64,000 nt of DNA from Deltaproteobacteria bacterium (GCA_040218735.1 JAVJQW010000007.1:128001-192000); one strand, 5' to 3'; shown: positions 1 to 64,000, counted from the stretch's first letter. The notes: generated by a model from the letters alone, not told the origin. Translations and numbers: made by a program.

Positions 1-2
1 TT

Positions 3-1814
3 CAGTGGACGCCGACGGAGAGCGCGCGCCTCGGGCTGGCGCGGGCCCTGTGCGCGCTGGGGGAGATCGAAGAGTTGACGCGGGTCGTGGACGAAGCGGT
101 CGCGCACCGCGAGGCGTCCGCGGCGTTCGTCGCGCTGCTCGTCGAGGTGGTCGACGACGACGTCCTCCGCGCGCGCTACGAGACACTCACGCGTTACTTC
201 GAAGACGGCGACGCAGCCTCCGTGCAACTCCTCTTGCGGATCGCTTCGCGCCTCGACGACGCCGCCGGGGCCAAGCGACACGCCGCGCGGCTGCGGGCGA
301 TGGGCGCCGACGGTCATTCGCTCCGCGAGCTGGTCGTCGAGCTCGCCGACGCGGAGGAGACGACCCTCGTCGTCGACAACCTCGCGGGGTACTGGCGCTC
401 GCGCGAGAAGAAGCCGCGGGCCCCGCGGGGCGAGGCGTCCGCGGGGGAGGCGATCGACGTCATCGCGCACCTCGGTGCGATCGAACGCACGTACCCCGTC
501 GACCGCTGGACGATCGACGGCGTGCACGTGTGGCCGATGATCCGCGGGGCGATCGGTTTCGGACGCCTGGCCGCCGCGCGCGGGCAGGCCACCTTCGACC
601 GCGAGGCCAAGACCGCGTGGCGCCGGCGCATCGGTGATCTCCGCGGGCTCACACCGCGCGAGCTCGCACCGGCCGACGTCGTGTTCTTCGGCACCGCGAG
701 CCAGCGCGTCGAGGTCGACGACGTGTGGATGGATCAGCTCTTCGATCCCCTCGTCGATGTCCTCGAAGCGCGCGGCGCGACGAGTGTGCACTTCGAGTAT
801 CGGTCCGACGGACAGCGCTACCGCACCCCGCAGCTGCGGCCCTCGCTCCGCATCCGTCCGCACCTGGAGGGCCTCGTGAAGAGCGCGCCGCGCGGCCCGA
901 CGTGGGACGTGTCGATGGAGGGCTTCGAAGCGCTCGCGGCCGACGAGCCCGCCGCGCGCAACGTCGCGTTCTACGCGCTGAAGGTGCACCAGCTCCTCCG
1001 AATCGCCGACGTCTTCGAGCGCTACCTCGTGCGCCTGAAGCCGCGCTGCGTGGTCATCAACTGCTACTTCGGTACGCTCGGGTGGTCGTTGCTGCTCGCG
1101 GCGCGGCGTCTATCGATCCCCACCGTGGACCTCCAACACGGTGTGACGAGCGGGCACCCGATGTACGAAGGCCTGACCCGCCACCCGCCGCGCGGTTACC
1201 AGCTCCTGCCCGACACCTTCTGGAGCTGGTCCGAGGAAGATCGCGATCGCATCACCGCGTGGGGCGGACGCGCCGTTACGGGCGGACACCCGTGGGTCAC
1301 GTTCTGCACCGACCAACCCACGCCCGACGCGCTCCCGCGCGGTGACTTCAACGTGCTGCTGTCGCTCAACTGGGCTTCGGGGTTCGACCGACGACTGGAG
1401 GCGCTGATCCAGAACAGCCCCCCGGAGTGGACGTGGTGGGTTCGCCTCCACCCCAAGATGCTCGATCAGCTCGACGAGATCCGTTTGCGTTGCGGCGGCC
1501 ACCCGCGAGTGTTCGTCGAGGTGCCGACGCAGCTCCCGCTGCCGGTCGTCCTGCGCGCCGCCGACGTGCACCTCACGCTGTCGTCGACCGTCACGCAGGA
1601 GGCCGCGCGCCTCGGCGTGCCCACCGTGACGCTCGACGCTCGCACGAAGCTCATCTACGCCGCGGAGATGAACGCGGGCTGGGCGCGTTACGCCGACGAT
1701 GACGTGATCGCCGCCATCCGTGCACAGGTCGCGGCGGCGAAGGGGCGGACGCCGATGCGGCCGTACCCGGGGCGCGACGCGATGTCCGACGCGTTCGACA
1801 TCTTGCTTCCCTGA
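3..1814 (+). CDS. Capsule/surface polysaccharide biosynthesis protein (GT-B-like fold, TPR-like N-terminus), 5'-truncated
   Basis: Frame is open from the window start (QWTPTESARLGLARALCALG...). Contains IPTVDLQHG, PDTFWSW, VRLHPK and SSTVTQEAARLGVPTV motifs typical of capsule biosynthesis/GT-B proteins. First gene of a glycosyltransferase run. Confidence 0.6.
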   Translation, partial: QWTPTESARLGLARALCALGEIEELTRVVDEAVAHREASAAFVALLVEVVDDDVLRARYETLTRYFEDGDAASVQLLLRIASRLDDAAGAKRHAARLRAMGADGHSLRELVVELADAEETTLVVDNLAGYWRSREKKPRAPRGEASAGEAIDVIAHLGAIERTYPVDRWTIDGVHVWPMIRGAIGFGRLAAARGQATFDREAKTAWRRRIGDLRGLTPRELAPADVVFFGTASQRVEVDDVWMDQLFDPLVDVLEARGATSVHFEYRSDGQRYRTPQLRPSLRIRPHLEGLVKSAPRGPTWDVSMEGFEALAADEPAARNVAFYALKVHQLLRIADVFERYLVRLKPRCVVINCYFGTLGWSLLLAARRLSIPTVDLQHGVTSGHPMYEGLTRHPPRGYQLLPDTFWSWSEEDRDRITAWGGRAVTGGHPWVTFCTDQPTPDALPRGDFNVLLSLNWASGFDRRLEALIQNSPPEWTWWVRLHPKMLDQLDEIRLRCGGHPRVFVEVPTQLPLPVVLRAADVHLTLSSTVTQEAARLGVPTVTLDARTKLIYAAEMNAGWARYADDDVIAAIRAQVAAAKGRTPMRPYPGRDAMSDAFDILLP

Positions 1815-1835
1815 TGTTACCGCCTGCGGCGCGTC

Positions 1836-3533
1836 GTGGGTGAGCACTGGGCACGTCCGCGCATCCCCGGCGGAGCGCGTGTTCGCTACGTCGGTGCGTC
1901 GTCACCCGACGCGACCTGGACGGCGGAGGATCCGCAGTACGTCGTCGCGGATGTGGAGGTCGTCGACGACGTCGACACGATCGAGGTCCCCGCGGGTGCG
2001 ACGCTCGTGCTCACCGTCGCGCGCGGCGCCGCGTACGATCTCTTGGAGCGCCTGGCCGGCGCCTACGATCTCGAGTTCTTCGAGCGCCACGGCGACATGC
2101 TCCACTACGTCGGCGTTCGCGAGGCGCGCCCGACCAAGAGCCCGCTCGAAGTCGTCCAGAAGGCGCTCGCGTTCCAGCGCAAACAGGTCGCCGCGCTGCG
2201 CGTCGAGCTCGAGCTCGCGAAGCAGCAGTACGTCGACACGCGCCGCTCGAAGACCTACCGCCTCGGGTGGGCGTTCGAGATGGCGACCAAGAACCCGCGT
2301 GACGCGCTGAAGCTCCCGCTGCGGATCAAGAACCTCGACGTCCCGTACGAGCCGCCTCCGCCTCCGCCGCCGCACCCGCGGGCGGCGCAGCTCTCGGGCG
2401 CGCTGGAGCGCTTCGTCGAACACGCACGCACCGCGCCGGGGGAGGAGGTCGTCTTCCTCTTCTCGGGCACGACGTTCATCCAGCCGCGCCGCGCGAACCG
2501 GCCGATTCGACTCGCGCGCATGATGCTCGAGCGCGGGATCTTCACGCTCTTCAGCTACCACGGGACGTTGGCCGAAGATCCGCGCCCTGCGTACCAACAC
2601 GACCGGCTCCTCGAGATCCCGGTGCAGTTCACGCAACAGGTCATCGCCGACATCGCGCGCGCGGACTTCGGCGACAAACGGAAGATCCTGTTCGTCAGTT
2701 ATCCGCACGAGCTGGTCGCGTACCGGCTGAACCTCTTCAACACGCAGGGGTGGGCGTCGATCTACGACTGCCGCGACGACTGGGAGGCGTTCCACGAGGT
2801 CGGGCAGGCGGCGTGGTATCGGCCCGAGGTCGAACGTTACGTCGTCAACAACGTGGATCAGACCTACTGCGTCTCGCGTCCGCTCGCCGCGAAGATGGCG
2901 TCCCTCTCCTTCGAGCGCCCGGTCGGCGTCTCCCCGAACGCGTACGACTCGGCGTTCCTCGCCGCAGACTACGAACGCACGCCGACCGACGAGGTCGTGA
3001 TCGGCTACTTCGGTCACCTCTCGGCGGCGTGGTTCGACTGGGCGGGCCTCGCGAAGATCGCCGCCGCGCGCCCGTCGTGGCGGTTCGAGATCATCGGTCA
3101 CCTCGGCCCCGCGGATCCGGACGTACCGCCGAACGTGCACCTGCTCGGCTCGAAGACCCACTCGGAGATCTGCCGCATCGCGCGGCGGTGGCGCGTGGGC
3201 ATCATCCCGTTCTCGATCGGCCCGGTCGCGGAGGCCGTGGACCCGATCAAGATCTACGAGTACTTCGCGCTGGGGTTGCCGGTCGTCTCGTTCCGGATGC
3301 CGCAGATCGACGACTACCCGCACACCCGCACGGTCGAGTCCGTCCCGGAGTTCGTACGTGCGCTCGACGCCGCCGTCGAAGAGCCCGTCGACGCCGAGCG
3401 GCTCGCGAAGTTCATCGCCGACAACACGTGGGCGCATCGCCTCGACCAGCTGATGGGCCGCGCGCGTGAAGTGCTCGCGGCGCCGCCGTTCGAGAAGCAG
3501 CTCCACGCGAAGGGGGCGTCGTGCGAATCCTGA
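1836..3533 (+). CDS. Glycosyltransferase (GT4/TuaH-like) with N-terminal coiled coil
   Basis: YDCRDDW, IGYFGHL and DPIKIYEYFALGLPVVS motifs. Heptad segment QKALAFQRKQVAALRVELELAKQQY precedes the GT domain. Confidence 0.8.
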   Translation: MGEHWARPRIPGGARVRYVGASSPDATWTAEDPQYVVADVEVVDDVDTIEVPAGATLVLTVARGAAYDLLERLAGAYDLEFFERHGDMLHYVGVREARPTKSPLEVVQKALAFQRKQVAALRVELELAKQQYVDTRRSKTYRLGWAFEMATKNPRDALKLPLRIKNLDVPYEPPPPPPPHPRAAQLSGALERFVEHARTAPGEEVVFLFSGTTFIQPRRANRPIRLARMMLERGIFTLFSYHGTLAEDPRPAYQHDRLLEIPVQFTQQVIADIARADFGDKRKILFVSYPHELVAYRLNLFNTQGWASIYDCRDDWEAFHEVGQAAWYRPEVERYVVNNVDQTYCVSRPLAAKMASLSFERPVGVSPNAYDSAFLAADYERTPTDEVVIGYFGHLSAAWFDWAGLAKIAAARPSWRFEIIGHLGPADPDVPPNVHLLGSKTHSEICRIARRWRVGIIPFSIGPVAEAVDPIKIYEYFALGLPVVSFRMPQIDDYPHTRTVESVPEFVRALDAAVEEPVDAERLAKFIADNTWAHRLDQLMGRAREVLAAPPFEKQLHAKGASCES

Positions 3534-4552
3534 TCGGCTACCGGTACGGCGTCGTCGGGGGCGTCTGCACGCAGCTCTTCAACCGGATGAAACACGTCGC
3601 CGACCTCGACGGCGTGGACGTGACGTTCTTCTTCGTACGCGACTACGGCGCGCAGGCGATGCTCGAGCCGTACGGGCGCGTCGTCGTCGGCGACCCCGAC
3701 GTCATGAAGTCGCTCCTGGTGCGCGAGCGGTTCGACGTCGTCGACATCATCGACACCCCCGAGCTCCTGGACGTCGCGCTCGCCGTGGATCCGAGCCGCG
3801 TCGTCGTCGAGGTCCACACGACCTACGAAGTCGCGCTCGAGTACCTCCGCGAATGCGCCGCGCGTCGGTTCATCGTCCCGTCGCAGTACTCCCGTCGACT
3901 GCTCGTCGAAGACTTCGGGGTGCCGGAGTCGAACGTCGAGGTCGTCTCGAACTGCATCGACGCCTCGTTGTTCACGGTCGAAGCCGCTCCCCTCGATCGC
4001 AAGATCGTCTCGTGGGTCGGCAAACTCGACGAACACAAGAACTGGCCCGCCTTCGTCGAGCTCGCAGGCCTGGTTGCGGCCGGGGAGCGCGACGTCGAGT
4101 TCTGGATGATCGGCGGCGAGGGCTCTTCGGAGCTCGCGAAGGCTGCGCTCCTGGAGATGGTCAGCGGCTACGGGCTCGACGGCCGGCTCCGGTGGTTCTC
4201 ACACCTCGACTACGCCGCGATGCCGAAGCTCCACGCCGCGGTCGGCGCGAGCGGCGGCGTCAACGTCGTGACCTCGCGGGATGAATCGTTCGGCATGAGC
4301 GTCGCCGAGGCCCTCCTCGCCGGCTGCCCCGTCGTTGCGCCGCGGGTCGGCGCGCTGCCCGAGCTGTGGGACGGGCCGGCGCTGCGCTTCAACGAAGCCA
4401 ACGACCAAGCCGCCGCCGGGCGTTCGATCCGGCGCGCGCTCCGCGACGACGGCGCCGCGCGTCGCGCGCTCCTCGAAGCGCGCTCCACGCTCGCCGAGCG
4501 CTGGGCGCCGTCCCGCGCGGGCGAGGCGTGGCTCGCCGCGCTCAGAACGTGA
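3521..4552 (+). CDS. Glycosyltransferase family 4
   Basis: MRILI...GGV start, WVGKLDEHKN, and the ESFGMSVAEALLAGCPVVAPRVGALPE GT4 signature. Overlaps the upstream stop. Confidence 0.9.
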   Translation: MRILIGYRYGVVGGVCTQLFNRMKHVADLDGVDVTFFFVRDYGAQAMLEPYGRVVVGDPDVMKSLLVRERFDVVDIIDTPELLDVALAVDPSRVVVEVHTTYEVALEYLRECAARRFIVPSQYSRRLLVEDFGVPESNVEVVSNCIDASLFTVEAAPLDRKIVSWVGKLDEHKNWPAFVELAGLVAAGERDVEFWMIGGEGSSELAKAALLEMVSGYGLDGRLRWFSHLDYAAMPKLHAAVGASGGVNVVTSRDESFGMSVAEALLAGCPVVAPRVGALPELWDGPALRFNEANDQAAAGRSIRRALRDDGAARRALLEARSTLAERWAPSRAGEAWLAALRT

Positions 4553-5663
4553 GCGTCGACGTCCCGGTGATCAGCGCCTGCATCTTCTCCGCGACGAGGT
4601 CGTTCCCCGCGCGTGAGAAGTGACCGCGACCATCCACGAACAGCGTCGCCGACTTCTTCGGATCGGTGCGGGCGATGCGGTGGAACGTGGGGTGTGTGTC
4701 GAACTTCAGCATCCCGGCGGCGGCGCCGCAATCCAGCATGCGGTGCGTCGGGTCGAGGTACTCGTTGGTGGTGGGGGCCTGCGTAGCGGGACGGCTGTAC
4801 GCCGACGTGATGATCCCGCGGATGCCGCGCGCCTTCAGCTTCTCGGCGAGGCGCTGAATGAGCATGCACCCGATCTTCTGTGCCTTCTCCCCGTCGTTGT
4901 ACGCGTAGTGCTCGGGGAAGTCGCCGATGTACCACTCCTTGGCGCGGTTCAGGCGGCGGTAGGTCCAGTCGACGAGGTAGCTGTAGCCGAACACCTTGCG
5001 CCCGAGGCCGACGTCTTCGATCGACGGTCGCGTCGGGGAGACGGGGACGTTGGTCAGCACGAGTTTGCCGTCGACGAGATCGAACAGTGGCTTCTCGACG
5101 CCGGTGCGGATCCGAAGCATCTGCCGCCACACGTCCTCCGGGACGATCATGAGGATCACCCACGCGGGATCGTGTTTCTCGAGCATCCGCTCGCCGCGCA
5201 GCACCGCCTGGTCGATGCCGTACCCGAACACCCCCGCGTTGAGGACGCGTTGGTTCAGCCGCGCTTCGAGGCGGGCGGGCATCGAGTCTTCGTCGTCGAC
5301 CTCGTCACCGAACATGAACGAGTCACCGAGCGTGATGATCGGCGGCCCCGGGAACTCACCGGGATTCGTGACGCGCAGGCCGTCGTCGTCGATCGTGACC
5401 TTCTTGTTCCACTGGTTGCGCGAGCTCGAAAAACCCGGCGTGGGGATCCAGCCCAGCTCCGGGTCGTAGGACGCGGGGAACGCGCTCTGGAAGAGGAGCA
5501 GCTTCGACAGCGCGAAGTTCTTGAACGCGAAGGTGTCGACCTCGTCGGAGAGCGCGCGCGCGCCGAGCTCCGCCGCGAGCAGGAAGAAAACGATGCTCGC
5601 GAGGACGAGCCCGATCTTCTCGAACACGTCGCGTATCCGCGACTTCTTCTTCGGCTCGGTCAT
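4542..5663 (-). CDS. Membrane-anchored SGNH/GDSL hydrolase-family protein (glycan acyl-modification)
   Basis: N-terminal TM (LAAELGAR), GDSFMFG block I, VLNAGVFGYGIDQ block II, C-terminal GRGHFSRAGN. Confidence 0.8.
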   Translation of the reverse strand: MTEPKKKSRIRDVFEKIGLVLASIVFFLLAAELGARALSDEVDTFAFKNFALSKLLLFQSAFPASYDPELGWIPTPGFSSSRNQWNKKVTIDDDGLRVTNPGEFPGPPIITLGDSFMFGDEVDDEDSMPARLEARLNQRVLNAGVFGYGIDQAVLRGERMLEKHDPAWVILMIVPEDVWRQMLRIRTGVEKPLFDLVDGKLVLTNVPVSPTRPSIEDVGLGRKVFGYSYLVDWTYRRLNRAKEWYIGDFPEHYAYNDGEKAQKIGCMLIQRLAEKLKARGIRGIITSAYSRPATQAPTTNEYLDPTHRMLDCGAAAGMLKFDTHPTFHRIARTDPKKSATLFVDGRGHFSRAGNDLVAEKMQALITGTSTLTF

Positions 5664-5667
5664 CCGA

Positions 5668-6499
5668 TCAGAAGCGGCCGACGACGCCGAGCTGCGCCCC
5701 GCCGCGGGTCGGCGCGATGGAGACCGTCGCGGTCGGCTCGTCGGCGGTGTCGATCAGCAGCCACGTGATGCCACCCGCCGCCGACACGACCCCGGCTGCG
5801 ACCAAGAGTCCAGAGATGACGCGCTTCGTGTTGATCGACTGCAGCTCCGAATCCAGCTCGGCGGGGCCGATGCCCACGATGCGCCCCTGGTTGTTTCGCA
5901 TCGCCAAGCGCTCGTCGACGCTCGCGAGCTCCCCCGACGCGACGAACCACAACACGGCCCCCGCCGCGAGCACGCCCGCGCCCGCGCCGAACAGGACGTA
6001 GCCGCCGACGGGCGCGGCGTGGGTCTCGTCGACGGTGACGCGTGCGGTGTTGTTGTTGCGGGGTGCGGACGCCGCTGCCTCCGCCGCGATGCGCGCCGCC
6101 TCGGCTTCCTCGCGTGCGCGCTCGGCGGCGGCGCGGAGGTCTTCGGCGGTCTCGCGCATCTTGGCGTTCTTCTTGCGCTCGCCGATCGTCGCGAGGTGCG
6201 CCTTGGCTTCGTTGCGTTCGTCGACGCTCAAGCCGGGGAGGTCGAGGTACCGGCGCCATAGCGGTTCGGCGGCGTCGATGTCGTCGGCCTCCTGGTACGA
6301 CTTCGCGGCGTTGCGGAGCTGCGCGGGGCGCTTCGACAGCTCGTACGCTTCGAGGAACAGCGCCGCGGCGCGTTGGTACTCCGCGCGTTTGTAGAGCTTG
6401 ATCGCGCGACGGGTGAGCGCGGCCGCCTGCTTCTTCTTCGCGCGCGCTTGGACCGGTGCGGGGGCGATGGCCACGCAGAACGCGACGAGGACGAACCCG

Positions 6500-6525
<26 letters not shown>
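5668..6525 (-). CDS. Secreted TPR protein (myxobacterial type) with C-terminal hydrophobic segments
   Basis: Signal peptide, TPR (LYKRAEYQRAAALFLEAYEL...RRYL), coiled coil, C-terminal 'VSIAPTRGGAQLGVVGRF'. Coupled to the upstream kinase. Confidence 0.7.
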
Positions 6526-8053
<1,528 letters not shown>

Positions 8054-8137
8054 GCCTTGAGCCTATGTCAGGCAGCGAAAGGTGTCATGATCCACACCTT
8101 TACTTCCCCCTACACGTCGGGAACGCTCCTGCACCCG

Positions 8138-8977
8138 ATGCCCGAGCTGCCCGAAGTCGAACGAGGACGAAAGATCGCGGAGGGCGCTGCGCTCGGTAAA
8201 CGCGTGATCGCCTGCGAAGTCGACGAAAACGACGACATCGTGTTCGACGGCGTCGATCCCCTCGCGGTCGCCGAGCTGCTGAAGGGCGCGCGGGTCACGG
8301 CCGTGCGGCGCCACGGCAAGCAGCTGTGGTTCGAGCTCGACCGTAGGCCATTCGTCCTCTTCCACTTCGGGATGACGGGTGCGTTCGTCGTCCCGAACGT
8401 CGCGCCGCTGGTCCTGGAGTCCACGCCGAAGAAGCAGGACCTGAGCTGGCCGCCGCGCTTCTCGAAGATTCGCATGACCTTCGACGACGGCGCGGAGCTC
8501 GCGATGGTGAACAAACGGCGCCTCGGTCGCATCCGACTACGCGAGCGCCCGGAGGAGGAGTCGCCGATCCGCGAGCTCGGCTTCGACCCGTACCTGGAGC
8601 TCCCGAAGCTCGCCGACTTCCGAGCGCTCCTCGCGCGGCGCAGCGTTACACTGAAAGGATTGCTCCTCGATCAGTCCTTCGCCGCGGGGGTCGGCAACTG
8701 GATCGCCGACGAGGTCCTCTACCAGGCGAAGCTCGATCCGCGCCGCAAGGTCGACGCGCTGTCCGCCGCCGAGCAGAAGGCGCTACACGGCGCGCTGAAG
8801 AAGGTCGTGCACAAGGCCGTCGCCGTGGAGGCCGACAAGACGCGCTTCCCGAAGAACTGGCTGTTCCACCGTCGCTGGGGCAAGGACAAGGACGCGGTGA
8901 CGGTCGCGGGCGATGCGATCGTGCACGCGACGATCGCGGGGCGCACCACGGCGTGGGTGCCCGCGGTGCAGAAGTGA
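8138..8977 (+). CDS. mutM: Fpg/Nei family DNA glycosylase (MutM-like, no zinc finger)
   Basis: ATG at 8138 gives the diagnostic MPELPEVE N-terminus. RHGKQL, HFGMTG, LLLDQSFAAGVGNWIADEVL (H2TH). C-terminus GRTTAWVPAVQK has no Cys. Confidence 0.92.
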   Translation: MPELPEVERGRKIAEGAALGKRVIACEVDENDDIVFDGVDPLAVAELLKGARVTAVRRHGKQLWFELDRRPFVLFHFGMTGAFVVPNVAPLVLESTPKKQDLSWPPRFSKIRMTFDDGAELAMVNKRRLGRIRLRERPEEESPIRELGFDPYLELPKLADFRALLARRSVTLKGLLLDQSFAAGVGNWIADEVLYQAKLDPRRKVDALSAAEQKALHGALKKVVHKAVAVEADKTRFPKNWLFHRRWGKDKDAVTVAGDAIVHATIAGRTTAWVPAVQK

Positions 8978-9039
8978 CCGAGGGCGCGTGAGACCCGGCA
9001 CGCTGGACTAAGTCTCGCGAGTGCGTTTGTTGGACGGTC

Positions 9040-9540
9040 GTGACCCCCCTCTTTCTCCTCGCGACGCTCGCCCTGACGGCCACCCCCGAGTCGCTCGTCT
9101 TCGTCGGCGACGCGTCGGTCGACATCGAGGGCATCTACGAGAAGGCGTTCACCAAGCAGCGGCTCGACGTCACGCTCACCAAGACCGACGACGGGTGGCT
9201 CGTCGCCTACGAAGGCAACGGCGTCGCCTGCCGCGTGAAGGCGACGGGGCCGCGCGACGCGATCGTGATCGCGCCGAAGCAGTCGTGCACCACGAAGGTG
9301 AACGATCGCGAGCACCGCGGAACCCTGGTCGCCTACGCGATCACCGGCACGCTGCGACGCGACGCCGACGGCAACGAGACCTTCGCGCTGTCCGCGCGCC
9401 TGCGCGCCGAGGACGCCTCGCGACACGTCCGGAAGGAGACGGTGCTCGGCACGATCGACACCTGGCTCCCGCTCGGCACACGCAGCGGGAGCGGGCGCTT
9501 CAAGGGAACACGTCCGCGCTCCGAGTCGTCGACCGATTGA
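9040..9540 (+). CDS. Hypothetical secreted protein
   Basis: Signal peptide-like start (MTPLFLLATLALTA), beta-rich sequence, host-like codon usage. Confidence 0.6.
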   Translation: MTPLFLLATLALTATPESLVFVGDASVDIEGIYEKAFTKQRLDVTLTKTDDGWLVAYEGNGVACRVKATGPRDAIVIAPKQSCTTKVNDREHRGTLVAYAITGTLRRDADGNETFALSARLRAEDASRHVRKETVLGTIDTWLPLGTRSGSGRFKGTRPRSESSTD

Positions 9541-9542
9541 GC

Positions 9543-10679
9543 TCAGACGACGTCGAGCACGGCGGCGGCGATGGCGTCGACGGTGGCGTCGTCGATGCCG
9601 ACCCACAACGGGAGCCGGACGAGGCGCGCCGAGAGGTCGTCGGTGTGTTCGAGCGAGCCGCTGGTTCGACCGAAGCGTTTCCCGGCCGGCGAGGAGTGCA
9701 GGGGGACGTAGTGGAAGACGGCCATGTAGCCGTCGTCGCGCAGGCGCTTGATGACGTTCGTCCGCACGTCGAGCGACTCCGCGAGCACATAGTACATATG
9801 GGCGTTGTGCACGCGACCGTCCGGGATGATCGGCCGGCGCACGCGACCGTCCGCCTCCGCGGCGGCGAACGCGTCGTGGTAACGGCGCCAGATCTCCAGG
9901 CGTCGATCCGTGATCCCACGCGCCGACTCGAACTGCGCCCACAAAAACGCCGCGACGACCTCGCCGGGGAGGAACGAGGAGCCGACGTCGACCCACGTGT
10001 ACTTGTCGACGTCGCCGCGGAAGAACGCGCTGCGGTTGGTGCCCTTCTCCCAGACGATCTCCGCGCGCTCCGCGAGCTCCGCGTCGTTGATCAACAGCGC
10101 GCCGCCTTCACCCGAGATGATGTTCTTCGTCTCGTGAAAGGAGAGCGCGCCGAGCGAGCCCATCGTGCCGAGCGCGCGGCCTTCGTAGCTCGCGAGCGCG
10201 CCCTGGGCGGCGTCTTCGATCACCATGATCCCGCGCGCGTTCGCGATCTCGAGGATCGCGTTCATGTCGCAGCCGACGCCCGCGTAGTGCACGACGACGA
10301 TCGCCTTGGTGCGTTCGGTGATCGCGGCTTCGATCTTCGACGGGTCGACGTTCAAGCAGGACGGCTCGACGTCGACGAACACCGGGACCCCGCCGCGGAG
10401 CACGAACGCGTTCGCGGTGGACACGAACGTGTACGAGGGCATCACGACCTCGTCGCCGGGCTCGATGCCCGCGAGGATCGCGCACATCTCGAGCGCGGCG
10501 GTGCACGAGTGGGTGAGGAGCGCCTTGTGCGTGCCGGTCGTGTCCTCGAGCCACTTCTGGCAGCGCTTCGTGAACTGACCGTTGCCGGCCGTCTGCCCCG
10601 CTTGGATGGCCTCCTGGATGTACTGGAGCTCCAGGCCCGTCGCGTACGGTTTGTTGAACGGGATCATCGGCCCCAACAT
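9543..10679 (-). CDS. rffA: dTDP-4-amino-4,6-dideoxygalactose transaminase (DegT/DnrJ family)
   Basis: IPFNKPY, SCTAALEM, EDAAQG, SFHETKNIISGEGG (PLP lysine), EKGTNRSAFFRGDVDKYTW, VFHYVPLH. Start may be 10667. Confidence 0.93.
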   Translation of the reverse strand: MLGPMIPFNKPYATGLELQYIQEAIQAGQTAGNGQFTKRCQKWLEDTTGTHKALLTHSCTAALEMCAILAGIEPGDEVVMPSYTFVSTANAFVLRGGVPVFVDVEPSCLNVDPSKIEAAITERTKAIVVVHYAGVGCDMNAILEIANARGIMVIEDAAQGALASYEGRALGTMGSLGALSFHETKNIISGEGGALLINDAELAERAEIVWEKGTNRSAFFRGDVDKYTWVDVGSSFLPGEVVAAFLWAQFESARGITDRRLEIWRRYHDAFAAAEADGRVRRPIIPDGRVHNAHMYYVLAESLDVRTNVIKRLRDDGYMAVFHYVPLHSSPAGKRFGRTSGSLEHTDDLSARLVRLPLWVGIDDATVDAIAAAVLDVV

Positions 10680-10704
10680 ATCCGGGGCCCGCGCGCCGGT
10701 CGAC

Positions 10705-13482
10705 TCAGGAGCCCATGATCTCGTCCATCAGGAGATCGCCGAGCATTCGCGGCAGCTTCTCGGTGTTCTCGACCACCATGCTGTGCTCGTACGTCGTCGG
10801 CACCTGCTGACAGCCGGCGCCGATCCCGATCCCGATGATCTTGATGTCGGTCTCCTGAGCGACGGTGCGCACGGCCTGGTTGTGGTTCGCGACCGCCGCG
10901 CCGTCGGAGAGGAAGATGACGATCTTCTGCTCGGCCGGGCTGTCCTCCAGCATCTGCCGCGCGGCGTCGAGCGCGGCCGTGTCGTTGTTGCCGCCACCGC
11001 CGCGGAGCTTCCCGAGCATCTGCTCGCGCTCCTCCTTGGACTTGTCCTCCTCGATGGGCTTCAGGACCGAGACGCCGCTGTTGTACATCACGACGCCGTT
11101 GCCAACGCCGATCTCGCCGAGCGACTCGAGGAACACCACGAACGCCTCGCGCGCGAACTCCATCTTGCTGTTCGCGCCGTTACCCATCGAGCCGGAGCAG
11201 TCGATGCAGAACACGACCTCGACGCTTCGCTCGCGCGGCTCGTCGCGCTTGAGGAAGATCCGCGGGTCGCCGCGCCCCGTCGCCTGCCGTCGGAACTCAC
11301 TCTGGATCGCCTTGCGGAGATCGTAGACGCCGCCGCGGAAGTGACCGATCAGCTCCGGGATGTCGTCGCGCTGGAAGAAGTTCGTCAGCTCGTCGACCAT
11401 CTCCTGGATCGCGCGTTTGTGTTTCTTGGCGATCTGGTCGTAGGCCGTGAGGTGCGTCCCGTCGTCGCGTCGGTTGCGGATCTTGTCGTCGTAGGTCTTG
11501 AGCAGCTCGTCGAGATCGACCTCGTCGTCCCCGTCGTAGCCGAGCTCGGGCGACGCGCCGGACGCGCCGGTCGTCTCCCACTCACGCTCCGTGACTTTCG
11601 GTCCACCGCTGCGGCCGACGTCCTGGTTGCCGACGTCGCCCGGGTCGTAACCCTCGCGGTCGAGCTCGGCGTCGTGGATCTTGCCGCCCATGTCGCGCGC
11701 GTCGCTCCGTAGCGACTTCGCGAGGGCCTCCTTCGCGGCCTTCGTCGCGGCGTCGTCGGTGTCCTGCACCTCGAGCGGGTTGTCGGGGATCGTGTCGACG
11801 TCGATCGGGTCCTTCCCGTCGGCCGCCATCCCGTGCTCGCCCGTGGGGCGCCCGCCGTTCGCGGCCTTCGAGCCCGCCTTGGCGTCGCCGTCGCTCGGCT
11901 CCGCCGTCCCGGAGCCGCCGCCGCCCGCACCCTCGGACGCCTCGGCGCCCTGCGCGTTGCCGTTGCCGCCGGCGCCTTGCGACTCGCCGCTCCCGTTGGC
12001 TTGCCCCTGGCCGCTGCCCTGTGCGCCGCTCGCGTCGTCGCCGCCCTGCGCGCCCTGCGCATCGCTGCCACCCTGCGCGCCGCCGGCGTCCTGCGCGTCA
12101 CCGGGCTGTTCGCCGCCCTGCGCGCCGCCGGCGTCGTCTGCGCCGTTGGCGTCGTCGCCGCCCTGTGCACCGTTGGCGTCCTGCGCGCCATTGGCGTCCT
12201 GCGCGTCGTCTGCACCGTTGGCGTCGTCGGCGTTCTGCGCGCCGTTCGCATCGTCGGCGTTCTGCGCATCTTCGGCGCCGTTGGCGTTCTGCGCGTCGTC
12301 GGCGCCGTTGGCGTTCTGCGCGTCTTCGGCTCCGTTCGCGTCTTCGGAGCCGTTGGCGTTCTGCGCGTCGTCGGCGCCGTTGGCGTCGTCGGCGTTCTGC
12401 GCGTCGTCTGCGCCGTTGGCGTTCTGCGCGTCGTCTGCGCCGTTGGCCTCGTCGCCGTCCTGCGCGCCCTTCGTGTCCTGCGCGCCGTTCGCGTCGTCGC
12501 CCTTCTTGTCGTCCGCGCCCTGCGACGCATCACCGCTGTCGCGAGAGGACTGCTCCTGCCCGGGCACGTCGGGCGAGGCCTGCTTCTGGGCGTCGAGCCC
12601 GTCCTGCACGTCCTGGTCGAGCAGGCGCTTGTAGATCGGCCAGATCTCGTCGCGGATCACCTCGAAGGAGTGCGCCGCTTCGACGTCCGCCTCCGTCCCG
12701 TCCAGCTCGTCGAACCGCAGGTCGATGTCCGGCGGCAATCGCGTCGCCTTGGCGATCGCGTCGCGCGCTTCGTCGAGCGCCGCGATCACGTCCGGGTCCT
12801 TCACCATCGGATCGCGATCGCCGCCGCTCGCCCACTCGTAGATCGCCGCGAACCCGAACTGCTTCGACTTCGGGACCGTCTTCCCCTGCGCCGCGAACTT
12901 GTCGTACTGCTCCTGCCGTTTCTCCAGATCCAAGAAGTCGCGGTACAGCTCCTTCATCATGATCGGGACGCCCGCGTAGCGCCGGCTGATGATCCGGTTG
13001 ATCCGGATGTCCTCGAGCGAGTTCCACAGGAAGTGGAACGCGGGGTTCTTGATCCGGTCGTCCTTCGGGAGCCGCGAGTACAGCCGGTGCGCGAGCTCGT
13101 GGCAGATCACGCCCATGTTGGAGCGATCGTTTCGCTTCAACATGTCCTTCACCGGGTACGTGATCTTGTTCGAGTCGAAGTGGTACGCCCACCAGCCGCC
13201 GGGCTCCAACTTCATCGAGAAGTCCTTGCCCAGCGTCCGCGCGAGCGTCGAGAGCCGGCGGTGCATCTGCTCCTGCCGACGGAAATCCAACGTCGGATCC
13301 CCGGCGACGCCGCCGTCCTCGTCGAGCTTCGGCACGACCGGGACGGTTCCGTGGAGTCGGCGCTCGAAGCCGCCCTTCACCCCCTGCATCCCCGTCGCGG
13401 CGCGCCGAACGTCGAGCACCGAAGTCCGCGCGTTGCCGAGGTTCACGCCGCGCGTAGGTCCCTTGCCGATCGTGACCATCAC
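10705..13482 (-). CDS. CobT-like vWA protein: N-terminal HEXXH metallopeptidase-like domain, acidic low-complexity linker, C-terminal vWA/MIDAS
   Basis: GVICHELAH...WNSLEDIRIN, D/A/N/G/Q-rich repeat, and vWA with CIDCSGSM, GGGNND and IFLSDG. Confidence 0.85.
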   Translation of the reverse strand: MMVTIGKGPTRGVNLGNARTSVLDVRRAATGMQGVKGGFERRLHGTVPVVPKLDEDGGVAGDPTLDFRRQEQMHRRLSTLARTLGKDFSMKLEPGGWWAYHFDSNKITYPVKDMLKRNDRSNMGVICHELAHRLYSRLPKDDRIKNPAFHFLWNSLEDIRINRIISRRYAGVPIMMKELYRDFLDLEKRQEQYDKFAAQGKTVPKSKQFGFAAIYEWASGGDRDPMVKDPDVIAALDEARDAIAKATRLPPDIDLRFDELDGTEADVEAAHSFEVIRDEIWPIYKRLLDQDVQDGLDAQKQASPDVPGQEQSSRDSGDASQGADDKKGDDANGAQDTKGAQDGDEANGADDAQNANGADDAQNADDANGADDAQNANGSEDANGAEDAQNANGADDAQNANGAEDAQNADDANGAQNADDANGADDAQDANGAQDANGAQGGDDANGADDAGGAQGGEQPGDAQDAGGAQGGSDAQGAQGGDDASGAQGSGQGQANGSGESQGAGGNGNAQGAEASEGAGGGGSGTAEPSDGDAKAGSKAANGGRPTGEHGMAADGKDPIDVDTIPDNPLEVQDTDDAATKAAKEALAKSLRSDARDMGGKIHDAELDREGYDPGDVGNQDVGRSGGPKVTEREWETTGASGASPELGYDGDDEVDLDELLKTYDDKIRNRRDDGTHLTAYDQIAKKHKRAIQEMVDELTNFFQRDDIPELIGHFRGGVYDLRKAIQSEFRRQATGRGDPRIFLKRDEPRERSVEVVFCIDCSGSMGNGANSKMEFAREAFVVFLESLGEIGVGNGVVMYNSGVSVLKPIEEDKSKEEREQMLGKLRGGGGNNDTAALDAARQMLEDSPAEQKIVIFLSDGAAVANHNQAVRTVAQETDIKIIGIGIGAGCQQVPTTYEHSMVVENTEKLPRMLGDLLMDEIMGS
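12120..12500 (-). repeat. Intragenic tandem repeat, ~27-bp/9-aa unit (GADDAQNAN and variants)
   Basis: Repeated gcgccgttggcgttctgcgcgtcgtc units on the + strand, in frame within the vWA gene. Confidence 0.9.
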
Positions 13483-13892
13483 TCGACCTCACTCGCCGGA
13501 GCGACCGTCGCGCCCTCGGCCGACATCACCATCGGGAACATGGACGCCACCGGCTCGTCCGGTCGCGCCGGCGCGAGCGCCACCACGCGGAGGTCGTCGC
13601 GCACCGTCCCGTCGACGAGCTGTCCCTCCAACACCTGGGACAGCACGCCGCGCGTCGCGTCGTCGACCGACGCGCCGAGCCACACGAGGAGCGTCGAATC
13701 CTCCGCGATGCGCTCGGACACCGCCTGGTCGAGGTCGGCCTCCGACAGCTCGTCCGTCCGCAGATCGAGTGGCCGAGCGCCGGGCAGGCCCGCGCGGAGC
13801 GCGCGGTGCACGGCCTCGTTCGCGCCGAAGATCAACACGGAGCTGCGGCTGCGCAGGATCGTGTCGAGGAGCGTGGAACCCGCCGTACTCAC
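13479..13892 (-). CDS. Small protein resembling a degenerate (inactive) AAA+/MoxR P-loop domain
   Basis: 4-nt overlaps with both neighbours. SVLIFG (Walker A region without GKT), LDLR, LLVWLG (Walker B without DE), VLSQVLEG...VRDDLRVVALA follow the MoxR secondary-structure order. Confidence 0.6.
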   Translation of the reverse strand: MSTAGSTLLDTILRSRSSVLIFGANEAVHRALRAGLPGARPLDLRTDELSEADLDQAVSERIAEDSTLLVWLGASVDDATRGVLSQVLEGQLVDGTVRDDLRVVALAPARPDEPVASMFPMVMSAEGATVAPASEVE

Positions 13893-16800
13893 TTCGCGAT
13901 CTCCTGTGCCTTCTCGAGGATGACGTCGTTGTCTTCGTGGTGGCTCGATGCTGCGTACGTCGCCTGCACCGCGAGCAGGTACGCCGTCGCCGGGCCGAGC
14001 TCGCCGGAGAACTCCGAGACGAGGTTCGTCGCGTTCATCAGCTGCCGCACGGAGTAGACGGGGCGGTCACGCTCGCGCATGTCCTTGCCGAGGGTCTCGT
14101 CCTCGTACGCCGACTGAATCCACATGTGCAGATCCACGAGCGTGTCGGTGATCGCCTCGCTCACGCCCTTCGCCTTCCCGAGGGCGCGCAGGATCTCCTT
14201 CTGCTCGTCCGCTTCGTCGAGGTCCGGGACCGCGATCATCGTGAAGCGGTTCTGCATCGCCTTGCTGAGCTTCGAGCGCCCGCCGTACTCCTTCGTCGGC
14301 GGGTTCATCGCCGCGATGAACCTGAACTGCGGGTGCAGGCGAACCTCCTCGCCCTCCTTCTCCGCGAGGACGATCTTACGTTCGTCGTCGAGCACGGAGT
14401 TGAGGCGCTCGAGGAGCGCCGGGTTCGCGAGGTTGAACTCGTCACCCACGAACACCCCCGGGACGTTCTCGGGGCGCGCCGCGTCGAGGAGGAGGCCGTC
14501 CTTCCAGCCCGTGTCGTCGTAGCCGCCGATCAGCTGCATGCCGTCCGTCGAACCCGAGAGCAGCTGCCGCTGGTACGGCTGTCCGCGGAGCATCGCGAAC
14601 ATCTTGGCCATCGCCGTCTTGCCGGACGCGCGCGCGCCGACCATCGCGACGTTCTCACCCATGTCGAGCGCCTTCGCGAGGCGGTACATGATCTGCGTCG
14701 TCCGCTTCGTCATCACCAGCCGCGCCGACTCACCCGGGACGAGCGCGTGCTCCGCGTTCACCTTCGCGAGCGTGACGTCGCCGATCGTGAACGTGTCCTT
14801 GTCCTCCTTCAGCTCGAGGTCCTCGTAGAAGTCCGGTCCGGTGTACGGCATCGCCGCGGTGAGGATGTCCTTCACCGTCTGCACGTCTTCGGGATCGAAC
14901 AACCCGCCGAGGTAGAGCTCCTCGACCTCACGACGCATCGCCGCTTCGTCCGAGAGCTCCCCACCGCTGTAACGCACGAACCGATCCGCCGCGCGGAACA
15001 GGTTGCGCAGCGTGAACGCCACGCCGCCGCTCTGGCGCCCGATCTCACCCTCGTCCGCGAGACGCGAGAGGTTGTCGTGCACCGCGACCAGCTTCGCCAT
15101 CTCCTCCGTGGGGAGCTTCGAGCCGTAGACCGTGCTCATGATCTGCGTGAGATCCGAGCGGGTGAGCCCGTGCGCGAAGACGTTGTTCCAGCGCGATCGC
15201 ATCGCGTCCGACAGACGCGCGCGCCCCGAGTACGACGCGGGGTTCATCGTCGCGAACAGCCGGAAGTTGTCGTCCGGCGCGATGACCTCGTTGTGGTGCT
15301 CGGTGAGGACCACGTTGCCGTCGTCGTCGAACAGCGAGTTCAGCCGCTCGAGCACCTCCGGTCGCGCGAGGTTCATCTCGTCGAGGAGAAGCACCTCGCC
15401 CTTCTTCATCGCGCGGATGACGGGACCGTCCACCCAACGCGGCTTGAGCTGCGCGGCGAGGATCTGATCCGAGGCGACTTCGCGCGAAGCACCTTCGGGC
15501 ACGCCGTACTCTTCGGACACCGCGGCGAGCTCGGCGTCGGACATCTTGTCGAGGTCCGGCTTGCTGTACCGGTTCTCACCGCCCACGTACTTACCGAGGA
15601 GGTCCGAGACATCCGTGAAGTACGACAGGTTGATCCGGCGGTACGGCGAGTTGGTCTTGTACGCGAGGTACCGAACCGCGGACGTCTTGCCGGAGCTCGT
15701 CGGACCCTCGAGGAGGACCGGGCGCTTCTGCCGCCACGCCGCGGCCATCAGCTTCAGGTTGAGCTGCGTGGTCCGCGTCATCACGAGATCCGAGTGCTGC
15801 TTGCGCGGCACTGCGCGCGTGTCGCGATCCGTACGCGAGTTCTCGGCGACCTCGACGCCGGCCACCGTCACCGTCTTCGTCCCCTCCGGGAACGGACGCT
15901 TCGCCTCGAACAACGCCGCGGCCACGCCGCCGAGCTCCTGGTCGGCCTGCGCGAGCGGGAGCACGTTGGCGAGGTCCGCCTGGTACAGCTGACCGAGCGC
16001 CGTCCGCGCGAGCGCTTCGACGTCCGCGAACTTGCCGCCGTCGAGGACACCCTCGACGAGCGCCTTGGCGGCGTCGTCCTTCTTCGCGACGCCGGCCTTG
16101 ATGTGCGCGGTCACCGCGCCCTCGACCTTCGAGAGCGCCTCGGGCGCGAGGAGCGCGACCGTCTCCGGACGCAGCGCAGCGCGGAGGTTTTCGAGGGCCC
16201 CCTCGTCGGCGTCGGCCTTCGCCTTCAGGAAGTCGATGATCGTCTTCCGCTTGGCGCTGCCTTCCTTCGCCGCGGCCGCCTCGTCGAGGAGCGCCTCGTA
16301 GAGGCCGACCGGATCGGCCTCTGCCGATGCGTCGTGGAGGGTCTCGAGGTCCTTGGTCGTCACCTCGCTCCCCGTGAGCGCCGCGCGGATCGGGAGGCTC
16401 GTGAAGTCCGCCTCGTCGCGGATGCTCAGGAACGGCGCGAGCGTCGTGCGGAGCTCCTCGCCGCTCATGCCCTGGAGCTTGCCGGCGACGTTCGCCCAGG
16501 CCTTCGCGCTGTCTTCGTCTACGCCTTCGCGCTCCAGGGCCGTCTGGATTCGGTCGGGGGAGATTCGCGTCGTCAGCGCCAACAGGATCGGACCGACGAC
16601 CACGTGCGGCCACGCGTCGAGCACGTTCTCTGCGATCGACAGCTGCGCCTCGATGTTCACGCCCGACATCGAGCCCGGCTCGAGCTTGCCGTCGGCGATG
16701 GCGTCGATGACGCGCGGGAGGAGCTCGGACAGCTCCGGTCGCTCGTCGTCCCACGCCAACATCCCCAGCACGGCGTTGCGACGCTGCGCGTGCGAGACGT

Positions 16801-19090
16801 CGGCGGCTGGATCGAGCGCAGCGAAGTGTTCGTCGAGCTTCGTCTTCGCGGCCTTCGACAGCGAGTCGGGGCGGCGCAGCGCCTTCATCCGCGGGTCGTC
16901 GGTCAGCGGGTAGTTCGTCCCGTCCTGCCGATACAATCGAACGTGCTCGAAGTCGACGCTGGCGGCCTTCGCCATCCGCGCGATCTGCGGGATCGTGTCG
17001 TCCAGCACCATGTTGTACGGGACCTGCGCGAGGAACGCCTGCGCTTGCGCCTGCGCCTGGTTGCCGTCGGGCAGCTTCCCATCGGCGGCGAGCTCGACGA
17101 TTCGAGCGACGGCCGTGAACGCACGCGCGTCACTGCCGTAGTGGTTGAACCAGCTGCTCGGGTTCCCGACGTTGTACATGTCGCGCGCGAGCGCTTCGTC
17201 CGACGCCTCGAAGAGCTTGGGGTCGCGCGCCTGGTACGCGGCGTTCGCGTCCGGGTGGTTGCCGAGCGGCTTTCCTCCCGGGACGTCGTACTGCACGACG
17301 CGCTGGCGCGGGACCTCGCCCATCGCCCCCGCGCGGAGCTGCGCGAGACGTGACTGTCCCGCCTTGAACGCGCCGACCTGTCCGAGCGTCACGCCGACCG
17401 TCGTCGACCAGTTGATGGCCTGCGCGCCGAGGCCGGCCTTCTCGACGAGGCGCGCGACGTGCGCCATCACATCGGCGTCGTTGACCAGCGAACCCTGGAT
17501 GCGCTGCTGCACGAAGTGTTGCAGGTAGGTCGCGTCGAACTGCCCCAGCTCGATGCCGCGCTCCCAGAGCTTCAGCACGCCGACCGTCCAGCCCTTGTCC
17601 TGCGCCGAGTCGTTCGTCGACGGGAAGTGGTACGGGGACTGGTAGGTCGAACGGACGTGCGCGACCGACGCGTCGTCGATCGCGAGCGCGCTCGCGTCGT
17701 AGACGCCGAAGCGCTGCTGTACGACCTGCGCGTTCGCGAGGCTCTCGGTCCCGGCGGGGCGCTTCCCGAGCTCGACGCGCACGCGTCCGCCCGCGGTGGG
17801 GAGCGGGCGACCGTGGAACTCGGTCGACTCGATCGCGTGCTCCGCACCCGCCGCGGCCATCGCGCGCGCGAGGACCGCCGCCGCTTCCTCGGTGTCGGGG
17901 AGGACCTGCGCGATGGCCGGCCAGTCGGTCATCGGCGCCGGGTTGCCGACCTCGGCGAGCCGGGCCCACAGGCGGAGCATCGCGACGCGCACCTCGCCCG
18001 TCTTCGGCTCACCGAGCCGGACCAGCCGGTTGTCGTTCATGAAGCTCTCGTAGTTCTGCCAAGTCTGGGCGAGCGACCGCACCGCGTCGTCGCTGAGCGC
18101 GAGCTGGTCGACCTGCCCGGCACGCGCCGCGTTGATGACCGCTTGGTTGTTTCCCGTTTGCGTCCCCAGGGCTTCGCTCCGCTCCACCGTGCTTCGACGC
18201 CGGGCGCGCTTCGACGTGGCCTCGGGTAGCTGCGGCCCCCACTCGGAGAGCGGCGCGCCGTGGAAGGTCACGTTCGCGGGGTCCTCACCGCGCGCCTTCA
18301 CCAGGCGAAGCGCGACGGAAGCGCCCTCGTCGGTCTTCGGGAGCCGCGCGAGTGATTGCGCCCAGTTCGTGACGTTGCACCCGTTCTGGTTCGTGAGGCC
18401 GAGCTCGTTGACGCGGGCGAAGATCCTGAAGTGCGCGATTACCGTCGGTTCGTCCCTCGCTTCCGCCAGCGCTTGCTCGAGGTTGTTCCACCAGGAGGGG
18501 GAGATCTGCGTCCGGATGGTGTCGTCGTCGATCGCGAGTTTGTCGGCGTTACCGCCCTGCCGCGCGAAGTTGATAAGGTTGGTCGCGTTGTCCGCGGTCG
18601 TTCCGAGCGCCTCGGCGGGCTCGGCTTCGAACGGTTTGACGAAGTCGACCGACGCGCGGAGCAGGTCCGCGAGATCCTCCGGCACCGAGACGTCGCCCAA
18701 GAACTCGGCGATCGCGCGGAGCAGCTCTGGGTGGTCCGCCATGCGGCGCGCGACCTTCAGAGACGGGTAGTAGTTGCGCAGCGACGCCTGCGGATCGATC
18801 CCGGTGTTGGCGACGCGACCGCCGAACGTCATCTTGGTCGACGCCTCGGCCCGCGCGACCTGGAGCAGCTTCTTCGCCTTCGCCAGCCCGACGTCGTGCT
18901 CGAGCTTCCCGGCCGGCTCCGAGAAGAAGAGCTGGCCGTCCGACACGAAGATGTCCCCACGGTCGGGCGTCGCGCGGACACGCGCCGCGTTCTGCGCGCC
19001 GTCCGTGCCTTCGAGTCGAGCGGTGGGTCGGGGGTCGATGCGACCTGGAATGGAGGTGGTCATCCTTAAAGCGCCTACATCGGATGACAT
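13889..19090 (-). CDS. Large AAA+ ATPase with two tandem midasin/dynein-like (AAA_5/MoxR clade) domains and a long repeat-containing N-terminus
   Basis: AAA1: VLLEGPTSSGKT, WVDGPVIRAMKKGEVLLLDEMNLA..VLERLNSL, FRLFATMNP, LSDAMRSRW. AAA2: GARASGKT, WKDGLLLDA, FVGDEFNLA..LLERLNSVLDDERKIVLAE, FRFIAAMNP, LSKAMQNRF. Start may be 19063 (MTTSIPG). Confidence 0.9.
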   Translation of the reverse strand: MSSDVGALRMTTSIPGRIDPRPTARLEGTDGAQNAARVRATPDRGDIFVSDGQLFFSEPAGKLEHDVGLAKAKKLLQVARAEASTKMTFGGRVANTGIDPQASLRNYYPSLKVARRMADHPELLRAIAEFLGDVSVPEDLADLLRASVDFVKPFEAEPAEALGTTADNATNLINFARQGGNADKLAIDDDTIRTQISPSWWNNLEQALAEARDEPTVIAHFRIFARVNELGLTNQNGCNVTNWAQSLARLPKTDEGASVALRLVKARGEDPANVTFHGAPLSEWGPQLPEATSKRARRRSTVERSEALGTQTGNNQAVINAARAGQVDQLALSDDAVRSLAQTWQNYESFMNDNRLVRLGEPKTGEVRVAMLRLWARLAEVGNPAPMTDWPAIAQVLPDTEEAAAVLARAMAAAGAEHAIESTEFHGRPLPTAGGRVRVELGKRPAGTESLANAQVVQQRFGVYDASALAIDDASVAHVRSTYQSPYHFPSTNDSAQDKGWTVGVLKLWERGIELGQFDATYLQHFVQQRIQGSLVNDADVMAHVARLVEKAGLGAQAINWSTTVGVTLGQVGAFKAGQSRLAQLRAGAMGEVPRQRVVQYDVPGGKPLGNHPDANAAYQARDPKLFEASDEALARDMYNVGNPSSWFNHYGSDARAFTAVARIVELAADGKLPDGNQAQAQAQAFLAQVPYNMVLDDTIPQIARMAKAASVDFEHVRLYRQDGTNYPLTDDPRMKALRRPDSLSKAAKTKLDEHFAALDPAADVSHAQRRNAVLGMLAWDDERPELSELLPRVIDAIADGKLEPGSMSGVNIEAQLSIAENVLDAWPHVVVGPILLALTTRISPDRIQTALEREGVDEDSAKAWANVAGKLQGMSGEELRTTLAPFLSIRDEADFTSLPIRAALTGSEVTTKDLETLHDASAEADPVGLYEALLDEAAAAKEGSAKRKTIIDFLKAKADADEGALENLRAALRPETVALLAPEALSKVEGAVTAHIKAGVAKKDDAAKALVEGVLDGGKFADVEALARTALGQLYQADLANVLPLAQADQELGGVAAALFEAKRPFPEGTKTVTVAGVEVAENSRTDRDTRAVPRKQHSDLVMTRTTQLNLKLMAAAWRQKRPVLLEGPTSSGKTSAVRYLAYKTNSPYRRINLSYFTDVSDLLGKYVGGENRYSKPDLDKMSDAELAAVSEEYGVPEGASREVASDQILAAQLKPRWVDGPVIRAMKKGEVLLLDEMNLARPEVLERLNSLFDDDGNVVLTEHHNEVIAPDDNFRLFATMNPASYSGRARLSDAMRSRWNNVFAHGLTRSDLTQIMSTVYGSKLPTEEMAKLVAVHDNLSRLADEGEIGRQSGGVAFTLRNLFRAADRFVRYSGGELSDEAAMRREVEELYLGGLFDPEDVQTVKDILTAAMPYTGPDFYEDLELKEDKDTFTIGDVTLAKVNAEHALVPGESARLVMTKRTTQIMYRLAKALDMGENVAMVGARASGKTAMAKMFAMLRGQPYQRQLLSGSTDGMQLIGGYDDTGWKDGLLLDAARPENVPGVFVGDEFNLANPALLERLNSVLDDERKIVLAEKEGEEVRLHPQFRFIAAMNPPTKEYGGRSKLSKAMQNRFTMIAVPDLDEADEQKEILRALGKAKGVSEAITDTLVDLHMWIQSAYEDETLGKDMRERDRPVYSVRQLMNATNLVSEFSGELGPATAYLLAVQATYAASSHHEDNDVILEKAQEIAK

Positions 19091-19236
19091 TACGGCTGCG
19101 GAAAATTCGCAAGTGACCGCGGCTGACGATGTTTGAGCGGCGTATCCGCCAAGTGCGCGAAACGACTGGGCGGAGAAGTTGCTAGAAAATACGGCGCCTG
19201 AATACGTAGGACAACGGGCGCTGCGCGGCTGCGCGA

Positions 19237-20244
19237 TCAGGTGCGCTCGGCGGGTGACCCGTGGTCAGCCCACGTTCGCTCGCGGACGATGAAGATCGGG
19301 CGACGCTTCACCTCGGTGAAGATGCGATCCACGTACAGGCCCAGGACGCCGAGCGTGAAGATGATCGCGCCCGTCGAAAAGTTCAGCGACACCATCAGCG
19401 ACGGCCACCCCATCACCGGGCTGCCGTACACCAATGCGCTGAAGAACAGGTACGCGCCCCCGAGCACCGACAGACCCGCGAGCGCGATCCCCAACCCCAC
19501 GCAGAGGCGCAGCGGTTTGTTCGAGTAGGCGAGGATGATCGGGATCGCCATCCGGAACAGCTTGAGGAGTGTGTACGACGACTCACCCGCGTGTCGCGTC
19601 GCGTGTTCGACGTCGATGTACGCCTTCTTGAAGCCCATCCAGTTGAGGAACCCGCCGTAGAAACGCACGGCTTCTTCCATCTGCAGGAGCTGCCGCACGA
19701 CCTGCCGCGACACACACGAGAAGTTCGCGACGCTGCCGTCGTAGTTCAGGTCGGTGAGGTAGTTGAACGTGGCGTAGAACATCACGGAGCTCATCTTCTT
19801 GCTCCACTTGTCCTGACGCTGCGCGCGCCGCGCGAGCACCACGTCGAAGCCCTCCTGCGCCTTCGCGTACAGGCGCGGGATCTCTTCGGGGCGATCCTGG
19901 AGGTCGCAGTCCATCACCACGATCCAGTTCCCGCGCGCCGATGCGAGGCCCGCGGTGATCGCCGGGTGCTGCCCGAAGTTGCGCGACAGCTGCTGCCCGC
20001 GCACGCGCGGATCCTTCGCGGCGATCTCTTGGATGCGCGCCCACGAGTCGTCCGGGCCGCAGTCCTCCGTGAGGATGATCTCGAAGTCCTCGGTGATCGT
20101 CTCGAGGTTTTCGACGAGCCGGCGGTGCAGCTCGTCGAGGCACCCGGCGCCGGCGTAGACCGGCACGACGACGGAGATCTCCAGCCGGTCGTCGGGCTCG
20201 GCCATCGCGATCCAAGTCTTAGCGGAAATGAGCGGAGCGTTCAC
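19237..20244 (-). CDS. Glycosyltransferase family 2 (GtrB/ArnC-like polyprenol-phosphate glycosyltransferase)
   Basis: ISVVVPVY, SRNFGQHPAITAGL, VMDCDLQD, two C-terminal TMs, EVKRRPIFIV. Confidence 0.92.
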   Translation of the reverse strand: MNAPLISAKTWIAMAEPDDRLEISVVVPVYAGAGCLDELHRRLVENLETITEDFEIILTEDCGPDDSWARIQEIAAKDPRVRGQQLSRNFGQHPAITAGLASARGNWIVVMDCDLQDRPEEIPRLYAKAQEGFDVVLARRAQRQDKWSKKMSSVMFYATFNYLTDLNYDGSVANFSCVSRQVVRQLLQMEEAVRFYGGFLNWMGFKKAYIDVEHATRHAGESSYTLLKLFRMAIPIILAYSNKPLRLCVGLGIALAGLSVLGGAYLFFSALVYGSPVMGWPSLMVSLNFSTGAIIFTLGVLGLYVDRIFTEVKRRPIFIVRERTWADHGSPAERT

Positions 20245-20247
20245 GTT

Positions 20248-21555
20248 TTAGCCGTCCTCGCGCCGCCAACGGTCCCAGCCCAGGACGATGACGTACGCCG
20301 CAAACGCGCACAGGAACAGGTAGACCGGCTGGGAGTAGCGCGGCTCCGTGCTGTGCAGCGGAAGGAAGATGAGCGTGTTGTAGACGATGGGGATCGCGAG
20401 CCACGCGAGCCAGGAGCGCCGCCAGACGGAAATGAGCAGCCCCGCCCACCCCAGCAGAACGATCGCGCTGTTGATCGCGAACAGCGCCGCCTTGAAGACC
20501 CACCACGCGGGTGCGCCGTAGGCGAGGAAGCTCGGCCGGAAGCTGAACACGTCGAAGCGCGTGCCGAACCACATCTGCGGGGCGCGGTAGAGCCAGCGCC
20601 CGAGCACCGCGAACGGCTCTTCGCGGTAGCGGTCGAAAGCCAGCTTGCGCATCGCTTTGTCACGCGGCGCGTCCTTCAGCTTCAGCGCGTCCTCGACCTC
20701 CGCCTTCTCGTCCGGGGTGCGGAACGAACCCGCGGGGGGGCCATCATCGAAGCCGCCCTTCACGAGCCAGTCGCCGTTCGTCTCCCACGTCCCGATCCAC
20801 AGCCCCTGTCCGAGGATGCCCTTGCTCACCGGGATGATCTGTCCGGAGACGTGGTGGTTGCGCGCCGTCCACGGGGCGATCGCGAGGATCGCGCCGCACA
20901 CGAGCAGCGCCGCAGAGCCCAGCCTTCTCTTGAGTGGAATCTCCTCGACCCACCCGTGCACGAAGTCGAACGGGAGCAGCACCGCCGTGAACGGGATCAG
21001 CGCGAGGTACACGTCTCGCGTGAGCGCGGCGAGGCCGAGCAGCGCACCCATCCCGAGCCACGCCGCGCGGTGTTTCCACAGCACGGGGAGGGCGACCGCG
21101 GCGACGAGGAAGAACGTCGTCAGCGTCTCGGAGAGCATCGCGCCCGCGTAGACCGCGTTGGCGGGGACGAGCGCGCCGAGCCACAGCGTCCACCGCGCGA
21201 TGCGCGTGACGAGGAGCTCCACCGTCTTCGCGCAGAGGACGACCGTCGCGGTGCTGATCACGACCTGCGCGAGCTGCACCGCGAGCGGCGCGCGCCACAC
21301 GCGGTAGAGGAGCGCGACGAAGCCGGGGAACAGCGGCGGCCGGTAGTACGTCGGCGCGATCGGCGGCTCGAGCGACAGCGAGAACGTCCCGTGGTCGACG
21401 AGGTTCTTCGCGAGGTGGTCGTACCAGAAGCTGTCGCCGGTATCGAAGCGGTAGGCGACCAGCACCAACATCACCAGACGCACCGCGAGCGCGACGACGA
21501 CCGCGAGCCAGACCTCGTTCCGATCGAGCCGGTACTGGGGGCCGTACGCACGCAC
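20248..21555 (-). CDS. ArnT/PMT-like (GT-C) integral membrane glycosyltransferase
   Basis: Multiple TMs, DSFWYDHLAKNL, YRPPLFP, LSETL, LAALTR, PWTARN, PRYSQP. Confidence 0.8.
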   Translation of the reverse strand: MRAYGPQYRLDRNEVWLAVVVALAVRLVMLVLVAYRFDTGDSFWYDHLAKNLVDHGTFSLSLEPPIAPTYYRPPLFPGFVALLYRVWRAPLAVQLAQVVISTATVVLCAKTVELLVTRIARWTLWLGALVPANAVYAGAMLSETLTTFFLVAAVALPVLWKHRAAWLGMGALLGLAALTRDVYLALIPFTAVLLPFDFVHGWVEEIPLKRRLGSAALLVCGAILAIAPWTARNHHVSGQIIPVSKGILGQGLWIGTWETNGDWLVKGGFDDGPPAGSFRTPDEKAEVEDALKLKDAPRDKAMRKLAFDRYREEPFAVLGRWLYRAPQMWFGTRFDVFSFRPSFLAYGAPAWWVFKAALFAINSAIVLLGWAGLLISVWRRSWLAWLAIPIVYNTLIFLPLHSTEPRYSQPVYLFLCAFAAYVIVLGWDRWRREDG

Positions 21556-21561
21556 CGGTCG

Positions 21562-22548
21562 TTACCGGGCCCGGGCGACGATCAGGCGCGACGACCCCAT
21601 GGGGAGCGTGACGCTCGGGACACCGAGGAGCAGGCGCTCGGCCTGCATCACGCGGGACAGGACCGCGTTCGTGAGGCGACCGATCTCGAACTGCTTCATC
21701 ACGTCGTCGGAGGTCTTGGTCGTGGCGTCGTTCTTCTTGCGCGAGAGGAAGAGCGCGGGGAGCAGCAGGCTCATGAACGACGTGGTGTAGAGGATCTCGA
21801 AGCCGGCGCTCTCGACCTTCGCCTCGAGCGCACCCGGTTCGTAGCGGCGCTTGTGGCCGGAGAGCGCGTCGACCTCGCTCCACAGGAACTGGTGCTGCGG
21901 GACCGTGAGCATCAGGCCGCCCTTGGGCTTCACGGCGCGGCGGATCTCGGCGAGGACGGTGTCGTCCTCGTCGATGTGCTCGATGACGTCGAACGCGCCG
22001 ATGACGTCGAAGGCCTCCGCGAACGGGAGGCGGCGCGCGTCGACCTGGAAGAACCGCGCGTCGGGCAGGCGGGACTTCGCGAACGCGAGCCCCTCCAGGT
22101 GGATCTCACTTCCGTGCAGTCGGTAGCCGAGGTTCGTATCCGCGACGCCCGTCAGGACGAAGCCCGTGCCGCAGCCGATCTCCAGGAACGCGCCGCCCCC
22201 GGGGAAGTGCTCGGCGAGGCTCCGCTGGATCAGCTTGTTGCGGTTCACGAACCAGAAGTTCTCCGCCTCGACGCGCGCCAGCTCGGGGAAGAACGCGGTG
22301 TCGTAGCCGTCGTAGGTCGCGGCGACCTCCTCCGAGAACACGCCGATGCCGTCGGCGATTCGGTAGGTCGCATCGCAGGACGTGCAGCGGTAGCCACCGT
22401 CGGGTGCGCCGAGCGCGGCGCGACAGGCGGGGCAGACGAGGCCGGGCAGATCGGCGTTCACGACGCTCGATGGTGCCGGCGGGGCGGACTCGAATTCATG
22501 GCTGGGTGACGTCACGGCCTCGGCCCGTTCATCGGCCGAATGTTCCAA
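21562..22548 (-). CDS. Class I SAM-dependent methyltransferase with Trm112-like Zn ribbon
   Basis: CPAC...CTSC, NFWFVNRN, LEIGCGTG, FDVIEHI, LWSEVD..SGHKRRY. Start uncertain. Confidence 0.88.
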   Translation of the reverse strand: MEHSADERAEAVTSPSHEFESAPPAPSSVVNADLPGLVCPACRAALGAPDGGYRCTSCDATYRIADGIGVFSEEVAATYDGYDTAFFPELARVEAENFWFVNRNKLIQRSLAEHFPGGGAFLEIGCGTGFVLTGVADTNLGYRLHGSEIHLEGLAFAKSRLPDARFFQVDARRLPFAEAFDVIGAFDVIEHIDEDDTVLAEIRRAVKPKGGLMLTVPQHQFLWSEVDALSGHKRRYEPGALEAKVESAGFEILYTTSFMSLLLPALFLSRKKNDATTKTSDDVMKQFEIGRLTNAVLSRVMQAERLLLGVPSVTLPMGSSRLIVARAR

Positions 22549-22668
22549 ATCAGTACAGCGCGTTTTCGCGCGTTGTACAGCCGTTCAGTCGCATTTCGAC
22601 ACACCTCCGCAGTGCGGGCCTTCCTCGGTTGAGCCCGATGCCCATTCGAGCTAAGGCCCTCGTGCCCT

Positions 22669-23757
22669 ATGAAACTCATACTCGAAGACGGAACCGAGCT
22701 CTCCGGGGACAGCTTCGGTGCGCACCGATCCGTGGCCGGCGAAGTGGTCTTCAACACCAGCATGACCGGCTACATCGAGACGCTGACCGACCCCTCGTAC
22801 CGCGGCCAGATCCTCGTGCTGACGTACCCGCTGATCGGCAACTACGGCGTCCCACCCGATCGTGAGGCCGGGGCGATGAACCGGCCGTTCGAGTCGAACG
22901 AGATCCAGGTCATGGGGCTGGTCGTCCAGAACTACGTCGACCACCACAGCCATCACGCATCGCGTCGTTCGCTGGCGGAGTGGCTCAAGAGCCAGAACAT
23001 CCCGCTCCTGTCGGGCATCGACACCCGCCGCCTCACGCAGAAGCTCCGCGAGAAGGGGACGATGCGCGGCTGGGTCGTCGCCGGCGGCAACGTCGACTGG
23101 GAGAAGAAGAACGCCGACCGCGTCGACATGCGCAAGGAGGTCTTCGAGCTCGTCGCGCCGAAGGAGACCGTCACGCACGACGGCAAGGGTGCGCACATCC
23201 TCCTCGTCGACGCCGGCTGCAAGGACAACATCTGCCGCTCGCTCCTCGAGCGCGGCGCGAAGGTGACCCGCGCGCCCTACCACGCGGACATCGTCGCGCT
23301 GGCGCAGGAGGCCGACGGGGTGCTGCTCGGCAACGGCCCGGGCGACCCGAAGGACCTCAGCGAGCTGATCGCCAAGGTCCGCGAGCTGCTCGGCACCTAC
23401 TCGAAGCCGATGATGGGGGTCTGCCTCGGCAACCAGATCCTCGCCCTCGCGGCGGGCGGCGACACCGGGCCGCTCAAGTATGGGCACCGCAGCGTGAACC
23501 AGCCCGTGCAAGATCTGTTGACGCGGCGCTGCTACATCACGAGCCAGAACCACGGCTACCACGTGCTCGACGAGTCCCTCCCCGACGACTGGGAGCCCTG
23601 GTTCGTGAACCTGAACGACGGCACCAACGAAGGTGTTCGCCACCGGAGCAAGCCGTTCTTCTCGGTGCAGTTCCACCCCGAGGCCTCCCCGGGCCCGCAG
23701 GACACCGCTTATCTGTTCGACGACTATCTCCGCCTCGTGGCGGCGGTGAGGAGCTGA
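22669..23757 (+). CDS. carA: Carbamoyl-phosphate synthase small subunit
   Basis: GEVVFNTSMTGY.E.LTDPSY, NGPGDP, GVCLGNQ (catalytic Cys), SQNHGY, VQFHPE. Confidence 0.97.
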   Translation: MKLILEDGTELSGDSFGAHRSVAGEVVFNTSMTGYIETLTDPSYRGQILVLTYPLIGNYGVPPDREAGAMNRPFESNEIQVMGLVVQNYVDHHSHHASRRSLAEWLKSQNIPLLSGIDTRRLTQKLREKGTMRGWVVAGGNVDWEKKNADRVDMRKEVFELVAPKETVTHDGKGAHILLVDAGCKDNICRSLLERGAKVTRAPYHADIVALAQEADGVLLGNGPGDPKDLSELIAKVRELLGTYSKPMMGVCLGNQILALAAGGDTGPLKYGHRSVNQPVQDLLTRRCYITSQNHGYHVLDESLPDDWEPWFVNLNDGTNEGVRHRSKPFFSVQFHPEASPGPQDTAYLFDDYLRLVAAVRS

Positions 23758-23761
23758 AACC

Positions 23762-26700
23762 GTGTACGGCGCCTACATCCCCAAGAAGCCCAAGCGTGTC
23801 CTGATCCTCGGGTCCGGAGCGCTCCAGATCGGCCAGGCCGGTGAGTTCGACTACTCGGGATCGCAGTGCATCAAGGCGATGCGCGAGGAGCACGTCTACA
23901 CGGTGCTCATCAACCCGAACATCGCGACGATCCAGACGAGCGAAGGCTTCGCCGACAAGATCTACCTCGCGGCGGTGACGCCGGAGTTCGTGGAGCGGGT
24001 CATCGCGAAGGAGGAGATCGACGCGATCCTGTTGTCCTTCGGCGGGCAGACCGCGCTCAACTGCGGCGTCGAGCTCGACAAGCTGGGCGTCTACGACAAG
24101 TACAACGTGCGCGTCCTCGGCACGCCGCTCACTGCGATCCGCGACACCGAGGATCGGCAGCTCTTCAAGGACCGCCTCGCGGAGATCGACGTGAAGACCG
24201 CGCGGTCGTTCGCGGCGAACAACATCGAAGAGGGGCGCGAGGCCGTGAAGAAGATCGGCCTGCCGGTCATGCTCCGCGGCGCGTTCTCGCTGGGCGGCAA
24301 GGGCTCGGCGGTCGTGCGGACCGAAGAAGAGGTCGAGACCGCGCTCAAGCGCGCCTTCGCCGCCGTGCCTCAGGTGCTCGTCGAGGAGTACCTCGCGGGC
24401 TGGAAGGAGGTCGAGTACGAGGTCGTGCGCGACTTCCGCGACTCCTGCATCACGGTCTGCAACATGGAGAACTTCGACCCGATGGGCATCCACACGGGTG
24501 AGTCCATCGTCGTCGCGCCTTCGCAGACCCTGAACGACGAGGAGTACCACGTGCTCCGCACCATCGCGATCAAGGTGGTGCGTCACCTCGGGATCGTCGG
24601 TGAGTGCAACATCCAGTATGCGCTGGATCCGTTCTCCACCGACTACCGCGTAATCGAAGTGAACGCGCGTCTGTCGCGTTCGTCGGCGCTCGCGTCGAAG
24701 GCGACCGGTTACCCGCTTGCGTACGTCGCGGCGAAGCTCGCGCTCGGTTACACGCTGCCCGAGATCCCGAACGGCATTACGCGGCGCACGACGGCGTTCT
24801 TCGAGCCGGCGCTCGACTACCTCGTGTGTAAGTTCCCGCGCTGGGACCTCACGAAGTTCAAGGGCGCCTCGATGAAGATCGGCTCCGAGATGAAGTCGGT
24901 CGGCGAGGTGATGGCGATCGGCCGCACCTTCCCCGAGGTCATCCAGAAGGCGACGCGCATGCTCGACATCGGCGTGCACGGCGTGGACCCCGAGAAGTTC
25001 GTGCGCGAGGACCTCGACACGGCGCTCTCCGAGCCGACACCGCTGCGTGTCTTCCACATCGCGAAGGCGTTGAAGGAGGGTTACACGGTCGAGCGCATCC
25101 ACGAGCTGACGCGTATCGATCGGTGGTTCCTGCACGCGCTGTCGAACATCGTCGACATGTACAAGCGCCTCGACGGTTGCAAGGCCGAGGGCCGCATCGA
25201 CGCCGACACCATGCGGCGCGCCAAGGAGCTCGGCTTCTCGGACGCCGGGATGTCGATCGCGACGGGGATCAACCACAAGAAGATCCGCCGCGACCGCATC
25301 GAGCTCGGCATCACGCCGCACATCGCGAAGATCGACACCCTCGCGGCGGAGTTCCCGGCCGAGACGAACTACCTGTACTCGACGTACCACGCGACGGCGC
25401 ACGAATCGCCGACCACCCGGAAGAAGAAGATCCTCGTGCTCGGGTCGGGCTGCTACCGCATCGGGTCGTCGGTCGAGTTCGACTGGTGCTGCGTCAACGC
25501 GGCGAAGGCGGCGGAGGAGCTCGGCTACGAGACCATCATGCTCAACTACAACCCGGAGACGGTGAGCACGGACTACGACGTCTGCGACAAGCTCATCTTC
25601 GACGAGGTGAGCTACGAGTCGGTGCTCGACGTCTGGGACAAGGAGCAGCCGGACGGCGTCATCGTCTCGATGGGCGGGCAGGTTCCGAACAACCTCGCGC
25701 TGCGGCTCGCGAAGGACGGCGTGAAGATCCTCGGCACCTCCGCGGAGGACATCGACCGCGCGGAGGACCGTTCGAAGTTCTCGGCGCTGCTCGACGAGCT
25801 CGGCGTGGACCAGCCGAGGTGGACGCACCTCACGGACATCTCCAAGGTGGACGAGATGGTCGCCGAGCTCGGCGGCTTCCCGATCCTCGTTCGGCCCTCG
25901 TACGTGCTGTCGGGCGCGGCGATGAGCGTCGCGCACGAAAAACACGAGCTGGTGCGGATCCTCGAGCGCGCGAAGGCGGTCTCGAGCGACCACCCGGTGG
26001 TGCTCACGGCGTTCGAGACAAACGCGCGTGAGGTGGAGATCGACGCGGTCGCGGACAACGGCGAGATCGTGCTGTGGGCGATCAGCGAGCATATCGAGGA
26101 CGCCGGCGTGCACTCGGGTGACGCGACGCTGATGTTGCCGCCGCAGTCCATCTCGATCCCGACGATCCACAAGGCGCGCGGCATCGCGGCGGAGCTCGCG
26201 AAGGCGCTGAAGATCACGGGGCCGTTCAACGTGCAGATGCTCGCGAAGAAGGGCGCGGTGCGGGTCATCGAGTGCAACCTCCGCGCGTCGCGCTCGCTGC
26301 CGTTCGTCTCCAAGGTCACGGGCAACAACTTCGTGTCGGAGGCGACGCGCCGGATGCTCGGCGTGAGGAAGCCGGTCACGAACCACGCGCTGGATTTGGC
26401 GTACGTCGGCGCGAAGGTGCCGATGTTCTCGTTCCCGCGCCTGGTCGGAGCGGACCCGCTGCTCGGCGTCGAGATGGCGTCGACCGGCGAGGTCGGTTGT
26501 TTCGGCGACGACGCCAACGAAGCGCTGATGCACAGCCTCCTCGCGACGGGCTTCCGCTACCCGAAGAAGGGTGTGCTGCTCTCGCTCGGCCCGGTGTCCG
26601 ACAAGTACTCGTTCACCGAGGAGGCGAAGGTCCTCGCGGAGATCGGGCTGCCGATCTACGCGACGCCCGGCACCGCGGAGATGCTCGCGTCGGTGAACGT

Positions 26701-26992
26701 GAAGTGCATCGAGCTGTCGAAGCAGGAGGGGGCCGAGGGCTCGGCGATGGACATCATCGACCAGGGCAAGGTCGACCTCGTCATCAACGTTCCGCGCTCC
26801 TACGACGACCAGGGCCGCCCGGACGGCTACTTGATTCGACGCCGCGCGGTCGACGCGGAGCTCCCGCTCATCACGGACCTGATGCTGGCGCGCGCGCTGG
26901 TCGAGGCGATTCGTGCGCGGCGCGACTCGACGTCGCTCAGGATCTTGTCGTGGGATGAGTACCTGGATCGTAAGCCGATGGCGCTGCGCTAG
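23762..26992 (+). CDS. carB: Carbamoyl-phosphate synthase large subunit
   Basis: IGQAGEFDYSG, CNMENFDPMGIHTGESIVVAP, two ATP-grasp halves, C-terminal MGS domain (YATPGTA). Confidence 0.97.
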   Translation: MYGAYIPKKPKRVLILGSGALQIGQAGEFDYSGSQCIKAMREEHVYTVLINPNIATIQTSEGFADKIYLAAVTPEFVERVIAKEEIDAILLSFGGQTALNCGVELDKLGVYDKYNVRVLGTPLTAIRDTEDRQLFKDRLAEIDVKTARSFAANNIEEGREAVKKIGLPVMLRGAFSLGGKGSAVVRTEEEVETALKRAFAAVPQVLVEEYLAGWKEVEYEVVRDFRDSCITVCNMENFDPMGIHTGESIVVAPSQTLNDEEYHVLRTIAIKVVRHLGIVGECNIQYALDPFSTDYRVIEVNARLSRSSALASKATGYPLAYVAAKLALGYTLPEIPNGITRRTTAFFEPALDYLVCKFPRWDLTKFKGASMKIGSEMKSVGEVMAIGRTFPEVIQKATRMLDIGVHGVDPEKFVREDLDTALSEPTPLRVFHIAKALKEGYTVERIHELTRIDRWFLHALSNIVDMYKRLDGCKAEGRIDADTMRRAKELGFSDAGMSIATGINHKKIRRDRIELGITPHIAKIDTLAAEFPAETNYLYSTYHATAHESPTTRKKKILVLGSGCYRIGSSVEFDWCCVNAAKAAEELGYETIMLNYNPETVSTDYDVCDKLIFDEVSYESVLDVWDKEQPDGVIVSMGGQVPNNLALRLAKDGVKILGTSAEDIDRAEDRSKFSALLDELGVDQPRWTHLTDISKVDEMVAELGGFPILVRPSYVLSGAAMSVAHEKHELVRILERAKAVSSDHPVVLTAFETNAREVEIDAVADNGEIVLWAISEHIEDAGVHSGDATLMLPPQSISIPTIHKARGIAAELAKALKITGPFNVQMLAKKGAVRVIECNLRASRSLPFVSKVTGNNFVSEATRRMLGVRKPVTNHALDLAYVGAKVPMFSFPRLVGADPLLGVEMASTGEVGCFGDDANEALMHSLLATGFRYPKKGVLLSLGPVSDKYSFTEEAKVLAEIGLPIYATPGTAEMLASVNVKCIELSKQEGAEGSAMDIIDQGKVDLVINVPRSYDDQGRPDGYLIRRRAVDAELPLITDLMLARALVEAIRARRDSTSLRILSWDEYLDRKPMALR

Positions 26993-27189
26993 CCGGCTGA
27001 CGAAGTCAGCCCTGCCCCAGCCCGAGCCCCAGCCCTCTCAGGAACGAGGGCAAGGCCCCCACCGATCACCGACCGCCGCTCCGTCATCACGGCATCGAAA
27101 CGAGTGCTTCGTCCCACTCTCCTCGACAGCCCCTAGGATCGGCCGCCGATAGCCCAGGCCGTGCAGACCTGCCTACAACAGACCTCGCG

Positions 27190-28320
27190 ATGATGCTTCG
27201 GGCCTCCTCGGTGCTCCTGTCCCTCCTCCTATGCGCGTGCGCGCAGGAGATCGTCGTGTCGAACGACGGCGGGACGAGTGACCGCGACGCAGGCGAGGGC
27301 GCGCGCGACGGCGGCCACGCCGACGCCGGTACGATCGACGGCGGCGCCCGTGACGGTGGCACCCGCGACGGCGGCGGCGCGCCCCGCGACGGCGGAAGCG
27401 TGCGCGACGCCGGGACGCCGACCGGGCCCCTGACCTGGGGCCAGGCGATCCTCCCCACCAACTCGCGCGGCGTGAATGTGATCTGGGGCCGCTCGGCGGC
27501 CGAGGTCTACGCGGGCGCGGGCCTCTACCTGCTCCGCTTCACCCCCGACGACGGCTGGACCCGCGTTTGGAACAGCCCGTCCAACTTCGACATCGTCGGC
27601 ATCGGCGGGACGACGTCGCGTCTGTTCGTCGCCGACCGCGGCGGGCTGCACGTCTTCGACGGTGACCCGGAGACGACGACGCCCGACTACTATTCCTTCC
27701 CACAGACGCAGCAGGTCGAGGCGTTGCTCGTCCGCAACGCCAACGAAGCGTACCTCACGATCACGCAGTTCAACGGGCGCGCGCTCCTGCGATTCGACGG
27801 CACCGAGCTCCGTCCGCTGTTCCAGCCGAACGACGTCTCGACGCTGACCTCCCTCGACGAGGTCGACGGCACGATCTACATGGGTGCGAACGGGCACCTG
27901 TACCGCGTCGCGACCGGCGTCGTGAGCGAAGAGACGGTCGCTTGGCCAGCGCACTGGCAGGAGATCGACCAGCTGATGTTCGAGTTCCACGGTGTCGCGA
28001 AGATTGGCGCGCGCGTGTTCGCGGTGGGCGACGACGACATGATCTTCGAGCGTGGCCAGGACGACACCTGGCGCCTCGTGCGTGGCAACGGTGCGCCGTC
28101 GATGGCGCTCGAGGACGTCGCGAGCTTCGGCAACTACGGCGTCGCGGTCGGCCAGCCGGGCCCCGACAACCGCCCCTTCCGAGTGTTCGACGGCACCGGC
28201 TGGACGAACCAAGCGGGCCCCGACGCCGTGCTCTACACGGTGTGGGCCGCCGGCCCGAACACCTGGTTCGCGGGCGGCTACGTGAGCATCGACGGCATCA
28301 TCCTGCACGGCACGCGCTGA
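27190..28320 (+). CDS. Lipoprotein with RDGG linker repeats and a beta-propeller-like domain
   Basis: Lipobox LCAC, DGG repeats, IWG...VYA / VFAVGD / VWAAG blade-like motifs. Confidence 0.75.
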   Translation: MMLRASSVLLSLLLCACAQEIVVSNDGGTSDRDAGEGARDGGHADAGTIDGGARDGGTRDGGGAPRDGGSVRDAGTPTGPLTWGQAILPTNSRGVNVIWGRSAAEVYAGAGLYLLRFTPDDGWTRVWNSPSNFDIVGIGGTTSRLFVADRGGLHVFDGDPETTTPDYYSFPQTQQVEALLVRNANEAYLTITQFNGRALLRFDGTELRPLFQPNDVSTLTSLDEVDGTIYMGANGHLYRVATGVVSEETVAWPAHWQEIDQLMFEFHGVAKIGARVFAVGDDDMIFERGQDDTWRLVRGNGAPSMALEDVASFGNYGVAVGQPGPDNRPFRVFDGTGWTNQAGPDAVLYTVWAAGPNTWFAGGYVSIDGIILHGTR

Positions 28321-28457
28321 CCTCCGCGAATTTCATTCGTGCACGGTCGAACGCGTTCGAGGCTCGACGCGAGGCCTTCGACGAAGCGGTCGGATCCGGA
28401 ACGAAATTCGAGCCATAGATCGGCAACGATCGGTTCGTGCGTCGCGATGATCGATCC

Positions 28458-28784
28458 GTGAGCACGCGGCACGATGCACGTTACGACCCGACCGACGACC
28501 TCCTCGAGCGCCAGTGGGAGCGGCTATGGAGACAGATCCGACCGCTGCTGCTGCGGCTCCACGTCCTGTACGCGCGCGCCGAGCTACGTGGCGCGAGCCC
28601 CGTCGACGCCACGGAGATCGAGCACCTCGAACGACGTGTCGCCTCGCTCCGCCGGCGCACGCTGCGCTACCGCGAGGTGCTCCGCGACGAGGCCAACGCG
28701 CGGGTCCTCGGCCCCGTCCCGCAGGACCCGATCGACACCGTGGGTCCCGATGGAACCCCTGTGATCGAAGCGCCCCGATCGTGA
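28458..28784 (+). CDS. Small hypothetical helical protein
   Basis: Amphipathic helical ORF (LLERQWERLWRQIRPLLLRL...IEHLERRVASL). GTG start at 28458 assumed. Confidence 0.45.
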   Translation: MSTRHDARYDPTDDLLERQWERLWRQIRPLLLRLHVLYARAELRGASPVDATEIEHLERRVASLRRRTLRYREVLRDEANARVLGPVPQDPIDTVGPDGTPVIEAPRS

Positions 28785-28951
28785 CATCGGTGGGCCGTTT
28801 CACGAGGCCCGGTGGAGGCAGGCGACACGCGGGTACACCGGGGCTCGGATTCGCGCGATCCGTTTGGATTCGGGCACCTTTCGCGGATGTGCGATGCGTT
28901 GACTTGGGTGCTGATGTCCACTAACCAGAGGGTCCTTCGAGGGACGGACAT

Positions 28952-29431
28952 TTGGCCGACAGCGCGCAATTTCACGAGAACATCAGCCACGCGGACGACG
29001 AGGAGATCGGGTCCGATCGCTCGTTCGGCATCACGTTCACGGTCGTCTTCGGACTGATCGCGACGTACTTCTACTTCAAGGGCGGCCCTTCGTGGATGCC
29101 GGCCTCCGTCCAAGGCGCCTCCTGGTACGCGAAAGCATGGATGGGGCTCGCCGGTGTGTCCGGGCTCTTCCTCCTGATCGCGTTGGCAGTCCCGAACATC
29201 CTCCACCCGTTCAACGTGGTGTGGATGAAGTTCGCGATGGTGCTGAACAAGATCGTCAGCCCCATCGTGATGGGGTTGCTCTTCTTCCTCACGGTGACGC
29301 CGATGGCGCTGGTGGTCCGCGCGATGGGGAAGGATCTCCTCCGACTCAAGCTCGACAAGGACGCCAAGTCCTATTGGATCGAGCGCACCCCGCCCGGCCC
29401 TCCGCCGGACACCATGAAGAACCAGTTCTAA
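28952..29431 (+). CDS. SxtJ-family membrane protein
   Basis: SDRSFGITF...PNILHPFNVVWMKFAMVLNKIVSPIVMGLLFF...GKDLLRL...SYWIER...MKNQF, typical of the SxtJ family. Confidence 0.88.
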   Translation: MADSAQFHENISHADDEEIGSDRSFGITFTVVFGLIATYFYFKGGPSWMPASVQGASWYAKAWMGLAGVSGLFLLIALAVPNILHPFNVVWMKFAMVLNKIVSPIVMGLLFFLTVTPMALVVRAMGKDLLRLKLDKDAKSYWIERTPPGPPPDTMKNQF

Positions 29432-29467
29432 GGGCAGCTGGGAAAGAACGAAAAAGGACTCGAGACC

Positions 29468-29617
29468 ATGGGCTTTATCAAAGAGATGTGGGCGTTCCTC
29501 AGGGTTCGCAAGAAGTTCTGGCTCTTGCCGATCATCATCATGATGGTCGTCTTCGGTGGGCTCTTGATCCTCGCGCAGGGTTCGGCCGTCGCGCCGTTCA
29601 TCTACACGCTGTTCTAA
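29468..29617 (+). CDS. SxtK/DUF5989-family small membrane protein (49 aa; absent from the ORF track)
   Basis: Translated by hand: MGFIKEMWAFLRVRKKFWLLPIIIMMVVFGGLLILAQGSAVAPFIYTLF*, with the RKK.WL.P and APFIYTLF signatures. Confidence 0.92.
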   Translation: MGFIKEMWAFLRVRKKFWLLPIIIMMVVFGGLLILAQGSAVAPFIYTLF

Positions 29618-29630
29618 GGAGCGATTGCGA

Positions 29631-31469
29631 ATGCGAATCCTCGGGATCTCGGCGTTCTATCACGACAGCGCGGCGGCGCTCGTCGCCGACGGTCAGATCG
29701 TAGCGGCCGCGCAGGAAGAGCGCTTCACACGCAAGAAACACGACGCGCGCTTCCCGCACCACGCGGTTTCGTACTGCCTCGAGGAGGCGGGCGTGAACCT
29801 CGACGCGGTCGACTACGTCGCCTTCTACGACAAGCCGTTCCTCAAGTTCGAGCGCCTGCTGGAGACGTACCTCGCGTTCGCTCCACGTGGCTTTCAGTCC
29901 TTCCGCATGGCGATCCCCGTCTGGGTGAAGGAAAAGCTGTTCCAGAAGTCGCTGCTGAAGAAGAAGCTGACGGACCACTACCCGGACTTCGACTGGGAGA
30001 ACCGTCTGCTCTTCGCCGAGCACCACCAAAGCCACGCGTCGAGCGCGTTCTTCCCGTCACCGTTCGAAGAGGCGGTCGTCCTCACGATGGACGGCGTCGG
30101 CGAGTGGGCGACGACGTCCGCGGCGATCGGGCGCGGGAACAAGATGGAGATGGTCAAAGAGATCCATTTCCCGCACTCGCTCGGCCTCCTGTACTCCGCG
30201 TTCACGTACTACACCGGGTTCAAGGTCAACTCGGGTGAGTACAAGGTCATGGGCCTCGCGCCGTACGGCCGGCCGATCTTCGTCGACAAGATCCTCGAGC
30301 ACCTGATGGACCTGAAGGAGGACGGCTCGTTCCGCTTGGACCTGTCGTACTTCGACTACTGCACGGGCCTGAAGATGACGAACGAGAAGTTCGACGAGCT
30401 CTTCGGGGGCCCGCCGCGCGGCAAGGAGAAGCTCCTCACCCAGCGCGAGATGGATCTCGCGGCGTCGGTGCAGAAGGTCATCGAGATCGCGGTCCTCAAA
30501 CTCACGAAGGCGCTCTCGGACGAGTACGGCATCAAGAACCTCTGCCTCGCCGGCGGTGTGGCGCTCAACTGCGTCGCCAACGGCAAAGTGCTGCGCGAGC
30601 AGTACCTCGACAACATCTGGATTCAGCCCGCGGCCGGTGACGCCGGCGGCGCGCTCGGTGCGGCGCTCAACGCGTACCACCAGTTCCAGGGGCAGCCGCG
30701 CAAGATCCCGAACGGCGAACGCGACCACATGAAGGGCTCGTACCTCGGCCCGCTCTACGAGACGGCGCAGATCGAGAAGGAGCTGCGCGAGGTCGGCGCC
30801 AAGTTCGAGACACTCTCCGACGAGGAGATGATCGACGCGACCGCTCAGGCGCTCGCGGACGAGAAGGCCGTCGGCTGGTTCCAGGGGCGGATGGAGTTCG
30901 GGCCGCGTGCGCTCGGTGGACGTTCGATCCTCGGCGACCCGCGTTCGCCGTCGATGCAGACCACGTTGAACCTCAAGGTGAAGTACCGCGAGTCGTTCCG
31001 TCCGTTCGCACCGTCGGTGCTGCGCGACGACGTCGCGGAGTGGTTCGACCTCGACGGTGACAGCCCGTACATGCTGCTCGTCGCGCCGGTGAAGGACGAC
31101 AAGTGCATCGAGATGACCGAGGAGCAGAAGGAGCTGTTCGGCATCGAGAAGCTGAAGATTCCGCGGTCGGAGATCCCGGCGGTCACGCACGTCGACTACT
31201 CGGCGCGCGTGCAGACGGTCCACGAGGACACGAACCCGCGCTACTACAAGCTCATTCGGAAGTTCAAAGACCTCACGGGCTGCCCGGTGGTCGTGAACAC
31301 GAGCTTCAACGTGCGCGGCGAGCCGATCGTGTGCACGCCCGCGGACGCGTTCCGGTGTTTCATGGGCACCGAGATCGAGCGCCTCGCGGTCGGCAACTGC
31401 TTCCTCAAGAAGGAAGACCAGGATGAAAAGCTCAAGCTCGACTACAAGGAAGCGTTCGAGCTCGACTGA
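29631..31469 (+). CDS. O-carbamoyltransferase (NodU/CmcH/SxtI family)
   Basis: ILGISAFYHDSAAA, EERFTRKKHD, HHQSHASSAF, GEYKVMGLAPYG, GGVALNCVANG, EFGPRALG, NTSFNVRGEPIV. AAGGAG RBS before the ATG at 29631. Confidence 0.96.
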   Translation: MRILGISAFYHDSAAALVADGQIVAAAQEERFTRKKHDARFPHHAVSYCLEEAGVNLDAVDYVAFYDKPFLKFERLLETYLAFAPRGFQSFRMAIPVWVKEKLFQKSLLKKKLTDHYPDFDWENRLLFAEHHQSHASSAFFPSPFEEAVVLTMDGVGEWATTSAAIGRGNKMEMVKEIHFPHSLGLLYSAFTYYTGFKVNSGEYKVMGLAPYGRPIFVDKILEHLMDLKEDGSFRLDLSYFDYCTGLKMTNEKFDELFGGPPRGKEKLLTQREMDLAASVQKVIEIAVLKLTKALSDEYGIKNLCLAGGVALNCVANGKVLREQYLDNIWIQPAAGDAGGALGAALNAYHQFQGQPRKIPNGERDHMKGSYLGPLYETAQIEKELREVGAKFETLSDEEMIDATAQALADEKAVGWFQGRMEFGPRALGGRSILGDPRSPSMQTTLNLKVKYRESFRPFAPSVLRDDVAEWFDLDGDSPYMLLVAPVKDDKCIEMTEEQKELFGIEKLKIPRSEIPAVTHVDYSARVQTVHEDTNPRYYKLIRKFKDLTGCPVVVNTSFNVRGEPIVCTPADAFRCFMGTEIERLAVGNCFLKKEDQDEKLKLDYKEAFELD

Positions 31470-31500
31470 GCTTCCCGGGTAAACGATCCAACTATCGGTT

Positions 31501-31565
31501 CCGCAAGGAATTTCGCGGCGTGCCCCCGACGCCGCGTGCGCCCACCTCCGCGAAATTCGTTGCGG
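31501..31565. repeat. 18-bp inverted repeat (17/18 match) with a 29-nt loop, intergenic
   Basis: CCGCAAGGAATTTCGCGG (31501-31518) versus CCGCGAAATTCGTTGCGG (31548-31565). Confidence 0.7.
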
Positions 31566-31592
31566 TCGCGTCGAACGACTAGACTCCCATCC

Positions 31593-32711
31593 GTGGCGAA
31601 GGACGCCTCCACTCGGAACGCGATCCTCGTGACCGTGTTGGTCACGTTGGTGTTCCTCGCGGGCATCTGGGCCGGGCGTTTCCTCACGCGCCTGCAGCTC
31701 GAAGCCCCCATCGCCCAGTGGGACCGCGCCCGGACGCTCGGGGCGCTCGTGAAGAGCGACGAAGACCGTCGCGCGCGCGCGCAGGCGTACGACGACCCGG
31801 ACCAAGCGATCGCCGCGATGGACGGCTACGGGTGGGCGCCGCCCAACTTGCCCGCGCCGTTCGTGGGTGTCGGCCCGGCGCCGGGCGAGCACACCGGGAT
31901 CACGATCGGGGCGGGGCTCTTCCGCGGGCGCGACGGCGTCGAGATGCCGAAGCCGCCGGGGCGCTTCCGCGTCTTCGTCACCGGCGGGTCGACCGCGTTC
32001 TCCAGTGGCGCGCCCTCCGAGGAGGCCACGATCGGCGCCTTCCTCGGGGCATGCCTGAAGAAGACCCGAGCCAACGCCGAGGTCATCACGCTCGCCAACC
32101 CGGCGTGGGCCAGCACGCAAGAGCGGATCGCGATCGAGCAACGTATCAGCGAGCTCGCCCCCGACGTGGTCGTGTCGTTCACGGGCGTCAACGACGTCCA
32201 CTGGGGTGTGCGCGGCCGCGACACCGCGTGGTTCAGGACCTACTGGGACGAGACGTTCTACCGAATCGACGCCGCGGTGTTCGATCTCGCGGGCCGCCCG
32301 TTCGCCGATCCGATCGTAGTGACCGAGGCGCCGACGCCCGTCGAGCGCCTCGCGGAGGTCTTCACGAAGAACGTCGCGATCTCCGGCTTCGTCCTCGATC
32401 GTGTGGGTGCGCGCTACGTCGTCGCGTTGCAGCCGAACCTCGCCGTCTCCTCCAAACAGATCACCGCGAGAGAGGAGGCGCTCCTGGAGGTGATGGGTGA
32501 AGAGCGTCGGGCCCACTACGTGAAGGGTTACGAGGCCTTCCGCGCGGGACTGGGCGCGGTCGACGCGGCCAACGTTTCCTGGTGGGATCTGTCCGATGTG
32601 TTTGCCGGGCGGTCGGAAGAGATCTTCCTCGACAACTACCACTTCGGCGATCGCGGCAACCGCATCATCGCGGAGGCGCTCTGCGCGCGGTTCGAGGAGC
32701 TGAGTCCGTGA
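31593..32711 (+). CDS. Membrane-anchored SGNH/GDSL hydrolase (SxtL-like position)
   Basis: TM helix, VFVTGGSTAFS, SFTGVND, C-terminal DNYHFGDRGN. GTG start at 31593 assumed. Confidence 0.82.
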   Translation: MAKDASTRNAILVTVLVTLVFLAGIWAGRFLTRLQLEAPIAQWDRARTLGALVKSDEDRRARAQAYDDPDQAIAAMDGYGWAPPNLPAPFVGVGPAPGEHTGITIGAGLFRGRDGVEMPKPPGRFRVFVTGGSTAFSSGAPSEEATIGAFLGACLKKTRANAEVITLANPAWASTQERIAIEQRISELAPDVVVSFTGVNDVHWGVRGRDTAWFRTYWDETFYRIDAAVFDLAGRPFADPIVVTEAPTPVERLAEVFTKNVAISGFVLDRVGARYVVALQPNLAVSSKQITAREEALLEVMGEERRAHYVKGYEAFRAGLGAVDAANVSWWDLSDVFAGRSEEIFLDNYHFGDRGNRIIAEALCARFEELSP

Positions 32712-33355
32712 GCACGCGCTTCCCGATTCCCCAGCTCCGCCGTCGGCTCTCCACGCTGCTCGACCGCGTGCGGCCGACGGAGGAGTCGGTCGAGGAGCGA
32801 CGTCGGCGCCTCGTCGAAGAGGGTGTCCTCGAGATCGGCGAGCACACCTACGGCTGCCCGCACATCGTCACGCACCGTGGTGACACCGCGCGCGTCAAGA
32901 TCGGCGACTTCTGTTCGCTCGCCGCCGACATCGAGATCCTCGTCGGCGGCAATCACCGCGTCGACTGGGTCTCGACGTTCCCGTTCCGCGCGATGTTCCG
33001 CCTGGAGGGCGCCTTCGAAGATGGGCACCCGGCCACCAAGGGCGACGTCGTCATCGGGAACGACGTGTGGGTCGGTCGCGGCGCGAAGATCCTCTCGGGT
33101 GTGCACGTCGGCGACGGCGCGGCGATCGCGGGCTACGCGTTGGTCGTGAAGGACGTGCCGCCGTACGCGATCGTCGGAGGCAACCCCGCGAAGGTCATCC
33201 GCCGTCGCTTCGAAGATGACCAGATCGACGCGCTCCTCCGCATCGCGTGGTGGAAGTGGCCGCTCGACGAGATCCTCAGCGAGGTCCCGGCCCTCCAGTG
33301 CGACGACATCGCGGGCTTCATCGAGAAGTTCGACCCGATGCGGGCCCGAAGTTGA
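32708..33355 (+). CDS. CatB/Vat-like hexapeptide O-acetyltransferase
   Basis: IGDFCSLA, NHRVDWVSTFPF, IGNDVWVG, VKDVPPYAIVGGNPAKVIRRRF, WWKW. GTGA overlap with the upstream stop. Confidence 0.9.
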   Translation: MSTRFPIPQLRRRLSTLLDRVRPTEESVEERRRRLVEEGVLEIGEHTYGCPHIVTHRGDTARVKIGDFCSLAADIEILVGGNHRVDWVSTFPFRAMFRLEGAFEDGHPATKGDVVIGNDVWVGRGAKILSGVHVGDGAAIAGYALVVKDVPPYAIVGGNPAKVIRRRFEDDQIDALLRIAWWKWPLDEILSEVPALQCDDIAGFIEKFDPMRARS

Positions 33356-34626
33356 GACGCACCGGCCTACTCGCGATCCTCGCCGCGATCGGGATGGCCT
33401 TCGGGTTCGCGAACCACTGGCTCATCCTCTACTTCTTCGGCGCGAGCCGCGGCGCCGACATCTTCTTCGGCAGCAACATCGTGCTGCTGTTCGTCGTCGG
33501 CCTCGTGAGCGGCCCGATCGGGAACACGATCGTCCCCGTCCTCTCGGTCGTCGACGACGAGGCCCAACGGCGCATCGACGCCTCCACGCTCCTCGCGGCC
33601 GTCACGTTCGTCTTCGGAGGCACCGCGGTCCTCGCGATCCTCCTCGCGGGGGTCTGGGTCCCGATCGCGCTCCCCGGGTTCGAGGGCGAAGAGCAGGCCA
33701 CAGCGATCCGCTTCGCGCGCATCCAGCTGATCGGCGTGGTGTTCGCCGCGCAGTACGGCGTGCTGTGGGCGACGGCCCAAGCGCAGCGGAAGTTCGTCAC
33801 GACCGAGCTCATGTTCGTCATCGCCTTCCTGGTGATGGTCATCGCGATGTGGCTCACCGCGCCGACGTTCGGCATCGAAGCGATGGCCTGGATTGCCGCG
33901 GTACGACCGGCCGTGCAAGCTGTCTTGCTCGTGCCGCTGATCGGAGGGCTTCGCCGGCCCGACTTCGCGTCCGAGGCCCTGAAGGAGACCTGGCGACGCG
34001 TCCGCCCCCTCCTCGCGGGGAGCCTCTACTACAAGTCCGACGTGTTCGCGGATCGCTACCTCACGTCGATGGCGCCCGCGGGCGCGCTGTCGCTCTTCCA
34101 CGTCGCGACCGTGATGTACCGGGCGGCGACCGGCATCCTGAACCGCGTCTTCGTCGGCCCGATCGTCCCGCACCTCGCGACGCTCGCGAAGGCGGAGCGC
34201 TACACCGAGCTCACGCGTGTCTATCGCAAGCGCGTCCTGTTCCTCGGCGCGCTGATCGTCATCGGCTACGCGGTGGTGTGGTTGTTCGGCGAAACACTCC
34301 TCGGCCTGTTGATCGGCTACGGCGGCGTGACCGACGAAAACGTCCGCACGCTCTACTCGATCATCCTCGCGCTGGTCGGTCTGTCGATCGGCCTCGTCGG
34401 CCAGGTCCTCGCGTCGACCTTCTACGCGCTCGCCGACACCAAGACTCCGACCACCGCGAGCATCATCGGCTTTACGTGCGGGCTCGGCTTCAAGATCCTC
34501 GGATTCTACTGGGGCGGCGTGGTCGGCCTCGCGCTCGGGACGTCCGCGTACTTCCTGCTCAACCTGATCCTCCTCACCTCGCTCCTCGAGCTCCGCCTCG
34601 CGAAGCTCCGCGCCGCGGCCTCCTGA
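33352..34626 (+). CDS. MurJ/MviN-like (MOP family) polysaccharide flippase
   Basis: About 12 hydrophobic segments, FGAS..ADIFF, ADRYLTS, FYALADTKTP. TTGA overlap with the upstream stop. Confidence 0.8.
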   Translation: MRRTGLLAILAAIGMAFGFANHWLILYFFGASRGADIFFGSNIVLLFVVGLVSGPIGNTIVPVLSVVDDEAQRRIDASTLLAAVTFVFGGTAVLAILLAGVWVPIALPGFEGEEQATAIRFARIQLIGVVFAAQYGVLWATAQAQRKFVTTELMFVIAFLVMVIAMWLTAPTFGIEAMAWIAAVRPAVQAVLLVPLIGGLRRPDFASEALKETWRRVRPLLAGSLYYKSDVFADRYLTSMAPAGALSLFHVATVMYRAATGILNRVFVGPIVPHLATLAKAERYTELTRVYRKRVLFLGALIVIGYAVVWLFGETLLGLLIGYGGVTDENVRTLYSIILALVGLSIGLVGQVLASTFYALADTKTPTTASIIGFTCGLGFKILGFYWGGVVGLALGTSAYFLLNLILLTSLLELRLAKLRAAAS

Positions 34627-34666
34627 CTTGCGCCCGGCCGCCGCACCACGCTAATCCACACTCGCC

Positions 34667-35617
34667 GTGGTCCCCGACGAAGTCGTCCTCGAAGACGTCC
34701 CGTGTCCCTGCGGCTCGACCGCGGGCGACGCGCTCGTGTTCGTCGGGCGCGACCGACTCCACGACCTCCCTGGTGAGTTCGCCGTCGTGCGCTGCCTCGC
34801 GTGTGACCTCGTCCGCACCAACCCACGACCGACGCGCGAAACGATCGGCTACTACTACCCGACGACCTACCGCCTGCACCAAGCACCCGCCGCGCCGCCC
34901 GCGCCCAAACCTCGACGCTTCGGCGCGCTGCGCAGCTTCGCCGGCAAGGCGATCGACTTCCGCACCAAACCGCTGCCCCCCGCGCAGCCCGGCCACTACT
35001 ACGAGGTCGGGTGCGGCAACGGCGGCTTCCTCCGCGTGATGCAGCAGCAGGGGTGGTCCGTCGAAGGCCTCGAACCCGGCGAGACCGGCGCCGAAGCCGC
35101 GCGCGCGCAGGGGCTCGACGTCGTCTGCGCGCAGCTCGAGAGCGCGCCGCCGCCGAACCAGACCCCGGATCTCGTCGCGGCGTGGATGGTGCTCGAACAC
35201 CTGCACGATCCCCTCGCCGGCCTCGAACGCCTCCGCGACTGGACACGCCCGGGCGCGTACCTCGCGGCGTCCGTGCCGAACATCGAGAGCCTGGAATTCA
35301 GCGCGTTCAAGGGCGCGTGGTACGCGCTGCAGCTCCCCACGCACCTGTTCTTCTACACGCCGAAGACCCTCGGCGATCTCTTCCGCCGCGCCGGGTGGGA
35401 GCTGGAGCGTGTCTTCCACCACCGCAACGTCACCAACCTCATCACCTCCGTCGGGTTGAAGCTCGAGGACACCGGCCTCGCGCCCGAGCTCGCGAAGCGC
35501 CTCGTCACCTACCCGTCGCGCGCGACGTGGCAGCTCCTCGCGACGTACCCGCTCGCCACCGTGCTCGCCGCGCTCGGACAGACCGGGCGCATCACCGTGT
35601 GGGCGCGTCGTCGCTGA
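34667..35617 (+). CDS. Class I SAM-dependent methyltransferase (glycan cluster type)
   Basis: CPCG...VVRCLACDL..NPRP, YEVGCGNG, VLEHLHDP, PTHLFFYTPKTL. Confidence 0.88.
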   Translation: MVPDEVVLEDVPCPCGSTAGDALVFVGRDRLHDLPGEFAVVRCLACDLVRTNPRPTRETIGYYYPTTYRLHQAPAAPPAPKPRRFGALRSFAGKAIDFRTKPLPPAQPGHYYEVGCGNGGFLRVMQQQGWSVEGLEPGETGAEAARAQGLDVVCAQLESAPPPNQTPDLVAAWMVLEHLHDPLAGLERLRDWTRPGAYLAASVPNIESLEFSAFKGAWYALQLPTHLFFYTPKTLGDLFRRAGWELERVFHHRNVTNLITSVGLKLEDTGLAPELAKRLVTYPSRATWQLLATYPLATVLAALGQTGRITVWARRR

Positions 35618-35626
35618 AGGGCCCTC

Positions 35627-36076
35627 GTGACGGACGAGCTCGAACGCGATGTCGCGTCGGTCAAGAAACCTTGGCCGCGGTGGGTGAAGTGGACGCTGAT
35701 CCCCGCGCAGGTCGTGCTCGCGATCGTCGCGTACTTCGTCGTCGACGGTTACCTCGACCAACAGGCCGCGCGCCCCTCCGCGCTCGCGGCGGCGGCGGAG
35801 CGTGAGAACGGTTCGCTCCCGCGCATGATCGACGACGCCACGCGCCTCGAACACGTCGACGCCAAGGGCCAGACGCTCCGCTACCGCTACACGGTGCTCG
35901 CGGATCCCGAGACGCCACTCAACCCCAAGCGCATGCGTCGCAAGTTCAACCAGCGCCTCTGCGCCGACGACGACACCCGGGTGTTGCTCGAGAACGGCGT
36001 GACCTTCGAGTACGTCTACGAACGCGAGCTGAAGGTGCTCGCCGAGTTCAGGGTGAAGCCGCAGACCTGCCCGTGA
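35627..36076 (+). CDS. Membrane-anchored protein resembling the GspS-beta pilotin/PA3611 fold
   Basis: TM helix followed by NGSLPRMIDDATRL...LRYRYT...LCADDDTRVLLENGVTFEYVY. Confidence 0.55.
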   Translation: MTDELERDVASVKKPWPRWVKWTLIPAQVVLAIVAYFVVDGYLDQQAARPSALAAAAERENGSLPRMIDDATRLEHVDAKGQTLRYRYTVLADPETPLNPKRMRRKFNQRLCADDDTRVLLENGVTFEYVYERELKVLAEFRVKPQTCP

Positions 36077-36974
36077 CGTTCACGAGGTCCGCCCACACTG
36101 GCCAGTGATCCGACAGGCCCGGCTCCTCGAAGCCGACGTCCACGCCCCACGAACCCTCGAACGCCTCCGCCGCGTGACCCCACAGAACGATGCGATCGTA
36201 GGCGCACGACGAAGTCGCGACGTTGGTGTCCGCGTCGTCCGGAACGACCCAGAGGTACTCGGGGTCGCGGAGGTCCAGCTCGTCGAGCTCCTCCGGCGAC
36301 GCGTAGCTGCAGCTGGCGTTGAAGTCACCGAGCACCACGACGCTCGCCGCGCCATACTGCTGCCACGCGTCGTAGGCGACGTCGGAGAGCGCGTCGATCT
36401 CCTCCAGCGCGGAGGCGGGGCGGGTGTGGATGTTCACGAGCACGACGTCGAGCGACCCACCGACCGCCTCGAAGCGCGCGAGGTGCGGCTCGCGCTGGAA
36501 ACGATCACGGAGTGAGTCGTCGTACAGCGACGGCGAGCCCACCACGGCGAGCTTCGTCGCGTCGTAGAAGAACGCGTACTGCTCCTGCGCGTAGTTGTCG
36601 TCGGGCTCGCGGCCGGTCCGCGGCGACAGCACCATCTCGTGCGGCGCCCCCTGTTTGCGGAGCGCGTCGCGCAACACGTACGGCGCCTGCTGGTTGACGT
36701 CCTTGATCTCCTGCACCGCGACGAGGTCGTAGCGCGCGATGATCGAAGCGATCTCCGCGACCGCCGCCGGGTTCGACGCCTTCGACGGTCCGAACAGCTG
36801 CAGGTTGAACGTCGCGACCCGGATGTTCTCGACCACCGGCTCCAGCTCCGTGCGCGGATAGTCGAACGTGGGGCGCTCGAAGTCCGGACGCCCGAAGCGA
36901 TCGCCGCCGGCGCCGGCGGGGAGGGGCGGGACCTCGCAGGCCAGGAGGAGCAGGGGGAGCAGGAGTCGCCGCAT
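36048..36974 (-). CDS. DNase I-like nuclease (EEP superfamily), lipoprotein
   Basis: Lipobox LLAC. ATFNLQLFG, YDLVAVQEI, FQREP, NIHTRP, GDFNASCSY, CAYDRIV, SDHWPV. Confidence 0.92.
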   Translation of the reverse strand: MRRLLLPLLLLACEVPPLPAGAGGDRFGRPDFERPTFDYPRTELEPVVENIRVATFNLQLFGPSKASNPAAVAEIASIIARYDLVAVQEIKDVNQQAPYVLRDALRKQGAPHEMVLSPRTGREPDDNYAQEQYAFFYDATKLAVVGSPSLYDDSLRDRFQREPHLARFEAVGGSLDVVLVNIHTRPASALEEIDALSDVAYDAWQQYGAASVVVLGDFNASCSYASPEELDELDLRDPEYLWVVPDDADTNVATSSCAYDRIVLWGHAAEAFEGSWGVDVGFEEPGLSDHWPVWADLVNVTGRSAASP

Positions 36975-37034
36975 CGAAGGATGGTTCGGCGGTTTCGTCG
37001 AGGGCGTGAGTCGTTGGTCGATCGCGAGACACCG

Positions 37035-37592
37035 TCACCCGCCGAGGATCCTCTGCAGGATCCGGGCGGCCACGCGGGCGTCGTCGAGCGCGCGGTGTTT
37101 CTCACCCGCCTCGATCCCGAGCGCGTCGCGCGCGGCGTCGATGTTCTTGTCCTTCGACCGACCGAGTCGCGCGTAGAGCTTCTTGATGTCGAGGTACGCG
37201 TCGGTGAGCGGCGGGAGCTCGTGCAGCTCGAGGTCGAGCTCGAACTGCCACTGCTCGTACGCGCCCCATCCGGCGCGGACGTAGTCGCCGTGTTCCTTCG
37301 CCCAGGAGAGGAACGCGAGCATCGCGCGCGGGAACTCGGGCGCCGCGTCGACGTCGTCCTGCGTGATGCCCGTGAGCTCGGTGCAGAAGGCGGAGATCCG
37401 CGGCACCGCGACCGGCTTCACGTAGGTCTGGAAGTCGGCGGTGATGCCTTCGCCGTGCCGGTAGGCGACGGCGCCGATCTCGATCGTCTCCTTGCGGCGC
37501 GACCAGACGCCCTTCCAGCAGGTGCCCTCCAGGTCGTAGACGATCACCGCGCGATCCCCGGTGAGGATCTGCTTCATCGCGGCGTCGTCCAC
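37035..37592 (-). CDS. DEDDh 3'-5' exonuclease (ERI-1/KapD-like)
   Basis: YDLEGTCW, ETIEIGAV, FQTYVKP, FCTELTGITQDDVDAA, HRALDDAR. Start GTG 37592 or ATG 37577. Confidence 0.9.
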   Translation of the reverse strand: MDDAAMKQILTGDRAVIVYDLEGTCWKGVWSRRKETIEIGAVAYRHGEGITADFQTYVKPVAVPRISAFCTELTGITQDDVDAAPEFPRAMLAFLSWAKEHGDYVRAGWGAYEQWQFELDLELHELPPLTDAYLDIKKLYARLGRSKDKNIDAARDALGIEAGEKHRALDDARVAARILQRILGG

Positions 37593-37605
37593 GGCGCCTC
37601 GAATG

Positions 37606-38145
37606 TCAGGGGTACATGCGCGCCTTGTCGAGCGTCGGCAGCGCGGCGTCCTTGTCGGAGAGGATCGGATCCGAGATCGGCCAGTCGATCCCGATCGTCG
37701 GGTCGTTCCAGATGATCCCGCCTTCACCCTCGCGGTTGTAGACGTCGCTGCACTTGTACATGATCTCGCACTCGTCGCTCAGCACGCAGAACCCGTGCGC
37801 GAAGCCCTTCGGCACCAGGATCTGGTTCTTCTTCTCCGCGCTGAGCACGACGCCCGTCCACTTGCCGAACGTCGCCGACCCCGGCCGGATGTCCACCGCG
37901 ACGTCGAACGCCTCGCCCTTCACCGCCCAGACGAGTTTGTCCTGCGCGTTCTCCACCTGATAGTGCAGCCCACGCAGCGTGCCCTTCCTCGACTTGCTGT
38001 GGTTGTCCTGCAACCAGCGAATGTCGATCCCCGCCTCGTGGTACCGCGCCTCGTTGTAGACCTCGAGGAAGAAGCCTCGCTTGTCTTCGAAGATGCGGGG
38101 CTCGATGATCTTCACACCCGGTAGCTCGGTCTCGACGACGTTCAT
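37606..38145 (-). CDS. rfbC: dTDP-4-dehydrorhamnose 3,5-epimerase
   Basis: FEDKRGFF, QDNHSKS..GTLRGLHYQ, DVAVDIR.GS.TFGKW, VPKGFAHGF, WNDPTIGIDWP. Confidence 0.96.
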   Translation of the reverse strand: MNVVETELPGVKIIEPRIFEDKRGFFLEVYNEARYHEAGIDIRWLQDNHSKSRKGTLRGLHYQVENAQDKLVWAVKGEAFDVAVDIRPGSATFGKWTGVVLSAEKKNQILVPKGFAHGFCVLSDECEIMYKCSDVYNREGEGGIIWNDPTIGIDWPISDPILSDKDAALPTLDKARMYP

Positions 38146-38707
38146 GCGCCCTGCTGAGGTCCGATATTTCAGGTATGCCGTCAAGGCGTTCGCGGTCTTC
38201 GGCGTCCTCGCCGCCGCCGCGCTGGTCAACGCCGGGCGCTTCGTCGCCGATCCCCCTACGCCCTGCGCGGCGTACGCAGACTTCGCGCTCGTCCCCAGCG
38301 GGGATCCCGGGGCCCGCACCGAGCACGCCCTTCACCTGTGGCGCGAACGTCGCGTCGGCGCCCTCGTGATCTCCGGCGCCGGCTACGGCGGCGACTCCGC
38401 GGAGCGCCTCGCCGCCCAGGCCAGGTCGCTCGAGCCCGACGTCCCGTTGGTCGTCGAGACCGAAGCGCGCTCCACCGCCGACAACGTCGCGAACAGCTGC
38501 CGCCTCGCCGGGGTACGCGTCGCGATCGTCACCGACCGCGCCCACGCCGCGCGTGTCTACCTCGCCGCGACGAAGCTCTGCCCGTCGTGGTCGGCGTGCA
38601 CCGCACCGACGCCCGAGCCCGTGACCTTCAGGATGCAGCTGCGCGAGACGTTCCGACTGCTCGGCTACCAGCTCACGGGGCGGGCATCCTGGGCGACTCG
38701 ACCATGA
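38144..38707 (+). CDS. YdcF/DUF218 family protein
   Basis: N-terminal TM, LVISG, ETEARSTADNV, IVTDRAHAARV, LRE. Start uncertain. Confidence 0.75.
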   Translation: MRPAEVRYFRYAVKAFAVFGVLAAAALVNAGRFVADPPTPCAAYADFALVPSGDPGARTEHALHLWRERRVGALVISGAGYGGDSAERLAAQARSLEPDVPLVVETEARSTADNVANSCRLAGVRVAIVTDRAHAARVYLAATKLCPSWSACTAPTPEPVTFRMQLRETFRLLGYQLTGRASWATRP

Positions 38708-39443
38708 ACGGCGGGTTCGCGAGGTCCGGCTTGTTGTACTTCAGCGGCACTCGGTCCTCGGCGTGGACGACCGTGCACCCGGCCTCCGTCGCGATGCAGT
38801 CGCCGGCCGCCGTGTCCCACTCCATGGTGCGCCCGTAGCGGGGATAGAGATCCCCGGTGCCCTCCGCGAGGCGCCCGAACTTGATCGCGGAACCGGCGCG
38901 GAGGATGCGCTGGATGCCGCGCCCCTCGAGGTACTGGTAGATGCGATCGCTCGTATGGAATCTACTGAGTAGCGCCGCGAAGGGTTGGTCACCTCCGCGC
39001 GTGTTCTCGATGCGTTTCTCGTGCGCGCCGATCTTCCGAAACGCACCCTCACCCTTGGCCGCGGACCAGGTGATGCCCACGTACGGTGCGGCGATCACCC
39101 CGAGGATCGGGCGCCCGTCCTCGACGAGCGCGATGTTCACGGTGAAGTCTCCGGTGCGGCGGACGAAGTCCCGCGTGCCGTCCAGCGGATCCACCACGAA
39201 CAGGCGTCTCCAGCTCTCGCGCTCCTCCCACGGAGCCTGCGCGGTCTCCTCCGAGAGGATGGGGTGCGGCCAGCGCGCGCTCAGCGCTTCGCGGATGATC
39301 TGGTCGGCGGCGCGGTCGGCGCGCGTGATGAAGCTGCCGTCGGACTTCTTGGCGGTGTCGAGGCGGCCGGATCGGTAGATCCGCAGGATCTCCCGACCCG
39401 CCTCGATTGCGATCGCGACCACCTCGTTTCGCGACACGTCCAC
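38673..39443 (-). CDS. cysQ: 3'(2'),5'-bisphosphate nucleotidase
   Basis: KSDGSFITRAD, ILSEE, VDPLDGTRDF, FTVNIALV, YPRYGRTMEWDTAAG, LKYNKPDLANP. Start approximate. Confidence 0.93.
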   Translation of the reverse strand: MDVSRNEVVAIAIEAGREILRIYRSGRLDTAKKSDGSFITRADRAADQIIREALSARWPHPILSEETAQAPWEERESWRRLFVVDPLDGTRDFVRRTGDFTVNIALVEDGRPILGVIAAPYVGITWSAAKGEGAFRKIGAHEKRIENTRGGDQPFAALLSRFHTSDRIYQYLEGRGIQRILRAGSAIKFGRLAEGTGDLYPRYGRTMEWDTAAGDCIATEAGCTVVHAEDRVPLKYNKPDLANPPFMVESPRMPAP

Positions 39444-39502
39444 GCACGAACCGTTAACACCCCTGGCGCGTCGAAGCGATCCGCGTTCCAATCCCGCCCG
39501 CG

Positions 39503-40618
39503 ATGTCGAACCCCATCCTGACGATCGTCGGTGCTCGCCCCAACTTCATGAAGGCGGCCCCGGTGCACCGCGCCTTCGAAGCCAAGAACATCCCGCACGA
39601 AATCATCCACACCGGCCAACACTACGACGACGTGATGTCCAAGGTGTTCTTCGAGGACCTCGGGATGCCGCAGCCCTCCGTCTACATGGGCGTCGGCTCC
39701 GGCTCGCACGCCGTGCAGACCGCCAACGTGATGATCGGCCTGGAGAAGGTGTTCGAGGAGAAGAAGCCACCGATGGTGAACGTCGTCGGCGACGTGAACT
39801 CCACGCTCGCCGCCGCGATCGTCGCCGCGAAGCTGCACATCCCGGTCTCCCACATCGAGGCGGGCCTGAGGTCGCGCGACTGGAACATGCCGGAGGAGGT
39901 CAACCGCGTCGTCACCGACTCCGTCGCGGACCTGCTCCTCACCCCGTCGCCCGACGGCGACGAGAACCTGAAGGCCGAAGGTAAGAAGGACAGCGCGATC
40001 GTCTGCGTCGGCAACGTCATGATCGACACACTGTTCATGAACCTGCCGAAGGCGAAGGCGGTCGACGTCCCCGCGAAGATGGGCCTCGAGCACGGCAACT
40101 ACGCGATGCTCACGATGCACCGCCCCTCGAACGTCGACGTGCAGGAGACCTTCGAGCGCCTCCTCGGCGCGCTCCTCGACATCCAGGAGAAGATCCCGTT
40201 CGTCTTCCCGGTCCACCCGCGCACACGCGCACGCATGAAGGCGTTCGACATCGGGCAGCGCTTCGAGAACGCCGCGAACATCCACATGTGCGAGCCGCTC
40301 GGGTACCTCGAGTTCATGTCGCTCACCTCGCGCGCGAAGATGGTGCTCACCGACTCCGGCGGCCTGCAGGAGGAGACGACCGCGCTCGGCATCCCGTGCC
40401 TCACGCTGCGTGAGAACACCGAGCGACCGATCACCGTCGACGAGGGCACGAACATCGTCGTCGGCACGGACGACGTGCGCATCCGCGACGAGGCGAACAA
40501 GATCCTCGCAGGCGAGGGCAAGCAGGGCCGCACACCCGCGCTCTGGGACGGCAAGGCTTCGGAGCGCATCGTCGAAGCCGTGATGGCGTTCCTCGATCGA
40601 CGCAAAGCGTCGCGCTAA
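39503..40618 (+). CDS. wecB: UDP-N-acetylglucosamine 2-epimerase (non-hydrolysing)
   Basis: VGARPNFMK, HTGQHYD, HIEAGLRS, MPEEVNR, TDSGGLQEE, RENTERP. Confidence 0.96.
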   Translation: MSNPILTIVGARPNFMKAAPVHRAFEAKNIPHEIIHTGQHYDDVMSKVFFEDLGMPQPSVYMGVGSGSHAVQTANVMIGLEKVFEEKKPPMVNVVGDVNSTLAAAIVAAKLHIPVSHIEAGLRSRDWNMPEEVNRVVTDSVADLLLTPSPDGDENLKAEGKKDSAIVCVGNVMIDTLFMNLPKAKAVDVPAKMGLEHGNYAMLTMHRPSNVDVQETFERLLGALLDIQEKIPFVFPVHPRTRARMKAFDIGQRFENAANIHMCEPLGYLEFMSLTSRAKMVLTDSGGLQEETTALGIPCLTLRENTERPITVDEGTNIVVGTDDVRIRDEANKILAGEGKQGRTPALWDGKASERIVEAVMAFLDRRKASR

Positions 40619-40690
40619 CGCGTCGCGTCAGCCCACTTTCCATTCAAACGACCTTTGCGTTTTGGGGGGCGCGGCGCTACTCGCGTCCTC

Positions 40691-41689
40691 ATGGCGGTAC
40701 GTACGAAGATTCTCGGAACCGGTCACTACGTCCCCGAGCGGGTGGTCACGAACCACGAGCTCGAGAAGCTAATGGATACGAGTGACGAGTGGATCCAGCA
40801 GCGCACGGGTATCAAAGAGCGACGCTGGATCGCCGAGGAGTGCGGGGCCTCCGACCTCGCGAAGCCGGCCTCCGAGAAGGCGCTCGAGATGGCGGGCCTC
40901 GAGGCCAAGGACATCGACGCGATCATCTTCGCGACGCTCTCCCCCGACTACAACTTCCCCGGCTCCGGCTGCCTGATGACCGACCTGCTCGGCATCCCCG
41001 GCACGCCCGCGCTCGACATCCGGAACCAGTGCAGCGGCCTGGTGTACGGCCTCCAGGTCGCGGACGCGTGGATTCGCTCCGGGATGTACAAAAACGTCCT
41101 CTTCATCGGGTCCGAGGTGCACTCGACGGGCCTCGACCTCACGACGCGCGGCCGCGACGTCTCGGTGATCTTCGGTGACGGCGCCGGCGCGATCCTGATG
41201 GGGCCGACCGACGACGAAAACGAAGGCATCCTCGCCACCCACGCTGGCGCCGACGGCGCCTACGCGCGGGAGCTCTGGGTCGAGATGCCGGCGTCGCGCT
41301 ACATGCCGCGCCTCACCCCGGAGGGCATGGACGAGGGCCGCCACTACCCGAGCATGAACGGCCGCGAGGTCTTCAAACACGCCGTCCGCAAGCTGCCGGA
41401 GGCGGTGGTCGTCGCGCTGAAGGAAGCGGGTTACGGCCCGGCGGACCTCGACCTGTTCATCCCGCACCAGGCCAACCTCCGCATCGCCGAGGCCTGCCAG
41501 AAGGCGCTCCAGCTGCCGGACGACAAGGTCTACAACAACATCCAGCGCTACGGGAACACGACCGCCGCGTCGATCCCGATCGCGCTCGACGAGTGCATCC
41601 GCGACGGCAAGCTCTCCCGCGGTCAGCTCCTCGCGGTCGGCGCCTTCGGCGCCGGCTTCACGTGGGGCAGCGCGGTCATCCGCTTCTAG
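40691..41689 (+). CDS. fabH: 3-oxoacyl-ACP synthase III
   Basis: DTSDEWIQQRTGIKERR, catalytic NQCSG, FGDGAGA, PHQANLRI, YGNTTAAS, FGAGFTWG. Confidence 0.95.
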   Translation: MAVRTKILGTGHYVPERVVTNHELEKLMDTSDEWIQQRTGIKERRWIAEECGASDLAKPASEKALEMAGLEAKDIDAIIFATLSPDYNFPGSGCLMTDLLGIPGTPALDIRNQCSGLVYGLQVADAWIRSGMYKNVLFIGSEVHSTGLDLTTRGRDVSVIFGDGAGAILMGPTDDENEGILATHAGADGAYARELWVEMPASRYMPRLTPEGMDEGRHYPSMNGREVFKHAVRKLPEAVVVALKEAGYGPADLDLFIPHQANLRIAEACQKALQLPDDKVYNNIQRYGNTTAASIPIALDECIRDGKLSRGQLLAVGAFGAGFTWGSAVIRF

Positions 41690-41692
41690 CGC

Positions 41693-44605
41693 CTACAAGT
41701 TCAACAACAACCAGCTGAACACGGTCTCGATGTCGGGCTGGCCGTTGTTGTGGAAGTCCGTGTGGAACACGCGGCCCGCGGTGGGGGTCGGGGAGAAACC
41801 GATCATCAGCGGGTTCGGCGGGTCGGGCGGGAAGCGCTGCGCTTCGAGGTAGACGGTCGTGCCCGGTCCGGCGGACGTCGTCGCAACACAGCATGCGTTC
41901 ATCGTGATCTGCGTCTGTCCGTTCAGCGCGGCGACGAGGCTCGGTTCGAGGACGTCGACCAGGCCGCTGTAGCTGCCTCCGCTCTGCGCGGAGTTCAGCA
42001 CGTTGTCGTCGCCGTGGAAGTCGACGGCGTTCGGCCAGAGCACCTCGACGATGTCGTACGCCCAATCCGACGTGTACAGCGAACCGCCGTTGCTCACGTA
42101 GGCCGTCAGGTTCGCGCGGCTCGTCGGTCCGAGGCCGACCGCCTCGTTCCAGCCGCAGTTGATGAACACGATGTCGTAGGTGCCGAGGAGGGTCGGGTTC
42201 AGCACGAGAGCGTCCGGCGTGGTGTAGAAGTCGTACGGGATGCCCTTCGCGGCGAGGACCGCTTCGATGTTGTCGAACGACCCGAAGATGACCGCGACGT
42301 TGGCGCTCGTCGGATCGAGGCACTGCTGCCCCGGGATGACCGTCGTCGTGTACGCCGTGACGGTGGCGACGGACGAGTTGCTCCACTGGCCGCTCTCGGC
42401 GGTGACGTCGTAGGTTCCGGCCGGGACACACGTCAGCACGTAGTCACCGTTGGCGTTGGTGGTCGTCGAGATGCGGCCGTTGGGGGTGTCGACGTAGACG
42501 GTGGCGCCGACGACGGGGCCGGCCATGTCGAGGTCGCAGATGCGGCCTTGGATGTCGCCGCACGGCACGGTCGAGGTGTGGGCGATGAGGTCGATGTCCT
42601 GGATAGGCGCGACCACGTCGTTGCTGGTGATCTGGAGCGTGCCGTCGTCGCGACCGTCGTTGGTCCCCGCGTAGCGCAACTCGAGTTGCGCCGTGGCGCC
42701 CGCCTGAATCGTGAGCGGGAGCGGCGGCGCCGTGTAGATCGACATCTCCGACGTCGTCGGAGCCGGGAGCGACAGGCTCGACACGACCACGTCCTGCGAG
42801 CCACACGCCGCGAGCGTCACGGCGCGGGGTGTGACGGAGTTGGCCGGCCGTGTACCGAACACCACGGGGTTCGGCGTCACACAGAGCAACGTCCCATCGC
42901 CGGTCCCGGTGAGGGGCACGTTGATCGGGTTCGCGCCGCTGATGATGATGCTCCCGAACCTTGCGCCTGCGGCGGACGGCGTGAACGTCACCGAGATCGA
43001 CTGCTGCCCGCCCGGCGGGATCCACGCGGTCGGCGGGCCGGCCAACGCGAAGTCGGCGCCGCTACCGGGCGAGAGCGCGAGCGTCACGGTGTTGCAGGCT
43101 TCCGTGCCGATGTTGGAGATCTGCAACCCCAACGTGCTCGGCACGCCGATCGCGATGGCGCCGAAGCTCAACGAAACGGGCGCGACCGCCAGGTAACAAC
43201 CCACCGCCATGTCGCTGACACCCGCGAGCTGGACGGTCACCGTCTGCCCGAGCGCGTCGGTGATCAGGAACTCGCCGCTGTCCACGCCGAGCTCGGTGGG
43301 GGTGTAGGTCAGCTCGATGGTCTCGGTGAGCCCCGGGCCGATGGTGGTCGGTACCGTCGGGAGCACGGAGGCGCCGAACTCTGCGGTGGTCGACGGCGAG
43401 AACGCGAAGTCGGTGATCTCACACGCGTGCGCGCCGACGTTCGAGATCACGAGCGAGCGCGCCATGATCTCACCCAGCCGCGTCGACCCGAAGTCGATCA
43501 TCGGTGGGAGCGCCGCGAGCTGACACGACTCCGCGCGGGCGATGAGTGTCACCGCGGTCTCGGGAGCGTTGGACACGATGCGGAGGAGCGCTTCGTCGTC
43601 GACGACGTCGGTAGGCGTGTAGCGGAGCGTGATGGTCTCGCGTGCGCCGGGCTCCATGGTGAGCGGGAGCGTCGGTGAAACCTCGAGCGTGAGCTCACTC
43701 GTGCCCTCGATCGTCAGCGCGTCGACCACGACCGGCGCGCCCGCGCAGTTCTCGAACGTGAGCTCGCGCTCCACGTACATCCCGAGCTCGACGGCTCCGA
43801 AGTCGACCGACTCGACCTCGGCGCAGAGCCGGCGCTCCACGCCGGTGCCGCGCAAGCGAACTTGCGCGAAGGGTTCGTCGGCGTCGTTCGTCTCGACGAC
43901 CAGCTGCGCGCGCTCGAAACCCGTCTCGGTCGGATCGAAGCGCACCGTCACCGTCGCGCGCTCTCCGGAGGGGAGCGTGGTCTGGACGCGGGAGGGAGTA
44001 GGGACGAAGAACGGGTGGCTGGAGCGACTCATCGAGGCGTCGACCACGAGCGGCTCCGTTCCCACGCTCTCGATGGTCACCAGCGCGTCGACGGGTTCGC
44101 CGAGGACGACGTCGCCGAGCTGGGCGATCGCTTCGTAGTCACAGATCCGACTCAGACCGACGTCTTCACTCTCCACGCACAACGAGAGGCGAGGGCCCGC
44201 CGCCGGGAGCGCTTCGGCGGTGATCGGGACGGTGACCTCCGGCTCGTCCGGGTCGTCGGAAACAAACGTCACGGCGCCGGTCGCTTCGCCGAGTGAAGTC
44301 ACGACGAAACCCACGTCGAATTCGAACGCGTCGCCCGCCGCGACTTCGAATGGCTCGGTGTCGAACGTGATCGCAGGGTGGGTATCTTCCGCGCGACGCA
44401 CCTCGGTCACGCGCAGGACGACGCCCCCGCGGTTGGCGACACGAATCGTCTCTTCGCCGAAGTCACCACGCCGCACGCCCCCGAAGTCGAGCGAAGCAGG
44501 ATCGACTTCGATGTCGGGGTGGACGTTGGTCAGCTGTCCGCCGTCGCCACAGTCACAGCCGTAGAGCAGGAGCAGGAGGAGGCTGAAACGTATTCGGCGA
44601 AGCAC
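41693..44605 (-). CDS. Lipoprotein with multiple choice-of-anchor D (Ig-like) domains, a carboxypeptidase-regulatory-like domain and a C-terminal GATase-like fold
   Basis: Lipobox YGC. About six P..LDFG.V...N.G...L...F.P....G.L...SND repeats, then GATVYV...TNANGDYVL, then YDIVFINCG...YVSNGGSLYTSDWAY. Confidence 0.8.
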   Translation of the reverse strand: MLRRIRFSLLLLLLYGCDCGDGGQLTNVHPDIEVDPASLDFGGVRRGDFGEETIRVANRGGVVLRVTEVRRAEDTHPAITFDTEPFEVAAGDAFEFDVGFVVTSLGEATGAVTFVSDDPDEPEVTVPITAEALPAAGPRLSLCVESEDVGLSRICDYEAIAQLGDVVLGEPVDALVTIESVGTEPLVVDASMSRSSHPFFVPTPSRVQTTLPSGERATVTVRFDPTETGFERAQLVVETNDADEPFAQVRLRGTGVERRLCAEVESVDFGAVELGMYVERELTFENCAGAPVVVDALTIEGTSELTLEVSPTLPLTMEPGARETITLRYTPTDVVDDEALLRIVSNAPETAVTLIARAESCQLAALPPMIDFGSTRLGEIMARSLVISNVGAHACEITDFAFSPSTTAEFGASVLPTVPTTIGPGLTETIELTYTPTELGVDSGEFLITDALGQTVTVQLAGVSDMAVGCYLAVAPVSLSFGAIAIGVPSTLGLQISNIGTEACNTVTLALSPGSGADFALAGPPTAWIPPGGQQSISVTFTPSAAGARFGSIIISGANPINVPLTGTGDGTLLCVTPNPVVFGTRPANSVTPRAVTLAACGSQDVVVSSLSLPAPTTSEMSIYTAPPLPLTIQAGATAQLELRYAGTNDGRDDGTLQITSNDVVAPIQDIDLIAHTSTVPCGDIQGRICDLDMAGPVVGATVYVDTPNGRISTTTNANGDYVLTCVPAGTYDVTAESGQWSNSSVATVTAYTTTVIPGQQCLDPTSANVAVIFGSFDNIEAVLAAKGIPYDFYTTPDALVLNPTLLGTYDIVFINCGWNEAVGLGPTSRANLTAYVSNGGSLYTSDWAYDIVEVLWPNAVDFHGDDNVLNSAQSGGSYSGLVDVLEPSLVAALNGQTQITMNACCVATTSAGPGTTVYLEAQRFPPDPPNPLMIGFSPTPTAGRVFHTDFHNNGQPDIETVFSWLLLNL

Positions 44606-44653
44606 GCCGTATACTGTGCCCCGAAACTCATCACAGATTCAAAACGCGTGACG

Positions 44654-46543
44654 TCAGTAACACTGCGAGAAGTCGAGGCTGCAGCCCGACGTGCACGTCA
44701 GGCGGCCGGCCGTGAAGCCCCAGTCGCTGCATGCATCGAGGTTGCCTGCGAAATTCGTCCCGTCGCAGACCTCGATCGTGAGCCCGTTCGGGTCCGTGTC
44801 GAGCGTGCCGTTGCCACAACCGCAGTCCGGGTCGTGCGTGAAGCCGGCGCGCACACACGTGTACTCACCCGCGAGCCAGTAGTCGCGACACGCGCCGTCG
44901 GCGCCGCAGCCGCTGGAGCAGTCGGTGTCGAGGTTGGCGACCGGCGTGTACAGCTCGCAGTCGTCGCAGACCCCGTCGCCGTACCAGCTGTTGAAGTTGC
45001 AGACGTCCGTCTGCGTGTTGCACGTCTGGAACTGGAGCCCGCACGACGCCGTGCACGCGACGTTGCCGCCGCCGGGCATGCCGTAGGCGTCGCACGTCGT
45101 GGGCGCGAACGACGCGAACATGAGCTGGTCGCAGGGCTCCGCGCCCTGCACCGCGCCGTTGCCGCAGCGATCCTGCGTACCGGAGCACTGCGAGAAGTCG
45201 AAGAGGCAACCGCTGCACCCGAGCGTGCCGCCCGAGAAACCCATCGACGTGCACGACTGACCGGCGAGCGCCGTCCCGTCGCAGACCTCGCCGGTCTCGA
45301 TGATGTTGTTGCCGCAGCCGGGCATCGGACACATCGACGTGTCGTACTGGCACGTCATCGAGTCACACGCGAGCTTCCCCTCCAGGAATCCGAGCGAGAC
45401 ACACGAAGCACCGTTGAGGTTCGCGCCCTCGCACTGCTCGGACGCCTCGATGATGTCGTTGCCGCAGCCGGCCGGGATGCACGCGGTCGTGTCGTACGTG
45501 CAGCTCGACGACGAGCACGACAAGGTGCCTTGCAGGAAGCCGAGCGACTCACACGTCGCGCCGTCGAGGTTCATGCCTTCGCAGTCCTCGAGCGGCTCTT
45601 CGATGATGCCGTTGCCGCAACCGGGGCTCACACACGCCGACGAGTCGATCGTGCACGCGCCCGTGCAGGACACGGTGCCGCCCGCGAAGCCGAGGTCCTC
45701 GCAGGTCGTGATGCCGTCCTGGCCGTCGCACTCCTCGGACAGGTCGGTCTCCTGGATGCCATTGCCGCAGCCGGGGGTGATGCACGCGGACTCGTCGAAC
45801 GTGCAGGCGTTGCAACCGAGCGTGCCGCCCGCGAAGCCGCGCGACTCACAGGTGGCGCCGTTGAGGTTGGCGGCGTCGCACATCTCGGTGCCCTCGACGT
45901 TGCCGTCGCCGCACACCGAGTGTCGGCACGCGCTGAAGTTGGGCGTGCAATCTGGCTTGCAAGCGATCTCTCCGCCCGGGAGGTAGCCCCAGTCGTCGCA
46001 GCGGAAACGATCCGGCGGGATGGCTTGTGAGTCGCAGATCTCGTTGCCCTCGATGATGCCGTTGCCGCACATGCCGCAGTCGGGGTCGGGCGTGTTGAGG
46101 CGCCGGCAGGTCCACTCGCCGATCAGCGGCTCGAAGCGGTCGGCGCAGACGCCGTCCATCCCGCAAGCCGTCGCGCACTCCGGATCCATCACGCCGCCGA
46201 GGCGCTCGCAGGGATCACACTGGCCGTTCGCGTACAGGCCGTTGGCCGTGCAGTAGTCGGTGAGCGAGCAACCCTGAAACGTGATCTGGCAGGACGCCGA
46301 GCAGCTCACCTGGCCGTCGCCGAGGTTGTACCCCGAGCAGTCCGCGCCGTTGAGGAACGCGTTGCCGTCGCACGCCTCGGTGCCGTTGATGACACCGTTG
46401 CCGCACGGGCCGCGATCGATGACGCCGCCGCCGCCGTCGCGGGTTCCACCGGGGGGCGTGACGGTGCTGCCGCCGATGTCGCGGTCGCTGGGACAGGCGT
46501 ACAGGACGGGGAGACAGAGCAGGGCAAGCAGAGGGCGCTTCAT
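44654..46543 (-). CDS. Cys-rich repeat lipoprotein (myxobacterial CGNG..EG.E.CDG repeats)
   Basis: ATG at 46543 (MKRPLLALLCLPVLYAC). About ten CGNG(I/V)..G.E.CDG.NL.G.TC.SLGF.GG.L.C repeats. Confidence 0.88.
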   Translation of the reverse strand: MKRPLLALLCLPVLYACPSDRDIGGSTVTPPGGTRDGGGGVIDRGPCGNGVINGTEACDGNAFLNGADCSGYNLGDGQVSCSASCQITFQGCSLTDYCTANGLYANGQCDPCERLGGVMDPECATACGMDGVCADRFEPLIGEWTCRRLNTPDPDCGMCGNGIIEGNEICDSQAIPPDRFRCDDWGYLPGGEIACKPDCTPNFSACRHSVCGDGNVEGTEMCDAANLNGATCESRGFAGGTLGCNACTFDESACITPGCGNGIQETDLSEECDGQDGITTCEDLGFAGGTVSCTGACTIDSSACVSPGCGNGIIEEPLEDCEGMNLDGATCESLGFLQGTLSCSSSSCTYDTTACIPAGCGNDIIEASEQCEGANLNGASCVSLGFLEGKLACDSMTCQYDTSMCPMPGCGNNIIETGEVCDGTALAGQSCTSMGFSGGTLGCSGCLFDFSQCSGTQDRCGNGAVQGAEPCDQLMFASFAPTTCDAYGMPGGGNVACTASCGLQFQTCNTQTDVCNFNSWYGDGVCDDCELYTPVANLDTDCSSGCGADGACRDYWLAGEYTCVRAGFTHDPDCGCGNGTLDTDPNGLTIEVCDGTNFAGNLDACSDWGFTAGRLTCTSGCSLDFSQCY

Positions 46544-46578
46544 CGACGCCTTGCTACGCCTGAACAGTCCCGATCTTC

Positions 46579-49074
46579 CTAGCTCGTCTGGAACGCACGC
46601 GTACGAAGCTGCTGCGTAGGGTTCGCGATCTGCTGCTCGAGGTCCGCGATCGCGGCGTCCGTCTGGGCGATCTCCCCGTTCAGCTTCTCGATCGCGGCCG
46701 GCAGCGCCGCGTGCTGCTGCGCCGCGCGAGCTTCCAGGCGTTGCAGCGATTCGCTGAACAGCTCGATGAAGTCCGCGGTGTTCCGCACGCTCCCTTCGGC
46801 GTGTCGATACGCGCGCGGAGGCTCCCCTTCCAGCGGGTGCACGTCCGCGAGGTACGTGTAGAAGCGAGGCGTCTGTCCCAACGTGTCGAAGCGCTCTCGT
46901 GCGGTGTCGATCGCGCCTTGGAGCTTGCGAGCCGCATCGGTGTGCGCCCGCGTCACGTCGAGGAGCTCCCGCCGGTACCCCGCGACGATGTCGCCGCCGA
47001 GGTGCTGCGTGTCCTCCACGATCTTCGTCAGCCGCGCCTTGTCGCGGTCGAGCGGGAGGAACGACTCGTAGGCGCTCGCGAGGTCGGCCTCGATCCCCGG
47101 CCACGCGTCGTCCGCGGGGAACGGCTCCACGACGCGCATCGCGAAGTGTTTCTCGCGGAGGTCGAGCTTCGCCCACGTCTGATCGAGCGCGGTGCGCAGC
47201 CCGGCGAGCCGGGTCTTCGCCTCGGCGTGGTCGGTCTTCGCCTGCGCGAGCTCCTCGCGTCGCACCTCGCGCGCCGGGCGACCGTTGAGGTACGTCCCGG
47301 TCCGGATCTCGTCCGGGTTCGCGCGGAGGTGTTCGAGCTCGGCGAGGCGCTCCTGCTGGAACGCGCGGTAGCTCTGTTTGTTCTCGAGCGACGACCGATC
47401 CGAGGCGACCTCCGCCGCCGTCATGTCGTAGGCGATCGTCTCGGGCGTCGGCGTGAGGAGCACGTGCTGCCCGGAGTCGAGCATGATCGAAAACGGCGCC
47501 GCTAGCTGATCGAACACCGACGGCACGACGTCCGCCTCGAGGATCAACGTCGCCTCGCCGTTCACCTGCTCTACCGAGAACGTGACGTTGTCGTCGGACC
47601 GCTCTCGAACGAACGGGCGCCCGAGGCTGATCGTGTCGATCGCGTCCGCGAACCGGCGGTCGCCGAGCGGCCGTGTGTCGAGGTCGTCCATCCCGATCGT
47701 GTACCGAACCTTCGCCGAGCGCAGGTCCCCCGACACCTTCATCTCGAGCGGCGCACGCAGCGTGACGTTCATGCGCGGCATCGCCACCGTGCCGTGGCGC
47801 GGGGTCGCGAGGGTCTCGATGGCGTCGACGAGGTGCTGCTGGTCCGTGGGGCTCAGCTGATGCACGTGGTTCGAGCTGTCGATCGAACGCATCTCGGCGC
47901 CGATACTTTGGGCGAACGCCTTCGCCGCCGCCGGATCCGCGAGGGTGTCACGCTCCGCGTGCACGACGATCGAAGGCCCCATCTTGTGCGCGTTCTCGCG
48001 CGCGAGCTCGCGGATCATCGCGATGTCCGGGAGCGCGCGTGTCATCGTCGACAGCTGCGCGCGTGCGTCGGAGAGGACGGCGTTCTGCGCTCCGCGCTGC
48101 TCCGCCGTCTTGTCGTCCGTGAGATCCGGGAGCCCCGCGGACGGGACCTTCATGCGGTTCGCGACCGGCACGCGCGCCGCGAGGCCGACGACGTCGTTCA
48201 CGAAGTTCGGCGTCGCACCGAAGAAGGGATCGAAGAGCGCCATCGGCACGCCGGTCGGCGGCGCGGCACCGTCGAGCGCCATCGTCCCCGCGGCGATGTG
48301 CGCCGCGGCGCCCGCGGCACCCGGGCCGCCGCCCATACTGTTACCCGCGAGGATCACCGTGCCGTCTTCGCCATGCCGTTCGCGGGCGAGCTCGGCGGCC
48401 TTCGCCATCACCGACGCGACGTCGCGCGCGACGCCGTTGCCGCGGTCCATCCCGCCGGCGTTTTCGTCGGTCTCGCTCGACCACTGGTGATCCATGACCA
48501 GGACGTCGTGGCCGTTCGCGTTGACCTTGTCGATGACGTCGACGAAGTCGCGCCACGTCTCCTGGAACCCGGGCGACAACACGACCACGCGCCCCGACGG
48601 CGTGCCCTTCGCGGCCCACAGCTGGGTGAAGACGTCGCGCGCTTCGATCGACTGGTTCGCCACCGAGCCCGATGCACGCACGATGTGTTCGTTCACTTCG
48701 CTCGGCGCGCGGCCGAGCTGGGAGAGCACGATCGCCTTCTGCGCCGCGTACAGGTCCGGGTGGCGCAGCTGCCCCAGCACCTCGGCGGCCACCGTCGGCA
48801 CGCCCCACTTCGCCTCGGCCTCGGCGCGGAACTGCTCGAGCTCGCGAATCTCGTCCTTGGTGCGGAGCCCGACCTCGGCGGTCGCCTTCGCCCGGAGCGC
48901 GAGCGGCTGGCGCGCGAACAGGCCACCGACCTGACCGGCCATCTTGTCCTCGTTGCCCCACAGCCCGTCGCGGTTGCCGCGGACGTCCTTCAGCGCGAGG
49001 TAGGTGCCGCCCAGCGCGGAGCGGTTGCCCCAGCTGTCCGGCGTCTTGAAGCCGAGTCCGGTCGTCTTCGCCAT
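46579..49074 (-). CDS. Alpha/beta-hydrolase (lysophospholipase/MAG-lipase-like) fused to a long helical/coiled-coil C-terminus
   Basis: VVLSPGFQE, VLVMDHQW, nucleophile elbow GNSMGG, HAERDTLA (Asp), SNHVH (His). Heptad-rich C-terminus. Confidence 0.75.
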   Translation of the reverse strand: MAKTTGLGFKTPDSWGNRSALGGTYLALKDVRGNRDGLWGNEDKMAGQVGGLFARQPLALRAKATAEVGLRTKDEIRELEQFRAEAEAKWGVPTVAAEVLGQLRHPDLYAAQKAIVLSQLGRAPSEVNEHIVRASGSVANQSIEARDVFTQLWAAKGTPSGRVVVLSPGFQETWRDFVDVIDKVNANGHDVLVMDHQWSSETDENAGGMDRGNGVARDVASVMAKAAELARERHGEDGTVILAGNSMGGGPGAAGAAAHIAAGTMALDGAAPPTGVPMALFDPFFGATPNFVNDVVGLAARVPVANRMKVPSAGLPDLTDDKTAEQRGAQNAVLSDARAQLSTMTRALPDIAMIRELARENAHKMGPSIVVHAERDTLADPAAAKAFAQSIGAEMRSIDSSNHVHQLSPTDQQHLVDAIETLATPRHGTVAMPRMNVTLRAPLEMKVSGDLRSAKVRYTIGMDDLDTRPLGDRRFADAIDTISLGRPFVRERSDDNVTFSVEQVNGEATLILEADVVPSVFDQLAAPFSIMLDSGQHVLLTPTPETIAYDMTAAEVASDRSSLENKQSYRAFQQERLAELEHLRANPDEIRTGTYLNGRPAREVRREELAQAKTDHAEAKTRLAGLRTALDQTWAKLDLREKHFAMRVVEPFPADDAWPGIEADLASAYESFLPLDRDKARLTKIVEDTQHLGGDIVAGYRRELLDVTRAHTDAARKLQGAIDTARERFDTLGQTPRFYTYLADVHPLEGEPPRAYRHAEGSVRNTADFIELFSESLQRLEARAAQQHAALPAAIEKLNGEIAQTDAAIADLEQQIANPTQQLRTRAFQTS

Positions 49075-49130
49075 GCGGCGCGGATTATCGGTGTTCACCC
49101 GACCTTTGTCGCGTCAGAATCCGCCGCGCG

Positions 49131-50030
49131 ATGACCGCCTTCGAAACGCTGACCTACGACGTCGCCGATCGCGTGTGCCGCATCACGCTGAACCGCCCCG
49201 AACGCGGCAACGGCCTCACGCCCACGCTGATCCGCGAGCTCGCCGAAGCCGTCGAACGCGCCGACCTCGACCCCGACGTGCACGTCGTGCAGCTCGCCGG
49301 GAACGGCAAAGGCTTCTGCGGCGGCTACGACCTCGTCGACTCCGCCGAGACGATGGGCAAGGCCGAGGGCTCGAACGTCCCGCTCGGCGCCCCGACCGAC
49401 CCCGCGACCATCGCCGCCAACCACGACCCGTCCCGCACGTGGGATCCGATGGTCGACTACGGGATGATGAGCCGGAACGTCCGCGCGTTCATGACGCTCT
49501 TCCACGCGACCACGCCGATCGTCTGCAAGGTGCACGGCTTCTGCGTCGCCGGCGGCACCGACCTCGCGCTCTGCAGCGACCTCCTCGTCATCGCCGACGA
49601 CGCGAAGATCGGCTACCCGCCGTCCCGGGTCTGGGGCTCGCCGACGACCGCGCTGTGGGCGGCGCGCCTCGGACCGCAACGCGCGAAGCGACTGCTCTTC
49701 ACGGGCGACTGTCTGTCGGGCGCCGAAGCGCTCGCGTGGGGCCTCGCGATCGAAGCGCCCCCGAAGGCCGAGCTCGACGCCTGCGCCGACGCGCTCACGT
49801 CGCGCATCGCGAAGATGCCGAAGAACCAACTGCAGATGATGAAGCTGCTCGTGAACACGCAAGTGCATGCGCAGTCGCTCGGCCCGACGCAGGTGCTGGG
49901 CACGATCCTCGACGGCGCGACCCGCCACACCCCGGAGGGGTACGCGTTTCAGCGGCGCGCCGCGGAGGTGGGGTTCAAGCAGGCGGTGCGGGAGCGCGAC
50001 GCGCCCTTCGATGACGAGGGCGCGTCGTAG
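49131..50030 (+). CDS. Crotonase/enoyl-CoA hydratase family protein
   Basis: ITLNRPERGN, GFCGGYDL, KVHGFCVAGGTDLALCSD, AKIGYP, LLFTGD. Confidence 0.93.
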   Translation: MTAFETLTYDVADRVCRITLNRPERGNGLTPTLIRELAEAVERADLDPDVHVVQLAGNGKGFCGGYDLVDSAETMGKAEGSNVPLGAPTDPATIAANHDPSRTWDPMVDYGMMSRNVRAFMTLFHATTPIVCKVHGFCVAGGTDLALCSDLLVIADDAKIGYPPSRVWGSPTTALWAARLGPQRAKRLLFTGDCLSGAEALAWGLAIEAPPKAELDACADALTSRIAKMPKNQLQMMKLLVNTQVHAQSLGPTQVLGTILDGATRHTPEGYAFQRRAAEVGFKQAVRERDAPFDDEGAS

Positions 50031-50033
50031 GCG

Positions 50034-53000
50034 TCAGCGTCGGCGGCGGAGCGCGACGAACGCGCCGAGCAACAGACCGAACATCAGCACGCCCGACTTC
50101 TCGGCGCCCGGCTGGGCGGTGCATCCGAAGACACCCGAGCCCGTCGCGACGTAGACGTCCTTGAAGCCGTCGCCGTCCATGTCCTCGTCGCAGACGTCGC
50201 CGAGGCCGTCACCGTCCTGGTCCTCCTGCTCCGGGTTCGGGATCGTCGGACAGTTGTCGTCGTCGTCGAAGACCTTGTCCTTGTCCTTGTCCGGACCGCG
50301 GATGCACATGTCCGCCGCGTCGCAGGTGTCGTCGCAGACGTCACCGATGTCGTCGTCGTCCATGTCCGCCTGGTCGGTGTTCGCGTCGATGCGGCAGTTG
50401 TCGTCCCCGTCCGGCACCTCGTCGTTGTCCGAGTCGAGGTCGAGGAAGTCCGGCTGCCCGTCGCCGTCGGAGTCGATCGCTGGCGTCATCAGGACCGCGT
50501 CGCCCGCCTCGTCGATGTCGGCGATGCCGTCGCCGTCGCTCTCGAGGTCGCGGTAGTTCGGCTTCCCGTCGCCGTCTTCGTCGTCCGCGGTCTCTTCGCT
50601 GTCGTAGATGTTGTCGTCGTCCGAATCGAGATCGCGGGCGTCGATGGAGCCGTCGCCGTCCGTGTCGACCTCGTAGCCGCCGTCGGTCTCGACGAAGTCG
50701 CCGATGCCGTCGCCGTCCGAGTCCGGGTTCAGCGGGTTCGTGCCGATCGACACCTCGTGCCGGTTCAACAGGCCGTCGCCGTCGGCGTCGCCGTCCGGGC
50801 CGTCGTCGTCGTCGGCGTCGAGGTAGTTCGGGACCAGGTCGCCGTCCACGTCGCCGGTGCCTTCGACCGTGTCGCTGTCGCCGTCGCCGTCGGAGTCGAG
50901 GTCGAGGCGGTTCTCGATGCTGTCGCCGTCGACGTCGTGGCCGAACACGTTGCCGTCGCTCGCTTCGGTGACGGTCGGGATGCCATCGTCGTCGTCGTCG
51001 CTGTCGCGCCAGTCGCCGACGCCGTCGAGGTCGGAGTCGACTTCACCCTCGGTGCGATCGTCGACCGAGTCGTCGTCGGAGTCCTGGTCGGAGCAGTCGT
51101 TGCGCCCGTCACCGTCGGTGTCGACCACCGCGCCGCCGTTCGCTTCCGTGAAGTCGCCGATCGCGTCGCCGTCGGAGTCCGGGTTGAGCGGGTTGCAGCC
51201 GTACGTCACCTCGTCCGAGTTCGGCAGGCCGTCGCCGTCCCAGTCGGCGTTCGGGCCGTCGTCGTCACGGGCGTCGAGGTAGTTCGGGATGCCGTCGACG
51301 TCGTCGTCGCCGCGCAGCTCGACCGCGTCGAGGCGCGCGTCGCCGTCGGAGTCGACGTCGTACCAGTTGCGCACGCTGTCGCTGTCCACGTCGTCGCCGA
51401 AGATCTGCGCGTCGGTGTACTCCTGCGCCGTCGGGATCGTGTCGCCGTCGTCGTCCGAGTCGCGGTAGTTCGGGATACCGTCGCCGTCGAAGTCGGCCAC
51501 CAGCTCCGTGCTGTCGAGCAGGTTGTCGCCGTCGGAGTCGAGGTCGAGCACGTCGGGGGTGCCGTCGCCGTCCGTGTCGATCGGGTTGCCGAAGTTCGTC
51601 TCCGGGCCGTCCCAGATGGTGTCATCGTCGGTGTCCGGATCGTACGGGTTGCTGCCGATCGAGATCTCGATGTGCGTCAGCACGCCGTCTTCGTCCGGGT
51701 CGCCGTTCGGGCCGTCCTCGTCGTTCGGGTCGAGGAAGTTCGGCACGCCGTCGCCGTCGTCGTCGCCGAGCACTTCGACGGAGTCGTCGCGCATGTCGCC
51801 GTCGGAGTTTGTGTCGCGGTACGCGGGAACCAGATCGGCGTCCGGGTCGAGCCCGTGCTGGGCGCCTTCGGCCGCCTCGACCGAGGTCGGGATCGTGTCG
51901 TTGTCGTCGTCGGTGTCGCGGCGGTCGGGCGTGCCGTCGCCGTCCGTGTCGAGCAGGAGCTCCTCGGCGTCGGGGATCGTGTCGTCGTCCGAGTCGAGGT
52001 CGAGGCCGTCGACCAGGCCGTCACCGTCGGTGTCGACGTGCGCGCCGCCGTCGCTCTCGACGTTGTCGTCGAGCCCGTCGTCGTCGGAGTCGGCGTCGAA
52101 GGGGTTCGTGCCGGTGATGAGGATTTCGTCGACGTTCGTGATGCCGTCGCCGTCGAAGTCGAGCACCGGGCCGTCCGCGTCGTCGAGGTCGCAGAAGTCC
52201 GCGAGGCCGTCGCCATCGAGGTCGCCGAGGCCGTCCGCCGCGTCGTTCGTGCCGTTGCCGTCGGCGTCGACGTCGAGGTGCACGAGCAGGCCGTCGCCGT
52301 CCGCGTCGATGAAGAGGCAGACGCTGAGCTCGAAGGACGTGAGGAGCCCGTCGCCGTCGTCGTCGGTGTCGAGGAAGTCGGGGATGTTGTCGAGGTCGGT
52401 GTCGACCGTCAGCTCGATTGCGTCGAGCACGGTGTCGCCGTCCGAGTCGAGGTCGAGCGCGTCGATGGTGCCGTCACCGTCCGTGTCGACGCCGATGCCC
52501 AACGCGGCTTCCACGCCGTCCGGGATCCCGTCGCCGTCGGAGTCGGCGAGCGCGATGTTGAGGCCGAGCGGGATCTCTTGCGAGTTGAGGAGGCCGTCGC
52601 CGTCGAGGTCGCCGTTCGGGTCCGCACCGTTGGAGAGATCGCAGAAGTCGAGCAGGCCGTCGTTGTCACGGTCGAGGATGCCCTCGAGGAGGTCGGAGAC
52701 CGAGTCGCCGTCGGAGTCGTCGTCGAGGTGGGCGGGGAGGCCGTCGTTGTCGAGGTCGCCCGCGCAGCTCGAGGTTTCGATCAGCGAGGGGATCAGGTCG
52801 CCGTCGTCGTCCGGATCGCGGAAGTCGGGGATGGTGTCGCCGTCGGTGTCGACGAGGAGCTCGACCGCGTCGAGGATCGAGTCACCGTCGGAGTCGAGGT
52901 CGAAGACGTCGAGGATGCCGTCGCCGTCCGTGTCGATGTTGGTCAGGCCGTTGAGCGTCTCCACGCCGTCCGGGATGCCATCGAGGTCGGTGTCGCTCTC

Positions 53001-53663
53001 GGTCGGGTCGCTCCCGATGATCATCTCGACGACGTTCGGTACGCCGTCGCCGTCGAAGTCGGGGGAGGGGCCGTCGCCGTCGTCGGGGTCCAGGAAGTTC
53101 GGGATGCCGTCGCCGTCGAGGTCGACCGCGGACTCGATCGCGTCGAGGTAGCCGTCGCCGTCGGAGTCGAGGTCGAGGAAGTTCGGGATGCTGTCGAGGT
53201 CGAGGTCCCCCGCGCCTTCGACGCTGTCGAGGATGCTGTCGCCGTCCGCGTCCAGGTCGAGGAACGCCGGGAGCCCGTCGAGGTCGAGGTCCATCAGGCC
53301 TTCGACTTCACTCGGGATGCCGTCGCCGTCGTCGTCCGTGTCACGGAAGTTCGGCAGGCCGTCGGTGTCGGGGTCGCCCATGCCGTCGACGAGGTCGAGG
53401 ACCGTGTCCCCGTCCGAGTCGACATCGAGCGCGTCGATCAGGCCGTCGCCGTCCGTGTCGATCGGGTTGCCGCCGTCGGTCTCGACGCCGTCACTGATCA
53501 GGTCCAGGTCCGAGTCCGCGAGGAGCGGGTTGGTGCCGAGCGTGAGCTCCGCGAGATCCGGGATGCCGTCGCCGTCGGTGTCGACCTGCGCAAACGCGGA
53601 GGGCGACGCCAAGAGCACCGCCGTGACGGCCAGTACATTGAAGCGATTGATGAACGTACCCAC
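50034..53663 (-). CDS. Giant Asp-rich Ca2+-binding (TSP3-like DxDxDG) surface protein with MYXO-CTERM-like C-terminus
   Basis: Signal peptide (AFA|Q), dozens of DTDGDG/DSDGD motifs, DNCPTIPNPEQEDQDGDGLGDVCD, and C-terminal GSGVFGC...TM...RRRR. Confidence 0.88.
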   Translation of the reverse strand: MGTFINRFNVLAVTAVLLASPSAFAQVDTDGDGIPDLAELTLGTNPLLADSDLDLISDGVETDGGNPIDTDGDGLIDALDVDSDGDTVLDLVDGMGDPDTDGLPNFRDTDDDGDGIPSEVEGLMDLDLDGLPAFLDLDADGDSILDSVEGAGDLDLDSIPNFLDLDSDGDGYLDAIESAVDLDGDGIPNFLDPDDGDGPSPDFDGDGVPNVVEMIIGSDPTESDTDLDGIPDGVETLNGLTNIDTDGDGILDVFDLDSDGDSILDAVELLVDTDGDTIPDFRDPDDDGDLIPSLIETSSCAGDLDNDGLPAHLDDDSDGDSVSDLLEGILDRDNDGLLDFCDLSNGADPNGDLDGDGLLNSQEIPLGLNIALADSDGDGIPDGVEAALGIGVDTDGDGTIDALDLDSDGDTVLDAIELTVDTDLDNIPDFLDTDDDGDGLLTSFELSVCLFIDADGDGLLVHLDVDADGNGTNDAADGLGDLDGDGLADFCDLDDADGPVLDFDGDGITNVDEILITGTNPFDADSDDDGLDDNVESDGGAHVDTDGDGLVDGLDLDSDDDTIPDAEELLLDTDGDGTPDRRDTDDDNDTIPTSVEAAEGAQHGLDPDADLVPAYRDTNSDGDMRDDSVEVLGDDDGDGVPNFLDPNDEDGPNGDPDEDGVLTHIEISIGSNPYDPDTDDDTIWDGPETNFGNPIDTDGDGTPDVLDLDSDGDNLLDSTELVADFDGDGIPNYRDSDDDGDTIPTAQEYTDAQIFGDDVDSDSVRNWYDVDSDGDARLDAVELRGDDDVDGIPNYLDARDDDGPNADWDGDGLPNSDEVTYGCNPLNPDSDGDAIGDFTEANGGAVVDTDGDGRNDCSDQDSDDDSVDDRTEGEVDSDLDGVGDWRDSDDDDDGIPTVTEASDGNVFGHDVDGDSIENRLDLDSDGDGDSDTVEGTGDVDGDLVPNYLDADDDDGPDGDADGDGLLNRHEVSIGTNPLNPDSDGDGIGDFVETDGGYEVDTDGDGSIDARDLDSDDDNIYDSEETADDEDGDGKPNYRDLESDGDGIADIDEAGDAVLMTPAIDSDGDGQPDFLDLDSDNDEVPDGDDNCRIDANTDQADMDDDDIGDVCDDTCDAADMCIRGPDKDKDKVFDDDDNCPTIPNPEQEDQDGDGLGDVCDEDMDGDGFKDVYVATGSGVFGCTAQPGAEKSGVLMFGLLLGAFVALRRRR

Positions 53664-53666
53664 GAC

Positions 53667-55613
53667 TCAGTTCTCCTCACCACGCACGATGGCGAAGTCG
53701 ACGCGACGGTTCTTCGCGCGATTCTCCGGCGTGCTGTTGTCCACCAGCCCACGGTCGAAGCCGTAGCCGCGCGCCGACAGGCGCTCCGGCGCGATGCCCG
53801 CGCCCTTCAGGTGTTCGACGACCGCGAGCGCACGACGCTGCGACAGCAGCATGTTGAAGCCGCGACCACCGACGTTGTCCGTGTGACCCTCGACCCGGAT
53901 GTGCTCGATCTCCGGGTGGTCCTTCATCACGCGCGCGACGTTGTAGAGCAGCCCGAACGAGCGCGGCTGAATCGTCGCCTTCCCGGTGTCGAAGTAGATC
54001 TTCTCCATGATGACGATGCGGTCGGACTCGATGCGGACGTTCTGCTCCTCGGTGCAGCCGAAGTTCTCTTCGCTGCCGGGCTCGTCGGGGCAGTTGTCCT
54101 TGCGGTCGATGACGCTGTCGCCGTCGCGGTCGGAGTCGGGGCAGCCGTTGTTCTCGACCGGGCCGGGCTCGTTGACGCAGCGGTCGCGCGCGTCGACGAC
54201 GCCGTCGCCGTCGTTGTCGAGGTCCGGGCAGCCGTCCTCGTCGTCCGTGCCGTCCACGTCCTCCGCGTCGTCGACGCAGCGGTCGAGGCGGTTCACGATG
54301 CCGTCACCGTCGGTGTCGACGTCCGGGCAGCCGCGGTTGTCCACGTGGCCGGCCTCGTCGACGCAGCGGTCCATCTCGTCCGGCACGCCGTCGCCGTCCT
54401 TGTCGAAGACCGGGCAGCCTTCGTTGTCGATCGAGCCGGCATCCATCGGGCACTTGTCGCGGTTGTCCTCGACGCCGTCCGCGTCGTTGTCCGGATCCGG
54501 GATGCCGTCGTCGTCTTCGAAGCCGTCGTAGTCCTCGGCGAAGTTGGGTGCGCCGTCGACGGCGTCTTCGAAACGGTCGCCGTCGTTGTCGGCCTCGGGG
54601 CAGCCGTCCTTGTCCTCGAAGCCGTCGTAGTCCTCGGCGTTCTGCGGACAGGCGTCGTCGTCGCCTTCGATGCCGTCACCGTCGGGGTCGAGGTTCGCGG
54701 AGGCGACGCGCAGGCCGAGGAGGCCGCGCACGTCGGGCGTGCCGTAGCCGCCGCCGCCGCCGGCGCCGACCGCGGCGAACGCGAGCATCGGCCCGAAGCG
54801 GTAACGCGCGCCGGCCAACGCCTCGACGTAGTTCTGCTGCGTCGACGCCGTCGGGTCCTTGAGGAGCGTCGCGGCGGCCACGCTCGCGTCGATGCCGAGC
54901 GGGACGCTGGTGAGCCCCTCGAGGTCGAAGGATGCGCCGATGGACGCGGTGAGCTCGTCGTCGATGTCGATGCCGAGCCACTCGCGCTGCTCGAGCACCC
55001 GCGCGCCGACGTTGAAGTTGGTGTTGAGGGAACCGAACGCCTTCGACACCGCGACGGTCGGCGCGAACTCGAAGCTCTCGCCGCCGATGTACGCGTCGCG
55101 CGAGATCGTCGGGAGCACGAGCGTCGGGACCAGCGCCACGGCGATGCCCGCTTCGTCCTCACGGACGATGGCGACCTTCGGCGCGATGCGGATGTTGCCG
55201 ACGCCGGCCACTGACAGCGCCGGGATGGAGCCTACGGCGCCCGCCGGGTCGCTGTTGCGACTCTGGTAGGTGACCACCGGGACGATCAGGCCGACCTGGA
55301 GGAGGTCGAAGAGCCCGACGGAGCCCATGAGGCTGCCGCCCATCCGGAAGCCGACGATGTCGCCACCGTGCGTGCGGCCGTCCTCGCTGATGCGGGTGAG
55401 CACCAGCGGGGCGTGGCTGCCGCCGAACCAGAGGCTGGCGTTCCAGTCGAGGTGACCGGCGACGCGGCCACTCTCGACGTTGAGCGTGCCGTTACGATCG
55501 AGGGAGAGCTCGAAGCGCTCGACGGAGAAGGATGCCGGCTCCTGCTGCGCGTAGACGCTTGCGCTCGAGGACAGGGCCAGACTCAGGGCGGTGACTGCGA
55601 CGGTTCGGTTCAT
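53667..55613 (-). CDS. OmpA-family outer-membrane protein with TSP3 repeats (TraB-like architecture)
   Basis: Signal peptide from MNRTVAV, beta-barrel-like N-half, DGCPD.D.DGDG repeats, OmpA C-domain (IYFDTGKA, VEGHTDN, LSQRRA, NRRVDF). Confidence 0.9.
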   Translation of the reverse strand: MNRTVAVTALSLALSSSASVYAQQEPASFSVERFELSLDRNGTLNVESGRVAGHLDWNASLWFGGSHAPLVLTRISEDGRTHGGDIVGFRMGGSLMGSVGLFDLLQVGLIVPVVTYQSRNSDPAGAVGSIPALSVAGVGNIRIAPKVAIVREDEAGIAVALVPTLVLPTISRDAYIGGESFEFAPTVAVSKAFGSLNTNFNVGARVLEQREWLGIDIDDELTASIGASFDLEGLTSVPLGIDASVAAATLLKDPTASTQQNYVEALAGARYRFGPMLAFAAVGAGGGGGYGTPDVRGLLGLRVASANLDPDGDGIEGDDDACPQNAEDYDGFEDKDGCPEADNDGDRFEDAVDGAPNFAEDYDGFEDDDGIPDPDNDADGVEDNRDKCPMDAGSIDNEGCPVFDKDGDGVPDEMDRCVDEAGHVDNRGCPDVDTDGDGIVNRLDRCVDDAEDVDGTDDEDGCPDLDNDGDGVVDARDRCVNEPGPVENNGCPDSDRDGDSVIDRKDNCPDEPGSEENFGCTEEQNVRIESDRIVIMEKIYFDTGKATIQPRSFGLLYNVARVMKDHPEIEHIRVEGHTDNVGGRGFNMLLSQRRALAVVEHLKGAGIAPERLSARGYGFDRGLVDNSTPENRAKNRRVDFAIVRGEEN

Positions 55614-55740
55614 CGGTTTCCCTTCGTGACCAAGCGCGCGAATGGCGCGCTTCGCCGACGATCCGAATCGGTTGGGTCCTGGGGCACTCCAGAAGGGGCG
55701 GACCCCGCGTTCCAAATCGAGTCACCCGCCGCGCCCTTTG

Positions 55741-55762
55741 AACTTGACGCATACGTCAAGTT
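55741..55762. promoter_or_regulatory. Palindromic operator 1 (AACTTGACGCATACGTCAAGTT), contains a TTGACG -35-like hexamer on both strands
   Basis: Near-perfect 22-bp palindrome in the divergent intergenic region between the OmpA gene and the MerR-isc operon. Confidence 0.7.
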
Positions 55763-55789
55763 TCTAGAGATTTGAGGGAAGCCGAGAAG

Positions 55790-55811
55790 TTGACGTTTAC
55801 GTCAACGTCAA
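55790..55811. promoter_or_regulatory. Palindromic operator 2 (TTGACGTTTACGTCAACGTCAA), MerR-type site
   Basis: Near-perfect 22-bp palindrome beginning with TTGACG, 21 bp upstream of the MerR ATG. Shares TTGACG-N4-CGTCAA with site 1. Confidence 0.75.
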
Positions 55812-55832
55812 GGCACGGAGACGCACCTCGTC

Positions 55833-56384
55833 ATGGACCCCGTCATCAGCATCGATCGCACGAAGGCCACGCTGCGCATCGGCGATCTCGCGAAGCGTGC
55901 CGAGAAGAGCACGCGCGCGGTGCGGCTGTACGAGGACATGGGCCTGCTCGGTCCGGCCGTCCGGACGGAGGGGGGCCACCGGCTGTATACGAACGCCGCC
56001 CTGGTGCGGCTGAGCTGGATCGACAAGCTCCAGCTGCTCGGTTTCTCGCTGCACGAGATCCGCACCTTCCTCGACGACCTGGAGGCCGCCGGTCAGGGCC
56101 CCAAGGCGATGGAGAAGGTCCGCAGCATGTTCGAGGCGAAACACGACGAGGTACGGGCGCAGATCCAGGCGCTCGAGTCGCTGTCGGACGAGCTGACCGA
56201 AGGCATCCAGTACCTGACCACCTGCACGACCTCCTGCGAGCCGCACACGCTGCTGCACGCGTGCAAGGCGTGTGACCACGAACATTCGATCGAACCGCCG
56301 ATGCTCATCACCGGCATTCACGAAGGCGGCCCCAAGGCCGCCGACGAGGGCGGCGAAGCAGCCGCCGAGGGCACCCTGACGTGA
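55833..56384 (+). CDS. MerR-family transcriptional regulator with a Cys/His-rich C-terminus
   Basis: LRIGDLAK...[12 protein letters not shown]...[18 protein letters not shown], coiled coil, then [25 protein letters not shown] overlap with iscS. Confidence 0.93.
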
Positions 56385-57745
56385 AGCTCCCCATCTACAT
56401 GGACTACAACTCCACGACGCCGGTCGATCCGCGCGTCCTCGACGCGATGCGTCCGTTCTACGAGGACCGCTTCGGCAACGCCGCGTCGCGCTCGCACCAG
56501 TTCGGCTGGGTCGCCGAAGAGGCGGTCGACTACGCGCGCGAGCAGGTCGCGAAGCTCGTCGGCGCGACGCCCGCGGAGATCATCTTCACCTCCGGCGCCA
56601 CCGAGTCCGACAACCTCGCGCTCAAGGGCGTCGCGCACATGTACGGCATGACGCGCGCCGACAAGATGACGCTCGACGCGCTCGCGAAGGGTCACAAGGA
56701 CGGCACGATCGAAAACGCCGAGGCCCTCGTCCCGCCGCGCTTCGGCGCGGTCGATCTCGACGAGATCGCCGAGCAGGGCGCCGCGAAGGTCTTCGCGAAC
56801 CGCGGGGACCACATCATCACGCTCACCACCGAGCACAAGGCCATCCTCGACAGCGCGAAGCGCCTCGAGAAGGAAGGCTTCCGCGTCACGTACCTCGGCG
56901 TGAAGCCGAACGGTCTCGTGGATCTCGAGGCGCTCGAGGCGGCGATCGAGGACGACACGATCCTCGTCTCCATCATGCTCGCCAACAACGAGATCGGCGT
57001 GCTGCAGCCGGTGAAGGAGATCGGCGCGCTGTGCCGGTCGAAGAAGGTGCTCTTCCACACCGACGCCGTGCAGGCGGTAGGCAAGGTCCCGGTGAACGTC
57101 GACGACATGAACATCGATCTCATGTCGATGTCCGCGCACAAGATGTACGGGCCGAAGGGCGTGGGCGCGCTGTACGTGCGTCGCCGTCGCCCGCGCGTGC
57201 GCCTCGAAGCGACGATCGACGGCGGCGGCCACGAGCGCGGGATGCGCAGCGGCACGCTCAACGTCGCGGGCATCGTGGGCTTCGGGAAGGCGGCGGAGAT
57301 CTGCAACAAAGAGCTCGAGACCGAGGCCAAGAAGCTCACCGAGCTGCGGAACCACTTCTGGAACAAACTGTCGGGCGAGCTCGACTTCGTGTTCGTCAAC
57401 GGCGACGCCGACCAGCGGCTCCCCGGAAACCTCAACGTGTCGTTTGCGTACGTGGAGGGTGAGGCGCTGATGATGGCGATCAAGGACGTCGCGGTGTCGT
57501 CCGGGTCGGCGTGCACCTCTGCGTCGCTGGAGCCGTCGTACGTGCTGCGTGCGCTCGGCGTCGGCGACGACCTCGCACACAGCTCGATTCGCTTCGGGCT
57601 GGGGCGCTTCACCACCGAGGAGGAGGTCGACTACGTCGCGAACCTCGTCGTCGAGAAGGTGAAGAAGCTCCGCGACATGTCACCCCTCTACGAGATGGCC
57701 CAAGAGGGCATCGATCTCGACAGCATCGAATGGGCGGCGCACTGA
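56381..57745 (+). CDS. iscS: Cysteine desulfurase IscS (with ~50-aa insertion)
   Basis: [67 protein letters not shown]. Confidence 0.97.
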
Positions 57746-57770
57746 AGCGCCGAGATAGGAATCATCCACC

Positions 57771-58175
57771 ATGGCCTACAACGATAAAGTCATCGACCAC
57801 TACGAGAACCCGCGGAACGTGGGGACCCTCGACAAGGAAGACGAGAACGTCGGCACGGGGCTCGTCGGCGCACCCGCGTGCGGCGACGTGATGCGGCTGC
57901 AGATTCGGGTCGGCGACGACGGGACGATCGAAGACGCGAAGTTCAAGACGTTCGGTTGTGGCTCGGCGATCGCCTCCTCCTCGCTCGTGACGGAGTGGGT
58001 GAAGGGCAAGTCGGTCGACTGGGCCGAGTCGCTCAAGAACGACAAGATCGTCGAAGAGCTGTCCCTGCCGCCGGTGAAGGTGCACTGCTCCGTGCTGGCG
58101 GAGGACGCGATCAAGGCGGCGGTGGCCGACTGGCGGAAGAAGAAGACCGCCAAGGCTGCGCCGACCGAGGAGTAA
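57771..58175 (+). CDS. iscU: Fe-S cluster scaffold IscU
   Basis: VIDHYENPRNVG, GAPACGDVM, FKTFGCGSAIASSS, LPPVKVHCSVLAEDAIKAA. Confidence 0.98.
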   Translation: MAYNDKVIDHYENPRNVGTLDKEDENVGTGLVGAPACGDVMRLQIRVGDDGTIEDAKFKTFGCGSAIASSSLVTEWVKGKSVDWAESLKNDKIVEELSLPPVKVHCSVLAEDAIKAAVADWRKKKTAKAAPTEE

Positions 58176-58177
58176 TC

Positions 58178-58549
58178 ATGGCGCTCGACATCCTCCAAGA
58201 GAAGCCGAAGGCGACCGGTACCCTCGAGGTGACCGAGCCCGCCGCGAAGGCGATCGCCAAGTTCCTGAAGACCAACGACGCCCCGGACGGCGCCGGTCTG
58301 CGGGTCGGCGTCCGCGGCGGCGGGTGCAGCGGCCTGTCCTACTACCTCGACGTCGAGACCGCCGCGCGCGACAACGACCACGTGATCGACGCACACGGCG
58401 TGAGCGTCTACGTCGATCCGAAGAGCCTGTTGTTCCTGCAGGGCACGACGCTCGACTACGTCTCCGGGTTGATGGAGTCGGGCTTCAAGTTCGTGAACCC
58501 CAAGGCCGGCAAGGCCTGCGGCTGCGGCGAGAGCTTCTCCCCCGTCTGA
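58178..58549 (+). CDS. iscA: A-type Fe-S carrier IscA
   Basis: LRVGVRGGGCSGLSY, VDPKSL, F.NP, CGCGESF. ATG at 58178. Confidence 0.96.
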   Translation: MALDILQEKPKATGTLEVTEPAAKAIAKFLKTNDAPDGAGLRVGVRGGGCSGLSYYLDVETAARDNDHVIDAHGVSVYVDPKSLLFLQGTTLDYVSGLMESGFKFVNPKAGKACGCGESFSPV

Positions 58550-58554
58550 TCGCC

Positions 58555-59145
58555 ATGGATTGCTGGTCTTGCGGTGCGGAGCGCGGCGACGCGCTCTTCT
58601 GCACCACGTGCAAAATCCTCCAGCCGGAGTCGAAGAAAGAGGACTGGTTCGCGGCGCTCGGTGTGGAGAAGAAGTTCTCCATCGACACCAAGGCGCTCGC
58701 GAAGGCCTTCCGTACGCGCTCGGTGAAGGTGCATCCGGACCGGTTCGCGCAGAAGTCCGCCGTGGAGCGGCGCCTCGCGGTGCAGCACACCGCGAAGCTC
58801 AACGACGCCTACCGCACCCTCTCGGATCCTCACAAACGCGCCGAGTACCTCATGAAGCTGGAGGGCGTGGAGATCGGCGGCGAAGAGCAGCGCACGAACG
58901 ACCCCGAGTTCCTGATGGCGATGATGGAGCTGCAGGAGGAGGCGGACGGCGCGAAGACCGCGGGCGCGATCGACGCGATGCTGGAGCGGGTCGAAGGCAT
59001 CCGCACCGGTGAGCTGGACAAGGTCCGCGCCTACTTCGACGACGGCGTCGGCGAGCGCGCGCAGATCGTACGTGCGCTCGACGCGCTGAGGTACTACATG
59101 CGCCTCGTCGAACGCCTGACGGCACGACGAGAAGAAGCGAGCTGA
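58555..59145 (+). CDS. hscB: Co-chaperone HscB with N-terminal tetracysteine motif
   Basis: MDCWSC...FCTTCKILQP, J-domain HPDRF, LNDAYRTL..P.KRAEYL, DPEFLMAMMEL. Confidence 0.93.
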   Translation: MDCWSCGAERGDALFCTTCKILQPESKKEDWFAALGVEKKFSIDTKALAKAFRTRSVKVHPDRFAQKSAVERRLAVQHTAKLNDAYRTLSDPHKRAEYLMKLEGVEIGGEEQRTNDPEFLMAMMELQEEADGAKTAGAIDAMLERVEGIRTGELDKVRAYFDDGVGERAQIVRALDALRYYMRLVERLTARREEAS

Positions 59146-59151
59146 ACGACC

Positions 59152-61008
59152 ATGGGCCTCCTACAGATCGGCGGTGCGCCGAAAGCCAAATGCGCGGGAC
59201 GCGTCGCGGGGATCGACCTCGGGACGACCTACTCACTCGTCGCCACCGTGCGCGACGGTTCCCCGACCGTGCTCCTCGACGACGAGGACCGCGCCACCTT
59301 CCCCTCCGTGGTGTGGTTCGGCGAGGGCGACGCGCGGGTGGTCGGCCACGACGCTCGCACGAAGGCGGGCGGTGGCGAGGGCACCGTCATCGCGAGCGCC
59401 AAGCGCTTCATGGGGCGCGCGCAGGTCGAGGCGCAGGCGGACGACGAGCTCACGCCCTACGTCTTCTCGAGCGAGGTCGACGGGCCGGTCGTGTACTTCG
59501 ACCTCGCGGACGGACGTCGCGTCACGCCGATCGAAGTGTCGGCGCACGTGCTCGCCGCGCTGAAGGCACGCGCGGAAGAACAGCTCGAAGGCCCCCTCGA
59601 CGGCGTGGTCATCACGGTCCCCGCGTACTTCGACGACGCGCAGCGCCAGGCGACGAAGGACGCCGCGCGCCTCGCGGGCCTCACGGTGCTGCGCCTGCTG
59701 AACGAGCCGACGGCCGCGGCGCTCGCGTACGGCCTCGACCAGAAGAAGGAGGGGATGTTCGCCGTCTTCGACCTCGGCGGCGGCACGTTCGACATCTCGA
59801 TCCTCACGCTCGACGACGGCGTCTTCCAGGTCCTCACGACCGGCGGTGACTCGCGCCTCGGTGGCGACGACTTCGACCGCGCCATCGCGGAGCACTTCCT
59901 CGCGTCGCAGGGCGTCGAGCCCGCGAAGGCCGCCCCCGACGTCGCGGCGCGTGCGCTCGCTGCGGCGCGCACGGCGAAGGAAGCGCTCACGGAGGCCGAC
60001 GAGGCCAGCCTCGAGATCGAGGGCCAGTCCCATACTCTTACGCGCTCGCAGATGGACGAGCTGATCCTCCCCACGCTGCGCCGCACGGAGAAACACATTC
60101 AGCGCGTGCTCGCCGACGTCGGGCTGTCGGGAGACGAGCTCGACGGCGTGGTGCTCGTCGGTGGCTCCACGCGGGTGCCGGCGGTGCGTACGTACGTCGA
60201 GAAGCTGTTCGGCCAGAAGCCGCTCGCCGACCTCGATCCGGATCGCGTCGTCGCGCTCGGCGCGGCGGTGCAAGCGGACTTGCTCGGCGGCGAGGGTCCG
60301 CGCGACGACGTGCTGCTGCTCGACGTCCTCCCGCTCTCGCTGGGCGTGGAGACGATGGGCGGCGTGGTCGAGAAGATCCTCCACCGAAACCAGACCATCC
60401 CCGCCACCGCGCAGCAGGAGTTCACGACCTACGCGGACGGGCAGACCGGGATGGACTTCCACGTCGTGCAGGGCGAGCGCGAGCTCGTCAGCGACGGCCG
60501 TTCGCTCGCGCGCTTCAAGCTGTCCGGAATCCCGCCCATGGGCGCGGGGATGGGCCGGGTGCTGGTGACGTTCGAGGTCGACGCGGACGGCATCCTGCAC
60601 GTCTCGGCGGAGGAGCAGACCACGAAGAAGCGCGCCAGCGTCCAGGTGAAGCCGTCCTACGGGCTCGACGACGAGACCGTGGAGCGGATGATCATGGAGT
60701 CCTTCCAGTTCGCGCAGGCGGACGTCGACGAGCGCCTCTTCGTCGAGCACCGCGTCGAGGCGGAGCGAATCATCGCCGCGCTCACGCGCGCGATGGAGGA
60801 GGACGGCGCGCTCCTCGCCGACGACGAGCGCGAGGCCCTGAACGCCGGCATCGCGTCCATCGAGGCTGCGGTGGAGGCCAAGAACGCGGGCCTGGTCCGC
60901 GAGCGCGTCGACCAGCTCGACGCCCTCTCCGCGGACTTCGCCGTCCGCCGCATGAACCAGTCGATCGGCGACGCCCTCCGAGGCCAGCAGGCCGAGGGGT
61001 TGGGCTGA
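59152..61008 (+). CDS. hscA: Hsp70-family chaperone HscA
   Basis: [56 protein letters not shown]. Located in the isc operon. Confidence 0.95.
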
Positions 61009-61134
61009 GGCCTGTTCGACCCGTCTTCCCCCCGTTCTGCGCCATCTCGCGTCGATCCCCTCAACGTTTCCGAGATTCGGTCGAAGGATACGGCAAGCCC
61101 CCTTCACCTGGGTCGGAGGGCCGGGAGAACTGCC

Positions 61135-63387
61135 GTGTCGCAAACGCCACTTCCGCGCGCGATGACGCCGCCGCCTGCACCGCAGGCGACGAGGCGCGGA
61201 CGTGTGCCGTGGGATCCGGTGGCGCGGCCGCCCGCGGCGCCGCCGCCGCCTCGCGCCGCGGCTCGCCCGGTCGGGACCTCCGACGTGGCGCCCGAAGCCG
61301 TGGTGTCCCCGGTCGGCAAGACGTACGGGCGCTACCGAATCCTCTCCGTCATCCAGCGCGGCGGGATGGGCGAGATCTTCCTCGGCGAGTTCATCGACCC
61401 GGTTCAGTACGGGCAGCAGGTCGTCCTGAAGCGGTTGCTCGCCGACTTCGACGAGGACGAGCGCTACCGCTCGATGTTCGGCGCCGAGGCGCGGGTGATG
61501 CTCCGGATGGACCACCCGAACATCGTGAAGGTCTTCGACGCGCCGATGATCGAAGGCAAGCCGTGCCTGGCGATGGAGTTCGTCCACGGCCGCAACGTCA
61601 ACCAGATCCTCAAGCGATGCCGAAAGAGCGGCCGGCTGATGCCGCCGCAGATCGCGGTGTCGATCCTCCTGCACGTCCTCGAAGGGCTGCAGTACGCACA
61701 CACGATGGTGCTCGAGGACGGGTGTCCGCTGGACCTCGTCCACCGCGACGTCACGCCCGGCAACATCCTCGTCTCGTTCGACGGGGCGGTGAAGATGACG
61801 GACTTCGGGATCGCGAAGTCCAAGATGTCGGTGGTGTCGACGACGGTCGGCGTCGTGAAGGGCACGACGCGGTACCTCTCGCCCGAGCAGATACGCAGCG
61901 AGAACGTCGACGGTCGCTCCGACATCTTCTCCGCCGCCACCGTCCTGACCGAGATGCTCACGGGCGCGCCGCTCTTCGACCGCGGTGCGGTGCCCCCTAC
62001 GCTGTTTGCGATCATCAAGGGGCAGCGCAAACCCATCGCGGACCTGCTGCCGTTCCCCGCGCCGCGCCTCGCCGCCGCGCTGGAGAAGGCGCTGTCCGTC
62101 TCCCCGCGCGACCGATTCACGAGCGCCGAAGCGTTCGCCGCGGCGCTCCGCGACGCGCAGCGTGAGCTCGGCCGTCCGCTCGCGCCGGGGGCGCTCGGGC
62201 GCTTCGTGCAGGAGCTCTTCGATGACCGTCCGGTGCCGGTGAAGAAGCCGAAGCCGGTGGCGGGCCCCGAGAACCCCTCGCTCGACCTGACCTACCTGTT
62301 CGAGGTCAACGAGGGCAGCGGCTCCCACGCCGTGCGCGAGATTTCGGCGCTCGACACGCCGGACATCGAAGCGATCAGCGGCGACCTCGCGGGGGGCACC
62401 CCGCTGTCGGCCGAGCAGTTCGAGGCGCCGCGCGCCGCGCCGCCGCCTCCGCCGCCCGTGAGTCAGCGGATGGAGCTCCCGGAGTTCCCGGACGTCGAGA
62501 CCTCGCCGTCGCGGTCGGTCCCGATCTCCGAGGTCGGCGTCGAGCGCAGCGAGGCCCTGCGGCCGCTCGATCTGATGGACGAGGTCGCGCGCGAGCTGGA
62601 CATCGACGCCCCGCCGCCGCCGCGCTTCCCGCCGGCGCGTTCGCCGAGCAACGGGACGCCCGCGCGGCTGCGCGCGCCATATCGCCCAACGCCTTCGCGG
62701 CTCCCCGCCGACCTGTTCGTCGAGCCGTCCACGCAGGACGTCGAGGCGGAAGCCGACGCGTTTTCGAGCAACCGCGCGCTCATCCTCGGTGCGCTCGAGG
62801 AGGCCGTCTCTCCTCAGGTCGTCGAGGACGACGCCGCGACTTCGGCCTCGTCCGAGGTCGCTGCGCGGCCGGCGCGGTCCACGAAGACGCGCGTGCTCTT
62901 CCTCGCGGGGATCCTGTGCGGCGCGCTCCTCGTGTGGGGCATGACGGCGCTCGTCGCCGGGATGTTCGAAGAGGCGCCCGAGGCGCCGAAGCGCGCGGAG
63001 CGAACGACGCGGTCCGTGGCTCCCGCCAGCGAAGCGCCTTCGGCGCAGGACCCCGCGGCGCCCGACTCCGCGACGGCGCCTGTCCCCGCGGCGGCGCCCA
63101 ACGCGGTGGAGGCGCCCATCGTCAGCACGTCGCCCGAGGCTGCGTCAGGCGCCGAGCGAGGCCATATCGATCTGCTCCGGCCGCGCGGCGCGCGGGTCTT
63201 CATCGACGGTGTTCGCCTGAGCAAGCGGGTGCCGATCCGCGACTTCCGCGTGGAGCCGGGACATCGGAAGATCTTGGTGACGAAGGGCCGGTACCGGCGC
63301 TGGCTGGAGATCGACGTCGAGGCGGGTCAGTACTTCGACCTCACCGACGGCGAGATCGTCGAAGTCGACGCGACGCCTGATCAGTAG
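61135..63387 (+). CDS. Membrane Ser/Thr protein kinase with Pro-rich linker and C-terminal PEGA-like domain
   Basis: RGGMGEIF, VLKRL, HRDVTPGNIL, DFGIAK, GTTRYLSPEQ, TM helix, GARVFIDG...VEPGHRKI. Confidence 0.93.
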   Translation: MSQTPLPRAMTPPPAPQATRRGRVPWDPVARPPAAPPPPRAAARPVGTSDVAPEAVVSPVGKTYGRYRILSVIQRGGMGEIFLGEFIDPVQYGQQVVLKRLLADFDEDERYRSMFGAEARVMLRMDHPNIVKVFDAPMIEGKPCLAMEFVHGRNVNQILKRCRKSGRLMPPQIAVSILLHVLEGLQYAHTMVLEDGCPLDLVHRDVTPGNILVSFDGAVKMTDFGIAKSKMSVVSTTVGVVKGTTRYLSPEQIRSENVDGRSDIFSAATVLTEMLTGAPLFDRGAVPPTLFAIIKGQRKPIADLLPFPAPRLAAALEKALSVSPRDRFTSAEAFAAALRDAQRELGRPLAPGALGRFVQELFDDRPVPVKKPKPVAGPENPSLDLTYLFEVNEGSGSHAVREISALDTPDIEAISGDLAGGTPLSAEQFEAPRAAPPPPPPVSQRMELPEFPDVETSPSRSVPISEVGVERSEALRPLDLMDEVARELDIDAPPPPRFPPARSPSNGTPARLRAPYRPTPSRLPADLFVEPSTQDVEAEADAFSSNRALILGALEEAVSPQVVEDDAATSASSEVAARPARSTKTRVLFLAGILCGALLVWGMTALVAGMFEEAPEAPKRAERTTRSVAPASEAPSAQDPAAPDSATAPVPAAAPNAVEAPIVSTSPEAASGAERGHIDLLRPRGARVFIDGVRLSKRVPIRDFRVEPGHRKILVTKGRYRRWLEIDVEAGQYFDLTDGEIVEVDATPDQ

Positions 63388-64000
63388 AGGAAGTTCAGGT
63401 CCACGAAGAAGTTCGTGGCGTTGTACGCCGGGTCCTGGAAGTTCCACCACGGGAACCGCAGCGTGCGCGAGCTGTTGCCCGACTGGAAGAACGGCGACTG
63501 GAACGTCGTCCACCCGGCCGCGACCGAGAAGTTCGAGTTGATGACGTAGCTCGCCGACACCGAGCCCCACGTCAGCGAAGTCAGGGGCGTCGTGCCCGGG
63601 TTCGCGAAGGGGCTGGAGGTCGTCGGCATCACCTGCCCGTTGTCCGACTGGGAGTTGCTCTGGTCGTAGGCGATGATCTGCAGCACCGACAGCCCGATCG
63701 AGAAGTTGAACGAACCCAGGCCGTAGATCGCGTTGATCGTGTGCACGAACTGGTACGACGGCGCGGCGAGCGCCGAGTAGCAGTCGCCCGCGTCCGAGCG
63801 GCTCACGGAGTCACAGAACGCGAGGTCCGTCGTCGGCTTCGAAGGGCCGGCGTGTTTCGTGAACGACTCGGCGAGGACGAACGTGAGGTTACCCGGGCCG
63901 ACGTCGCGGAACGTCTTGATCGCGCTGCCGCCGAGCGCCACCGAGATGATTCGGTCCTGCGCCTGCGCGAGGAGCGACGTGGGCAGCACGAGGTTGACGT
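63381..64000 (-). CDS. C-terminal part of a probable outer-membrane beta-barrel/secreted protein (5' end outside window)
   Basis: Frame is open to the window edge. Alternating beta-strand pattern and aromatic C-terminal FFVDLNFLY. Confidence 0.55.
   Translation of the reverse strand, partial: VNLVLPTSLLAQAQDRIISVALGGSAIKTFRDVGPGNLTFVLAESFTKHAGPSKPTTDLAFCDSVSRSDAGDCYSALAAPSYQFVHTINAIYGLGSFNFSIGLSVLQIIAYDQSNSQSDNGQVMPTTSSPFANPGTTPLTSLTWGSVSASYVINSNFSVAAGWTTFQSPFFQSGNSSRTLRFPWWNFQDPAYNATNFFVDLNFLY

Follow-up and report, generated by a model that had tools for sequence, protein, structure and literature searches.

A three-gene bacterial module with a tandem midasin-type AAA+ ATPase, a Walker-less AAA-like subunit and an adaptor of zincin-like domain, tether and MIDAS

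The window analysed here is a stretch of 64,000 nucleotides from a Deltaproteobacteria bacterium genome (GCA_040218735.1, JAVJQW010000007.1:128001-192000). It contains three consecutive minus-strand genes, P0001, P0002 and P0003 (Table 1). A sequence-only reading of this DNA had described three genes joined by overlaps of four nucleotides together with a set of protein motifs, and all of this was found again in the open reading frames and their translations, among them FATMNP and MQNRF in P0001 and NSLEDIRIN at residues 154-162 of P0003. Both junctions are GTGA overlaps (13889-13892 and 13479-13482) and read ...AAG TGA / GTG... and ...GAG TGA / GTG ATG..., respectively. With a GC3 of 0.92-0.93 each the three genes match genuine neighbour genes. 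An alternative start of P0003 would be the ATG one codon downstream. A gene for a DegT-type aminotransferase lies downstream of P0003 and starts 25 nt past its end. A scan for promoters and terminators gave 0 promoter-like and 2 terminator-like sites, which is below the counts in shuffled sequence. An independent metagenome has long contigs with the arrangement P0001-P0002-P0003 at ~99% identity. Short contigs from one metatranscriptome library map to all three genes at ~92-98% identity, which is no proof of transcription; all four sequence runs concerned were contigs.

Table 1. Genes and predicted domains of the module (positions in the window; aa, residues of the protein)
Feature	Position	Strand	Evidence
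P0001, 1733-aa tandem AAA+ ATPase	13889..19090	-	ORF, GC3 0.92, Pfam AAA_5 and midasin lids, best PDB match midasin
P0001 N-terminal region, aa 1-1095, without known family	15806..19090	-	Pfam, NCBIfam and Atlas searches
AAA module D1, aa 1101-1321, both Walker motifs, insert at profile position ~72	15128..15790	-	
Lid after D1, aa 1313-1413, AAA_lid_7 'Midasin AAA lid'	14852..15154	-	Pfam 25.8 bits, cut-off 22.7
AAA module D2, aa 1457-1637, compact, Walker A/B intact	14180..14722	-	
C-terminal lid of D2, aa 1643-1733, AAA_lid_5; predicted P0002 contact surface	13892..14164	-	Pfam, complex prediction
P0002, 137 aa, Walker-less and lidless AAA+ alpha/beta core (predicted fold)	13479..13892	-	AF2, Foldseek, VIA
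P0003, 925-aa adaptor: zincin-like domain, tether, pre-vWA element, vWA/MIDAS	10705..13482	-	
Zincin-like domain, aa 62-298, HELAH 128-132 and Glu157	12589..13299	-	AF2 pLDDT 86.9, VIA
Disordered acidic tether, aa 299-640, Gly/Ala/Asn/Gln-rich	11563..12588	-	composition, tandem repeats
Pre-vWA element, aa 641-750, contains GHFRGGVYDLRKAIQ	11233..11562	-	aligns with midasin MIDAS extension and NorD finger
vWA domain, aa 751-925, MIDAS DCSGS 761-765	10708..11232	-	Pfam, alignments

Judged by its motifs, P0001 contains two dynein/midasin-type AAA modules which are catalytically intact. Pfam AAA_5 (PF07728) matches three stretches of the protein with 133.8 bits (cut-off 22). The Walker A motifs are located at residues 1129-1136 and 1485-1492 and the Asp-Glu pairs of Walker B at 1237-8 and 1550-1; in both modules the Walker A lysine and the Walker B Asp-Glu are invariant in all 24 aligned homologues. 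The long N-terminus matched nothing in Pfam and NCBIfam and gave no usable match in the ESM Atlas. It holds two repeats of ~145 residues (aa ~157-295 and ~303-444) sharing 34% identity (E 8.5e-20). Plain self-BLAST did not reveal them and a more sensitive segment-by-segment comparison was needed. Length and content of this region differ between the homologues, and in some of them it carries Pfam accessions which we take to be of the LRR/MORN or discoidin type. These 1095 residues are likely to be the key to the function of the module.

In a phmmer search of P0001 against the PDB, midasin was found with an E value of 2e-102 (single-module stretches 43-69 bits), compared to 1e-9 (~40 bits) for CbbQ/NorQ and 2e-5 for CobS. 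With D2 as query every midasin module was found and, at E 0.01, none of the 11 AAA_5 paralogues with a single domain that this genome encodes. We also calculated a tree of 99 AAA modules including nine single-domain paralogues, in which the midasin-type modules stand apart from these paralogues with a support of 91 and D1 (100*) and D2 (99*) fall into two separate starred clades, outside every eukaryotic module clade. These three results bear out the earlier proposal that the AAA modules of P0001 are of the midasin type and unlike ordinary CobS/MoxR. Modules of a Cyclobacteriaceae MAG found in the same search (L008) are nested within the eukaryotic AAA3 and AAA4 clades. When all eukaryotic modules and those of L008 were held as one clade, the constraint was not rejected in the AU test (p-AU 0.253), and the tree is thus undecided on a two-module ancestor common to the prokaryotic and eukaryotic pairs. 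It likewise pairs neither D1 nor D2 with an individual midasin module as orthologue.

According to its predicted structure, P0002 is an AAA+ core lacking the ATP-binding motifs, with GANEAV in the place of the P-loop and LGAS in the place of hDE. The AF2 model (pLDDT 81.7) retrieved AAA+ cores with Foldseek (E 4e-4, probability 1.0), and the best 50 rows of the VIA search were all AAA+ (Z 8.2-10.0, 110-132 of the 137 residues aligned). Neither the sequence nor the predicted model contains a lid domain. An hhalign comparison of the P0002 family profile with D2 gave a probability of only 0.08 and did not support sequence homology; the proposed AAA fold of this protein has the backing of the predicted structure but none from sequence profiles. 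Complex prediction placed P0002 on D2 of P0001 with a score of 0.77 (best control 0.00), the runs sharing at least 91% of the contacts with a partner pLDDT of at least 81. The pair thus passed the mark used for such predictions, which 58 of 80 solved complexes attain as against 2 of 110 mismatched pairs; these counts are approximate owing to the custom alignments. The predicted contacts involve the Walker A/B residues 1487-8 and 1550 of D2 and the lid residues 1674-1729. Since AAA-AAA packing is abundant among solved structures, the score may stem from the likeness of AAA domains to each other instead of true binding.

As read from its sequence, P0003 is built from an HExxH...E zincin-like domain, an acidic tether of ~340 residues, a pre-vWA element and a vWA domain bearing a MIDAS motif. 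In the model of the zincin-like domain the gluzincin-type residues H128, E129, H132 and E157 lie on predicted helices (model 58-74 and 86-107). The best VIA match was HtpX (Z 7.4, rmsd 2.4, 70 aligned) followed by selecase (Z 7.0), and metallopeptidases or zincin-like proteins make up at least 11 of the best 15 structural neighbours; these Z scores of 5-7.4 lie in a range which can reflect a common arrangement, and the Foldseek E values are ~0.6. Midasin and NorD were both missing from the structural matches, though a relationship may exist. A profile of the domain found nothing below E 0.46 among the PDB sequences, and curated Pfam peptidase families matched neither P0003 nor the isolated zincin domains, four of eight of which gave a weak match to the CobT N-terminal family (best E 0.008). 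A word-indexed search returned three matches only and was replaced by an exhaustive profile search, which identified 829 relatives in the representative library. Of 160 aligned domain rows, 127 have an intact HExxH and 138 the Glu of the third ligand. In the Oligoflexales adaptors an Arg replaces the first His of HExxH, so that peptidase activity is not universal in the family.

The tether of P0003 has a net charge of -56 with 5% hydrophobic residues and is coded by imperfect tandem repeats of 27-135 nt; every homologue differs in its length and composition. Within the C-terminal part, Pfam reports VWA (53 bits) and CobT_C (21.4 bits, cut-off 21). A profile of the last 271 residues had its best matches in the MIDAS domain of midasin, with E 2.5e-13 for 6qt8 and 8.8e-12 for S. 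pombe Mdn1 (4406-4591), ahead of CobT (1.5e-3) and NorD (3.3e-3). The MIDAS module is hence most similar to that of midasin, and the layout suggested for this protein, with HExxH domain, acidic tract and MIDAS, was borne out. The pre-vWA element lies within the match to midasin and contains a conserved GHFRxGxYDLRKAIQ segment which aligns with the finger region of NorD, given as residues 403-448 in passages of PMC13036017. Eight aligned homologues extend into the vWA domain; seven of them keep DxSxS, and L005 has D-I-S-K-S instead.

For the distribution of the module we searched for family loci with an alignment of 10 closer ATPase sequences and found the zincin-vWA gene next to the ATPase in all seven. 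Conversely, a search based on the zincin domain found 10 places in 9 genomes, nine of them adjoining a midasin-type AAA sequence and the tenth being a 2.4-kb contig. Within the phylum the zincin domain occurs in 9 of 401 genomes, the window's own counted, and the ATPase search was positive in 2 of the 19 other genomes of the family and in none of 41 others. A scan of metagenomes with the zincin alignment yielded a single locus of 1.5 kb. Relatives occur across Myxococcota, Oligoflexales, Omnitrophota, Thermoproteota and Halobacteriota. ATPase and adaptor are paired as separate genes in Myxococcota and Oligoflexales, that is in two bacterial phyla, and the single-chain form, six-AAA versions included, is found in Omnitrophota and archaea. 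Among 152 zincin-domain proteins the vWA domain is present in 110, and 18 have midasin-type AAA modules in the same chain. P0195 and P0246, the latter from a Thermoproteota archaeon, each combine three AAA pairs, zincin and vWA in one chain; P0173 from an Omnitrophota bacterium is without the vWA domain and marked partial at source. P0002 has orthologues at five Myxococcota loci and is limited to one subgroup of this phylum. Of the assumed conservation of the trio, the ATPase-adaptor pair holds across loci, and the full trio only within this subgroup. The operon had further been thought to rebuild the midasin layout from separate chains and to add a metallopeptidase-like domain. The chains are indeed separate, but the tree is silent on the order of events and gives no direction, and the zincin domain is no addition of this operon because it is present throughout the family including the fused giants. 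The flanking genes are not conserved across the loci, save one paralogous kinase match, and at the other loci we find neighbours such as glycine dehydrogenase, catalase, a lectin, an FGE-sulfatase and a PEGA protein.

Midasin (Rea1/Mdn1/MDN1), the eukaryotic AAA+ protein which remodels pre-60S ribosome particles by removing their assembly factors, is the best PDB sequence match for both the ATPase pair and the pre-vWA-MIDAS part. It shares several features with the module: the AAA_5 modules are followed by midasin-type lids (lid_7, then lid_5), every other module has an insert at the same profile position, and a disordered acidic tract lies immediately before the MIDAS domain. Where midasin has six AAA modules in its chain, P0001 has two; ATPase and MIDAS are on separate chains, and the zincin-like domain and the dead AAA subunit with its own gene are both absent in midasin. 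The ~1700-residue linker of midasin was not detected, the matches being confined to the AAA and MIDAS parts. Given the prokaryotic setting, nucleolar ribosome assembly cannot be the role of the module. NorQ-NorD and CbbQ-CbbO, whose ATPases belong to the MoxR 'CGN' group, likewise combine an AAA_5 ATPase with an adaptor made of N-domain, flexible linker, finger and vWA, and the NorQ-NorD pair is the best structural model of a possible engagement of the ring by the adaptor. These systems, however, have one AAA module per chain in a homohexamer and a known client enzyme in the gene neighbourhood, they lack the HExxH domain and the dead AAA subunit, and the sequence similarity is much lower than to midasin (1e-9 and 3e-3). 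CobS-CobT, the aerobic cobaltochelatase, resembles the module in its AAA_5 ATPase and in an adaptor of N-domain, acidic tract and vWA, with weak CobT Pfam matches; the scores are far under the curated cut-offs, the ATPase of the module is tandem and its gene context is not one of cobalamin synthesis. The MoxR-vWA ternary systems of social bacteria also pair a MoxR-clade ATPase with a vWA partner. Their vWA component is in rare cases fused to a metallopeptidase domain, as stated in parts of Kaur, Burroughs, Iyer and Aravind 2020 (PMC7159879). The module differs from them by its tandem ATPase of the midasin type. The single-chain prokaryotic giants are also close in layout, most of them having AAA pairs, zincin-like domain, tether and vWA in the same order. 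They differ in that everything is fused, the number of AAA modules ranging from two to more than six, and in lacking a separate gene for a dead AAA subunit.

No curated family claims the P0001-P0002-P0003 module, and in the literature we found no description of a P0001/P0003-type family. Midasin is mentioned in PMC11003981 (lipoprotein MIDAS adhesins), PMC5758913 (DGR targets) and PMC10732040, and in PMC12428579 in the reference list only; none of these papers is relevant to the module.

Several other explanations have to be weighed. The module could be a biological-conflict system, directed against phages or otherwise defensive and akin to the MoxR-vWA ternary systems, in which the zincin domain would act as effector and the variable N-terminus of the ATPase would be the sensor. 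The patchy distribution, the unconserved flanking genes, the variable N-terminal regions, the hypervariable tether, the social or predatory host lineages and the reported metallopeptidase-vWA fusions are all consistent with this. Patchiness, however, fits any accessory function. A role as predation effector, the other one suggested earlier, would likewise draw on the patchy distribution only. Furthermore, the 64-kb window shows no phage, integrase or defence-island context, and PADLOC matched none of the three proteins in a meaningful way; at best it reported a 42-residue P-loop stretch (E 3.5e-4). Pfam bpMoxR (PF20030) reaches 27.1 bits at a cut-off of 27 beneath the far stronger AAA_5 match. 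The third components which define the ternary systems (VMAP, beta-propeller, FtsH, iSTAND) are absent from the Pfam results for the three proteins and their neighbours. The earlier view that no already described ternary system is present is thereby upheld, and we regard a defence function as rather unlikely. Less probable still is a dedicated maturation chaperone of the NorQ-NorD/CbbQ-CbbO/CobS-CobT kind, inserting a metal into or reactivating one enzyme, whose client might perhaps be sought among the neighbouring glycan-pathway enzymes. For such a chaperone speak the shared N-domain-linker-vWA layout of the adaptor, the weak CobT_C and CobT N-terminal matches, the detectable relationship of NorD to P0003 and the closely following aminotransferase gene. 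The NCBIfam equivalogs stay far under their cut-offs, however (CobS 38.6 versus 558.55, GvpN 86.3 versus 266.8), and the chains of known members carry a single AAA module. At other loci the module has no conserved client-type gene beside it, and most family members keep the HExxH...E signature.

Finally, the genes could be a fragment of a eukaryotic midasin, acquired horizontally or present as contamination and then split. Among characterised proteins midasin is the closest relative of both halves, and modules of L008 do nest in eukaryotic clades. Against this, D1 and D2 fall outside all of these clades, the GC3 is that of the host genes, the arrangement recurs in an independent metagenome, the relatives are spread over bacteria and archaea and the zincin domain is without detectable counterpart in midasin, so that we consider a eukaryotic origin highly improbable.

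We rather think, with fair though by no means full confidence, that the three genes are a self-contained and horizontally scattered module representing the separate-subunit form of an undescribed prokaryotic midasin-type AAA+/MIDAS family. We read the module as an undescribed midasin-type machine for remodelling or proteolysis. Three copies of P0001 would assemble into a ring of six modules, which we infer solely from the fused relatives because the single chains carry three AAA pairs and then zincin-tether-vWA. The pre-vWA element and the vWA domain of P0003 would dock on or in this ring, for which there is a solved precedent in NorQ-NorD and a reported one in midasin, our model drawing here on parts of PMC13036017. 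The MIDAS site would grip an acidic residue of a client protein, and ATP hydrolysis would pull or twist the tethered adaptor, so that the client would be remodelled and probably cleaved by the zincin domain. The variable N-terminus of P0001 would choose the client or the location. P0002 would sit on the nucleotide face and the lid of D2 and could be a regulatory or a ring-completing dead subunit. If it occupies the position of the neighbouring protomer at D2, a 3x(D1-D2) ring could not close there, and a 2x(D1-D2-P0002) assembly or a function of P0002 as inhibitor would be the alternatives.

To our knowledge no well-studied AAA+ machines other than midasin and dynein have a ring made of one polypeptide. 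Tentatively, the two-AAA and zincin-tether-MIDAS family could be the sister or even the direct precursor of eukaryotic midasin, midasin, and by way of it the dynein-type single-chain ring, having arisen via fusion and triplication, though we hold this to be doubtful. Fusion and triplication would then be akin to what is seen in the archaeal and bacterial six-AAA relatives, and the dead AAA subunit of Myxococcota, as a third kind of ring position, would be an intermediate between homo-oligomeric and single-chain rings. In the published alternative, parts of PMC3495828 and PMC7159879 name single-module MoxR as the closest prokaryotic relative and have it amplified only in early eukaryotes. With prokaryotic forms of two, four and six modules whose halves are both nearest to midasin, the origin of this architecture becomes testable. 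An ATPase part of 640 residues, a partner of 137 residues and a separable adaptor would be a far smaller model than midasin with its ~4,700-4,900 residues. The bacterial module could be used to study the coupling between MIDAS and AAA ring and may be a simple model of midasin; it may also be a new type of ATP-dependent protease or a conflict system. The zincin domain of P0003 had no phmmer match in a protein of 4107 residues encoded on another contig (C58) of the same genome, which combines AAA_5, lid_7 and vWA domains.

ORF calling returned the three minus-strand reading frames exactly at the positions read by eye from the sequence, and every motif quoted in that sequence-only reading was found in the translations. 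The genes encode the tandem AAA+ ATPase P0001, the small protein P0002 and the adaptor P0003, and each of the two junctions (P0001/P0002 and P0002/P0003) is a GTGA overlap. An alternative ATG start of P0003 lies one codon downstream. With a G+C content of the window of about 68-70%, the GC3 values of the three genes (0.92, 0.92 and 0.93) are like those of real neighbouring genes and unlike those of overlapping shadow ORFs.

Features of the module, its surroundings and its relatives (positions refer to the window unless a locus is named)
Feature	Position	Strand	Remarks
P0001 gene	13889-19090	-	1733 aa ORF
P0002 gene	13479-13892	-	137 aa ORF
P0003 gene	10705-13482	-	925 aa ORF
Tether-repeat region	12010-12521; L001 ~17200-17680; L003 16559-16866		assembly-fragile stretches
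Glycan-type genes around the module	19237-22548; 9543-10679	-	co-oriented run
Ser/Thr protein kinase gene	6500-8053	-	downstream of the module
carA + carB	22669-26992	+	divergent from 22669
L005 (Myxococcaceae MAG) ATPase paralogues	4401-6998; 9890-14176		865 and 1428 aa
Oligoflexales adaptors	L006:11205-; L007:6438-		hydrophobic N-terminal stretch as called
L038 (G219:C39)	10415-13439		second copy in G219
L008 (Cyclobacteriaceae MAG) ORF	10028-12244		738 aa, two AAA modules
Giant protein of own genome, contig C58	L041:2647-14970	+	4107 aa, single chain, outside the window
P0157			1836 aa, AAA-AAA-zincin-vWA
P0221			zincin-vWA-AAA-AAA, Halobacteriota label from one source
P0173			fused AAA + zincin relative, Omnitrophota label
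P0195			4471 aa, NCBI source; three AAA pairs, then zincin + vWA
P0246			4005 aa, 'AAA family ATPase [Thermoproteota archaeon]'; three AAA pairs, then zincin + vWA

Pfam finds AAA_5 in both modules of P0001, D1 and D2 (133.8 bits), and after each module a lid family named after midasin, the eukaryotic six-AAA single-chain ATPase: AAA_lid_7 at 1313-1413 and AAA_lid_5 at 1643-1697. In an alignment of 24 homologues the Walker A Lys and the Walker B Asp-Glu are invariant in D1 and D2; conserved Asn and Arg residues occupy what we take, from their positions, to be the sensor 1 and arginine-finger sites. Among PDB sequences midasin ranks first (2e-102; 43-69 bits over single-module stretches), compared with 1e-9 (38-40 bits) for CbbQ/NorQ and 2e-5 for CobS, and P0001 scores far under the cut-offs of the NCBIfam equivalogs GvpN and CobS. 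A phmmer search with D2 matched modules of six eukaryotic midasin fragments (up to 78 bits) and none of 11 single-domain AAA_5 paralogues extracted from the same genome (E 0.01). When a compact-module profile is used, an insert at profile position ~72 interrupts D1, and D2 is compact. In six eukaryotic midasins AAA2, AAA4 and AAA6 are split at this position in nearly all cases, AAA1, AAA3 and AAA5 being unsplit. In a plant midasin fragment AAA1 is followed by lid_7 (three lid_7 stretches in all) and AAA2 by lid_5. The lid order thus matches D1 to the odd midasin modules and the insert matches it to the even ones, and from these no simple orthology can be derived. Residues 1-1095 of P0001 gave no match in Pfam, NCBIfam or Atlas; this region holds two clear repeats of about 145 residues (34% identity, E 8.5e-20) and weaker further copies. 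Several homologues carry different N-terminal Pfam accessions, presumably of the LRR, MORN and discoidin families.

We placed the modules in a quick IQ-TREE phylogeny of 99 AAA modules and 184 columns, supported by SH-aLRT only and leaving out the partial or poor rows own_C20_d1, own_C58giant_d1, own_C58giant_d2 and own_C58giant_d5. The midasin kinship proposed from motifs held in this tree, in which D1 and D2 side with the midasin-type modules and the nine single-domain AAA_5 paralogues of the same genome stand apart from all of these (support 91). The D1 modules of the family form one starred clade (100*) and the D2 modules another (99*); first and second modules of fused prokaryotic proteins make up two further starred groups. 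Eukaryotic AAA1, 2, 3, 5 and 6 each lie on one side of a branch (5 of 6 sets), and the AAA4 set needs two changes because the second module of L008 falls inside it. The L008 ORF lies on a 1.07-Mb contig, and neither a zincin nor a vWA gene was detected next to it. One of its modules falls within the midasin AAA3 clade of eukaryotes and the other within the AAA4 clade (100* each), so that this contig of a bacterial MAG probably holds eukaryotic DNA or a recent transfer. A tree joining all eukaryotic modules together with L008 was not rejected by the AU test (p-AU 0.253) and the deep order is unsettled; the family is, however placed, no recent acquisition from eukaryotes.

Residues 641-925 of P0003 comprise a conserved pre-vWA element (GHFRGGVYDLRKAIQ...DPRIFLKR) and a vWA domain that carries DCSGS. 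Made into a profile, these residues matched the midasin MIDAS domain best (6qt8, 2.5e-13), in an alignment over profile positions 11-156 that therefore includes the pre-vWA element; the same profile matched S. pombe Mdn1 residues 4406-4591 at 8.8e-12, CobT at 1.5e-3 and NorD at 3.3e-3. The NorD segment aligned to the pre-vWA part begins at 413-415, inside the NorD finger (403-448). According to the accessible part of PMC13036017 this finger reaches into the NorQ hexamer's pore, and the VWA finger of midasin sits in the AAA pore.

The tether preceding this part (residues 299-640) is acidic and of low complexity, with a net charge of -56 and 5% hydrophobic residues, and its coding DNA consists of imperfect tandem repeats. 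Homologues have in its place a Gly/Gln-, Ser- or Ser/Pro/Asp/Gly-rich tract whose length differs widely. In two MAG orthologues of P0003 the frame is broken within the tether, and contigs of an independent metagenome assembly end at 12100 and 12420, within the repeats. The repeats are fragile in assemblies, and a true variation of their length between strains is possible.

The zincin-like domain (residues 62-298) was modelled from an alignment of 8 sequences with pLDDT 86.9 and pTM 0.82. In the model a helix leads into three strands, and the HELAH helix that comes next is followed by a further helix with Glu157. Foldseek gave weak local matches, the best being the minigluzincins selecase and jannalysin (E ~0.6, probability 0.87-1.0, about 77 columns or more). 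A Foldseek-independent aligner gave HtpX with Z 7.4 (rmsd 2.4, 70 aligned), selecase with 7.0, jannalysin with 6.7 and ZMPSTE24 with 6.5, values below 8 that may reflect a common arrangement; at least 11 of the top 15 structural rows are metallopeptidases or zincin-like proteins. Among the curated Pfam peptidase families no match was found, and a weak match to the CobT N-terminal family in 4 of 8 isolated domains (best E 0.008) was gone in the whole proteins. An exhaustive profile search detected the domain in 829 representative proteins at E <=1e-3 and in 227 at <=1e-10; of 160 aligned rows from a set of 152 proteins with the domain, 127 have the complete HExxH and 138 keep the Glu. Both Oligoflexales adaptors read ARESGH at the HExxH position and have for this reason probably lost catalysis. 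As called, they also start with a hydrophobic stretch (MKIALLSIGLNLVSGF...) like a signal or membrane anchor, an unexpected feature in proteins paired with a cytoplasmic ATPase, and their start codon may be miscalled.

The 137-aa protein P0002 had been read as an AAA fold without Walker residues, and structure prediction points to the same assignment. The AF2 model (pLDDT 81.7, 6 sequences) is a five-stranded alpha/beta domain for which Foldseek returned 11 matches at E <=1e-3, those listed being AAA+ proteins (ORC2, RuvB, ATAD1, Cdc48; TM-score on query ~0.6 for the RuvB rows). In a wide structural search all 50 of the rows listed were AAA+ domains (Z 8.2-10.0), dynein, NorQ and CbbQ among them, and S. 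pombe Mdn1 aligned with Z 9.9 (rmsd 3.1, 122 aligned). P0002 has GANEAV at the P-loop position, LGAS at the Walker B position and no lid. Since a profile-profile comparison with D2 found no sequence similarity (probability 0.08), the AAA assignment is drawn solely from the predicted fold. Orthologues of 117-153 aa (25-33% identity) occupy the same position, with a 4-nt overlap with the ATPase gene, at five Myxococcota MAG loci. Neither the Oligoflexales loci nor three further Myxococcota loci contained a match to the six-sequence P0002 profile, and its five matches are sequences used in building it.

In complex prediction P0002 and residues 1095-1733 of P0001 scored 0.77 (0.77-0.78 in three runs; best control 0.00). 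In calibration 58 of 80 solved complexes attained the mark, as did 2 of 110 mismatched pairs; these counts are only roughly valid because our own alignments were used. Contacts agreed between runs to at least 91%, with a partner pLDDT of at least 81. The predicted contacts on D2 are 1487-8 (Walker A), 1550 (Walker B) and 1506-1519, together with the C-terminal lid (1674-1729), and those in P0002 include residues 77-86 with the invariant Arg81. This predicted site corresponds roughly to the place of the neighbouring protomer in an AAA ring. P0002 could be a neighbour of D2 that donates an arginine or blocks the site, or it could take a third ring position giving 2x(D1-D2-P0002). Since AAA-AAA packing occurs in many solved structures, the complex pass may also reflect likeness.

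A search with the tandem AAA region gave 256 matches. Among the 120 listed, 30 are 39-99% identical (1040-1907 aa) and come from Deltaproteobacteria/Myxococcota-type MAGs and metagenomes, the others listed being mostly eukaryotic midasins or midasin-like giants with 25-32% identity. In databases the relatives carry generic names ('AAA family ATPase', 'MoxR-like ATPase', 'Zn-dependent protease with chaperone function/MoxR-like ATPase'). The ATPase search of the genome collection yielded 8 loci. In five of them, all from Myxococcota, the small gene and then the adaptor gene follow the ATPase gene; in two Oligoflexales loci the adaptor follows the ATPase without the small gene, and the eighth is the eukaryote-like L008. 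At L005 two ATPase paralogues (87% identity over 863 residues) stand on either side of a single small gene and a single adaptor gene; the paralogue that comes first has a short N-terminus and the one after the adaptor a long one. The zincin domain was found at 10 places in 9 of 401 genomes of the phylum, the window's own included. Six of these are the window and previously found loci, two in G219 (another family) and a distant one in G037 all lie beside midasin-type AAA sequence, and one is on a 2.4-kb contig. At L038, the second copy in G219, the zincin domain is followed directly by half of D1 and then D2, with no vWA match; the copy has either been rearranged or is decaying, or else represents another type of fusion. 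Among the other genomes of the family the ATPase query matched 2 of 19, and it matched none of 41 others; in the same-genus genome, which is 75% complete, the zincin gene lies on a short contig. Long contigs of an independent metagenome show the same arrangement together with both flanks, at 28 differences in 3.1 kb and 56 in 8.6 kb. Nine flanking window proteins were sought at the other loci without a match, save for that of a paralogous kinase; the neighbours there are glycine dehydrogenase, lectin, catalase, FGE-sulfatase and a PEGA protein. With non-recurring flanks and few genomes the module is thus self-contained and patchily distributed.

ATPase and adaptor are also found fused. In a set of 152 zincin-domain proteins (150 listed of the 829, plus P0125 and P0126) a vWA domain like that of P0003 occurs in 110, and midasin-type AAA modules are in the same chain in 18. 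The AAA pairs of P0195 are nearly identical to each other (branch lengths 0-0.07), which indicates a very recent internal triplication of a two-module unit. The genome of the window itself encodes the giant protein on contig C58, which has at least four AAA_5 modules, a midasin AAA_lid_7, a pre-vWA element like that of P0003 and, at the C-terminus, vWA domains whose MIDAS motif reads DESSS; phmmer with the P0003 zincin domain found no match in it. A fused midasin-like giant and the split module co-occur in this genome.

We regard the module, on balance and with moderate confidence, as a separate-subunit form of a prokaryotic midasin-type AAA+/MIDAS machine; its membership in a new family is more certain than this reading and the mechanism less so. 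The model builds on two intact midasin-type ATPase modules, an adaptor with an intact vWA metal site and an HExxH...E signature, tight coupling of the two genes and their recurrent fusion. By analogy with the fused three-pair relatives, three P0001 chains would form a six-module ring. If the system resembles NorQ-NorD as described in the accessible part of PMC13036017, the pre-vWA element and C-terminus of P0003 would engage this ring, ATP hydrolysis would twist or stretch the tether between vWA and N-terminal domains, and an acidic residue of the client would be held at the MIDAS site. The conserved signature suggests that the zincin domain may cut the client or the tether.

As a MoxR-clade ATPase with a vWA adaptor the module belongs to a known kind. 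It is distinguished by the midasin-type affinity of both halves, ATPase and adaptor, by a zincin domain constant throughout the family and by a new, Myxococcota-specific and, from its model, apparently dead AAA subunit. In the accessible parts of PMC3495828 and PMC7159879, dynein and midasin have single-module MoxR as their closest prokaryotic homologue, and the six-module array is said to have arisen in early eukaryotes. A full-text literature search found no description of prokaryotic tandem midasin-type ATPases with a zincin-vWA partner, and the supplementary tables of PMC7159879 might list the family.

P0001 lies 146 nt from the upstream glycosyltransferase gene, and the downstream DegT-type aminotransferase gene starts just 25 nt after P0003. 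The co-oriented run of glycan-type genes includes a methyltransferase, a 435-aa unknown protein and a family-2 glycosyltransferase upstream, and the DegT/DnrJ aminotransferase downstream. The other loci have none of these cluster genes, so the module has the look of an insertion into a glycan-type cluster. The Ser/Thr kinase gene, on the same strand, and carA and carB are ordinary genes unlinked to the module.
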